From IMG/VR virus record IMGVR_UViG_2880395615_000010: a DNA stretch of 64,000 nt. One strand, written 5' to 3'. Positions 1 to 64,000 of the stretch are shown one piece after another. The position numbers and the translations under genes are program-made. The stretch comes from a virus. Taxonomy: Duplodnaviria; Heunggongvirae; Uroviricota; Caudoviricetes. Every line of letters begins with the position of its first letter. The first letter of the stretch is position 1. The notes below the pieces were generated by a model. The model did no database searches. It had not been told where the DNA came from and saw only the letters and a program-made list of their open reading frames with translations.

Positions 1-11189: not shown

Positions 11190-13786
11190 CGTCCACCTCC
11201 GGAGAACAGACCACCATCGCGCATCTGTGCCTGAATTTCATCACGGGCACCCTTGCGGGCCATGTCATACACCGCCTTCAGCATCTGTGGACCTGGCAGA
11301 CCATTCGTACCGTCGTTCTGAATCACCACGTTGTTGTTCTGCTCAAATCTGATACCCTCTGAACGCCGCATTTGCGCCGGACTTCCGGTGCCACCGACAT
11401 AACCACCGGTGGCATAGCCGCGCATCAGCCGGTAGAGATTCCCCACGCCAATCCGGCTGGTTGCCTCCTTCGTGAAGACAAATTCACCACGGTGAACAAT
11501 CCCCGCTGGCTCATATTTGCCGCCGGTTCCCGTAAATCCTCCGGTTGCAAAATGGAATTTCGCCGCAGCGGCCTGAATGGCTGTACCGCCTGACGCGGAT
11601 GCGCCGCTACCAACAGCCCCGCCAATGGCGCTGCCGATACTCCCGACAATCCCCACCATTGCCTGCTTAAGCAGAATTTCTGTCATCATGGACAGCACGG
11701 AACGGGTGAAGCTGCGCCAGTTCTGCTCACTGCCGGTCAGCATCGCCGCCATATTCTGTGCAATACCATCAAAGGTCTGCGTGGCTGCACTTTTTACCTG
11801 CGACATACTGTCCGTGGCACTCTCTTCCCACTCACTCCAGCCGGACTTCAGGCCTGCCATCCAGCTCCCGCGAAGCTGGTCTTCAGCCGCCCAGGTCTTT
11901 TTCTGCTCTGACATGACGTTATTCAGCGCCAGCGGATTATCGCCATACTGTTCCTTCAGGCGCTGTTCCGTGGCTTCCCGTTCTGCCTGCCGGTCAGTCA
12001 GCCCCCGGCTTTTCGCATCAATGGCGGCCCGTTTTGCCCGTTGCTGCTGTGCGAATTTATCCGCCTGCTGCGCCAGCGCGTTCAGGCGCTCCTGATACGT
12101 AACCTTGTCGCCAAGTGCAGCCAGCTGACGTTTGTACTCCAGCGTCTCTTTTTCATGAGCAAGAAGAGATTTTTCCTCGATACTTAGCGATTTCTTCTGT
12201 CCATCCAGAACGTCAGCAGACAACTTCTCATGCAACACGGCATACTGGCTTTCGGCTGTCCACAAATCCCGGCGCTGCTGGCTGATTTTTTCATTCGCTC
12301 CGCTATGCTGCTCAAGCATTTTTAGTTCAGCTTGTAACGCAAGAAGAGCTGCATGTGCTCGATCTTCCTGACGCTCTCCCGCAGACACCTTCACGCCGGA
12401 CTGCTTCGGCTTTTTCAGCGTTGCTTCATAGTCCTTTTTCGCCGCCGCCATCAGCGTGTTGTAATCTGCCTGCAGGATTTTCCCGTCTTTCAGTGCCTTA
12501 TTCAGTTCTTCCTGACGGGCGGTATATTTCTCCAGCGGCGTCTGCAGGCGTTCGTAAGCCTTCTGCGCCTCTTCGGTATATTTCAGCCGTGATGCCTCAG
12601 ACTCGGCCAAGTCCTTTGCTGCCATCTCTCTGGCCTTTTCAAGATCGGCCTGCAACGTGGCGGCTGAAAGCCCAAGTTGCGCATTCGCTCTGTCCTCCCA
12701 TGCTCCCCGGAGATTGGCAAGAAATGCTGACGTTTTACCGCGTCGGTGGCTTCGGCTCTGATACCACTGCCATTTTTTATCCGCTTCATCAAAAGCCTTT
12801 TCAGCTTTGGCGAGCATATCAGCAGAGGAGTCCGGGCGGCCAATATCCAGCACCGCATCCCACATGGATTTGAATGCCTGTGCAGTCTTGTCTGCCCAGG
12901 TCTCCAGCGTGCCCATGTTCTCTTTCAGGCGGCGGGTCTGGTCATCAAACCCTTTCGTTGCGGCCTCGTTCGCTGCCTGCAATGCCCCGGCCTCATCGCC
13001 GGAACGCTGCAACTGAGCAACATACGCAATCTGCTCTGCCGTCACGTTACGGAACTGGCGCGCCATCGCCATCAGTCCCGACGTCGGATCAGTGGTCAGC
13101 TTCCCGAAGGCTTCAGCGACTTTATCCACCTCCACACCGGATGCAGACGCAAAACGCGCAACACTCTGGTTGATCGCATCAAACTGTTCACCACCACGCA
13201 CACCGGCATTCACCAGGGCTGCCAGTGACTCACTCGCCTGGTTAAACGTCAGCCCTGCGGCCTGTCCGGCTCTGGAGAGCGTCAACATGCGATCGGCAGT
13301 CAGTCCGGACTGATTACCGGAAAGAACCAGGGTTTTATTAAACGCTGAAAGCGTGGAATCCCCCTGGTACCAGGCGTACGCCAGCGCACCTGTCGCCACC
13401 GCCAGCGAGGTGACCCCGACCATCGGCAGGGTGATCGCACCGGCAAGCCCCCTGAGCATGGGGATCATCCCGCCGAAGGAGTCCTTCACCTGACCGCCCT
13501 GTTGCAGCAGGATCAGCCAGGGATTCTGACCACCGGCAAGCTGCGTGGCGATATCCGTAAACTGTGCGGGCAGGGTGCGCATGGCCGCTTTATACTGTCC
13601 GACGGAAATCCCCGCTTTTTGCGCAGCCAGCGCCTGACGGCTCAGGCCCTGTTCAACAGCAGTGGCAGTTTTTCTGGCGTCAGTATCCAGTCCTGAAAAA
13701 TGACGCCTTACCCGGCTCATCTGCTCATCGAAACGGACCGCATCCAGACTCAGGTCAATAATAAGATCACCAACCGGCTGGGACAT
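11186..13786 (-). CDS. H: Tail tape measure protein H, 866 aa
   Basis: Long Ala/Gln-rich coiled-coil protein at the tape-measure position. Confidence 0.9.
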   Translation of the reverse strand: MSQPVGDLIIDLSLDAVRFDEQMSRVRRHFSGLDTDARKTATAVEQGLSRQALAAQKAGISVGQYKAAMRTLPAQFTDIATQLAGGQNPWLILLQQGGQVKDSFGGMIPMLRGLAGAITLPMVGVTSLAVATGALAYAWYQGDSTLSAFNKTLVLSGNQSGLTADRMLTLSRAGQAAGLTFNQASESLAALVNAGVRGGEQFDAINQSVARFASASGVEVDKVAEAFGKLTTDPTSGLMAMARQFRNVTAEQIAYVAQLQRSGDEAGALQAANEAATKGFDDQTRRLKENMGTLETWADKTAQAFKSMWDAVLDIGRPDSSADMLAKAEKAFDEADKKWQWYQSRSHRRGKTSAFLANLRGAWEDRANAQLGLSAATLQADLEKAREMAAKDLAESEASRLKYTEEAQKAYERLQTPLEKYTARQEELNKALKDGKILQADYNTLMAAAKKDYEATLKKPKQSGVKVSAGERQEDRAHAALLALQAELKMLEQHSGANEKISQQRRDLWTAESQYAVLHEKLSADVLDGQKKSLSIEEKSLLAHEKETLEYKRQLAALGDKVTYQERLNALAQQADKFAQQQRAKRAAIDAKSRGLTDRQAEREATEQRLKEQYGDNPLALNNVMSEQKKTWAAEDQLRGSWMAGLKSGWSEWEESATDSMSQVKSAATQTFDGIAQNMAAMLTGSEQNWRSFTRSVLSMMTEILLKQAMVGIVGSIGSAIGGAVGSGASASGGTAIQAAAAKFHFATGGFTGTGGKYEPAGIVHRGEFVFTKEATSRIGVGNLYRLMRGYATGGYVGGTGSPAQMRRSEGIRFEQNNNVVIQNDGTNGLPGPQMLKAVYDMARKGARDEIQAQMRDGGLFSGGGR

Positions 13787-14180
13787 ATCTCACACCTCCT
13801 GGAATCCCCGCTGAAGCCATCATTAATGCGGCATCATCCACCATGACATCCGCCACATCCGCAGACGATAAAATATCGCCCCCTCCGTCCCCACCGAACC
13901 GGACGCCTCCGGCAAGTCCTGCCGCTTTCTGCATCAGCATTTTGTCCTCATCCAGCCTCTCCACCTGCTCTTCCTCATGCCGGGGGACAAGCAGACTGAA
14001 ATCAGAGGGATGCATATCCGGATCGCAAAAAAACAGGCTGAGTACAGCGTACATCAGCCCGGAAAAATGCATATCCAGTTGGGTATCCTGAAAATAATGC
14101 GTGCGGTAAAAATGTCGCCAGTCGGCATATTCGGTGGATGTCATCCCGGCAAGCATGGCGCGCCAGTCAGGCCTCCCCAT
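13767..14180 (-). CDS. T: Tail assembly chaperone T frame, expressed as a G-T fusion by -1 frameshift
   Basis: ORF in the -1 frame relative to G, starting just downstream of a GGGAAAG heptamer. Confidence 0.7.
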   Translation of the reverse strand: MGRPDWRAMLAGMTSTEYADWRHFYRTHYFQDTQLDMHFSGLMYAVLSLFFCDPDMHPSDFSLLVPRHEEEQVERLDEDKMLMQKAAGLAGGVRFGGDGGGDILSSADVADVMVDDAALMMASAGIPGGVRYVPAGW

Positions 14181-14206
14181 CTCTCGCGCCAGTCTGAGGG
14201 CAAAAT

Positions 14207-14638
14207 TCAGCTCGCCGTCGAAGACTTTCCCGCAGAAAAATCATCATCAGTAAGCGCGTTATTTTTCGCCACTTCGGTGATATCCGTATCCACATGAACA
14301 GCCCCGCTCATCCCGGACAGACGCAACACCACGTCTTCCGCCCGGGCAATGGCATCAGCAGGCCAGGTGGTGAGCACCTCCTGTTCGATCTGCATCACAG
14401 CCTCATTCATTGATGGTGACTCCGTTTTCTGTGGATGGTTATGCCACAGGGACATCGCCACCAGAAACGCGCCGGTTCTGACAAGGTCTTCCACGCTCAC
14501 CTGCAGGTTACCGCTGGCTTCAGCCTGTTCTGCCCGTCGTTTCAGCAGGGCAAGATGCTCGATACGCTGCAGCGCAGACAGCTCGGAAAGCGTGACGGAC
14601 ACACCGTTATATTCAAATTGTTCGGTTTTCAGAAACAT
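14207..14638 (-). CDS. G: Tail assembly chaperone G, 143 aa
   Basis: Lambda G-like size and position upstream of T. Confidence 0.8.
   Translation of the reverse strand: MFLKTEQFEYNGVSVTLSELSALQRIEHLALLKRRAEQAEASGNLQVSVEDLVRTGAFLVAMSLWHNHPQKTESPSMNEAVMQIEQEVLTTWPADAIARAEDVVLRLSGMSGAVHVDTDITEVAKNNALTDDDFSAGKSSTAS
14224..14230 (-). promoter_or_regulatory. Programmed -1 ribosomal frameshift slippery heptamer GGGAAAG (G to G-T)
   Basis: Plus-strand ctttccc, reverse complement gggaaag, at the 3' end of G. Confidence 0.55.
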
Positions 14639-14651
14639 GTATTACCTCCGT

Positions 14652-15404
14652 TTACCCTGCAGCGCCCGCTTCAGTAACGGTGACTTCAGCTACCGTGGCA
14701 AACTGACCATTACCGGAAATCACGGGGATACTCACTTTTCCAGCCTTAACCCCCGTCACAGTGATCGCCATATCTTTCACAGCAATGGTTCCCGTTGACG
14801 GATCGGCGGAAACCGCTCTGAACGTTTTGTCGGTTGCACTTTCCGGCTCAAAAGAAACCGTCAGGGTTGTTGTTTTCCCTTTTGCCACCGTACCAGATGT
14901 CGGCGTCACCTTAATCGCAGTGACCGGCGTAATTTCGCTGCGTTCTTCCGCCACAGAAGGTTTACCCACGTTGGTCACTTTCACCGTACGGGTGATCACT
15001 TCCTTCGCCGTTACGGCCTTACCGATACTGCTGACCCAGCCACGGAACACATCCACCGTGCCGTTCGGGAAACGGATTTTATAGGCCCGCACATCCCCGC
15101 TTTCAAACCAGCCTATAAGCCCTTTCTGACCTTCTTCTCCCGGTTTCCAGGCCAGCGTAAAACTGGTATCTCCTGCAGACTTCTGCCCCTGCCCGGTCGC
15201 AGTCCAGTCCGCGTCTTCATCATCCAGGTAGTTATCATCGTAGGGTTCTGCCGTCATCTCGCCCGGCGTCAGATCCTTTACCTGTGCCAGTCGCTGCCAG
15301 TTATCGTCTGACAACGGGTTTGCATAGGCATCACCCTGACCGTTATAAACCCACAGGGTGGTACCGGCACCTTTTACCGGTGCCAGAGGATTTGGTGTTG
15401 GCAT
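14652..15404 (-). CDS. V: Major tail protein V, 250 aa
   Basis: Lambda V-like size and position. Confidence 0.85.
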
Positions 15405-15411
15405 ATCGTCC

Positions 15412-15807
15412 TCACATCTCGTATGTAATGGAATAAGTCAAATCAGCAGAACTCCATAACGCCATATCGTCATCACGACGATACTCATAGCCCTGCGTAA
15501 CCATCGTGGTAATCAGGCCTGACAGTGCCGGGATCGCACTCATCGCCGGATAAATCCGGCTTTCCATCCACGAATCCAGCTCTGAATCCGGCACCTGAGC
15601 AGGCAGGAAAACTTCAATATGCAGCTCCGCCTGCCAGGTATCGCTGTCCAGCGCTTCGCCCGTGTATTCAGCGCCGGTGAGATAAACAGCAATTGCCGGA
15701 AAATCCGCCTCATCAAAAACAGCGGGGCGACCGTCAAACAGCGTCGCCCCGTGTTCATGCTGCTCGAGTGCATCCAGCACTGCAGCACGGATATCAGTAT
15801 GTTTCAT
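15412..15807 (-). CDS. U: Tail terminator protein U, 131 aa
   Basis: Lambda U-like size and position. Confidence 0.85.
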
Positions 15808-16379
15808 CGCTTTATCACAATCCTTAGTTGTTGTTTCAACGCATAGCCCAGTTCTTTTGGCAGACGTTCTCGCCGGATACGGTTAACGTTCTCATCAAAA
15901 GCCTGCTTCAGTGGGGCCGCCATCGGAATTTTAACCACCTGAATGGGAAGACGATTACGCTTTTTCCTTCCTTTATCGTCATTGCCCTTCGCATACCGGG
16001 CTTCTGGCAAACGTTGCATAACATGCCAGCGCCCATTATTTAATCGCTGGATGAATGCCCGCTGATAACGATGCTGACCGGCTTTAAGTATGCTGTTCGG
16101 ACGATGACCAAGCATCCTGATCCCCAGCTTAATAGCAGGGAGATCACCGCGGTTAACGATAATTCTGGCATTCGGATTTCTGACCGTGGCCCGTTTCAGT
16201 CTGGACCGTTCCTTTACCAGTTTCCGGCTCACCCTGGTCTCCCGGGCAACCTGTGATGAAGACTGATTAATCGCCGTTGTAGCCACGCGGTTAATAGCCA
16301 TTGCTGAAGCCGACGGAATGGCGTTTTTACGAACCCGGCTCAGATTTTCAATCGCCTGATCAAGCCCTTTTATCGCCAT
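15804..16379 (-). CDS. Z: Tail completion protein Z, 191 aa
   Basis: Lambda Z-like size and position. Confidence 0.85.
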   Translation of the reverse strand: MAIKGLDQAIENLSRVRKNAIPSASAMAINRVATTAINQSSSQVARETRVSRKLVKERSRLKRATVRNPNARIIVNRGDLPAIKLGIRMLGHRPNSILKAGQHRYQRAFIQRLNNGRWHVMQRLPEARYAKGNDDKGRKKRNRLPIQVVKIPMAAPLKQAFDENVNRIRRERLPKELGYALKQQLRIVIKR

Positions 16380-16393
16380 AATTCACCCTGCGT

Positions 16394-16747
16394 TTATCGT
16401 CGCCGGTTAACTGCGGGTGGTTGCCCACGGTTCAGCCAGAGATAACAACTGCCCCCGTCATCCGGAGAAACACGATCCACCCAGAACGTCTCACCATTAA
16501 TGGTCAACGTGTCACCACGCCGCACGGCACGAACCGTATCCGTCCGCACAAATAATGACGGGCTGCTTCCTTCAATACGGATCCCACTACTGGCAAAACC
16601 CAGCGACTCCGGATCGTCAAAAACCCCCTGAACTTCGCCGCCACGCTGTGCACCGGAGGTGAACTGCGCACTGATGCCCATCACTTCAACAATCGTACTG
16701 TCCACCCCGGCAAGGGCGGCATCAAAGGCATTCTGAAAATCACGCAT
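16394..16747 (-). CDS. FII: Head-tail connector protein FII, about 117 aa
   Basis: Lambda FII-like; likely start at MRDFQNAFDAALAG as in copy B. Confidence 0.75.
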   Translation of the reverse strand: MRDFQNAFDAALAGVDSTIVEVMGISAQFTSGAQRGGEVQGVFDDPESLGFASSGIRIEGSSPSLFVRTDTVRAVRRGDTLTINGETFWVDRVSPDDGGSCYLWLNRGQPPAVNRRR

Positions 16748-17162
16748 AAACAGCCATTCCACCATCAACGTGTGTTTTTGCATCTGAGGACATAATCAGA
16801 ATCACCCGACCAACATCCGCAAGCTCAACGGATTCCCCCGTTTCACCATCAACGCCACAGAGATGGAGGCAGGTCAGAACTCTGATGCGCGTTAACGCGC
16901 CGGATGTTTCCTCACGAACATCATGAGCCGCGTTTTCCCTCTCCCGGATATCCATATTCATAACCTGTACATCATCGCCGGATGACTGCATTTCCTCTTC
17001 CCATTCTGCCACCCGCTGCGCTATCTCTGCGGCACTCCCGGATATATCCGGCTCACGCCCCAGAATCAGGGCCAGTTCATCAAGCCGTTTCAGATTTTGC
17101 TCTTTCGTTGCCATATCATCCCCCTGTGAAAAAAGACACGGGGGCATTTCGCCCCCGCTCAC
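16740..17162 (-). CDS. FI: DNA packaging protein FI-like, 140 aa
   Basis: Position between E and FII; C-terminal half differs from copy B. Confidence 0.6.
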   Translation of the reverse strand: MSGGEMPPCLFSQGDDMATKEQNLKRLDELALILGREPDISGSAAEIAQRVAEWEEEMQSSGDDVQVMNMDIRERENAAHDVREETSGALTRIRVLTCLHLCGVDGETGESVELADVGRVILIMSSDAKTHVDGGMAVYA

Positions 17163-17165
17163 GGA

Positions 17166-18194
17166 TTATTTCACCTGTACCACCACAAACTCATCCGGGT
17201 CCGGCAACACCATCAGCGGCGCGGACTGCGTCATGGTAAATTCACGGGCGGGATCCCCTACCGTCAGCCAGTGTTTCGGATAACGGGAAGAGGCCACCAC
17301 ACCTTCGGACAACGCCTGCGCATCCTGAATGGCACCATAGCAACGAATGCCCTCTGCTGCCGTATTCCCCAGGACCAGCGAGCCCTCAGGCAGATAACGT
17401 TTTTCGGTACCGTCCTCTGCCACATAAGACGTTTTTGCCACCACAATGGCCAGATCGCCGTAATACCCTTTGAAGGACACCACCGCGCCCAGGTCTTTCA
17501 CCGCTGTTTCGAGTTGCGAATTAGAGCCGCGACGGGTATCCAGTTTTTCGCGGAACAATTTAAAGCCATTCAGCAGACGCCAGACGGTACCGTCCATAAT
17601 GGCAATATTCACAAGACCGCTGGCCTGGTCGCAGTAGAGGTCAAGATCATGTGTAGGATCGAACGTGTCACGATCCTGTTTTGACCACTCCTTACCACTA
17701 CCCTGAGTGATGTTATTCTTCGTCGACCTGCCAAAATCGACCTCAATTTTCTCGAACTGGTCTCCTTCCATCGTGTATTTGCCATACAGCACGGCATTCA
17801 CCGCCTGCATTTCTTCCACCTGGACAATGGCGTGCTCTTCCTGTTTGAGGTTATCAGTGATGATACGCAGACGACGGTAGGCCGGGTCGTTCAGCTGAGC
17901 CGGATCTTCACCGGGAAGACGCTCAACCGCCTGCTGGTAATTAAATTCGTGTTTCGGCTTGACGTAGCCCGGACGTAACACGCGGGTTTCACCACCACGA
18001 TGACGCAGCACTTTTCCTTCAACAACCGGGGAGACATAGGCCGCCACCGGCGTTTTTCCGGTAATTTTGTCCAGCATCACCTCTTCGGTATGGAAATTCA
18101 CCGTACGGCGGAAAAACAGCTCCAGAAACAGCGCACGAAATTTCACTTTTTGTTCGGTATAACCGAGTAACTGGCGGGTCGTAAACAATCCCAT
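17166..18194 (-). CDS. E: Major capsid protein E, 342 aa
   Basis: Strong resemblance to lambda E from memory (GYVKPKHE..., ...DPAREFTM.QSAPLM...). Confidence 0.9.
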   Translation of the reverse strand: MGLFTTRQLLGYTEQKVKFRALFLELFFRRTVNFHTEEVMLDKITGKTPVAAYVSPVVEGKVLRHRGGETRVLRPGYVKPKHEFNYQQAVERLPGEDPAQLNDPAYRRLRIITDNLKQEEHAIVQVEEMQAVNAVLYGKYTMEGDQFEKIEVDFGRSTKNNITQGSGKEWSKQDRDTFDPTHDLDLYCDQASGLVNIAIMDGTVWRLLNGFKLFREKLDTRRGSNSQLETAVKDLGAVVSFKGYYGDLAIVVAKTSYVAEDGTEKRYLPEGSLVLGNTAAEGIRCYGAIQDAQALSEGVVASSRYPKHWLTVGDPAREFTMTQSAPLMVLPDPDEFVVVQVK

Positions 18195-18251
18195 AAATCA
18201 GTTCCTTTCATTCAGAAATCAGTCAGGCCACCGCGGTGGCCTGATAACGTG

Positions 18252-18599
18252 TTACGGCAGCGCCGCGTGACTCAGGGCACTGCCGGCAAAGGCATTTGCC
18301 TTTTTGTGTTCATCCACACTGTCAGGCCAGCGGATTGCCTCCGTCGCAAAGGTCCCCGACTTGTAATACGTCAGTACCGTCTCTGTGCCTTCAAGCGGCA
18401 GTACCAGTATGCCAACCGCACTACCGGCTTTCTGTCCGTCCCAGACCACCAGTTTCCCGGTAGCTTCATCCAGCATCAGGGGCGTCAGTGCCGGTGTTGC
18501 CGAGGAAATCCCGCTGCTGCCTGTGGCGGTATGAGCCGGATCATTACCGGCAAAAATACGTACTTCCGCACGCTGTTCAGTGATGGTTTTCGTTACCAT
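18252..18599 (-). CDS. D: Head decoration protein D, 115 aa
   Basis: PAHTAT...TPLMLD...YKSGTF...AFAG motifs as in lambda D. Confidence 0.85.
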   Translation of the reverse strand: MVTKTITEQRAEVRIFAGNDPAHTATGSSGISSATPALTPLMLDEATGKLVVWDGQKAGSAVGILVLPLEGTETVLTYYKSGTFATEAIRWPDSVDEHKKANAFAGSALSHAALP

Positions 18600-18635
18600 A
18601 TTGTAAAAACCTCCTGTTGATGATCAGCACTGACT

Positions 18636-20141
18636 TCATGGCATGGCCATGAGCATTTTCACGTCCGCATCACCGTCTGCTGACGTCTGTGGCACGCCAC
18701 CCTGTACCGCTGCCGGTGAATGGTTCGCCATGATGCGTTCAAACAGGGCGGTTGTGGATGCAGAGACCGGTTCTGCCTTACCTGATCTCGCAGCCAGCAC
18801 AGCCCGGGCGCTCTCCACAGTCATTCCCGGGCAGGCAGCCAGCTGTTCAGCCTGCGCCTCATCCCCTTTTGCCTCATCCAGTGCCATGATCTGATCACGG
18901 AGTGAGGGTCCGGCATCCGCCTGCGGTGAAGCAGCCAGGATCGGGCGGGCTTTTTCCACCGTCATCTCCGGCATCGCCGCCAGCGTTGCCGCCAGTTGTT
19001 CACGACCGTTCGCTTCTTCACACGCCATAATGCGATCGGCTTCACTCTGCGTGGATGCCACCGGCTGCTGCGGTGCCGCCGCGGCCAGAATCGCCCGGGC
19101 CTGTGCAACGCTCATGCCCTGTTGTCCTGCCAGCATCGTGGCAAGCTGTTCACGTCCTTTCGCTTCCTGGCATGTCAGGATCCCCATCACTCGCTGGTTC
19201 TCCTGCGCGGCGGCTTCCGTTGCAGTTAATTGCGGCATAGTGCCTCCTCTGACATTACTGTTCAGCGCCGTGGCCATCACACTGATGGCATCCGACGCAT
19301 TGACTAATTCATCCGCCAGCCCGGCCTCAATGCCGGACTGACCTTCAAAAACGGCGGCCTCTGTTCCCGTGACAGCATCAACAGACAGACCGGTATACAT
19401 CGCCACTTTTTCAGCAAACATCCGGCGCGCCGCATCAATGCGCTGTTGCATGTCCTGGCGAACCTCTGCCGGCAACGCTTCAAACTGATTGCCATCCACC
19501 TTGTGCGCCCCTGAGTAAATCAGCGTGATATCAACACCGGCCTGCGCCAGATGACCGGCATAGCTGACATGGCTCATCATCACGCCAATGGAGCCGATAC
19601 GGGATGTCTGGGTAACCAGCCGTCGGGAGCAGGCCGACGCCAGCAGCATGGCTGCAGAGCAGGCCGTGTCATTGCACAGTGCCCAGACCGGCTTCTGCTG
19701 ACGGAGGCGGTAAATCATGTCAGCGCAGTCAAACGCGCCGGCGGCCTGCCCGCCCGGACTGTCAATGTCCAGCAGTACGCCCCGCACCTGGCTATCCGCC
19801 ATTGCCTGCTGAAGACAGGCGACAATGCCGTCATAGCCTGTCATTCCGGAAAATGGCCGCATACCCCCCAGCCGGTGCACCAGCGTGCCGGTCACCGGCA
19901 GTACAGCAATACCGTTCACCACCCGGTAAACACGGGCCGGTCGTTTACCTCCGGCCATGTACTCGTCCGTTTCAGCCAGCATTCCGGGAGCATCAAACTG
20001 TACCTGCTGTTGTGGTACCGAAAGACTTGATGCCCCCATCTCGCGCCCGAGCGCGCAAAAGAAAACCCGCGCATAGGCGGGCTCCAGAAGCAGCGGTTCA
20101 TTGAATGCTGCGGCAATAATGTGTGAAAGATTACGTCTCAC
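18636..20141 (-). CDS. C: Head maturation protease/scaffold C (with nested Nu3-like scaffold region), 501 aa
   Basis: Lambda C position between B and D; repeated Ala-rich scaffold-like C-terminal segments. Confidence 0.8.
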   Translation of the reverse strand: MRRNLSHIIAAAFNEPLLLEPAYARVFFCALGREMGASSLSVPQQQVQFDAPGMLAETDEYMAGGKRPARVYRVVNGIAVLPVTGTLVHRLGGMRPFSGMTGYDGIVACLQQAMADSQVRGVLLDIDSPGGQAAGAFDCADMIYRLRQQKPVWALCNDTACSAAMLLASACSRRLVTQTSRIGSIGVMMSHVSYAGHLAQAGVDITLIYSGAHKVDGNQFEALPAEVRQDMQQRIDAARRMFAEKVAMYTGLSVDAVTGTEAAVFEGQSGIEAGLADELVNASDAISVMATALNSNVRGGTMPQLTATEAAAQENQRVMGILTCQEAKGREQLATMLAGQQGMSVAQARAILAAAAPQQPVASTQSEADRIMACEEANGREQLAATLAAMPEMTVEKARPILAASPQADAGPSLRDQIMALDEAKGDEAQAEQLAACPGMTVESARAVLAARSGKAEPVSASTTALFERIMANHSPAAVQGGVPQTSADGDADVKMLMAMP

Positions 20142-21723
20142 GTGGTGTTGTCTCCTCTTCCGGCCTGCGACTCTCCGCTATCTGCTGCTCATACGCCTGC
20201 GCTATCCACACCGGACGTGAGAGTCCGGCTTTTTGTCGCTCAGCAGATTCCCTGACCTGCTGGCGGAAAATGTCCTGATAATCCTCGCCCATCAGCGCCA
20301 GCTCTTTCTCATACGTGCTCAGTCCGGCCTCAATGCGCATCACTGATTCCTGGACTTCCTTGAGCCCGTCAATGGCCATTCTTCCGGCTCCAATCCACTC
20401 AGCCCGTGACCAGGCTGATCGCGCCTGATAAAAATCAAAACGCGCCCGTGGCGGACGAATAATCCCCCGAAGAAGTGCCTCTTCCAGCCAGCAGGAAAAC
20501 ATCTGCGTGGCCAGCCGGGACGCAATAAATTTTCGTCGTCCCATAAAATAGCGCCACGACTCATTGGCGGAGGCGCGGGCACTTGAATAACTGACCTTCG
20601 AGTAATCCCGGGACAACTGTTCGTAGGAAACGCCAAGACCGGCGGCGATATACCGCAGCAGCGCCTGTTCAAGCGCCGAAAATCCATTGTCTGAATCCTG
20701 CGCAGTCTGCAGTTTCAGATCATCACCGGGGAAAAGGTGCGGAATTTTGACACCGCCCAGCGTCACGTTATTCGTGTCATACCAGCTGGAGAACTTCTCC
20801 AGAATATTAATAAGCGGATTATCCTTCTGCCCCTGCGGCGCACCGGCGATATATTCAAAGGCCTTTTCGGTATCAAGTTCACTTTCAATCGTCGCTGCAT
20901 ACATGGCTTTCACAATGGCCGACTGAAGCTGTGTTGCCTGCAGGGAATCCAGCATCTTCAGCCGTTCCATGACGCTGTAAAACTGATTAGCCCCACGGGT
21001 CTGCCCGTCCTCCACCGGCTCGAAAATATGCAGCATGGCCGGACGCCCGGTGGGTAGTTCACGCGGGATCCGTTCCCATCGTCCACTACCAGAGAACGGA
21101 AAATCATCCTCACAGATATGGTACGCAACGGCACGGCCATATCGATCGACCTCCACCCCGGCCCGCAGAAAACGGTTCCCCATACCGTGTCCTGGCGTGT
21201 CCACCCGTTTCGGACTCACGGCTTTAAAACGCGTACGAAACAGTTGCGTGCTCTCCGTATCCCAGACCGGCTGCACAAAGATTTCGCCGTTAAACGCATG
21301 AACGCCCACACCTTCACGGATAAATTCCGTAAACGTGCGTTTCCCTTCCACGTCGATCTCGCCAGACATCCCTTCGGCGTATTCCGACCAGGCCGCCTCC
21401 ACCTCATCGACAAAACTTTTTGCTGCAGTCTCCCGCATCCCCAGCCAGCGCCAGTTCGGACGGTAGCTGATCAGAAACATATGCCCGACAATATGATCCT
21501 TATGCAGTGCCACCGCATTGGCCGCTATCCCGTTATTGCGCACCAGATCATCTGCCCGGGCATTGCCCAGACGCAACGCGGGCAACAGGGCCGCATCGGC
21601 ACTCTGCGCCGGTGGCAACCACTCCGCCATTTGCCCGCCAAATCCTGCACCGCCCCCGTTGTAGCTGAGGCTCTCCCGAAGCGGAACACCGTTCACATCA
21701 ATCAGGACAGGCGTTCGTTTCAT
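20131..21723 (-). CDS. B: Portal protein B, 530 aa
   Basis: Lambda B-like size and position. Confidence 0.9.
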   Translation of the reverse strand: MKRTPVLIDVNGVPLRESLSYNGGGAGFGGQMAEWLPPAQSADAALLPALRLGNARADDLVRNNGIAANAVALHKDHIVGHMFLISYRPNWRWLGMRETAAKSFVDEVEAAWSEYAEGMSGEIDVEGKRTFTEFIREGVGVHAFNGEIFVQPVWDTESTQLFRTRFKAVSPKRVDTPGHGMGNRFLRAGVEVDRYGRAVAYHICEDDFPFSGSGRWERIPRELPTGRPAMLHIFEPVEDGQTRGANQFYSVMERLKMLDSLQATQLQSAIVKAMYAATIESELDTEKAFEYIAGAPQGQKDNPLINILEKFSSWYDTNNVTLGGVKIPHLFPGDDLKLQTAQDSDNGFSALEQALLRYIAAGLGVSYEQLSRDYSKVSYSSARASANESWRYFMGRRKFIASRLATQMFSCWLEEALLRGIIRPPRARFDFYQARSAWSRAEWIGAGRMAIDGLKEVQESVMRIEAGLSTYEKELALMGEDYQDIFRQQVRESAERQKAGLSRPVWIAQAYEQQIAESRRPEEETTPRET

Positions 21724-21926
21724 AACCTCACTCCCAGCGGACGACGGCGGCGGCTTGTTGTCCCCAGCACTGACTCCGCATCATTGATCGCCCGGTTAAG
21801 ATCATCCAGAGAGGCCGCCGTATATTCAATTCTTCGTCCATCTTTCTGGACAGACACCACCCGTTTACCGGTTAATAAATCAAGGCGCGCCTGACGCAGC
21901 GCCTGCAGTTCAGCGACTGTAACCAT
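21720..21926 (-). CDS. W: Head-tail joining protein W, 68 aa
   Basis: Lambda W-like size and position. Confidence 0.75.
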   Translation of the reverse strand: MVTVAELQALRQARLDLLTGKRVVSVQKDGRRIEYTAASLDDLNRAINDAESVLGTTSRRRRPLGVRL

Positions 21927-23895
21927 TCACTCCTCCGGACAGCTTCGCTGCCAGTTCTTTCAGGGTTGGCCGGGTCGTCTCTTCTTCCCGGGATTTTGCC
22001 AGTACAGCCAGATCAAGCTGCCAGCGTTGCACGGACACACGTAATGCCGCGTAGGCATACACCAGGCAGTCCAGCGCTTCGTTACGCCGCTTTTTGTTAT
22101 CCCACAGCAGACGCATCTTTCCTTTTTCCCACTTCTCCACCAGCTCTTCCGCCACCAGTTGCTGCGCCTCTGTCTGCGAAAAAATCTCCGGATCATCAGG
22201 AAAACGGATGGCATACGACGTGGCTTCATCCGCAGGCGAGGGATCGGCTTTCATACGGGCATAGAGAATTTCTTTTGCGGTGTCCGTTCCCACTTCACAC
22301 AGATACACGCCCCGCTGATTGCGGGTTTTTGGCATGGTGATCACCGGCTTGCCATAGACAGATGCGCCTTTTACCGGCAGCACCCGGAAAACACCGTGTT
22401 TTTTTGATCTCTGATAAACAATTTCACCATCGATCCCCCCGGTGTCCCAGCAGACACGGGAAATAGTCATTTCGGTGCCATCCGCATGGCGGTATTTTTT
22501 GTTGATCGCCGCATCCACACGTAACAGCGTCTCTTCCTCATCAGGACGCCCCATAATGATGATTTTATCCACCAGAAAGGCTTCCTCTCCCGGAGCCCAT
22601 CCCCAGACATACATCTCAAAACGGTTTCGCTGCGAGTCAATGCCCGCCGTCAGATAAACCACCCGGGCAGGCACCGCCGCCGTGTAACGCACCACCTTAT
22701 CCATCAGTACCTGGTGATCGAGTTTTTCGCCCACGGCCTCTTCCCAGGTCTCGCCCAGCGTGGTGTTCACAAAGGTTTTCAGGCCGTTGGGATCTTTCAG
22801 TGCATCCAGCCAGTCATAGACAATCTGTACCCAGGTGGTGAACGGACTGTACGCCGTCCAGATATGGAACGTGATGGAGCGCGGCGGCGGAATTTCATCA
22901 CCCCGGGCGCTGAAAAACGTCAGACCGTCACGGGTCCACATGCCCGTGTTTTCACAGATCCACCGCCCGTTGCTCTGGTCCAGTTCAGACTGATGGATCA
23001 CGCAGCCATGATGTTCACAGAGGTAGAAAACACTTTCAGGGCTGTCCTTCTCCCATTTAAGCCCAAAAGGCGTGGACTCATCGCCAAATTTCAGATACTG
23101 CTCCTCCCCACAGTGCGGGCAGGGCACATAAAAACGCATAAAATGCGCCGACTCGTTAGCGGCTTTTTCGATCTGGCAGGTGCCTTTGATTTTAGGCGTC
23201 GAGCCGCGAATGGATTTTGGCCACACCGACCCCTCAATACGCTTATCCCCCAGCAGGGTTGGCGAGCCCTCTTTTTCGACATCCGGCTCGAACGAGGAAA
23301 GTTCGTCATAGCAGACCACGTCCACGGATTTTTCACGGTAGTTTTTGGCGGCAGCGCCGCCCAGGCACCAGAAACCGACGCCCGATGAAAAGCGTTTCAG
23401 CGTGAGAGTATTGTCACGATGTTTACGCCCCAGCCATGGGGAAAGGTCTTTCAGGCATGGCACGTTCCGAATCGTCGCCTCCACGTGAGACTTCATAAAA
23501 TCTTCAGCGGCAGAATCCGTGGGCTGAAAAAGCAGACTGTTTCGGGATTTATGCTCAATAAAATACCCGACCACCCCCAGCAACATCTTTGTATAGCCAA
23601 CACGGGCAGATTTAATCAGATTAACAGTGCGGATCTGATCATTCCCCATGCTGTTCATGATGGCGATCTGGAATGGCAGCGTTTTCCATTCGCCCTCACC
23701 ATATGAAGATTCTTTAGGCAGATAATAATTTTGATCAGCCCATTCAACTGGCGTCACCGGCAATGCCCTTATCAGGGGCTGTAATGCAGTTGTGACAGCG
23801 CTCATCATATTATTCAGTTGTTGCTCTGATATATTCATCAAGTAAATCCGGTAATTTATCCCCTGCCCGCGCACACTGATTTGCCCCCTTAGCAA
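21910..23895 (-). CDS. A: Terminase large subunit A
   Basis: About 640-660 aa at the lambda A position; true start may be the internal Met near 23838 overlapping the Nu1 3' end. Confidence 0.9.
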   Translation of the reverse strand: MLRGQISVRGQGINYRIYLMNISEQQLNNMMSAVTTALQPLIRALPVTPVEWADQNYYLPKESSYGEGEWKTLPFQIAIMNSMGNDQIRTVNLIKSARVGYTKMLLGVVGYFIEHKSRNSLLFQPTDSAAEDFMKSHVEATIRNVPCLKDLSPWLGRKHRDNTLTLKRFSSGVGFWCLGGAAAKNYREKSVDVVCYDELSSFEPDVEKEGSPTLLGDKRIEGSVWPKSIRGSTPKIKGTCQIEKAANESAHFMRFYVPCPHCGEEQYLKFGDESTPFGLKWEKDSPESVFYLCEHHGCVIHQSELDQSNGRWICENTGMWTRDGLTFFSARGDEIPPPRSITFHIWTAYSPFTTWVQIVYDWLDALKDPNGLKTFVNTTLGETWEEAVGEKLDHQVLMDKVVRYTAAVPARVVYLTAGIDSQRNRFEMYVWGWAPGEEAFLVDKIIIMGRPDEEETLLRVDAAINKKYRHADGTEMTISRVCWDTGGIDGEIVYQRSKKHGVFRVLPVKGASVYGKPVITMPKTRNQRGVYLCEVGTDTAKEILYARMKADPSPADEATSYAIRFPDDPEIFSQTEAQQLVAEELVEKWEKGKMRLLWDNKKRRNEALDCLVYAYAALRVSVQRWQLDLAVLAKSREEETTRPTLKELAAKLSGGVNGYSR

Positions 23896-24319
23896 TAAGG
23901 GTTTTCAGATGGTCAAGATGGCGCGGTGTTAAATCAGGAAACTGTCGCTGCATGGATAAAGGGATGGAATCAAGCGTACTGGATAACGCCATTGCCAGCT
24001 TACTGAGGGCAAAAATACAGAACCCGGTGTCAATCAGTTTTCCTTTTGACACCTCATTTTTTAACTGCTGTGTAACAGCCTGTTCTGCTGTCAGTTCCCA
24101 TCTGGCAATAAGCAATTTCTCTTCATAGTCTTCTTCGCTATCGCCATCAGGCACATCGTTTTTACTTCTTCTCAGATACGATATGTAAAAATCGCGCCAG
24201 GCATCCAGATCCAGTTGCCCTCGCTTATTCGAGACCGGGGCACCCGGTAATTTCTGCAATCTGCGAAGCTGGCGATCGGTCAGACTCAAATGCCTGGCAA
24301 CTTCAGTCTGCGTAGCCAC
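23810..24319 (-). CDS. Nu1: Terminase small subunit Nu1, 169 aa
   Basis: N-terminal HTH, C-terminal region resembling lambda Nu1 (...SMQRQFPDL...LDEYI). Confidence 0.8.
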   Translation of the reverse strand: MATQTEVARHLSLTDRQLRRLQKLPGAPVSNKRGQLDLDAWRDFYISYLRRSKNDVPDGDSEEDYEEKLLIARWELTAEQAVTQQLKNEVSKGKLIDTGFCIFALSKLAMALSSTLDSIPLSMQRQFPDLTPRHLDHLKTLIAKGANQCARAGDKLPDLLDEYIRATTE

Positions 24320-24359
24320 TCCTCACCTCGCAAAAACTCTTACCTCACAATCAGCACAA

Positions 24360-24514
24360 AACCGGTCATGTCCGGTTTACATGTCCGTTTTTTGCACATG
24401 TCCGGTTCACGGACAGCCTGTTTTTATATTTTTCATATAGTTAACTTGCAGAGAAACCGGACATGGATCCCGGAAAATTTTCATAAATAGCGAAAACCCG
24501 CGAGGTCGCCGCCC
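24360..24514. other. cos: cos site: cosN 12-nt cohesive end at 24503-24514 plus CATGTCCG repeats (candidate cosB)
   Basis: Reverse complement of 24461-24514 reads GGGCGGCGACCTCGCGGGTTTTCGCTATTTATGAAAATTTTCCG, matching the lambda left end as I remember it; four CATGTCCG copies at 24367-24466. Confidence 0.8.
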
Positions 24515-24713
24515 CGTAACCTGTCGGATCGCCGGAAAGGACCCGCAAAATGATAATAATTATCATCTACATATCACAACGTGCATCTACGCCATCAAAC
24601 CACGTCAAATAATCAATTATGACGCAGGTATCGTATTAATTGATCTGCGTCAAATTAACGTAAAAGCAACTTCAGATAATACAAATCAGCAACACTGAAT
24701 ATGGGGAAACATT

Positions 24714-24899
24714 ATGTCATCAAAGAACAGAACCCGCAGAACAACAACCCGCAACATCCGATTTCCAAACCAGATGATTGAACAAATTAACATCGCTCTT
24801 GATCTGAAAGGTTCAGGAAACTTTTCAGCGTGGGTTATTGAAGCCTGCAGAAGAAGGCTGTCAACAGAGAGTTCGGGTATGAATTACATAATTAAGTAA
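24714..24899 (+). CDS. Small ribbon-helix-helix-like protein conserved at the lambda right end, 61 aa
   Basis: MSSKNRTRRTTTRNIRFPNQMIEQINIALDLKGSGNFSAWVIEACRRRL; SD GGGGA upstream. Confidence 0.5.
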   Translation: MSSKNRTRRTTTRNIRFPNQMIEQINIALDLKGSGNFSAWVIEACRRRLSTESSGMNYIIK

Positions 24900-25523
24900 C
24901 ATGGTGTTCACAGAACACGCAGTTACCGGACACATCAGTTTTCCATTCGCTCCCCGGCAGTACAGGCTTCCCCTCTGACGGGATAGCCTGAAAAAATAAC
25001 ACAGAAAATTATTTGTTATAATTAATATAACTTACTCAAAAAAAAAGCGACGAGAAAATCAGCATCAACGAACAATAAGCGCCAATACGTGATAACAAAT
25101 GGCAGCCATATTTATCTGCAGTATAAGCAATGGACAGGATAACCACACCAGAAACCGTCAGCATAAAATCCATTTGAACTTCCCCGGACAAAATCGACTC
25201 ATCTAAAGATTTACAGCTCTTTTTATTATCAATATGTTAAAAGTAAAATAAACAGATGTTCAATAACACGAATACAAAAACGTGCTGAAATTCAATGAAT
25301 CCATTTCTGTGTCATCAATTAATAGTGATAAACATCCGGCTTCTTCCACCATCGCACCGGACAGGCGACTATGAGGGGACAACGCCGCGCTCCGTTAACG
25401 CGGTAAACCCCGGTGTGTATCGTTTTTGATTATCCCCGCACACTCGCGCAGAGGAGTCTCCCTGTCGGGCTGCGGTCTCTGTTAATGAGGGAATACAGCG
25501 ACGATACGGCGCATCAACAAAAC

Positions 25524-25991
25524 TTATTTCAGGCACTGAGTGCGGATATAGTCCTGTGCCCCTTCCAGTTGCTTGTGCATCGTCATCAGCCGCTCTCTGA
25601 GGGTGAAATAATCCCGTGTAACGGTGTCTGCCAGTTGGGGGCCGGTTGCATTATCCACGCCGGAGGTGGTGGGGGCTTCACGCACGGAGCCTGGACAGGT
25701 GGCGTTGATCCGCAGGCGCTTACGACCAGCGGCAACGTCAGCGCGAAGAGTTTCATTTTCAGCTCTCGCATCGGCTAATTCCCTCGAGTATCTGGCATCA
25801 AGTGCAGCAACATCACGCTGGCGCTGCTGCATATCAGTAATGGTTGCATTTGCCTGCTCCAGCTCACTGACTTTTTTATCGCGCTGCTCTTTGTAGGTTA
25901 TGGCGTTATCACGGTAATGATTCAGCCCCAGACTAAGCGCACCACAGGCCACCAGCAGGGCAATGATGACCACGCACAGTACGCGGTTCAT
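25524..25991 (-). CDS. Rz: Spanin inner-membrane subunit Rz, 155 aa
   Basis: N-terminal TM segment, coiled-coil body, lambda Rz-like sequence. Confidence 0.85.
   Translation of the reverse strand: MNRVLCVVIIALLVACGALSLGLNHYRDNAITYKEQRDKKVSELEQANATITDMQQRQRDVAALDARYSRELADARAENETLRADVAAGRKRLRINATCPGSVREAPTTSGVDNATGPQLADTVTRDYFTLRERLMTMHKQLEGAQDYIRTQCLK
25586..25756 (-). CDS. Rz1: Spanin outer-membrane lipoprotein Rz1, embedded in Rz in another frame
   Basis: MKLFALTLPLVVSAC lipobox followed by CVKPPPPPAWIMQP proline-rich segment. Confidence 0.75.
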   Translation of the reverse strand: MKLFALTLPLVVSACGSTPPVQAPCVKPPPPPAWIMQPAPNWQTPLHGIISPSESG

Positions 25992-26289
25992 TTCACCACC
26001 AGCGTATCTGACCGATGAAATAACCGGAGGCCATAATCACAAACACCAGCCAGATAAGAATGAACTTCCAGGTGGATAATTTTTCAGCCATCACTCGAAT
26101 CTCCCGAATCAGTTTGCTAAAATCAAACACACTTTCTCCTTTGACTTTTCCAGAGTCAGGAAACACAAAACCCCGCTTGCAGCCAACAAACGGGGTTTTT
26201 ACTTTTATTCACTTAGTTTTTGTCAGTTCGCAGGATTTCGTGTTATCCGTCCGTGTGAGCAAACCGCATTTTTCAGCAAAATATTCTGC

Positions 26290-26823
26290 TTATCTGTCAA
26301 TTCCCCAGCACGCCAGCGCACTCTCCTGGTCGCGACGGGATACCTGACCGTAACAGTTGTTTGAGCGAATACGGCAGTCTCTGCCACCGTCCTTAATCCA
26401 CCAGCGAATCGCCTCACACGCCCCCCTGCGATCGCCTGCATTAATTCGTTTATAAAACGTCGACGGGAAACACTTACCGGGGCCAATGTTGTACGGACAG
26501 AATGACGCAATCCCCGCTTTCTGTGGTTCGGTCAATGGCACTTTGATGTTTTTCTCCACCCATGCCAGCGCCTTATTACGCTCAATGGCGTTAACCTGAG
26601 CGCATTTTGCCTTCGACAACTTCATGCCTGGAACAACAGGTTTACCATCCACCATGATGGCACCACGGCAGATGGTCCAGATCCCCGCACCATCACGGTA
26701 TGCCGTGGTGTGGTTACCTTCCTTTTCATCCAGAAACTGGTCGAGAATATCAGGCGCAGGCGCACCAGCGGCAATCAGCGCCAGAACGGCAGCCGACAGG
26801 CCGTATTTGATTTTGGTGTTCAT
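26290..26823 (-). CDS. R: Endolysin, lysozyme type with N-terminal signal-anchor-release (SAR) domain, 177 aa
   Basis: Hydrophobic Gly/Ala-rich N-terminus then E..D..T catalytic spacing (EGNHTTAYRDGAGIWTICRG). Confidence 0.85.
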   Translation of the reverse strand: MNTKIKYGLSAAVLALIAAGAPAPDILDQFLDEKEGNHTTAYRDGAGIWTICRGAIMVDGKPVVPGMKLSKAKCAQVNAIERNKALAWVEKNIKVPLTEPQKAGIASFCPYNIGPGKCFPSTFYKRINAGDRRGACEAIRWWIKDGGRDCRIRSNNCYGQVSRRDQESALACWGIDR

Positions 26824-26865
26824 GGATATTTATCAGGATTTATCGGCAACAGATAACGAGCCAGC

Positions 26866-27855
26866 TTATATACGTCCTTTAAGATAAGTCAGTCCTGGAT
26901 GAAACCAGTAAGCCGGCACTTTTTTAAAGGGCGGATTATCAAAATCACGAAGAAGAGCCTCCCGCACAACTGCATCCTTGTCCGCACCACTGGCCAGCGC
27001 TTCAATCTCAGCAGCTATCTGCAGATATCCCATGCAACGACCAATGCACTTCATCAGCCCCTGCTTTTTATTGTTCTTCAGGTAATCAATGGCAAATTCA
27101 ATGAGCTCCTCACTATGCTGGTGCGATGGCGGTGTTACTTTTCCATTTTCTGAGATGGTTATTTTCCCAGCATCACCGGATACAACAAAGGATGGCCGGT
27201 TACACTCCCATTCCAGGTCACTGAAATTATCATTATGAATACTGAAACACTCTGCGAGATTTCTGCTCATCACTTTCCGGCAATAATCGTAAAACGCAGC
27301 AAACTGCTCATCGCGGCGTTTTTTTTCAGGCTGCTGAAGATGCTCTTTCAACCATGAAGCGCAGCTTAGATTCGCCGCGCGATCAGGAATAGCTTCTTTC
27401 ATTTCGTCTGCTGCAAGCACCTCATTTTTTGTTGGGGTGCTTTTTTTCAATTCAGCGATATAGCACTCCAGTTTTTCAATACGCGATTCAACATCATCTT
27501 TTTCTGACCGCAGTGTTGACGGCGGCATCTTCAGAGAACAAGTAATTCTTCCCGGTAGCTTTCCTTTGTAGGTTATCAATACATCCTGCGCATCTAAAAT
27601 TACGGGGCGCTTTTCCGGTGACGGTTCATCCCCTTCGCATAACCCGGCAACAATATCCATGAAAAACTGCTTCGCCTGTTTTTTCGCCTCAGCTTCGTAG
27701 AACTCCAGCGTGGCACCTTCAGTACGGTCAAGACTAATCGCCACATGTGGCAACAACAACGACGGATGCCCGCCAATTTCAAGTGCCACAGTAACAGCAA
27801 TCTTATCCGGGTAATTATTTATCTCTTTAACAACCAGTTCGTATTTTTTCTTCAT
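26866..27855 (-). CDS. Uncharacterised 329-aa protein inserted between holin and endolysin
   Basis: Uninterrupted ORF tightly packed between S and R; no family recognised; no TM segments evident. Confidence 0.6.
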   Translation of the reverse strand: MKKKYELVVKEINNYPDKIAVTVALEIGGHPSLLLPHVAISLDRTEGATLEFYEAEAKKQAKQFFMDIVAGLCEGDEPSPEKRPVILDAQDVLITYKGKLPGRITCSLKMPPSTLRSEKDDVESRIEKLECYIAELKKSTPTKNEVLAADEMKEAIPDRAANLSCASWLKEHLQQPEKKRRDEQFAAFYDYCRKVMSRNLAECFSIHNDNFSDLEWECNRPSFVVSGDAGKITISENGKVTPPSHQHSEELIEFAIDYLKNNKKQGLMKCIGRCMGYLQIAAEIEALASGADKDAVVREALLRDFDNPPFKKVPAYWFHPGLTYLKGRI

Positions 27856-27859
27856 CGCT

Positions 27860-28066
27860 TTAGTCTCCCCGCGCCGTCTTACGGCGGTCCTCCCTGATTT
27901 TGAAATACAGGTTAGTCAGATACGTCAGCAGGCCAAACAGCAGACTCCCCAGTACACCTATTGCCACCCACTGGGACGGAGAGACTTTGTCCAGCAGCTG
28001 CAGTAACCAGTATCCCGTCCCCACCGCTGACGTGGTGTATGACACACCCGTTGTGATTTTTTCCAT
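27860..28066 (-). CDS. S: Class II holin (phage 21 S-like pinholin), about 68 aa
   Basis: [63 protein letters not shown] resembles S21; the ORF-track start at 28135 may give a longer form. Confidence 0.8.
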
Positions 28067-28321
28067 CTGATGTATGTCTCCGTCACCGCCGACAGAAAAT
28101 GAAAGTAAAGGAAAACAAAAAGCCGCCAGTGTCACCCACTGACGGCCAACTCCGGGAGCCGTGATTATGGCATTCAGGCTCTGCTAAAAATGCCAGATAA
28201 CATTCCGACCAACCCCTGATTCAGGTTATAAATGACACAATATCTTGACAACATCCGTCACTGTCTGTCAGAAAATGTACTGCTAAATATAAGTATCATG
28301 TGAAGTACATCTACCCGTTTT

Positions 28322-28357
28322 AGCCAGCGTCCTTCAGAGTGGGCGCTGGCTTTTTTT
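28322..28357 (+). terminator. Intrinsic-terminator-like hairpin with T7 tract (plus-strand orientation)
   Basis: 8-bp stem agccagcg/cgctggct, 14-nt loop, then ttttttt. Confidence 0.4.
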
Positions 28358-28358
28358 A

Positions 28359-28733
28359 TTATGCTGCCGGTGCATTTATCTCCAGCATCAGACTTTCTAT
28401 CTCAACGCCATACGCTGCATTTTTTGTAACATCCGTCAGCGTCAGCGCATTCAGTCCCAGTGTCAGACTGTCTTTTATAACCTGGAATGCCGGGCCAGCC
28501 ACTCCATTCAGTTTCGGAGTAACCGTGGCACTGCCGGCGGTGAACACCAGCTCCAGCGTCTGCCAGTCGTTACCGTAATCGCCGAACTCCCCCAGCTTCG
28601 TGTTTCCGGCTTTCCTGTGATGCATCAGATTCACTCTGCCGTCAGTGGTCTGAGTGAAGTACGACATCAGGAACGGATCCCCCCAGCAGCTCATCCAGAA
28701 TGGCATCCACTTCAGCATCAAGACGCGCCTCAA
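28359..28733 (-). pseudogene. C-terminal fragment paralogous to the 217-aa protein at 29202-29855
   Basis: Translation ...AGNTKLGEFGDYGNDWQTLELVFTAG...VTPKLNG aligns with the C-terminal about 100 aa of the upstream protein; N-terminal part missing. Confidence 0.4.
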
Positions 28734-28833
28734 GATTCTGGCGGAGTTGCTGTTTCAGTGCGCTTCTGACTTCTTCAGAGCGCAGGACGTCCTTCACTGC
28801 TTCAGCAGTGACCAGAGATTTTATTTCTGACAT
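28642..28833 (-). CDS. Small charged helical protein, 63 aa
   Basis: MSEIKSLVTAEAVKDVLRSEEVRSALKQQLRQNLEARL...; 3' end overlaps the fragment above out of frame. Confidence 0.3.
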   Translation of the reverse strand: MSEIKSLVTAEAVKDVLRSEEVRSALKQQLRQNLEARLDAEVDAILDELLGGSVPDVVLHSDH

Positions 28834-29201
28834 GGGATTTTCTCGTTGAAAGGTGTTGTTAAGAAAGTTGCTACGAAATGAGAGGCTCTTCGGGTTTTGT
28901 TCCGGCTGACTGGCTGGCGCTGATTTTTTCCGCCGCCGCGGCATCAATCTTTTTGCGTATATAGTTCCGGATAACCTTATACCCGCCACTTACCAGATAT
29001 AACGTGCACACCACCGTGCAGAAATACAATAAAATAAGCTGTACAAATCTCATTATCCCTCCCGGTTATTGATATGGTGTTGACATCGTTAATACCTGTT
29101 GGTTAAAAAAGTGTCCTGCATGTTTTGCTTTGGATATAACGACATTTGCCGCCGGTTCTGGCTCCTTGTTTTCCCTGCCCCGGCGGCCTTTTTTTTCCTG
29201 C

Positions 29202-29855
29202 TTACGGGTTATTCACTTCCACTGTTATACTTTCAATCAGCACCGGATATGTCGCACCGCTAGTGATATCGGTCACGCGCAATTTGTCTGCCGTAAACGT
29301 GCCGACCGGTGACTGTGACAGCATGAACGGCGTCCCGTCCTTACCATCAATGACCGGCGTCACCTCAATACTGTTGTTACCGGCAAAACGGAAGCCCAGC
29401 GTATGCCATTCGTTATCAAATGCGCCGAATGACCCCAGCTTCGTGTTCTGACCAGCATTTCCCTTGTAGTACATCACATTAAGGTCTGTGGCATCGCTCT
29501 GTACGTAAAACGACGCCAGCAGGTTATGACCGGCATTACCTTCCAGTGTGACGCCCTGAGGCAGTGAAGAAACCGGCCAGTACAGCGCCAGTGCGTACTG
29601 ATTAGCTGTCAGTATGCCATCAACTTTAAAACGACAACTGATAAGCCCGCCCTTCTCCAGCAGGTCTGCGCCATTACCGGCATCATGCTGCATAAACCAC
29701 GAGGAACTTCCTGTCTGTTTGGTCCACCTCAGCGCCTTACCTCCTGCAGCACCTGCATCATCAACTACCAATGCACGCCCTCCTTCAGCTCCCCATCCCT
29801 GCGGATTCAGTAAACCACCTGACTCTGTTGCACGGTAATAAAGCAGCGTTGTCAC
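29202..29855 (-). CDS. Conserved prophage protein, 217 aa (possible beta-sandwich/carbohydrate-binding type)
   Basis: ATGA overlap with the upstream DUF1737-like gene; paralogous fragment downstream. Confidence 0.55.
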   Translation of the reverse strand: MTTLLYYRATESGGLLNPQGWGAEGGRALVVDDAGAAGGKALRWTKQTGSSSWFMQHDAGNGADLLEKGGLISCRFKVDGILTANQYALALYWPVSSLPQGVTLEGNAGHNLLASFYVQSDATDLNVMYYKGNAGQNTKLGSFGAFDNEWHTLGFRFAGNNSIEVTPVIDGKDGTPFMLSQSPVGTFTADKLRVTDITSGATYPVLIESITVEVNNP

Positions 29856-30085
29856 TGATTTCCCGTCCGTTGGCCACCATCCCCCGTGCCGGGCACAACC
29901 ACTGGCGTGGTCACATCCCCCTCCGCGGCAATCGCCTGCATCAGGGTATAAGGGGTTATGGCCACCGGACTACCAAACGGCTGCCAGCCCTCTTTCAGTT
30001 TGTGTGTCAGCTTTTCCGCAAGCTCTGACGGCGACGCCGCCTTGACAACATCATAGTGTTTAAATGCCATGGTTCTTTCCACCAT
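29852..30085 (-). CDS. Small DUF1737-like protein, 77 aa
   Basis: Resembles the small proteins found near the stx/nanS-p locus of lambdoid phages (from memory); coupled to the next gene. Confidence 0.5.
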   Translation of the reverse strand: MVERTMAFKHYDVVKAASPSELAEKLTHKLKEGWQPFGSPVAITPYTLMQAIAAEGDVTTPVVVPGTGDGGQRTGNQ

Positions 30086-30321
30086 CTAAAAAATAATTCT
30101 TTAAGATACCTGACATGTAATACACAAAACCACACCTTAAATAAAAACCTCATCATAAAGCAGATATGCATGGATAAACTACAAGACGAGGTATAAACCA
30201 CCCTGCATTTAAATAAATAATAAACAACATCAGAAAAATAATTCTGCCCTATGGTTTACATTCAAAATTATCATTTATACTTTTCAGAACAACACCAGCA
30301 AGGCATAAACAAGGAAACTAA

Positions 30322-30657
30322 ATGAAGTGGATTGTGATTGATACAGTTATCCAGCCATCATGCGGAATATCTTTTTCAGTCATATGGAGTAAAATAAAAT
30401 TAATAATCTGGTATCAATCGGATGCTTTCTTACCTCCTGAAAGTATATTTACACTGACTCACACAGGTATCATGCTCAATAACAAAGTGCTACCTGTAAC
30501 CATTTACAACGTAGTACCATTCAATAAAACATTCTGGAATTTAATCAAAAACAGCCAGGAATGCCCTACAAATACAGATAACGTATTGAATGAATGCTTT
30601 AATAACCGTTGCACTCTGCAAATATGTCCTTATGGACTAAAACAGCAAAGTCCATAA
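30322..30657 (+). CDS. Hypothetical AT-rich cysteine-containing protein, 111 aa
   Basis: SD AAGGA 7 nt upstream of ATG; candidate -35 TTTACA / -10 TATACT upstream; opposite strand to all flanking phage genes. Confidence 0.45.
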
Positions 30658-30699
30658 GGAGTTTACTCACATCTGACAAAATCAATATAAACAGCCCCT

Positions 30700-30722
30700 C
30701 CGGAGAGGGGCTGGAGAGTGGC
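30700..30722 (-). terminator. Hairpin likely terminating the tRNA transcript
   Basis: cagcccctctccggaggggctg followed by a T-rich tract on the minus strand. Confidence 0.4.
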
Positions 30723-30948
30723 GCTATGTGCCATTGCATGGTGCCGGGTGCCTCCCGGTGAATTCAGTACCAGCACCTGAATCCGCGATTATCCCATATA
30801 CCTACTCGCTGATTGCCCCTCCGCACAGGGGGATTCACCATGCCAGTTTCTTTTAACAAACTCCCCGCAAACCAGACAACAGTCAACCGCCTGAATTGTG
30901 AGACATTTAAAAAAAAAGCCCGCAAAAGCGAGCCAGGGAAAATAAGTG

Positions 30949-31025
30949 TGGCGCGTTGTACTGGATTCGAACCAGTGACCGATTGCTTAGAAGGCAATTG
31001 CTCTGTCCGGCTGAGCTAACAACGC
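30949..31025 (-). tRNA. argO: tRNA-Arg (anticodon UCU)
   Basis: Perfect cloverleaf: acceptor gcgttgt/acaacgc, anticodon loop CTTCTAA, T-loop TTCGAAT, encoded CCA. Confidence 0.8.
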
Positions 31026-31038
31026 AGGATACAGATAA

Positions 31039-31116
31039 TGGACCGCCTTCGGGGACCCGAACTCCGCGCAACCAGCTTCGAAAGCTGGCGCTCTTTCCTG
31101 ATGAGCTAATGGCGGT
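31039..31116 (-). tRNA. argN: tRNA-Arg-like (anticodon read as UCG), imperfect stems
   Basis: Perfect anticodon stem ccagc/gctgg with loop TTTCGAA, but one mismatch each in the acceptor and T stems. Confidence 0.5.
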
Positions 31117-31122
31117 ATGTGA

Positions 31123-31198
31123 TGGTGGCCCTTGCTGGATTTGAACCAGCGACCTGGCGATTATGAGTCGCTCGCTCTCACCACTGAGCTAAAGGGCC
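31123..31198 (-). tRNA. ileZ: tRNA-Ile2 (anticodon CAU, ileX/ileZ-like)
   Basis: ggccctttagctcagtggtgagagc...ctCATaa...ggttcaaatccagcaagggccacca, very close to E. coli ileX from memory. Confidence 0.85.
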
Positions 31199-31247
31199 GG
31201 GAGCAGAATAATAATGGTGCGTAATTAATTCTGCAATCTCATCCGTT

Positions 31248-32297
31248 TCAAACGATTAAATCCTGAACTTCCCTGACTGTCTGCTCAAAACGTCCGGTCT
31301 CCAGCTCAACACCAATCGCACGACGCCCCAGTGCCATCGCCGCTTTTACCGTTGAACCCGACCCCATGAAAAAATCCGCAACCAGATCACCAGGACGGCT
31401 ACTTGCGCTGATTATCTGCTGCAGCATTTCTGCCGGTTTTTCGCACGGATGTTTCCCTGGATAGTACTGCACCGGTTTATACGTCCACACATCGGTGTAC
31501 GGCACCTGCACCGTCACACCGAAATACCTCCGCAAATTTTTATATTCACTCAGCAGTTCCATATACTGCCGGTTCAGCTCACTGTATGTGCTGACCAGTT
31601 GGTAATGGGACTTTTCCAGTTCTCCCCGCTGATGTTTCTCTTCTGCCACCCGGGCAAACAGCGACTGTAATTTCAGATAATCGCTTTCGTTCGGTAGCTG
31701 CCACTGACTGGCACTGAACCAGTGCGACACCATGTTTTTCTTTCCTGTGGCATCTGCAATCTGTTTTGCCGTTATCCCCAGGGCCGCGCGTGCATCACGA
31801 AAGTAAGAAATCAGCTGGGCCATCACATGCTGTTTCAGTTCCCTGCCCTTCGCCTCATACCCGGCATCTTTCGGGCGATACGGCCCCTGATAATGTTCCG
31901 CGAACAGAATGCGCTCTGTGGCGGGGAAATACGCCCGCAGGCTTTCCTTGTTGCATCCGTTCCAGCGTCCGGACGGCTTCGCCCAGATAATATGGTTCAG
32001 CACACTGAAGCGTTCACGCATCATGATTTCGATATCAGATGCCAGGCGATGACCACAGAACAGGTAAAGACTTCCGGCAGGTTTCAGCACCCGCCAGAAC
32101 TGCGCCAGACACTGGTCCAGCCACTTCAGGTAATCATCGTCGCCCTTCCACTGGTTATCCCAGCCCTCAGGCTTCACTTTAAAGTACGGCGGGTCCGTGA
32201 CTATCAGGTCAACAGAATTTTCGGGTAACGACCGGATAAATTCCAGGCAGTCGGCGTTGATTAACTCACAACTGGATATTTTTACAGTATTAAGCAT
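31248..32297 (-). CDS. DNA methyltransferase (DPPY motif), 349 aa
   Basis: DLIVTDPPYF motif plus C-terminal AdoMet-binding DFFMGSGST. Confidence 0.85.
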   Translation of the reverse strand: MLNTVKISSCELINADCLEFIRSLPENSVDLIVTDPPYFKVKPEGWDNQWKGDDDYLKWLDQCLAQFWRVLKPAGSLYLFCGHRLASDIEIMMRERFSVLNHIIWAKPSGRWNGCNKESLRAYFPATERILFAEHYQGPYRPKDAGYEAKGRELKQHVMAQLISYFRDARAALGITAKQIADATGKKNMVSHWFSASQWQLPNESDYLKLQSLFARVAEEKHQRGELEKSHYQLVSTYSELNRQYMELLSEYKNLRRYFGVTVQVPYTDVWTYKPVQYYPGKHPCEKPAEMLQQIISASSRPGDLVADFFMGSGSTVKAAMALGRRAIGVELETGRFEQTVREVQDLIV

Positions 32298-32447
32298 GGA
32301 TCATTAAGCCTGTCTCTGATAGGCTCATTCTGCTTTTGCGCAAAGCAGTGGGCCTGAGGTTTGCTTGTGAACCCAACGCATGAGCAGATGGCTGGTGGGT
32401 GCCCCTAACACCCACCAGCCGCCCATTTACCACAAATAAAAAAGCCT

Positions 32448-32645
32448 TCACTGCGGAAGGCGTCTGTAACAACCGAACTGATAGTCTGCCAGACCCGCCA
32501 TAACCAGCTGGGTCAGTATTAACTGGCAGCGTTCGCGTGAAAGGTAAGTATTCTGCGCTATCTCCCCGACTGTCGCCGGTTCGGTAACGCTTAATTCATT
32601 AAACACCACTCTGGCGGTTTCTGTCATATCCTGCTGTTTTAGCAT
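32448..32645 (-). CDS. Small hypothetical protein, about 65 aa
   Basis: ORF downstream of the Q-proximal terminator; start assumed at MLKQQDMTETARV. Confidence 0.3.
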   Translation of the reverse strand: MLKQQDMTETARVVFNELSVTEPATVGEIAQNTYLSRERCQLILTQLVMAGLADYQFGCYRRLPQ

Positions 32646-32764
32646 GTCTTTTTCCCTTTTCCGGTTAACGTGACACACCAATAACTCTTGTCGAAAAAGC
32701 CAGCAAGCTGAAAGAACGGTATTAATAACCACCAGCGAATTTATTGCGCTACTGTATATCGCGG

Positions 32765-32795
32765 ACACAAAAAAACCACCTTCCGGTGGCTTCCT
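32765..32795 (-). terminator. Intrinsic terminator downstream of Q (tR'-like)
   Basis: Minus strand gccaccggaaggtggc followed by ttttttt; expected position of the late-promoter short transcript. Confidence 0.45.
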
Positions 32796-32869
32796 TGTGC
32801 GAAAAAAACTTGCGTTTCGCCTCGCGATACAGCTTTGCGAAGCTTATACGGATTGAAGCAGTTTATTGA

Positions 32870-33433
32870 TCAGTTTGCAACATTTTTCTCTGTAACAAAA
32901 GCCATGCGCATGGGGGCATATAACATAAATTCAGATACCCCCAACCATTGATCAATTCGGCGTCTGCACGTAACCAACGACCAATCAGGATGATCTGCAT
33001 TTAACCTTTCGGCCATGTTCAGTTTGCTCATTCCCCGTCCTTCGTACCTTTGCCGGAGAACATTGATTAGCCCGGGATATTCCCCAAGCACCTCACTGAT
33101 AACGCGATCAATAATCAACGCCTCTGTGTCTGTACAATGTGACAACCAGCTCTTCTGCTTTCCTCTTGTCATATCCCGAAAAAATGCCTCAAGTTCCGGT
33201 TTTTCCAGCCCGGATTTCTTCATTCTGCGTAAAACCTCATTAACTGCTGTTTTCGTCAGCTTTTTCGAAACCAGTAACCGGTTAAACATATTTCCGGATT
33301 TACCCCCACCGATATACGACCACCGCCCCCACATCCGTAATTTCCCCTGGATCCAGACTGCTTCCAGCGTGTTCAGGCGTAAATGTTCGCCTCTTTTGCC
33401 TGTAATTTCCGGATATATCATATTTACGCTCAC
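32870..33433 (-). CDS. Q: Late-gene antiterminator Q-like protein, 187 aa
   Basis: Position between RusA and the tR'-like terminator; family assignment from context only. Confidence 0.55.
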   Translation of the reverse strand: MSVNMIYPEITGKRGEHLRLNTLEAVWIQGKLRMWGRWSYIGGGKSGNMFNRLLVSKKLTKTAVNEVLRRMKKSGLEKPELEAFFRDMTRGKQKSWLSHCTDTEALIIDRVISEVLGEYPGLINVLRQRYEGRGMSKLNMAERLNADHPDWSLVTCRRRIDQWLGVSEFMLYAPMRMAFVTEKNVAN

Positions 33434-33789
33434 TCACTCTCAATTTTGTAAATCTTCACACCCAGCCGTCCACCAGATACTGGCTGACCACGTACAATAT
33501 TGATTTCATCAAACTGCTCGTCATCAATGAGCACTCCCGCATGCGTCAGCGCATCCAGCGGTGCTTTCAGAATGTTGTCCAGGTCGCGACGACGCTTATC
33601 CGGTGGCTCTGCAATCACCTTTATCGCCAGCGTTCCGGACAGGCTTAATTTCAGCCGCTGCTGGCGAACAATAAGCGCCACAGCCCGGCGATAACGCTTT
33701 CCCTCCTCCGAGATAAAATATGTGCTGCCACGGCGTCGCCAGTAAGTGTTCACCGTCGGCGGGTAAGGTAAAACCAAATCTATGAGCAT
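33430..33789 (-). CDS. rusA: Holliday junction resolvase RusA, 119 aa
   Basis: MLIDLVLPYPPTVNTYW...RRDLDNILKAPLDALTHAGVLIDDEQF characteristic of RusA. Confidence 0.85.
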   Translation of the reverse strand: MLIDLVLPYPPTVNTYWRRRGSTYFISEEGKRYRRAVALIVRQQRLKLSLSGTLAIKVIAEPPDKRRRDLDNILKAPLDALTHAGVLIDDEQFDEINIVRGQPVSGGRLGVKIYKIESE

Positions 33790-33801
33790 CAGTCACCTCT
33801 T

Positions 33802-34779
33802 TTACCCAAGCACGCCAGTTGCAAAGGCGTGATCAAGAAAACGAAAAATTAAATCAACCTGAGAACCATGCTTTTCTTCGAACGCCAGCGGATCCGCATG
33901 AAGCTCGTTGTGATGCTCCCGACACAGCGGTAGCGTGAAAATATCGTGAGATTTTGTCCCCATTCCGCCCTGACCGTGACCAATCAGGTGATGGGGATCG
34001 TCTGCTGGCTTACCACAACATGTACACGGCTGTGTCTTTACCCAGCGCGTGTATTTCTCATTCACCCAGCGGCGACGTTTAGGCCGCTTCATGAATGATT
34101 CCGGTGACTCCGGATCAACGGCAATGCTGACCACCGTCTTTTCCTGTGGTGGGTTCTGTTGCTGGTGGGCGTGAGGCAACGGCGCAAAATTTTTTGTGCG
34201 CTGCTTCAGTATGCTGATGGCTGTCTGTTCTCCCGGTATGATGTCACTCTCGCGGTATACTGAGTGGATTTTTTCCGCGCGTAACCCCAGAGAACGATGT
34301 AATACTGCCTCCGGTAGTGCGTCCGCTACCTGATTGCAGAGCGCCCACCAGGATAATTCAGCCAGCGATAATTCCCGTTCCTGTGCACCACTTATTGCGT
34401 GACGTATGACGTCAATCATCCAGGCTGTCAGATTTTGTTGAGCAAGCTGCCCGAGTGATTCGGATGTCTGGTCGCGCAGCTGGTTGTCGCAGTGCCAGCA
34501 CAACACCATTGCGCCGGTACCGTAACGATGTATGACGGTTTCACTGTGGTGATAGTCTCCATGAGGCCACTGGCAGGATTTAACATGACGCAGGAGCCAG
34601 TCAGACAGTGCGCCAGCGCCGCCAGCAGCACGAATCACACGCTCATCGCTGAAAAATGGCAGTAATGATTTATCCTCCGCCAGCGGCTGGCGAACGGCAG
34701 GGACGACTCCGGACGGCAGACCGCGCATGCTTTTCGGTTCAGGCTCCACCAGCACTCGAGGGTTATGAAATACTTGCAT
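33802..34779 (-). CDS. nin-region DUF968-like protein with C-terminal HNH-like Cys/His motif
   Basis: C-terminal CTCCGKPADDPHHLIGHG...CREHHNELH; start probably the internal Met near 34779. Confidence 0.6.
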   Translation of the reverse strand: MQVFHNPRVLVEPEPKSMRGLPSGVVPAVRQPLAEDKSLLPFFSDERVIRAAGGAGALSDWLLRHVKSCQWPHGDYHHSETVIHRYGTGAMVLCWHCDNQLRDQTSESLGQLAQQNLTAWMIDVIRHAISGAQERELSLAELSWWALCNQVADALPEAVLHRSLGLRAEKIHSVYRESDIIPGEQTAISILKQRTKNFAPLPHAHQQQNPPQEKTVVSIAVDPESPESFMKRPKRRRWVNEKYTRWVKTQPCTCCGKPADDPHHLIGHGQGGMGTKSHDIFTLPLCREHHNELHADPLAFEEKHGSQVDLIFRFLDHAFATGVLG

Positions 34780-34852
34780 GGATTCACAGCCCGGCCTAAG
34801 GACCACAAGCCCGAGTTCCGGTACCAGAACAGGTCGAAGTAATATCCGCACG

Positions 34853-35125
34853 TTACCTCCAGATCCGTTGCTGGTATGTGCGGGATGGGCGCGGTGGGCG
34901 TTCGGAATAAGGGAGCCTGACATAGATTATCCAGTGACGATAATCGAGGCTGAGGGCTTTCTTAATCTCGTATCCGCGTCTGCGGTAGTTATGAATTAGC
35001 CATTCGGCCTGTTCTTCAGTACATGGTGGGTGTTGGTACCAGTCGGTTTTAAATGCGTGTGAACGCCGCCCATGCCGGATGGCAAGGTCGGTATCAGAAT
35101 TGTGAAATTTGGTTTTGTGCGCCAT
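34853..35125 (-). CDS. Hypothetical small basic protein, 90 aa
   Basis: ORF only. Confidence 0.3.
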   Translation of the reverse strand: MAHKTKFHNSDTDLAIRHGRRSHAFKTDWYQHPPCTEEQAEWLIHNYRRRGYEIKKALSLDYRHWIIYVRLPYSERPPRPSRTYQQRIWR

Positions 35126-35194
35126 CTGTTTTCTCTGCTGGCGCAGCAGGTGTCAGGTGTTCAGGCTGACGTGCGAATTGTAAACCAGAATGCC

Positions 35195-35222
35195 AGGAAA
35201 AAACAAAACCCGCCGAAGCGGG
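35195..35222 (-). terminator. Intrinsic terminator downstream of hok
   Basis: Minus strand aacccgcttcggcgggtt followed by ttgtttttt. Confidence 0.45.
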
Positions 35223-35292
35223 TTAAGTGCGGGTGCGTTGAGGATGCCTGACTCATCAGAGGTGGCGAGGGATTTCTCCCTCGCCTGGTCTC

Positions 35293-35448
35293 TTACTCCT
35301 CAGGTTCGTAAGCTGTGAAGACAGCGACCTCCGTCTGGCCGGTTCGGAGTCGTACCTCGCAGAGGTCTTTCCTCGTTACCAGTGCCGTCACAATGACGGT
35401 TAAACAGATGACGATCAGGGCGATAAGCATCGCCTTTTGCTGCTTCAT
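35293..35448 (-). CDS. hok: Hok/Gef-family type I toxin, 51 aa
   Basis: MKQQKAMLIALIVICLTVIVTALVTRKDLCEVRLRTGQTEVAVFTAYE matches the Hok pattern; SD AAGGAG upstream. Confidence 0.75.
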   Translation of the reverse strand: MKQQKAMLIALIVICLTVIVTALVTRKDLCEVRLRTGQTEVAVFTAYEPEE

Positions 35449-35739
35449 AGCCTGCTTCTCCTTGCCTTTCGGCACGTAAGAGGCTAACCTACGTGTGTAG
35501 AGCATAGATATGGCCTCAGATTAATGTTAAGCGTCTTGCCGGACGCGTAATGTTAACTGGGGCTTTTCTCTATCTGCCTTTTGGTGTTCATGCCTGAGAC
35601 AGATAGCCTCAAGCACCCGCAGCAATTCTACTTAACTCTCCTTTTCCCGCAAACCGTTTTTATCCCCAGCGGCAAATCGAATACACCACCAGCGTCACCG
35701 CCATCGCAATTCCTACCGTTGTGAATGCCTCAGGCCAGG

Positions 35740-36393
35740 TCATTGATTCACCTCCTGCGACAGTTCAGGCAACGCTTCCAGTGATGCTTTCACAAACCAC
35801 GCTGCCTGAACTATAACGCCATGGATCCAACGCAAATCAGCATCGCGATCTTTCTTTTTCATCTTTTCGCTACTTAAAGCCTGGCTTATGTGGCTGCGCA
35901 CCAGGTCTTCATGTAAATCCTTCGCATCCTCAATGGTGAAACCACCAGGCAGAAGAGCCGGAGTTACCGGAGAGCTGGTTGACGCTTCCGGGATTTTCCG
36001 AAAATTATTGGTTGACGAATCTTTATTTTCCCGAAAGTTTCCGGACTGAAGCATGGCTTCGCGGCAATCGTTCCAGCCTGTAGCGTATGCAGCCGCTTTG
36101 CTGCTGCCTTCAACTGGCGCATCCTGCCAATACATTTCTTCCGGCACTATCGGCGCTGGAGGGGCGGCAAATAGATATCCGCCAAAGTCAGGAAGCTCTC
36201 CAATGGCCTGTACGAACTTTTGTTTGCCTACGTCAACTCCTAATGGGTAATGAGCTATAATCTTTGCCACCGGCTCTGCTTCCAGCGATGCCAGCGCAAT
36301 CCGTGCCAGTTCCATTTGTTCACCACGGGTAAGCCCGTTTTCAAGCGGATTTTTAATGAACAATTCAATACGTTCTTTGGTAATAGTGGTCAT
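35740..36393 (-). CDS. Hypothetical phage protein, 217 aa
   Basis: ORF with SD; no recognisable motif. Confidence 0.5.
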   Translation of the reverse strand: MTTITKERIELFIKNPLENGLTRGEQMELARIALASLEAEPVAKIIAHYPLGVDVGKQKFVQAIGELPDFGGYLFAAPPAPIVPEEMYWQDAPVEGSSKAAAYATGWNDCREAMLQSGNFRENKDSSTNNFRKIPEASTSSPVTPALLPGGFTIEDAKDLHEDLVRSHISQALSSEKMKKKDRDADLRWIHGVIVQAAWFVKASLEALPELSQEVNQ

Positions 36394-36403
36394 GTGTTAC
36401 TCC

Positions 36404-36667
36404 TTAACCCGCAGTGCTTTCAACTGATGAGGGGAACAAAATCTTTTCATCAAACCCTGCATTCATATCATGAACAGCAACACACCAATCCATCGACGAA
36501 CGATTATCAAGAGCCTCCATGATTTCATCCATGCGGCGTAGGTCATACAGGTAAATGCTTTTATCGCCAATGGTGTAAAAGCCAATTTTTTTCGGTGATG
36601 GACAGCGATCAAGAACTTCCTGTAATTCGTTCAACCATGCCCGTTCTTTTTTTGTCAAAGTTGCCAT
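36404..36667 (-). CDS. Hypothetical phage protein, about 87 aa
   Basis: Start assumed at MATLTKKERAWLNELQ overlapping the upstream stop (ATGA). Confidence 0.4.
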   Translation of the reverse strand: MATLTKKERAWLNELQEVLDRCPSPKKIGFYTIGDKSIYLYDLRRMDEIMEALDNRSSMDWCVAVHDMNAGFDEKILFPSSVESTAG

Positions 36668-36668
36668 A

Positions 36669-36887
36669 TCAGTTTTCCTTATACGGATTAATTTTATTGT
36701 GCAGTGTGTTGAACGACGCCCATACAACGTCGGTATACAATTCAGTAACTGGCTCAATTATTTTCCCGATTGCCCAGACAAAAATTAGAGGGGATATCGG
36801 TATCATCAATACGATAAACAGAATGAGAAACCAAAATTCTGTCGCCCTACTTTTTTGCGGATATTCTTTTCTGAATAATGTAGTCAT
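36669..36887 (-). CDS. Small membrane protein, 72 aa
   Basis: One long hydrophobic segment FWFLILFIVLMIPISPLIFVWAIG. Confidence 0.4.
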   Translation of the reverse strand: MTTLFRKEYPQKSRATEFWFLILFIVLMIPISPLIFVWAIGKIIEPVTELYTDVVWASFNTLHNKINPYKEN

Positions 36888-37236
36888 TTCTTACCGCCCT
36901 TTCGGGCGGCCTCCCGACATTAATCGTTGTGGTAACTCATGGCTTCATTTGCAGCATCAACCGGATCAACCTCCCACCAGCAATAATTTGGTGCGTTTCC
37001 TTCAGGTGTCCACGGTTCTAATTCATTTTTTGCCACATTCTCGTCGCCAGTAATTTTAAAAATCTGCTCAGAGAATTTTTCACCCACTCGTTATATTTTT
37101 CAGTGTTAATAATTTTCTGTGTATTTGACATAGATATACCTCCAGTTAAGGATTAAATTTTATTTACAGTGCTGAACTTAATTATTCAGATTTGGATTAT
37201 GCTTTCTCTTCACGAAGTTCCGATTGTTAATTTGGC

Positions 37237-37659
37237 TCACAACAGCACCTTCTGAAAATTACCCTGATAGAAAGCCAGTACACGCTGCATAGCTTCGCTC
37301 TTCCGGCACTCGCTACAGATTATGTTTTGACGCCTGTCGTAGCGGCGTATTTCTCCGTCTGGTAATGACCAGATAAGGTCAGGATCAACCACAGATGGTT
37401 TCTTCAGATTTGCCCTTGAGAGTTTTTTGCGGGCGTTTTGCCAGTCCTTACGCGCCTGTTCAGACGGGAACAACCCGTAACCAGAGTTGTATACATCGCC
37501 GCTGGCAACCAGCTCTCTTGCGAGAACGCTCATCAGATATCTTGTCGCACCTGTCTTGACTTCCAGTTGCCGTAACGTCTCACGCCCACTCTGGCGTACG
37601 AGTTCAACAACCTGCCCTTTAATTTTTTCTCGCTCTTCTTGTGTAAAAACTTTTGCCAC
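37237..37659 (-). CDS. Hypothetical protein, 140 aa
   Basis: ORF immediately downstream of the replication initiator; CxxC at C-terminus. Confidence 0.45.
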   Translation of the reverse strand: MAKVFTQEEREKIKGQVVELVRQSGRETLRQLEVKTGATRYLMSVLARELVASGDVYNSGYGLFPSEQARKDWQNARKKLSRANLKKPSVVDPDLIWSLPDGEIRRYDRRQNIICSECRKSEAMQRVLAFYQGNFQKVLL

Positions 37660-37699
37660 AAGTCCTCCTGAAAATTACCTCATGACCAGAAATCAACAC

Positions 37700-38776
37700 T
37701 TACCCCCTGAAGCCCAGTGGAATTTCGGTATCTGGTTCAGAAATGTGATTCACGCAACGCTGGTTGTTCGTACCGCTTACCGGGAGCAACCAGGGGTTCT
37801 CAAAATTCCGGTCCGGTCCTAAAAACGTCGTCGCTCGCTGAACAAATTCCGTTCCCGTTTTCCCGGTAGCCGCCAAGTATCTTGCGTAACGCCTCACGCC
37901 ATCCAGCATGGCCTCTGGTGGCACCCCCTCGCGTAATCTGGCCTTCCAGGCACTGAAAGCGGATTTCTTCGGGTTTGCTCCGGCACGCAACGGGTACTCC
38001 CGCCAGACCTGTTCGAACACATCCGGATAATCCACTCGTCCCACAGACTGCCCGGTGTTTTCCGGGACTACCCGATCGGCTTCCCGCAGAATGGCGGAAT
38101 CGGCTTCAGGCTGCTGCAGTTGGTGTGATTGCTCCGGCCTTGCGGTCATCACCTGCTGCACAGCGCCCGAATCGGCTTTCAGCGCATACGCTGAATCGGC
38201 TTCCGGTGTCGTGCCTGCTGGCTGACCAAGATTGACGGTCTGAACATCCCCTGCCTGGTTCGTGGCGTTTTTTACGCCATGGACCATAGTGTTTTGATCT
38301 TCTTGATCTGTATCTTTATCTGTATCTTTATCTGTCGTTACTCGTCGTGACATGTGCGTGACATTTCGTGACGCGCCGTGACAATCGCCATTTTGTTCCC
38401 GCTTTCTTTCCCTCTCTCGCTGCGCCCTCTTGCGCTCTGCAGGAGATTTTGCGGTTTGCGAAATATTGCCGTTGTCCTCTTTAAGCACCTGGCGTTTTTC
38501 CCATCCAGTGATTAAATCACCATCAAGTACCCGCCCCTGCATCGTCTGCAAAATTGAATCAATTACCTCTTCTGTCACGTCGAGCGCACTTGCCAAATCT
38601 TCTGTCGTGACATCAATGTGACCTCGCGTGACATTTCGTGACGCGCTCACCAGGAGGTGGATATACACTGCCATCACTGTTGCAATTGGCTGCCCTGACA
38701 CCCTGGCAATTGTTCGCCACTTAGGGTCATTTGGCATGTCATGCCATAATCTGAGCCAAGCGTTAGCCATACTCAC
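37700..38776 (-). CDS. Replication initiator/organiser protein (lambda O-like role), 358 aa
   Basis: Position after the cro-like/YdaT-like genes; internal iteron clusters; conserved C-terminal region (VFEQVWREYPLRAGANPKKSAF...). Confidence 0.65.
   Translation of the reverse strand: MSMANAWLRLWHDMPNDPKWRTIARVSGQPIATVMAVYIHLLVSASRNVTRGHIDVTTEDLASALDVTEEVIDSILQTMQGRVLDGDLITGWEKRQVLKEDNGNISQTAKSPAERKRAQRERERKREQNGDCHGASRNVTHMSRRVTTDKDTDKDTDQEDQNTMVHGVKNATNQAGDVQTVNLGQPAGTTPEADSAYALKADSGAVQQVMTARPEQSHQLQQPEADSAILREADRVVPENTGQSVGRVDYPDVFEQVWREYPLRAGANPKKSAFSAWKARLREGVPPEAMLDGVRRYARYLAATGKTGTEFVQRATTFLGPDRNFENPWLLPVSGTNNQRCVNHISEPDTEIPLGFRG
38346..38382. repeat. Iteron cluster 1: four CGTGAC repeats at 10-11 bp spacing
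   Basis: cgtgac at 38346, 38357, 38367, 38377. Confidence 0.55.
38609..38645. repeat. Iteron cluster 2: four (C)GTGAC repeats at 10-11 bp spacing
   Basis: gtgac at 38609, 38620, 38630, 38640; 21-mer gcgtgacatttcgtgacgcgc identical to cluster 1. Confidence 0.55.
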
Positions 38777-38841
38777 CTCTTCTGATACCGAATCTTTTTA
38801 CTCACGAGTTGCCGGAAGCGATTCGATATGGCTATTGTCAG

Positions 38842-39267
38842 TCAATGTACTGCCACAGCATTTCCTGCCGGGCCACCACGGTTCATCTGATTGAAACCGG
38901 CGATTGCCACTGCGACAAAATCATCAGCGTCTCTCACCAATCGCTCCCGCGTCTCCACCAGCTCCCGAAAATAAGCTGAACTGTGGCTGCGCATTCTGGC
39001 CACCAGCAAAGGTGGCATTGCCTTTTCGATCGCTGGTAACAACGCCTGAATTTTTTCAACTGCATCAGGGGTGTCTTTCTCTACCCAGCGGAAAATTTTC
39101 TGGGTATTGCGAGCCAGGGCTTCCGGATGGCTGTCGTCATACAGTTCAGGAAACGTCATACCCAACTCAAAATAAGCCTGGGTTATTCCAGCTGCTGGAA
39201 CTTTTTCGCCATCAGGACGCGCCCAGGCATTCATCGCCATGCGGATGTGTTCATGCTTGATTTTCAT
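38842..39267 (-). CDS. ydaT: YdaT-like protein, 141 aa
   Basis: N-terminus MKIKHEHI matches my recollection of K-12 YdaT; overlaps the upstream HTH gene. Confidence 0.6.
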   Translation of the reverse strand: MKIKHEHIRMAMNAWARPDGEKVPAAGITQAYFELGMTFPELYDDSHPEALARNTQKIFRWVEKDTPDAVEKIQALLPAIEKAMPPLLVARMRSHSSAYFRELVETRERLVRDADDFVAVAIAGFNQMNRGGPAGNAVAVH

Positions 39268-39532
39268 GAATCAAGCTCCTAGTAAGTGGTTGTGTTAACG
39301 TTTTGGTATCTTCCAGCTCGGGCCAAATATTCATCCAATCAAAAGGCCTTAGTTGCTGACGTGTAACTTCACCATTACTGGCTCGCTCAATAAGGACACA
39401 TAACGATGCCCCTAAGATTTGACCTTTACTCAATGCCTTTCTTAGATAACCGATGCTAGTACCACACTCACATGCAAACATACGCTGTTCATCTGACGAA
39501 AGAGAATTGAGAAATATTCTTAATTCTTCCAT
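39251..39532 (-). CDS. Cro/YdaS-like HTH regulator, 93 aa
   Basis: HTH segment CGTSIGYLRKALS; divergent from the repressor-like gene. Confidence 0.6.
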   Translation of the reverse strand: MEELRIFLNSLSSDEQRMFACECGTSIGYLRKALSKGQILGASLCVLIERASNGEVTRQQLRPFDWMNIWPELEDTKTLTQPLTRSLIHENQA

Positions 39533-39632
39533 AGCTACTCCTTAGTAAACACAGCAAAGAATACCCACAGGTAAACAAAAGTCAATACCCCTAGGTTGTT
39601 TACCTTGCGGTAATCGCATCTATTATTTACCT
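39533..39632. promoter_or_regulatory. Divergent promoter/operator region of the immunity switch
   Basis: Inverted repeat ggtaaacaa...ttgtttacc plus repeated TTACC motifs between divergent HTH genes. Confidence 0.45.
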
Positions 39633-40052
39633 ATGGACAAATATGAATTTAGACGACAACAACTCATCAAAATTCGTGATGAGAAATGCGATGGTAAAGC
39701 GGTTAACGTGGCCAGAAAGATCGGTCGCGAGCCTTCTTATGTATCAAGAATGTTGTACCCAGAGGGGAAAAAAGGAAAAAAACGGATCGCTGATGATATG
39801 GTGGAGATTATAGAAGAGTCCTTTGGGTTACCCCGGGGATGGATGGATGGTATCGTTTCATCATCAACGAACACAGCCTCCAATTATGAAACAAGGGTTC
39901 TAACGCCACGACAACGTATTTTTTTAGATCTCTTAGACGAACTGCCAGAAAGTGAAGCGGATAACTTATTAAAAACTCTTGAAGAGAAAAAACAGTATTA
40001 CAATATGATCTACGAAGAAATCCGTAAAAAGAAAGCACAAAACGCATCATAA
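39633..40052 (+). CDS. Prophage repressor-like HTH protein without a peptidase domain, 139 aa
   Basis: HTH KAVNVARKIGREPSYVSRML; no Ser/Lys dyad region. Confidence 0.55.
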   Translation: MDKYEFRRQQLIKIRDEKCDGKAVNVARKIGREPSYVSRMLYPEGKKGKKRIADDMVEIIEESFGLPRGWMDGIVSSSTNTASNYETRVLTPRQRIFLDLLDELPESEADNLLKTLEEKKQYYNMIYEEIRKKKAQNAS

Positions 40053-40096
40053 CTCACCAAACAACCAGTCACCAGTTAAGACACATCAAAAAAAAT

Positions 40097-49901: not shown

Positions 49902-50501
49902 TCAGAACTTATAACCGACACCCACGATGAAACCGTCAGTGCGCCAGTCGCCACTGCCGGAGCCTTCATAAGCGACATCAACGGCCACTGATTCGGTCGG
50001 GTTAAACTGCACGCCAGCCCCCCACGCCAGAGATGTGTTGCTGTAGCGAGCGTCATCACTTCCGGTCAGCACGTCGTGCGTTTTCCTCTTGTTGTCAGTT
50101 ACGCGAAGATAATCCCCGGAGAAAGTCGACACACGGCTGTAAGCCATACCCGCCATCGCATACGCGCTGAACCATTCATTCACGCGCACAGACGGCCCCG
50201 CCATCACGCTGAACCAGCGGTTACGCACGGAATCTTCATGCCAGCGGATATCGCTGTAACGGGTCAGCTGGCGATTCTTGTCTCCTGCATAGCTGAATGA
50301 CGTCACCAGCCCCAGTGTGTCCGTAAACTCATAACGGTATTTCACGTTAATCCCGTTCAGATCATCGCTGCCGGGAACGTTCGTCGAGGCATGAAGATAC
50401 CCCGCGCTCAGCGTGGACTGATGTTCAGATGCCCATGCAGGCGCACCGGATACAGCCAGACAAATGGCTGCGGAAAAAATGGCGGCATAAAGTTTACGCA
50501 T
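49902..50501 (-). CDS. lom: Lom-family outer membrane protein (copy B)
   Basis: Near-identical to the copy A lom. Confidence 0.85.
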   Translation of the reverse strand: MRKLYAAIFSAAICLAVSGAPAWASEHQSTLSAGYLHASTNVPGSDDLNGINVKYRYEFTDTLGLVTSFSYAGDKNRQLTRYSDIRWHEDSVRNRWFSVMAGPSVRVNEWFSAYAMAGMAYSRVSTFSGDYLRVTDNKRKTHDVLTGSDDARYSNTSLAWGAGVQFNPTESVAVDVAYEGSGSGDWRTDGFIVGVGYKF

Positions 50502-50568
50502 AATTACCTCTCGCTTTTCTGCAATAAAAAAGGCGCCATTTCTGGCGCCCGTATATGGGTTATAAAAT

Positions 50569-53500
50569 TCAGCTGATACTGATGCCTGCTGTGGATTTTT
50601 TCATCACCACAACCAGCAGATCGCTGATACTTGCTGTGGGATACCAGTTATTTACCAGCCATGCTGACACCGAAAACTCCAGCGTCATGTGACCGTGACC
50701 GGCAGGCATATCAATAACGCCACTGTAAATCAGCGTATTATCCAGCGCGGTACGGTTATAAATTTCAGCACCGTTTTTCCGCACTATCAGACGGCATGAG
50801 GAGTAAATATCAGTATGCTCTCTCTCATGTTTAGCGCCGCTGAATGCCACCGCCGGAATAACAATTTGCCGGTCAAACGGCTGATCGTCATAAACCCTGA
50901 CGGTAATGGTCCCTGATGGCCACCGCTCCGGTGCACGGGAATCCCGGGGGAAAGCTTTGCCCACTGTTTTAACGAGATCGCCTTCAATCTGGTTCGCGGA
51001 CAGTTTTCCCAGAACCCGACAGTTCTCGTTAATCGTGACGTTGTTGAGCGTCCCGGAATTCGCATTCACGTTACCGCTGATATCAGCATTTCTTGCGGTC
51101 AGACTGCCCTCCGGCGTCAGGGAAAACGTCGGGGGATTGCCGGACGAGGTGATACTCACCGCAAACAGCCGCTTCAGGAACACATCGTTCATGAACAACT
51201 GATTCCCCTGCGCCACAAATAACGGCGTGGTGTTGCCGTCCTCCGGGTTAATCATCGCAATACGGTCAGCCAGCAGCAGTATGTTGCTCAGGGGCTGGCC
51301 ATCAGTATCCTCAATCCCCGCTCCAATACCGGCAACATAGGGAATGCCGTCTTTCGTTTTTTGAACCTTCAGCATGTACAGCGCAGCCAGGTCATCATTT
51401 GTGTCCTTCTGCACGCGCTGTATCTGCTGTATGGTGGCGCTCTGGTCTTCCAGCGTTTTACTGACCGTCTGTGTGATTTCATTGCGGGTTTCGGTGATGG
51501 TGGTCTTCATCTCCGCCATCTCATCCGCAAGCTGGCTGTTGTCTATCAGCTCCCACAGCCCCTGAGCCAGATGCAGTTTTCCTATTTTTTCCCGGAAAAA
51601 TTCCAGATACCCTTCACCATCATTGCTGGGCTGCCCGCTGATTTCCACAAACGCAGATTTCCCCACCAGGTTGACGCTGCGCACGTAAAACCAGAAATCC
51701 TTCCCGGGCTTAATGTGCGGGCCGGATACACTCCACTGACTGCCGGTCCCCAGATAACGGGCAGAGGTTTCCACCTGAGATATGTCTGCGATTTTTGTCT
51801 CCGAAAACCAGAACTCAAACTGTACCGTCGGGTCATACACCGCAAGACGCGGGACCGCTGTTATCTGAAAATAGCCCGGTGTCAGCTCAATCTGTGACGG
51901 CGCTGCCGGTGCGGCAATCCGGAACGATACCGACGCCGGATCGCCCTGCTGCCCCCACGCATTTACCGCCCGGACTGTCAGCCTGTAGTTCCCCGGCGCC
52001 AGTTGCGTGAAGCGGTATGTGGTTTCCGTCGTCCGGGCCGTGCTGACCAGCCGCTCACTGCCGTCATCCGCGACCACGGTCAGGCGAAGCATAAAGCTCA
52101 CGCCCTTCACCACCTTCGGCGTGTCCCATTTCGCCTGTGCCAGATACTGACCGTCAGCCGCGCTCACCTCCACCGTCAGGTGCTGCACTGCCGGTGGAAT
52201 AACGCTGTTCAGGGTGCCTGACTGCGGCTCAAAGCTGGCCCCGTTATCCACGATGGCTTCTTTTTCCGGTACGTGCTGCACCGCCGTGATGGCAAAGGTG
52301 CCGTCCGTGTTTTCCCGGATGGAGACACAGCGGAACAGGCGACGACGCAGTGACGGCAGGGAGAGTCCCCATACACCGTATGTCTCCACACCATCAGGCA
52401 GGGTGCTGACCTGTATCCGGTCCGGCGCGGGGTGTGCAGTGATGGCCACGCTCACCGGCTTACCGCTGCCGTTAATCAGGTTCACCGTGGCGGCACCTGT
52501 CTCCGGCAGGGTCACCTCACGGTCCAGTGTCAGGGTGCGGCTGGCGGCATCGATGGACAGGATACGTCCGCCGGTCATGGTCCCGGCATAGTCGTTATCA
52601 CAGATTTCAATAATGTCACCGGGTGTGTGACGCAGCCCCTGTGACCCGAGCGTGAAATCCACCGTCTGCGTTTCCAGCAGTCCGGTCTTTATCACCCACA
52701 GCCCGGCACGGTGGGCCTGACCGCGACTGGTGCAACCGAACGCATCCATCTTCAGCAGGTTGCGCCCGTAGCGCAGTATGGCTTCCGGGTCTTCCACCAG
52801 TTCCGTGGAGGTCTGCCAGCCGTTCTGCGGGTCGGTGTAATTCACCTCCACCGCCGTGTGGCGGTCCTTCAGGGCGCTGAAGCTGTAGCGAAACCCCACG
52901 CCGTTATCATCCACCACCACATCGCAGTTGGTGTACGGCCACACCACATCCGACGGGCGGTCCTGAACGAACGTCAGCGTCTGGCCGTTCCATACCGGCA
53001 TACAGCGCATCGCCGAGCAGAAATCACTGAGCACATCCCATGCCTTACGCTGTTGTGACAGGTACGCATTAAAGGTCATCCGCGGCTCGGTCCCCCCGAA
53101 ACCATCCGGCACCGTCTGGTCGCAGTACTGCGCAATGGCATACAGCGCCCATTTGTCCACGTCTGCCGCCCCCAGACGTTTTCCCATGCCGTAGCGCTGG
53201 TGAGTCAGCATGTCCCACAGGCACCAGGCCGGGTTATTGCTGTATGCCGGTTTCAGGCTGCCGTCCCAGATACCGCTGTAAGTGCGTTTTTCCGGGTCAT
53301 AGTTTGACGGTACCTGAATGATGCGACCGCGGATATGGTAGTTCACCGTCATCTGCTGGCCACCAAACTGCTCCGCATCCACCTGCAGCCCCACAATCGC
53401 CGTGTTCGGGTAGCACTGTTTCACATCGATGATTTCGGTGTATGACGACCAGAGCGTCTTATTCTGCAGCTGGTCCGGGGTGCTGTCCGCTGTCTCCCGG

Positions 53501-54045
53501 ACCATCCGGATGTTAAAGGGCCGGGGAGGCAGATTATCCAGAATCACCGACGCCAGGTACTGTGAGGTGGTCTTGCCGTTAATGGTGACATCCTTTTCCG
53601 TCACCCAGTTACCGTTACGCTGCAACTGAATCAGCAGTCGGACAGAAGAGGGATTACGGTCGCCCTTTGAGGTGGTCTCCAACAGTGACTGCACCCCGAA
53701 GGTGACCCGCAGGCGGTCAATGTTCGCGGATGTAATGGTGCGCGTCACCGGCTTTGCCTTCGTCACTTCCACGCCCAGTGCGGTTTCAGCTCCGGAGGAC
53801 TCAAAGCCTTCAGGTGGTGTCTGCTCCTGCTCCCCGGCGCGCCAGACCGCTGTCACACCATGTATCACAGGATTACCGTCCGTGTCCGTCAGCGGGGTTT
53901 TGTTCACCAGGATACTCTGCAACCCCTTCACCGGACCTTCAATCGGCCCTTCACCAATGGCATCAATCACGCTCATCATCTGCGTGGACTTAAGATTGTC
54001 CTTTGCCTCAACCGGCGTGTGCGCCCTGCCTCCACCTTTACCCAT
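50569..54045 (-). CDS. J: Tail tip host-specificity protein J (copy B), 1158 aa
   Basis: Co-linear with copy A J but the last about 130 aa differ. Confidence 0.9.
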
Positions 54046-54178
54046 AATGTTCCTCTCAATTGGTATTATTAATCGCAGTGATAGGATATTGCACAGCTAT
54101 TGCGCGATATCATCAGAACGCTGTTTGTTACCCTGTAACCAGCAAGCTCAGTCTGTTAACGGAATTAATGAGGGTTTT

Positions 54179-54706
54179 ATGAAATGTAAAATCATTGCTG
54201 CCATTGCCATGCTGACAGCAGCATCATGCGGATACGCAGCAGAACAGGAAGTCCCAATGAACCTTGTCAGTGCTGACGGAAAAGAAGTCAGCATTGGAAA
54301 AATAACCATTCAGGAGACCCCCTACGGTCTGCTGTTCACACCAGCCCTTCACTCTCTGTCTGAAGGCATTCATGGTTTTCATGTGCACGAAAAAGGAAAT
54401 TGCGCCCCGGCACTGAAAGACGGAAAACCGGTCGCAGCATTATCGGCTGGCGGTCACTTTGACCCGAAAAACACCGGCAAACATCTTGGCCCCTGGTCTC
54501 CGGATGGACACCTGGGCGACCTCCCTGCGCTGTTCGTGACGCATGACGGAAAAGCGAACTACCCGGTCCTGGCCCCGAGACTGAACTCATTAAAAGAGAT
54601 TAAAGGGCGTTCTCTCATGCTTCATGCTGGCGGTGATAACCATCATGACCATCCGGAGCCCCTGGGCGGTGGTGGTGCGAGAATGGCCTGCGGCATCATT
54701 CAATAA
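54179..54706 (+). CDS. sodC: Periplasmic Cu,Zn superoxide dismutase SodC, 175 aa
   Basis: Signal peptide then [11 protein letters not shown]...GGHFDP...GDLP...[12 protein letters not shown] motifs; SD GAGGG; only in copy B. Confidence 0.85.
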
Positions 54707-54713
54707 TCAGTCA

Positions 54714-54742
54714 GGTAAGGGGCGGGCCCCTTACCTTTATTC
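54714..54742 (+). terminator. Intrinsic terminator after sodC
   Basis: ggtaaggggcgggccccttacc followed by tttatt. Confidence 0.55.
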
Positions 54743-54896
54743 CTCAGGACGATAAATCCTTTCTCCCTGAAAAGAACGGCACATCCTCCCTCTCTGAGTT
54801 AATGTTTTTGTCGTGACATAAGAATAATTCCTTACACTCAATCTTCGTAACGCTCCCGCAGTTCCTGTCCGTGAGCACTGCGGGATTTTTTCGCTT

Positions 54897-55577
54897 TTAT
54901 GCCTGCCGCCCGATAACCACCACCTTCCCGCCCCCGCCTTCATCACGGGTGCTGATGTCCTGGGAGATTCGCCGGGAGCCAACCAGCATTTCACCGTAAG
55001 GCACCGGCATCGGGTTCCCCTGGGCAATCATGTTATCCAGCGACGAAAAGTACGTGTTCTGTTTACCGTTATCCGTTGCCCTGTATTCCGGTGTTTTTGG
55101 CTTCGGGGCAAGCATCTGAGCCACACCACCCAGTATCATGCTGGCACCCAGTGAAAACAGCATCGTGGTGGCAGAAAAACCGCCGGCACTCAGCGCTGCA
55201 CCCCAGGCTGCCATCGATGCTCCGGCCGTGAAGAAAGAGCCCACGATGGCTGCCGCCCCCAGCACAATCTGCAGTCCACCCTTTCCGGCCCCGGCCAGTC
55301 GCGGCACAATATGGATGACCGCCCCCTCACCCAGCTGTTCGTGAAGACGGGCGTACACCGCCTCCGGTGCCGTGTCCTCACCGCGAATACGTATCTGGTA
55401 CCAGCCTTCGTTCATCTGACGGCGGAATCCCGGCATCTGCATCGACAGGGCACGGATGGCTTCCGCTGCCGTGTTCACATACAGGCTGAGGCGGCGGCCA
55501 AATCGTTGCAAATCCCCGTGAAGGCAGATGCGTGCCAGTGGCGGTGACGCCAGAGGGAGTGTGTGCGTCGCTGCCAT
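54897..55577 (-). CDS. I: Tail assembly protein I (copy B)
   Basis: Homologous to 8844-9515. Confidence 0.8.
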   Translation of the reverse strand: MAATHTLPLASPPLARICLHGDLQRFGRRLSLYVNTAAEAIRALSMQMPGFRRQMNEGWYQIRIRGEDTAPEAVYARLHEQLGEGAVIHIVPRLAGAGKGGLQIVLGAAAIVGSFFTAGASMAAWGAALSAGGFSATTMLFSLGASMILGGVAQMLAPKPKTPEYRATDNGKQNTYFSSLDNMIAQGNPMPVPYGEMLVGSRRISQDISTRDEGGGGKVVVIGRQA

Positions 55578-56218
55578 TTATCGGTATACCTCTCTCGTTT
55601 GCTCAGTTGTTCAGGAATATGGTGCAGCAGCTCGCCGTCACCACAGTAAATGGCGGCATGATTCGGCACCGATGAACCAAAACAGCACAGCAGCACATCG
55701 CCCGGTTGTGCTGATGACAACGGCACCTGATACAGCCCTGTGGCCTCCAGATTATCCAGATAGAGATTCTGACCGTGACGCCACCAGTCATCCCCGCGAT
55801 GAAAATCCGGCATCTCAATCCCCGCCAGATGATAAGCATCCCGGAACAGCGTGTAACAGTCCGTCACCCCGTGCTCAAAGCGCCGTCCTGTCAGATGTGG
55901 CACACAGCGGAATTTATGAATTTCCCCCCGGCAGACCAGCCACCAGAACAGTGCACTTTTTATCTGCAGCCGCCGGTCGGCCTCGCTCAGCCAGGGCAGA
56001 CCACCGGGATGACTGTGGACCAGTGCCACAATCTCCCCCTGCATCTCTGCCCGCAGCCAGTCTTCCGGTGCGATACGAAAATACGCCTCCGGCTCTGCAG
56101 AGATATTCACACAAGGGATATACCGTTCCCCCTCCGGCGTGCTTATCACGAAGCCGCACGACTCCGCAGGCGCACACCGCCGGGCATGCGCCAGAATCGC
56201 TGATTCAGTCTGTGTCAT
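55475..56218 (-). CDS. K: Tail assembly protein K (copy B)
   Basis: Start at MTQTESAILAHARRC as in copy A; the ORF-track N-terminal extension is probably not translated. Confidence 0.75.
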   Translation of the reverse strand: MTQTESAILAHARRCAPAESCGFVISTPEGERYIPCVNISAEPEAYFRIAPEDWLRAEMQGEIVALVHSHPGGLPWLSEADRRLQIKSALFWWLVCRGEIHKFRCVPHLTGRRFEHGVTDCYTLFRDAYHLAGIEMPDFHRGDDWWRHGQNLYLDNLEATGLYQVPLSSAQPGDVLLCCFGSSVPNHAAIYCGDGELLHHIPEQLSKRERYTDKWQRRTHSLWRHRHWHASAFTGICNDLAAASACM

Positions 56219-56228
56219 AAAACAGGAT

Positions 56229-56927
56229 TTACTGCGAAAGTTTATTGATGGAAAGGAAACCGCCAAAATTGACCGCCATGCCGCGCATCTCACACCCGCG
56301 CATGCATTTACTGCATCTGTCCTTCCGGATATCCGTGGTGGGGTTGTCGAACTCATCCGCCACTGCCGGACCGTTATACCCGCATTCATCGCCCCGGTAA
56401 TCCCACATACAGGTGTTCGCCAGCATGATGCGACCGGGAAACAGCGCCCCGTCCGTCTCCGTCGGTGTCGCCAGCACAAACGAGGCCGTCATGGCCGTCA
56501 GCGATGACATCTGCTCCACCACCCACCGGTCCGTCAGCTCCTGCTCAGGGTCTGCCTCAGGATTGCCTGCCACAAAATTCACCGCATCCAGAAAACGGGC
56601 ATACACCCGGCGGCGGACCACCGTGGCCCCCACCAGGCTCTGCAAATCCTCCGCCATCCCGGTGACAAGGCCGAAAAGATTGGACACCGTCAGCGACGGG
56701 CGGGCACTGCTGCCCTTTCCGTTCATCTCAAAGCCGCTGCCCTCAATCGGGTACGCCTGATATTCACGCCCCTGCCAGGTCACCGCCTCCCCTTTTTCAT
56801 TCAGCTCATTGCAGAAAAAATACCGCTCACCACCCTGTACCGTCAGGTCGATTTCCCAGAGTACCACCCGCGGTGACTGCTCTGATTTAACCGACTCGTT
56901 CAGACTTTCTTCGTGAATATCCTGCAT
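56229..56927 (-). CDS. L: Minor tail protein L (copy B)
   Basis: Homologous to copy A. Confidence 0.85.
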   Translation of the reverse strand: MQDIHEESLNESVKSEQSPRVVLWEIDLTVQGGERYFFCNELNEKGEAVTWQGREYQAYPIEGSGFEMNGKGSSARPSLTVSNLFGLVTGMAEDLQSLVGATVVRRRVYARFLDAVNFVAGNPEADPEQELTDRWVVEQMSSLTAMTASFVLATPTETDGALFPGRIMLANTCMWDYRGDECGYNGPAVADEFDNPTTDIRKDRCSKCMRGCEMRGMAVNFGGFLSINKLSQ

Positions 56928-57256
56928 CAGTTCACCACCTGCTTAAACTCGGCACTGAATTCAACCCGCAGCATGCGAACCCGTGATGACCAGGCGGCAC
57001 AGGTCACCTTTATCTGCCGCCAGGCATAAGGCGGTGTCCACAGAAACGCCTTCCAGCCACCGTGCTCTGCCAGGAATGCCTCCAGATGTCGGGCCTCCTC
57101 CCGGGTCACGGAAAGCGTCACACGGTATGTTTTCAGGTCAGCATTCAGCCCCGCCGCCATACGCTGCGAATACCCGTCACCAAAACGCACTTCACGCACC
57201 GATGGCTGCGAGTTCACCTCCATATCCGGCTTCACTTTCCAGCGAAATGTTTTCAT
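56927..57256 (-). CDS. M: Minor tail protein M (copy B)
   Basis: Homologous to copy A. Confidence 0.85.
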   Translation of the reverse strand: MKTFRWKVKPDMEVNSQPSVREVRFGDGYSQRMAAGLNADLKTYRVTLSVTREEARHLEAFLAEHGGWKAFLWTPPYAWRQIKVTCAAWSSRVRMLRVEFSAEFKQVVN

Positions 57257-59832
57257 CGCCTGCCTCCGGAAAAGACGCCGCCATCACGCATCTGCGCCTG
57301 AATCTCATCCTGCGCCCCCTTGCGGGCCATGTCATACACCGCCTTCATCAGCTGCGGCCCCGCCTGTCCGTTGGAGCCGTCGTTCTGAATCACCACGTGA
57401 TTGTTCTGATTAAAATTAATGCCTTCCGTCCGCCGCATCTGCGCCGGACTTCCGGCACCGCCCACATAACCACCTTCCGCATAGCCCCGCATCAGGCGGT
57501 ACAGGTTGCCGACGCCAATCCGGCTGGTTGCCTCCTTCGTGAAGACAAACTCCCCGCGATGAACAATCCCCGCAGGCTCATATTTGCCGCCCGTCCCCGT
57601 AAATCCCCCGGTCGCGAAATGGAAGTTCGCCGCCGCAGCCTGAATGGCCGTCCCCGTGGAGGCAGACGCCCCACCACCGAAAGCACCACCAATGGCGCTG
57701 CCGATACTCCCGACAATCCCCACCATTGCCTGCTTAAGCAGAATTTCTGTCATCATGGACAGCACGGAGCGGGTGAAGCTGCGCCAGTTCTGTTCACTGC
57801 CGGTCAGCATCACCGCCATATTCTGTGCAATACCGTCAAAGGTCTGCGTGGCCACGCTTTTAACCTGCGAAAAACTGTCCGTCGCACTTTCCGCCCACTC
57901 GCCCCAGCCGGACTTCAGCCCGGCCATCCAGCTTCCACGAAGCTGCTCCTCCGCAGACCAGGTGTTCTTCAGTGCCGATGTGGCCTTCGCCAGCGCAGCC
58001 GGATTATCACCGTACACGTCACGAAGGCGCTGCTCTTCCGACTCCCGCTGCGCCTGACGGTCGGTGAGGCCCCGCGCCTGGGCACTGATTGCCGCCTGCT
58101 TCGCACTCTGCTGCTGTTCAAACCGCGCCGCCTGCTGTGCCAGCTCATTCAGCCGTTTCTGGTGTTCAACTTTGTCTCCCAGCTCAGCCAGCTGGCGTTT
58201 GTACTCCAGCGTCTCTTTCTCATGGGTCAGCAGGGATTTTTCCTGCTCAGATAACTGCCGTTTCGTGGCTGCCTCTTTCAGGACCGCATACTGATTTTCC
58301 GCTTTCCATAAATCGCGACGCTGCTGGCTGATTTTCTCATTCGCACCGCTGTGTTTTTCCAGCGTCCGGAGCTCGGTTTCAAGCGCCAGCAGGGCAGCAT
58401 GCGCCTGGTCTTCCTGACGCTCACCGGCTGACACTTTGACTCCTGACGACTTCGGCTTTTTCAGCGTCGATTCATAATCCTTTTTCGCCGCCGCCATCAG
58501 CGTGTTGTAATCCGCCTGCAGGATTTTCCCGTCTTTCAGGGCCTTATTCAGTTCTTCCTGACGGGCGGTATATTTCTCCAGCGGCGTCAGCAGACGCTCA
58601 TACGCCTTCTGCGCCTCTCCGGTATACTTCAGCTGTGATGCGTCCCGTTCGGCCCGGTCCCTGGCGGCCAGTTCACCGGCTTTTTCCATATCCGACTGCA
58701 GCGTGGCCGCTGCCAGCCCCAGACGGGCATTTTCCCGGTCATTCCATGCGCCCTGAAGGTTGGCCCGGAAAGAGGCGGTTTTTCCCCGGCGCTGGCTCCG
58801 GCTCTGGTACCACTGCCATTTTTTATCTGCCTCATCAAATGCCTTCTGTGCACTGGCGAGCATATCCGCTGAGGACTCAGGACGACCGATATCCAGAATG
58901 GCATCCCACATCGATTTGAATGCCTTCCCTGTTTTATCCGCCCAGGTCTCCAGTGTTCCCATGTTTTCTTTCAGGCGACGGGTCTGCTCATCAAAGCCTT
59001 TCGTGGCGATATCGTTCGCCGCCTGCAATGCCCCGGCCTCGTCTCCGGAACGCTGCAGCTGTGCAACATACGCAATCTGCTCTGCCGTCACGTTACGGAA
59101 CTGGCGCGCCATCGCCATCAGTCCCGACGTCGGGTCGGTGGTCAGTTTTCCGAAAGCCTCTGCCACCTTGTCCACCTCCACACCGGATGCAGAAGCAAAA
59201 CGCGCGACACTCTGGTTGATGGCATCAAACTGTTCACCACCACGCACACCGGCATTCACCAGGGCTGCCAGTGACTCACTCGCCTGGTTAAACGTCAGCC
59301 CTGCGGCCTGTCCGGCTCTGGAGAGCGTCAGCATGCGATCGGCAGTCAGTCCGGACTGATTACCGGAAAGAACCAGGGTTTTATTAAACGCTGAAAGCGT
59401 GGAATCCCCCTGGTACCAGGCGTACGCCAGCGCACCTGTCGCCACCGCCAGCGAGGTGACCCCGACCATCGGCAGGGTGATCGCACCGGCAAGTCCCCTG
59501 AACATGGGGATCATCCCGCCGAAGGAGTCCTTCACCTGACCGCCCTGTTGCAGCAGGATCAGCCAGGGATTCTGACCACCGGCAAGCTGCGTGGCGATAT
59601 CCGTAAACTGTGCGGGCAGGGTTCGCATGGCCGCTTTATACTGCCCGACGGAAATCCCGGCTTTTTGTGCAGCCAGCGCCTGACGACTCAGGTTCTGCTC
59701 AACAACACCGGCGGTTTTTCTGGCGTCAGTCTCCAGTCCGGAAAAATGACGCCTTACCCGGCTCATCTGCTCATCGAAACGGACCGCATCCAGACTCAGG
59801 TCAATAACAAGATCACCAACCGGCTGGGACAT
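57253..59832 (-). CDS. H: Tail tape measure protein H (copy B), 859 aa
   Basis: Homologous to copy A. Confidence 0.9.
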   Translation of the reverse strand: MSQPVGDLVIDLSLDAVRFDEQMSRVRRHFSGLETDARKTAGVVEQNLSRQALAAQKAGISVGQYKAAMRTLPAQFTDIATQLAGGQNPWLILLQQGGQVKDSFGGMIPMFRGLAGAITLPMVGVTSLAVATGALAYAWYQGDSTLSAFNKTLVLSGNQSGLTADRMLTLSRAGQAAGLTFNQASESLAALVNAGVRGGEQFDAINQSVARFASASGVEVDKVAEAFGKLTTDPTSGLMAMARQFRNVTAEQIAYVAQLQRSGDEAGALQAANDIATKGFDEQTRRLKENMGTLETWADKTGKAFKSMWDAILDIGRPESSADMLASAQKAFDEADKKWQWYQSRSQRRGKTASFRANLQGAWNDRENARLGLAAATLQSDMEKAGELAARDRAERDASQLKYTGEAQKAYERLLTPLEKYTARQEELNKALKDGKILQADYNTLMAAAKKDYESTLKKPKSSGVKVSAGERQEDQAHAALLALETELRTLEKHSGANEKISQQRRDLWKAENQYAVLKEAATKRQLSEQEKSLLTHEKETLEYKRQLAELGDKVEHQKRLNELAQQAARFEQQQSAKQAAISAQARGLTDRQAQRESEEQRLRDVYGDNPAALAKATSALKNTWSAEEQLRGSWMAGLKSGWGEWAESATDSFSQVKSVATQTFDGIAQNMAVMLTGSEQNWRSFTRSVLSMMTEILLKQAMVGIVGSIGSAIGGAFGGGASASTGTAIQAAAANFHFATGGFTGTGGKYEPAGIVHRGEFVFTKEATSRIGVGNLYRLMRGYAEGGYVGGAGSPAQMRRTEGINFNQNNHVVIQNDGSNGQAGPQLMKAVYDMARKGAQDEIQAQMRDGGVFSGGRR

Positions 59833-60226
59833 ATCTCACACCTCCGGAAATCCCCGCTGAAGCCATCATTAATGCGACATCATCCTCGCTGACATCCGCC
59901 ACATCCGCAGACGATAAAATCTCACGCCCTCCGTCCCCACCAAACCGGACGCCTCCGGCAAGTCCTGCCGCTTTCTGCATCAGCATTTTTTCCTCATCCG
60001 GCATCTCCGTCTGCGCTTCCTCACGCCGGGGGGCAAGCAGACTGAAATCAGAGGGATGCATATCCGGATCGCAAAAAAACAGGCTGAGTACGGCGTACGT
60101 CAGCCCGGAAAAATGCATATCCAGTTGGGTATCGAGAAAATAATGCGTACGGTAAAAATGTCGCCAGTCGGCATATTCGGTGGATGTCATCCCGGCAAGC
60201 ATGGCGCGCCAGTCAGGCCTCCCCAT
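59813..60226 (-). CDS. T: Tail assembly chaperone T frame (copy B)
   Basis: Homologous to copy A; slippery ctttccc at 60271-60277. Confidence 0.7.
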   Translation of the reverse strand: MGRPDWRAMLAGMTSTEYADWRHFYRTHYFLDTQLDMHFSGLTYAVLSLFFCDPDMHPSDFSLLAPRREEAQTEMPDEEKMLMQKAAGLAGGVRFGGDGGREILSSADVADVSEDDVALMMASAGISGGVRYVPAGW

Positions 60227-60252
60227 CTCACGCGCCAGTCTGAGGGCAAAAT

Positions 60253-60684
60253 TCAGCTCGCCGTCGAAGACTTTCCCGCAGAAAAATCATCATCAGTCAG
60301 CGCGTTATTTTTCGCCACTTCGGTGCTGTCAGTATCCGCATGAACAGCCCCGCTCATCCCGGACAGACGCAACACCACATCTTCCGCCCGGGCAATGGCA
60401 TCCGCAGGCCAGGTGGTGAGCACCTCCTGTTCGATCTGCATCACAGCCTCATTCATTGACGGTGATGCCGTTTTCTGCGGATGGTTATGCCACAGGGACA
60501 TCGCCACCAGAAACGCGCCGGTTCTGACGAGATCTTCCACGCTTACCTGCAGGTTGCCGCTGGATTCTGCCTGTTCTGCACGCCGTTTCAGGAGGGCAAG
60601 ATGCTCAATACGCTGCAGCGCAGACAATTCGGAAAGCGTGACGGACACACCGTTATATTCAAATTGTTCTGTTTTCAGAAACAT
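60253..60684 (-). CDS. G: Tail assembly chaperone G (copy B)
   Basis: Homologous to copy A. Confidence 0.8.
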   Translation of the reverse strand: MFLKTEQFEYNGVSVTLSELSALQRIEHLALLKRRAEQAESSGNLQVSVEDLVRTGAFLVAMSLWHNHPQKTASPSMNEAVMQIEQEVLTTWPADAIARAEDVVLRLSGMSGAVHADTDSTEVAKNNALTDDDFSAGKSSTAS

Positions 60685-60697
60685 GTATTACCTCCGT

Positions 60698-61450
60698 TTA
60701 CCCTGCAGCGCCCGCTTCAGTAACGGTGACTTCAGCCACTGCGGCGAACTGACCATTTCCGCTCACCACAGGGATCTGCACCTTACCTGTCGCCACGCCG
60801 TTTACCGTAATTGTCATATCTTTCACACTAATGGTGGCTTTCGACGGATCGGCGGAAACCGCTCTGAACGTCTTGTCGGTTGCACTTTCCGGCTCAAAAG
60901 AAACCGTCAGGGTGGTTGTTTTCCCTTTTGCCACCGTACCGGATGTCGGCGTCACCTTAATCGCAGTGACCGGCGTAATTTTGCTGCGTTCTTCCGCCAC
61001 GGAAGGTTTGCCCACGTTGGTCACTTTCACCGTGCGGGTGATCACTTCTTTCGCCGTCACGGCCTTACCGATACTGCTGACCCAGCCACGAAACACATCC
61101 ACCGTGCCGTTCGGAAAACGGATTTTATAGGCCCGCACATCCCCGCTTTCAAACCAGCCTATAAGCCCTTTCTGACCTTCTTCTCCCGGTTTCCAGGCCA
61201 GCGTAAAACTGGTATCTCCTGCAGACTTCTGCCCCTGCCCGGTCGCGGTCCAGTCCGCGTCTTCATCATCCAGGTAGTTATCATCGTAGGGTTCTGCCGT
61301 CATCTCGCCCGGCGTCAGATCCTTCACCTTAGCCAGTCGCAGCCAGTCATCGTCTGACAACGGGTTTGCATAGGCGTCACCCTGACCGTTATAAACCCAC
61401 AGGGTGGTACCGGCACCTTTTACCGGCGCCAGGGGATTTGGTGTTGCCAT
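60698..61450 (-). CDS. V: Major tail protein V (copy B)
   Basis: Homologous to copy A. Confidence 0.85.
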
Positions 61451-61457
61451 ATCGTCC

Positions 61458-64000: not shown

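Follow-up and report, generated by a model that had tools for sequence, protein, structure and literature searches.

Two alleles of the J receptor-binding domain in a pair of lambda-like prophages

Introduction

Variation at the C-terminus of the tail protein J is a determinant of phage host range. For phage lambda, complexes of gpJ's receptor-binding domain (RBD) with LamB have been solved (8xcj and 8xck; Ge and Wang, 2024), and the trimeric Ig-like RBD was found to insert four bottom loops into the LamB trimer, after which the spreading of the RBDs travels up the beta-prism and the alpha-helical shaft and opens the tail tip (PMC11101478). Natural relatives of lambda share more than 97% identity with lambda J over the first 982 residues and 40-60% over the last 150, and their host ranges differ (10.1101/2020.06.25.171868).

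The porin OmpC is the receptor of several other J proteins. Two chimeras engineered from lambda gpJ, one of them A8 (Brodel et al., 2024, Nature), deliver DNA via OmpC and not via LamB (PMC11338833); A8 accepts OmpC of both K-12 and EDL933, whereas the second chimera, 1A2, accepts the EDL933 but not the K-12 variant (PMC11338833 and the corresponding preprint). The Stx2a siphophage vB_EcoS_phi330 forms no plaques on the Keio ompC deletion strain and is rescued by complementation, and an AlphaFold3 model of its complex with OmpC places a short loop (T918-Y921) and two hairpins at the porin, one (E953-S962) reaching into the barrel and one (A1015-P1020) lying on the rim (PMC12502783). The central tail fibre of phage 434 is a homologous J, followed by lom and stf, and this phage also uses OmpC. 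Here we compare with these systems the two J genes found in a window of 64,000 nucleotides, which is the whole stretch of DNA that was analysed.

Results and Discussion

The window contains two lambda-like prophages in the same orientation, hereafter prophages A and B, and in a self-comparison positions 2942-17985 align with 48207-63999 at 84-90% DNA identity. Positions 38000-45771 share 100% identity with the integrase-bearing end of a prophage located at a tRNA-Ser gene in E. coli O55:H7 DEC5B, and the sequence from about 46 kb onwards matches the espJ/tccP-carrying prophage of O55:H7 CB9615; two elements are therefore integrated in tandem. As the identity with DEC5B stops at position 45771, inside the tRNA-Ser gene of that strain, and a tRNA was not detected at this point, both prophages appear to occupy one tRNA-Ser attachment site as a stack. 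An integrase ORF of 341 aa in prophage A (within 44633-45800) has a sequence that is annotated as frameshifted in DEC5B.

Several other features of the two elements can be recorded. A cluster of three tRNAs is located in prophage A at 30949-31198 on the minus strand, coding for Arg (tct), Arg (tcg) and a tRNA with CAT anticodon, which is assigned to Met by ARAGORN and to Ile in the DEC5B annotation. At the right end of the same prophage, downstream of stf and tfa, there are two pairs of diverged direct repeats (1412-1714 vs 2284-2586 with 75% identity and 2051-2213 vs 2919-3089 with 85%), which may represent duplicated segments of a tail-fibre-assembly-like kind. On the plus strand at the right end of prophage B (46276-48127) are the type III effector gene espJ and an EspF-repeat (TccP-like) gene, the latter with tandem repeats of 141 bp (47492-48106). 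In prophage B, an ORF for a Cu/Zn superoxide dismutase (SodC-like, 54190-54706, plus strand) is located between tail gene I and J, on the opposite strand to them, and the same position in prophage A is occupied by 64 bp only.

Both J genes, which encode the tip attachment protein or central tail fibre, are intact ORFs on the minus strand, with 1160 aa in prophage A (5301-8783, copy A) and 1158 aa in prophage B (50569-54045, copy B). Each contains the six Pfam domains FNIII-A_GpJ, Phage-tail_3, Ig_J, Ig_J_second, Phage_Tail_Tip and Ig_GpJ_C, all far above the cut-offs, and thus the lambda-type architecture of a hub, two Ig/FNIII domains, a stalk and a C-terminal receptor-binding domain. J stands at the end of the tail cluster and is followed by lom and the genes for the side tail fibre and tail fibre assembly, an order shared with lambda, 434 and phi330. 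An earlier note on this DNA had described the two proteins as co-linear, and indeed they align from end to end with an overall identity of 74%; the peptide strings that it quoted for both copies are also present in the translations. Its suggestion that the proteins differ mainly in the last 130 or so residues does not hold, since columns 500-560 (48% identity) and 880-985 (57%) have diverged about as much as the C-terminal core, in spite of 75% identity over columns 1-1035 taken together. In between, columns 643-740 and 985-1035 form islands with 95-96% identity. The first of these corresponds to a stretch of near-identity between the genes (6549-6863 and 51814-52125, columns 641-745) which covers the first Ig-like domain and has a dS of 0.17 compared with 0.75-1.9 around it, and this suggests a separate and more recent exchange between the two J copies.

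Copy A is 99.3% identical to J of DEC5B, and at the DNA level the J gene of prophage B is 100% identical to its counterparts in E. coli O55:H7 CB9615 and RM12579. Compared with lambda J, copy A has 96% identity over aa 1-820 and 43% over aa 821-984, and the alpha-helical shaft is longer by an insertion of 28 residues in copies A and B alike (aa ~837-864). [quoted passage not shown] Judged from its sequence, J of prophage A is itself a mosaic and a natural counterpart of the engineered lambda chimera, because it combines a lambda-like body with a non-lambda RBD.

The earlier note had also pointed to a divergence at the C-terminus, and this divergence is real: in columns 1036-1139, a core of about 105 residues, the two proteins are 49% identical (51/104), with one indel of four and one of five residues. 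Defined by the first and last nucleotide mismatch, the core extends over 5364-5679 in copy A and 50632-50944 in copy B (both on the minus strand). Rather than scattered conservative substitutions, the alignment shows two distinct alleles, and the divergence of the core is far beyond chance. On the upstream side it is bordered by a block of 83 nt (5680-5762 in A, 50945-51027 in B, minus strand; codons 1007.3 to 1035.3 of the alignment) that is free of mismatches between the copies and codes for the last part of the beta-prism stalk and the first part of the RBD. On the downstream side there is a single mismatch before the J stop codon, and the last 20 residues are identical, so that the proposed identity of the final 25 residues is correct for these 20 but amounts to 23/25 over all 25.

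The DNA identity profile follows the same pattern, with 60-85% in the J body and 42-68% in the C-terminal core. At about 5348 in A and 50616 in B the identity jumps to mostly 97-100% and stays there through lom, stf and tfa, apart from a few 60-nt windows with 82-93%. This near-identical block covers 2942-5363 on the minus strand of prophage A, with the last 20 J codons, lom (4635-5234), stf (3257-4576) and tfa, and 48207-50631 on the minus strand of prophage B, with the last 20 J codons, lom (49902-50501), stf (48524-49843) and tfa (~48252-48521); for prophage B, the identical stretch of CB9615 has been annotated. Lom and Stf, the side tail fibre, both located at the cell-contact end of the tail cluster, are 95.5% and 97.9% identical at the amino acid level between the prophages, which means that the two RBD alleles are carried on nearly identical side fibres.

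Substitution rates (Nei-Gojobori) were clearly different between the core and its surroundings. In the core dS is saturated (2.68) and dN is 0.44, whereas the flanks have a dS of 0.29 upstream and 0.25 downstream, and therefore core and flanks have separate histories, which indicates a recombination mosaic and not local divergence. The dN/dS of about 0.17 in the core corresponds to purifying selection. One J body with different RBD alleles was also found among public sequences: in the Stx2a phage pair LC727841 (A type) and LC727858 (B type), a region of 10.5 kb around J is about 100% identical apart from two stretches, the 3' end of J (about 700 bp) and a patch upstream of the gene (about 300 bp), which shows that the alleles are swapped between otherwise identical phages. 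The upstream patch lies at 1268-1565 of locus L008 in comparison with L009. Taken together, the contrast in dS, the abrupt switch of identity at 5348/50616 and this pair of phages argue for the exchange of the core as a cassette.

The divergent stretch is the receptor-binding domain of J, as the earlier note had proposed. Pfam PF12421 (Ig_GpJ_C) covers it in both copies (aa 1037-1160 in A and 1028-1158 in B), and an AlphaFold2 model of the copy B RBD agrees in fold with the RBD structures solved for A8 and lambda gpJ (mean pLDDT 76; TM 0.81-0.85 to 9wcb, 9wca, 8xck and 8xcj), with 60% identity to 9wcb over 154 aligned columns. The Ig-like fold is thus predicted by a model for B, and for A it follows from sequence identity to a solved chain. 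Lambda gpJ shares the domain architecture and the Ig-like fold with both copies, and its mechanism, in which a trimeric RBD on a trimeric porin leads to opening of the tail, is presumably the same. Nevertheless, neither copy has an RBD of the LamB-binding lambda type: the lambda core is 37% identical to copy A and 40% to copy B, and the sequences of the four bottom loops are unrelated. In addition, lambda gpJ uses LamB, which A-type particles do not (PMC11338833). The OmpC-binding 434 type does not fit by sequence either, as its core is about 42% identical to B and 35-40%, as reported, to the A type, and it has a different C-terminal tail.

The RBD of copy A belongs to a type with a described receptor. 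From TYASGTITV to the C-terminus it is identical to the chain "A8 gpJ 713" in 9wca and 9wcb, which was found by a PDB sequence search, and from TSTYASG to the end it is identical to J of phage vB_EcoS_phi330; the C-terminal region of phage 2H10, one of the natural lambda relatives mentioned above, is 95% identical to that of copy A. Whereas 9wca represents the closed state, the title of 9wcb reads 'Open state of A8 gpJ 713 central tail fiber with OmpC G17 from E. coli EDL933', and the OmpC chain in this entry was found by a PDB search with a porin gene annotated as ompC (locus L001), which we think is a yedS-like paralogue because of its position. The loops predicted to contact OmpC in phi330 are present in copy A, with ANNWTP as the rim hairpin and with 14 residues for the short loop and the barrel hairpin together, 10 of them in the barrel hairpin. 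As the RBD is identical to that of A8 gpJ, with its OmpC-bound structure, and to that of the OmpC-dependent phi330, we infer that OmpC, established as the receptor of the identical protein elsewhere, is also the receptor of the copy A allele in this prophage.

The core of copy B is 100% identical to that of many Stx2a phages and 99% identical to that of VT1-Sakai (Sp15). Among 50,697 phage records it was found with at least 94% identity in 54 and with 80-90% in three more, and carriers of this type include VT1-Sakai (Sp15), Stx2a_WGPS2, JLK-2012, the PPompW prophages, PhiR5_1 and PhiR46_1, without notable sequence differences. In the same set of phage records, the discrete classes 4A7, BP-4795, A/phi330, lambda and 434 reach 57%, 53.5%, 52.5%, 46% and 42% identity to the copy B core, respectively. 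Copy B is placed outside the A8/phi330 type because of its 49% identity to the core of copy A and the 60% to 9wcb over 154 columns, and as 4A7 and BP-4795 retain A-type hairpins, it is an outlier among the types with a common C-terminal tail. The B core is carried by 3370 of 5426 complete E. coli genomes, with a median of two copies per genome, which makes the B type the most frequent J tip allele of the species; the A core was found at an identity of at least 95% in about 1475 records.

A published receptor for the B allele was not found in the literature searched, which included work on VT1-Sakai/Sp15 and on the PhiR collection. VT1-Sakai/Sp15 has been transferred to K-12 only through chimeras with Sp5, which says nothing about the receptor (Asadulghani, 2009, PMC2669165), the SNIPE paper on the PhiR collection tested ManYZ and not outer-membrane receptors, and a large receptor-screen preprint dealt with GpJ of Drexlerviridae and not with lambdoid J.

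At the level of single elements, copy B has VNNWYP at the position of the rim hairpin. Its first loop, DSRAPERW, is four residues longer than in copy A, and at the position of the barrel hairpin it has EREHTDI, which is five residues shorter than and unrelated to the hairpin of copy A; the predicted contact hairpins of the A8/phi330 type are thus both present in copy A, and in copy B the first is replaced and the second altered. A general concentration of the A/B differences in loops was considered and rejected, since identity is 52% in the predicted strands and 52% in the loops. Therefore, the argument from the loops depends on the pair of indels and on what the AlphaFold3 model published for phi330 predicts. 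Since B has another sequence in place of a loop which A is predicted to insert into the porin, we infer that B differs from A in specificity, at least in the porin variants that it accepts. It is plausible from the sequences that the two prophages even use different receptor proteins, but divergence of the RBD alone does not predict a different receptor, because the dissimilar RBDs of A8, 1A2 and phage 434 all use OmpC.

The use of OmpC by such dissimilar domains is in line with a first reading, in which both RBDs bind OmpC and the alleles differ in the natural OmpC variants they accept, in the same way as A8 is broad and 1A2 is restricted to the EDL933 type. The core identity of about 52% between B and the OmpC-binding A type exceeds the reported 35-40% between the A type and 434, and B keeps NNW-P of the hairpin predicted at the OmpC rim, a part of the contact motif that fits continued use of OmpC, as well as the identical last 20 residues. 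Furthermore, the B allele is frequent in prophages of O157 and O55, whose hosts have the OmpC variant recognised by 1A2. On the other hand, the 10-residue hairpin that phi330 is predicted to insert into the barrel has given way in B to the unrelated shorter sequence, and that B equals 1A2 is no more than a guess, because the sequence of 1A2 was not found in the papers and supplements searched: protein and DNA strings of the B allele had no matches in the main text and supplements of Brodel et al. (2024) and in related preprints. Overall, we give this reading a chance that comes close to even.

Alternatively, the receptor of the B RBD is some other outer-membrane protein, such as OmpF, LamB or a further porin, so that the two prophages would use different receptors. 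At both indel positions the loop lengths of B equal those of the LamB-binding lambda RBD, the core is just 49% identical to A, and within the J family one and the same fold has demonstrably been switched between LamB and OmpC. However, B and lambda have 40% identity in the core and unrelated loop sequences, and all non-lambda alleles of the J RBD tested in PMC11338833 and PMC12502783 have OmpC as their receptor. A change of receptor is a serious possibility, to which we assign somewhat less than an even chance, and the narrower proposal that the B-type RBD uses an outer-membrane protein other than OmpC or LamB seems rather unlikely to us.

That the difference between A and B has no function and merely stems from decaying or drifting tail genes of defective prophages, as could be imagined from the many defective lambdoid prophages of this lineage (PMC2669165) and from the integrase sequence of prophage A that is annotated as frameshifted in DEC5B, is highly improbable, because each J ORF has its full length and the complete set of six Pfam domains, the dN/dS of the core (about 0.17) indicates purifying selection, and both alleles are conserved in active phages, the B core at 100% in dozens of genomes of Stx-converting phages and the A core in identical form in the plaque-forming phi330.

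The best explanation in our view, and one we hold with good confidence, is that the prophages carry two known RBD alleles which are exchanged as a cassette, the A type recognising OmpC and the B type having a differing specificity. According to this explanation, the two tandem lambdoid prophages would hold two pre-existing alleles of the C-terminal Ig-like RBD of J, and the cassette of about 105 codons would be exchanged among lambdoid phages by homologous recombination in the conserved stalk block upstream and in the last 20 J codons together with lom/stf downstream. With lambda as the model, the J trimer would dock its three RBDs on a trimeric outer-membrane porin with the bottom loops in the barrels, and binding of the porin would spread the RBDs and open the tail tip. 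Copy A would represent the A8/phi330 allele, which uses OmpC elsewhere, and copy B the VT1-Sakai-type allele, with presumably the same fold and altered loop lengths.

Conclusion

Both alleles, which are identical to public phage sequences, and the variation of the J cassette were already known, so that the finding as such is ordinary and leaves the knowledge of lambdoid mosaicism and J-mediated host range unchanged. Its value lies in annotation: prophage A can be labelled with an OmpC-recognising tail tip, for which the receptor complex of an identical RBD has been solved, and prophage B with the commonest J tip allele of E. coli, whose receptor is seemingly unpublished. Furthermore, the natural boundaries of the cassette fall into the same conserved stalk block in which the chain of A8 turns from lambda-like to donor sequence, which is a hint for the design of a B-type chimera. 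If the B type indeed used neither OmpC nor LamB, a very widespread phage-host interface would still lack an assigned receptor, and prophages stacked in one genome would partition receptors between them.

Follow-up and report, generated by a model that had tools for sequence, protein, structure and literature searches.

A phage-borne sodC cassette and a promoter-less EcOnc22-family sRNA remnant between tail genes I and J of a lambdoid prophage

Phage-borne SodC is a textbook case of lysogenic conversion, whereby prophages protect pathogens against host-derived superoxide. The locus described here lies in a stretch of viral DNA of 64,000 nucleotides (IMG/VR record IMGVR_UViG_2880395615_000010, Caudoviricetes; hereafter the window), which comprises two lambdoid prophage tail modules, both encoded on the minus strand, that of prophage A first and that of prophage B second. 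BLAST comparison of the window halves revealed that the two modules are collinear, with 83.8% identity between positions 48207-54045 of B and 2942-8783 of A, and 84.9% identity between 54907-62765 of B and 8848-16760 of A; the sole break is the interval between genes I and J. In prophage B this interval extends over 851 bp (54046-54896) and contains a single ORF on the plus strand. The block 54046-54900, which the initial annotation had described as a sodC gene inserted between J and I, thus spans the whole interval and not the ORF itself (54179-54706). In prophage A the two genes are separated by about 60 bp with one hairpin, as had been noted, the hairpin having a folding energy of -12 kcal/mol on the plus strand and -16.2 kcal/mol on the minus strand. 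A tblastn search for a second SodC in the window recovered none, and the proposed presence of sodC between I and J in prophage B only is borne out. The composition of the interval likewise sets it apart, with a GC content of 49.6% versus 57.4% for J and 61.1% for I, and a GC3 of 0.51 versus 0.69 and 0.67, respectively. The coordinates of the features are collected in Table 1.

Table 1. Features of the I-J region in the two prophage tail modules of the window
Feature	Positions	Strand	Remarks
J, prophage A	5301-8783	-	Tail gene
I-J spacer, prophage A	8784-8843		60 bp, one hairpin, no cargo
I, prophage A	8844-9515	-	Tail gene
J, prophage B (tail tip/host-specificity gene, left flank)	50569-54045	-	1158-aa ORF; five Pfam GpJ domains, E 1e-38 to 1e-41; annotated as gpJ in CB9615
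J translation initiation region, prophage B	54046-54062	-	Minus strand reads TTGAGAGGAAC-ATT-ATG; RBS motif at 54049-54059
sodC upstream region	54063-54178	+	Includes conserved 32-nt block (54097-54128) and SD GAGGG (54170-54174)
sodC, Cu,Zn superoxide dismutase precursor, SodC-F1 allele	54179 (ATG)-54706 (stop)	+	175 aa; Pfam Sod_Cu
sodC intrinsic terminator	54713-54736	+	Hairpin followed by TTTATT
Cassette spacer	54737-54790	+	Homologous in alignments to the stretch 3' of the sodC terminator in strain cM8a
Promoter-less EcOnc22-family sRNA body and terminator	54791-54896	+	Aligns with sodC-less I-J spacers
I, prophage B (tail assembly gene, right flank)	54897-55577	-	Pfam Lambda_tail_I, E 3.8e-16; annotated as tail assembly protein in CB9615

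Profile searches with the product of the ORF recovered the Pfam Sod_Cu domain (PF00080) with 111.9 bits (E 3.9e-32; gathering threshold 28.9 bits) over profile positions 3-133 of 133, and bacterial SodC structures in the PDB with E-values of about 1e-62. Alignment with human SOD1 showed that all seven metal-ligand residues (six histidines and one aspartate) are conserved: H68, H70, H93 and H149 correspond to the copper ligands H46, H48, H63 and H120, and H93, H102, H111 and D114 to the zinc ligands H63, H71, H80 and D83, with the copper-ligand histidines also being retained relative to the structures 1z9n and 2wwn. Had the ligand histidines been lacking, the assignment as a Cu,Zn superoxide dismutase would have fallen; every one of them is present. 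In the direct alignment R168 matches the catalytic arginine R143, and C171 matches C146; C75, in the HVHEKGNC motif, occupies the position of human C57, where the BLAST gap is shifted, and completes the disulfide pair C75/C171 equivalent to C57/C146. On the basis of the profile match, the ligands, the cysteine pair and the catalytic arginine, the ORF can be assigned with confidence as a genuine gene for a Cu,Zn superoxide dismutase. By inspection, the N-terminus of the precursor displays MKCK, a hydrophobic stretch and AASC, followed by GYA|A, and thereby combines a lipobox (AASC, with Cys17) with a signal peptidase I site between A20 and A21. The earlier description of the product as a periplasmic SodC with a signal peptide hence holds with regard to export, but the signal is a dual SpI/SpII one, and a fraction of the product is anchored in the membrane as a lipoprotein, so that the enzyme is not purely soluble.

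An ORF in such a position might alternatively be a decaying or silent passenger, i.e. a pseudogene-like relic, given that the region contains degraded elements, with the tail fiber gene being annotated as frameshifted in O55:H7 CB9615 and the neighboring sRNA gene having lost its promoter (see below). This reading is extremely improbable, as the ORF is intact with every catalytic residue present and encodes a sequence identical to that of a protein with demonstrated expression and activity (PMC2569942). Moreover, the dN/dS of 0.13 relative to the allele of strain cM8a, which occupies the same site but has diverged (80.6% protein identity; CDS dS 0.90), points to purifying selection on sodC.

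Sequence comparisons further showed that the interval matches its counterpart in prophage Sp10 of E. coli O157:H7 Sakai at every position (851/851 nt), and that the protein (175/175 residues) is identical to Sakai ECs_1989; protein, interval, leader, position and orientation are all the same, and there are no differences in the cassette. Similarly, the 1301 bp around sodC are 100% identical to O55:H7 CB9615, for which RefSeq places sodC between gpJ and the tail assembly gene. Prophage B displays 98.8-100% identity to CB9615 and, as in that strain, carries espJ and an EspF-repeat effector. An assignment of the entire window to CB9615 was dropped, because prophage A is absent from the equivalent place in that genome and B alone matches. 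The anatomy of the interval, the catalytic residues and the identity to Sp10 are direct observations of the present analysis.

The two phage-encoded alleles of O157:H7, sodC-F1 and sodC-F2, were studied by D'Orazio et al. 2008; they are located in prophages CP-933R and CP-933V of EDL933 and differ at nt 335, which is T (Leu) in one case and C (Pro) in the other (PMC2569942). SodC-F1 was described as having a mature form of 155 aa, a signal peptidase I site at 20/21, and a lipobox (AASC) whose processing makes Cys17 the N-terminal residue (PMC2569942). The window ORF fits this description in each respect, including the 155-aa mature form, AASC and the SpI site at 20/21, and its T at nt 335, encoding Leu112, identifies it as the F1 allele. 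The biochemical and physiological properties that follow (activity, dimeric state, lipid anchoring, expression pattern and H2O2 phenotype) come from the literature on this identical protein. SodC-F1 is dimeric, resistant to proteinase K and EDTA, and has an activity of 19380 U/mg versus 6290 U/mg for the chromosomal SodC (PMC2569942). LipoP analysis and fractionation placed it in both the soluble periplasmic fraction and the detergent (lipid-anchored) fraction (PMC2569942). It is present in log phase and anaerobically, the tagged protein accumulates in uninduced cultures, and its amount compared with SodC rises when the bacteria are within Caco-2 cells (PMC2569942). Deletion mutants are more sensitive to H2O2, with the joint deletion of chromosomal and phage copies not being additive (PMC2569942). 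The suggestion that the enzyme is a plausible oxidative-stress factor is therefore supported, since the identical O157:H7 protein is active, exported, expressed without induction and adds to H2O2 resistance (PMC2569942). The chromosomal E. coli SodC (b1646), which shares the fold, the ligands and export, is 60% identical in our measurement, close to the 61% published for the mature K-12 SodC and SodC-F proteins, but differs in being a monomer with ~3-fold lower activity, in its sensitivity to protease and EDTA, and in an rpoS-dependent expression that is restricted to stationary phase (PMC2569942). The sodC cassette is thus already annotated and experimentally characterized, and its confirmation brings no new biology; what is added here is a correction of the interval's anatomy and boundaries, together with its connection to the EcOnc22-family sRNA slot.

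Expression signals were analyzed on both sides of the ORF. Its own SD, a strong terminator and a plus-strand location antisense to the tail operon, all of which had been claimed earlier, are found: the GAGGG motif lies 4 nt 5' of the ATG, and the terminator hairpin, which starts 6 nt past the stop codon, has a 10-bp stem with 6 GC pairs and a folding energy of -17.9 kcal/mol (z -2.8). The T-tract of this terminator (TTTATT) is imperfect, and some read-through might occur. A scan for a consensus sigma-70 promoter upstream of sodC recovered none, the best match under relaxed settings being TTGGTA-16-TAGGAT at 54060-54087 (8/12). Conversely, the 32-nt block upstream of the SD is identical in the cM8a cassette despite the CDS dS of 0.90, and is the strongest candidate for the sodC control region. 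With no consensus promoter in the scan, the case for an autonomous promoter rests on this conserved block and on a published lacZ fusion carrying 299 bp of upstream sequence, given as data not shown, for which rpoS-independent expression was reported (PMC2569942). Two further candidate elements were discarded. A PhoP-box-like reading of TGTTTGTTACCCTGTAA upstream of sodC has, by eye, a poor second half-site and is not conserved in cM8a; and a 19-nt complementarity of 84% between sodC codons ~30-36 and the loop of the second terminator is not conserved in the cM8a cassette and was taken as fortuitous.

Taken together, these observations make it highly probable that the I-J interval of prophage B carries a classical phage moron, i.e. 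a self-contained sodC unit that is independently expressed and whose product is exported. The features typical of morons are seen in the adjacency of I and J in related phages, in the terminator of its own, in the lower GC content and in the orientation opposite to the late operon. The unit would consist of its own upstream control region, SD, ORF and terminator on the strand opposite to the late tail genes, so that in the lysogen, with the late operon silent, sodC could be transcribed independently. The SodC precursor would be exported and then take one of two routes, either cleavage by signal peptidase I past residue 20, or lipid modification of Cys17 with cleavage by signal peptidase II, resulting in soluble periplasmic and membrane-anchored pools of a dimeric Cu,Zn superoxide dismutase. 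Such an enzyme could remove superoxide arising outside the cytoplasm, for example from host cells, and would supplement the weaker, monomeric, rpoS-dependent chromosomal SodC. With respect to the phage itself, we infer that the two plus-strand terminators of the interval prevent sodC transcripts from extending into gene I in antisense direction. Neither of them, i.e. that of sodC and that of the sRNA module described below, has a T-run on the minus strand; hence, late transcription from I to J should pass through, and during lytic growth the Q-antiterminated transcript would still reach J.

The boundaries of the cassette are a separate matter. The initial annotation had proposed to define them by aligning the spacer of prophage A (8784-8843) with the interval of prophage B; this alignment yielded scattered chance matches only and left the boundaries undefined, and as the DNA of A and B is merely ~84% alike, it cannot set them. 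The phages closest to prophage B in their I and J flanks (95-97% identity), namely BP-4795, 2851 and many Stx1 and Stx2 phages, have a spacer not of 60 bp but of ~240-260 bp (~240 bp in BP-4795, 2851 and Sakai Sp15). Judged from these alignments, copy A is the wrong reference for the insertion boundaries. The sodC gene is indeed inserted relative to copy A, but when the closest sodC-less phages are taken as the reference, the cassette stands in place of the J-proximal portion of a ~240-bp spacer and truncates an sRNA gene within it. No transposon-like signatures were detected at the ends of the cassette, where just short chance direct and inverted repeats are present.

The retained part of the spacer, adjacent to the I stop codon, is homologous over a stretch that extends from TCTCTGAG at 54791 and includes a second terminator on the plus strand; this segment (54791-54896) aligns with the spacers of EC31, O111 FWSEC0005, BP-4795, phage 2851 and Sakai Sp15. 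The second terminator has a stem formed by 54854-54862 and 54877-54885 followed by ATTTTTT, with a folding energy of -16.1 kcal/mol, and the transcribed region ends, in the window copy as elsewhere, in a CCCGCAG...CTGCGGGATTTTTT terminator. In the sodC-less spacer of EC31 the module is preceded by a near-consensus promoter, TTCACA-16-TATAAT (11/12), from which an RNA of ~95 nt would be expected on the plus strand. A search of 5426 complete E. coli genomes located the module at 4975 sites, distributed over 1860 of them. None of the records inspected annotates it, an Rfam search of the prophage B interval and the sodC-less spacers recovered nothing significant, and RNAalifold on the module found an invariant terminator stem only, with no covariation. 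In prophage B the -10 position reads ATCCTCC, versus TATAAT, AATAAT or TATCAT in all six other aligned spacers, and it lacks the ~50 bp in which the -35 region of the cM8a cassette is located. Thus, with both promoter elements lost, the segment 54791-54896 is the remnant of an sRNA gene and not a complete one. A rare cassette of the cM8a type, by comparison, combines sodC with an intact sRNA promoter and gene. On this sequence evidence, the common EHEC sodC cassette is one that carries a promoter-less sRNA gene remnant, and the displacement of part of the sRNA gene by the cassette accounts for the 190 bp 3' of sodC and the second terminator there, which would otherwise be puzzling.

The module could be connected to experimental data from Sakai. 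EcOnc22, EcOnc23 and EcOnc24 are sRNA candidates from Hfq-CRAC in that strain (Table S2, Tree et al. 2014, PMC4104026), and their peaks, in Sp15, Sp14 and Sp11 respectively, fall in I-J spacers on the strand opposite to the tail genes. As the published positions are those of an older Sakai record, the shift was calibrated with AgvB1 (~+140 bp) and with the HnrS pairs in Sp10 and Sp12, whose shifts add up to 275 bp (~+135 bp at 2.23 Mb). With a shift of ~+135-140 bp, we infer that the EcOnc22-24 peaks lie on the body of the module, just upstream of the terminator. A northern band of ~85 nt, destabilized without Hfq, was reported for the Sp15, Sp14 and Sp11 copies (Tree et al. 2014, PMC4104026), and a 2021 review still gives the function of EcOnc22-24 as "unknown". 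The window segment has the same location, next to the I stop codon, and the same strand as these three, but is devoid of the -10 and the -35 region and has a body of the EC31/O111 subtype instead of the Sp15 subtype. No Hfq peak is listed in the I-J interval of Sp10 (Tree et al. 2014, PMC4104026), which is consistent with a promoter-less remnant. Other Sakai candidates do not account for the spacer sRNA: the HnrS copies (EcOnc10-12) lie after the lysis genes, and EcOnc35, EcOnc51 and EcOnc54 are located elsewhere.

These relationships allow for a bifunctional version of the unit, in which read-through or processing of the sodC transcript would release 54791-54896 as an EcOnc22-family sRNA that derives from the 3'UTR and binds Hfq, so that the cassette would supply both an enzyme and a regulator. 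The segment retains the full transcribed part and the terminator of a module that elsewhere has the near-consensus promoter (TTCACA-16-TATAAT, 11/12), and in Sakai Sp15, Sp14 and Sp11 this module coincides with the Hfq-CRAC peaks and the ~85-nt northern band. The imperfect T-tract of the first terminator would leave room for read-through; however, its hairpin is strong at -17.9 kcal/mol. Likewise, the segment is unchanged in more than 540 genomes, but this near-identity of the copies reflects recent spread and not selection. The loss of the -10 and -35 region from the prophage B cassette and the missing Hfq peak in the Sp10 interval (Tree et al. 2014, PMC4104026) also speak against such a regulator, and we regard this version as unlikely. 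If true, it would couple oxidative defense to post-transcriptional control.

A still more general proposal, offered here tentatively and with considerable doubt, is that the I-J spacer of lambdoid prophages is a cargo slot, the default occupant of which is a never-annotated Hfq-dependent sRNA gene present in about one third of complete E. coli genomes. In EHEC sodC would have been built into this slot with the sRNA promoter being knocked out in the process, such that sodC and the sRNA are alternative cargo or, again, the sRNA body now acts as a regulator derived from the sodC 3'UTR. Apart from this proposal, a modest anatomical gain is that the cassette is seen to occupy a cargo slot that appears to recur.

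Comparisons with the phage-borne SodC enzymes of Salmonella bear on this recurrence. SodCIII of Fels-1 (STM0924), which is 60% identical to the prophage B protein and has the same Cu,Zn ligands, is encoded in the same I-J slot and likewise on the strand opposite to the tail genes. The J start of Fels-1 is also adjoined by a stretch (CCCATAAT..TCCCTCTGAA) that resembles the J ribosome-binding region of prophage B. The junctions, however, differ: in Fels-1 a lambda-like hairpin adjoins J, and the stop codon is followed by only 53 bp, with no sRNA module. Hence, the slot has seemingly been filled more than once, and this comparison suggests either separate capture events for the Fels-1 and E. coli sodC genes or extensive reshuffling within the slot. 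SodCI of Gifsy-2 (STM1044), again a phage-borne, dimeric and protease-resistant Cu,Zn superoxide dismutase encoded antisense within the tail cluster, is 59% identical, but sits between M/Lom-like genes and L and not between I and J. Gifsy-2 SodCI is the model for a virulence role of phage-borne SodC; to our knowledge, no role in animal virulence has been shown for the E. coli enzyme. A scan with one genome per species recovered SodC relatives of only 47-69% identity, and tblastn detected no homologs of I or J within ~5 kb of these loci; they therefore reveal no further phage contexts and no obvious donor.

Within E. coli, 546 of the 5426 complete genomes have the entire cassette-specific segment, and 544 of the 5426 have the cassette along with both flanks, indicating that the cassette is practically always situated between I and J. 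The hosts listed are mostly of serotypes O157:H7, O55:H7, O145:H28, O111 and O103, together with serotype-less strains from animals, food and sewage. In the phage collection the identical SodC protein is encoded by two Stx2a phages. Unlike the cassette, the backbone of prophage B differs from that of the O157:H7 prophages, the J protein being ~81% identical to that of phage Stx2_EH1846, which has the same sodC.

Many lambdoid prophages have in their I-J spacer an sRNA-like gene that runs antisense to the tail operon, for which no annotation of its own was found in the records inspected, and which is present at 4975 places in 1860 of the 5426 complete E. coli genomes. Once the published coordinates of EcOnc22, EcOnc23 and EcOnc24, which are Hfq-bound sites (Tree et al. 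2014, PMC4104026), were shifted by ~+135-140 bp, they coincided with this gene. In strain EC31, whose spacer lacks sodC, it has a promoter close to the consensus as well as an intrinsic terminator; the copy in the window is without a promoter. One locus-tag number is missing between I and sodC both in E. coli O157:H7 Sakai (ECs_1988) and in the O55:H7 genome CB9615 (RS12455), and a small ORF may formerly have been called in this 190-bp stretch, really an sRNA remnant, and afterwards withdrawn.

A diverged sodC allele occupies the same I-J slot in strain cM8a, with 80.6% protein identity to that of the window and a dN/dS of 0.13, and downstream of it both the sRNA promoter and gene are intact. 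Cassettes in this identity range are confined to only ~6 records. The window and cM8a cassettes share, upstream of sodC, a 32-nt block at 100% identity, with a dS of 0.90 between their coding regions. Since no consensus sigma-70 promoter was found upstream of sodC, the block is a likely regulator site.

At the J-proximal end of the sodC-less spacers of BP-4795, phage 2851 and the Sakai prophage Sp15, TGTCTGA heptamer repeats of variable copy number directly follow the start codon of J, which appears to be GTG, and are succeeded by a hairpin that is terminator-like on the tail-operon strand.

Coordinates of the features discussed (L-numbers, comparison loci; figures after the colon, positions within the locus)
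Feature	Location	Remarks
sRNA-like module	window 54791-54896; L091:1472-1603; L097:1125-1227 (Sakai Sp15)	antisense to tail operon
Tag-gap loci	L093 (Sakai 1963484-1963673); CB9615 tags RS12450 and RS12460	
Diverged sodC allele	L090:2583-3110	cM8a, NZ_CM176589.1
32-nt block	window 54097-54128	
sodC-less spacers with TGTCTGA repeats	L005:1901-1960; L006; L097:1005-1030	
Integrase gene	window 44633-45658	end of prophage A
espJ and EspF-repeat genes	window 46181-48127	prophage B
STnc100 sRNA	window 30683-30872	prophage A, Rfam
Three consecutive tRNA genes	window 30952-31198	prophage A, Rfam
sok antitoxin RNA	window 35443-35618	prophage A, Rfam
DicF	window 41196-41247	prophage A, Rfam

Prophages A and B lie in tandem, with their junction at ~45696 (1-45695 versus 45696-64000), a junction absent from every complete E. 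coli genome of the collection. Positions 36000-45771 are 100% identical to O55:H7 DEC5B, and the sequence from 45696 onward matches the CB9615 prophage located after yodB; in CB9615, flagellar and core genes occupy the place that prophage A has in the window. The tail fibre genes of prophage B are adjoined by the type III effector genes espJ and an EspF-repeat (TccP-like) gene, the latter with internal repeats offset by ~140 bp (47483-48105); both are given likewise in the CB9615 annotation. The RNA genes of prophage A are Rfam matches taken at gathering score, and among them the sok antitoxin RNA implies a hok/sok module.
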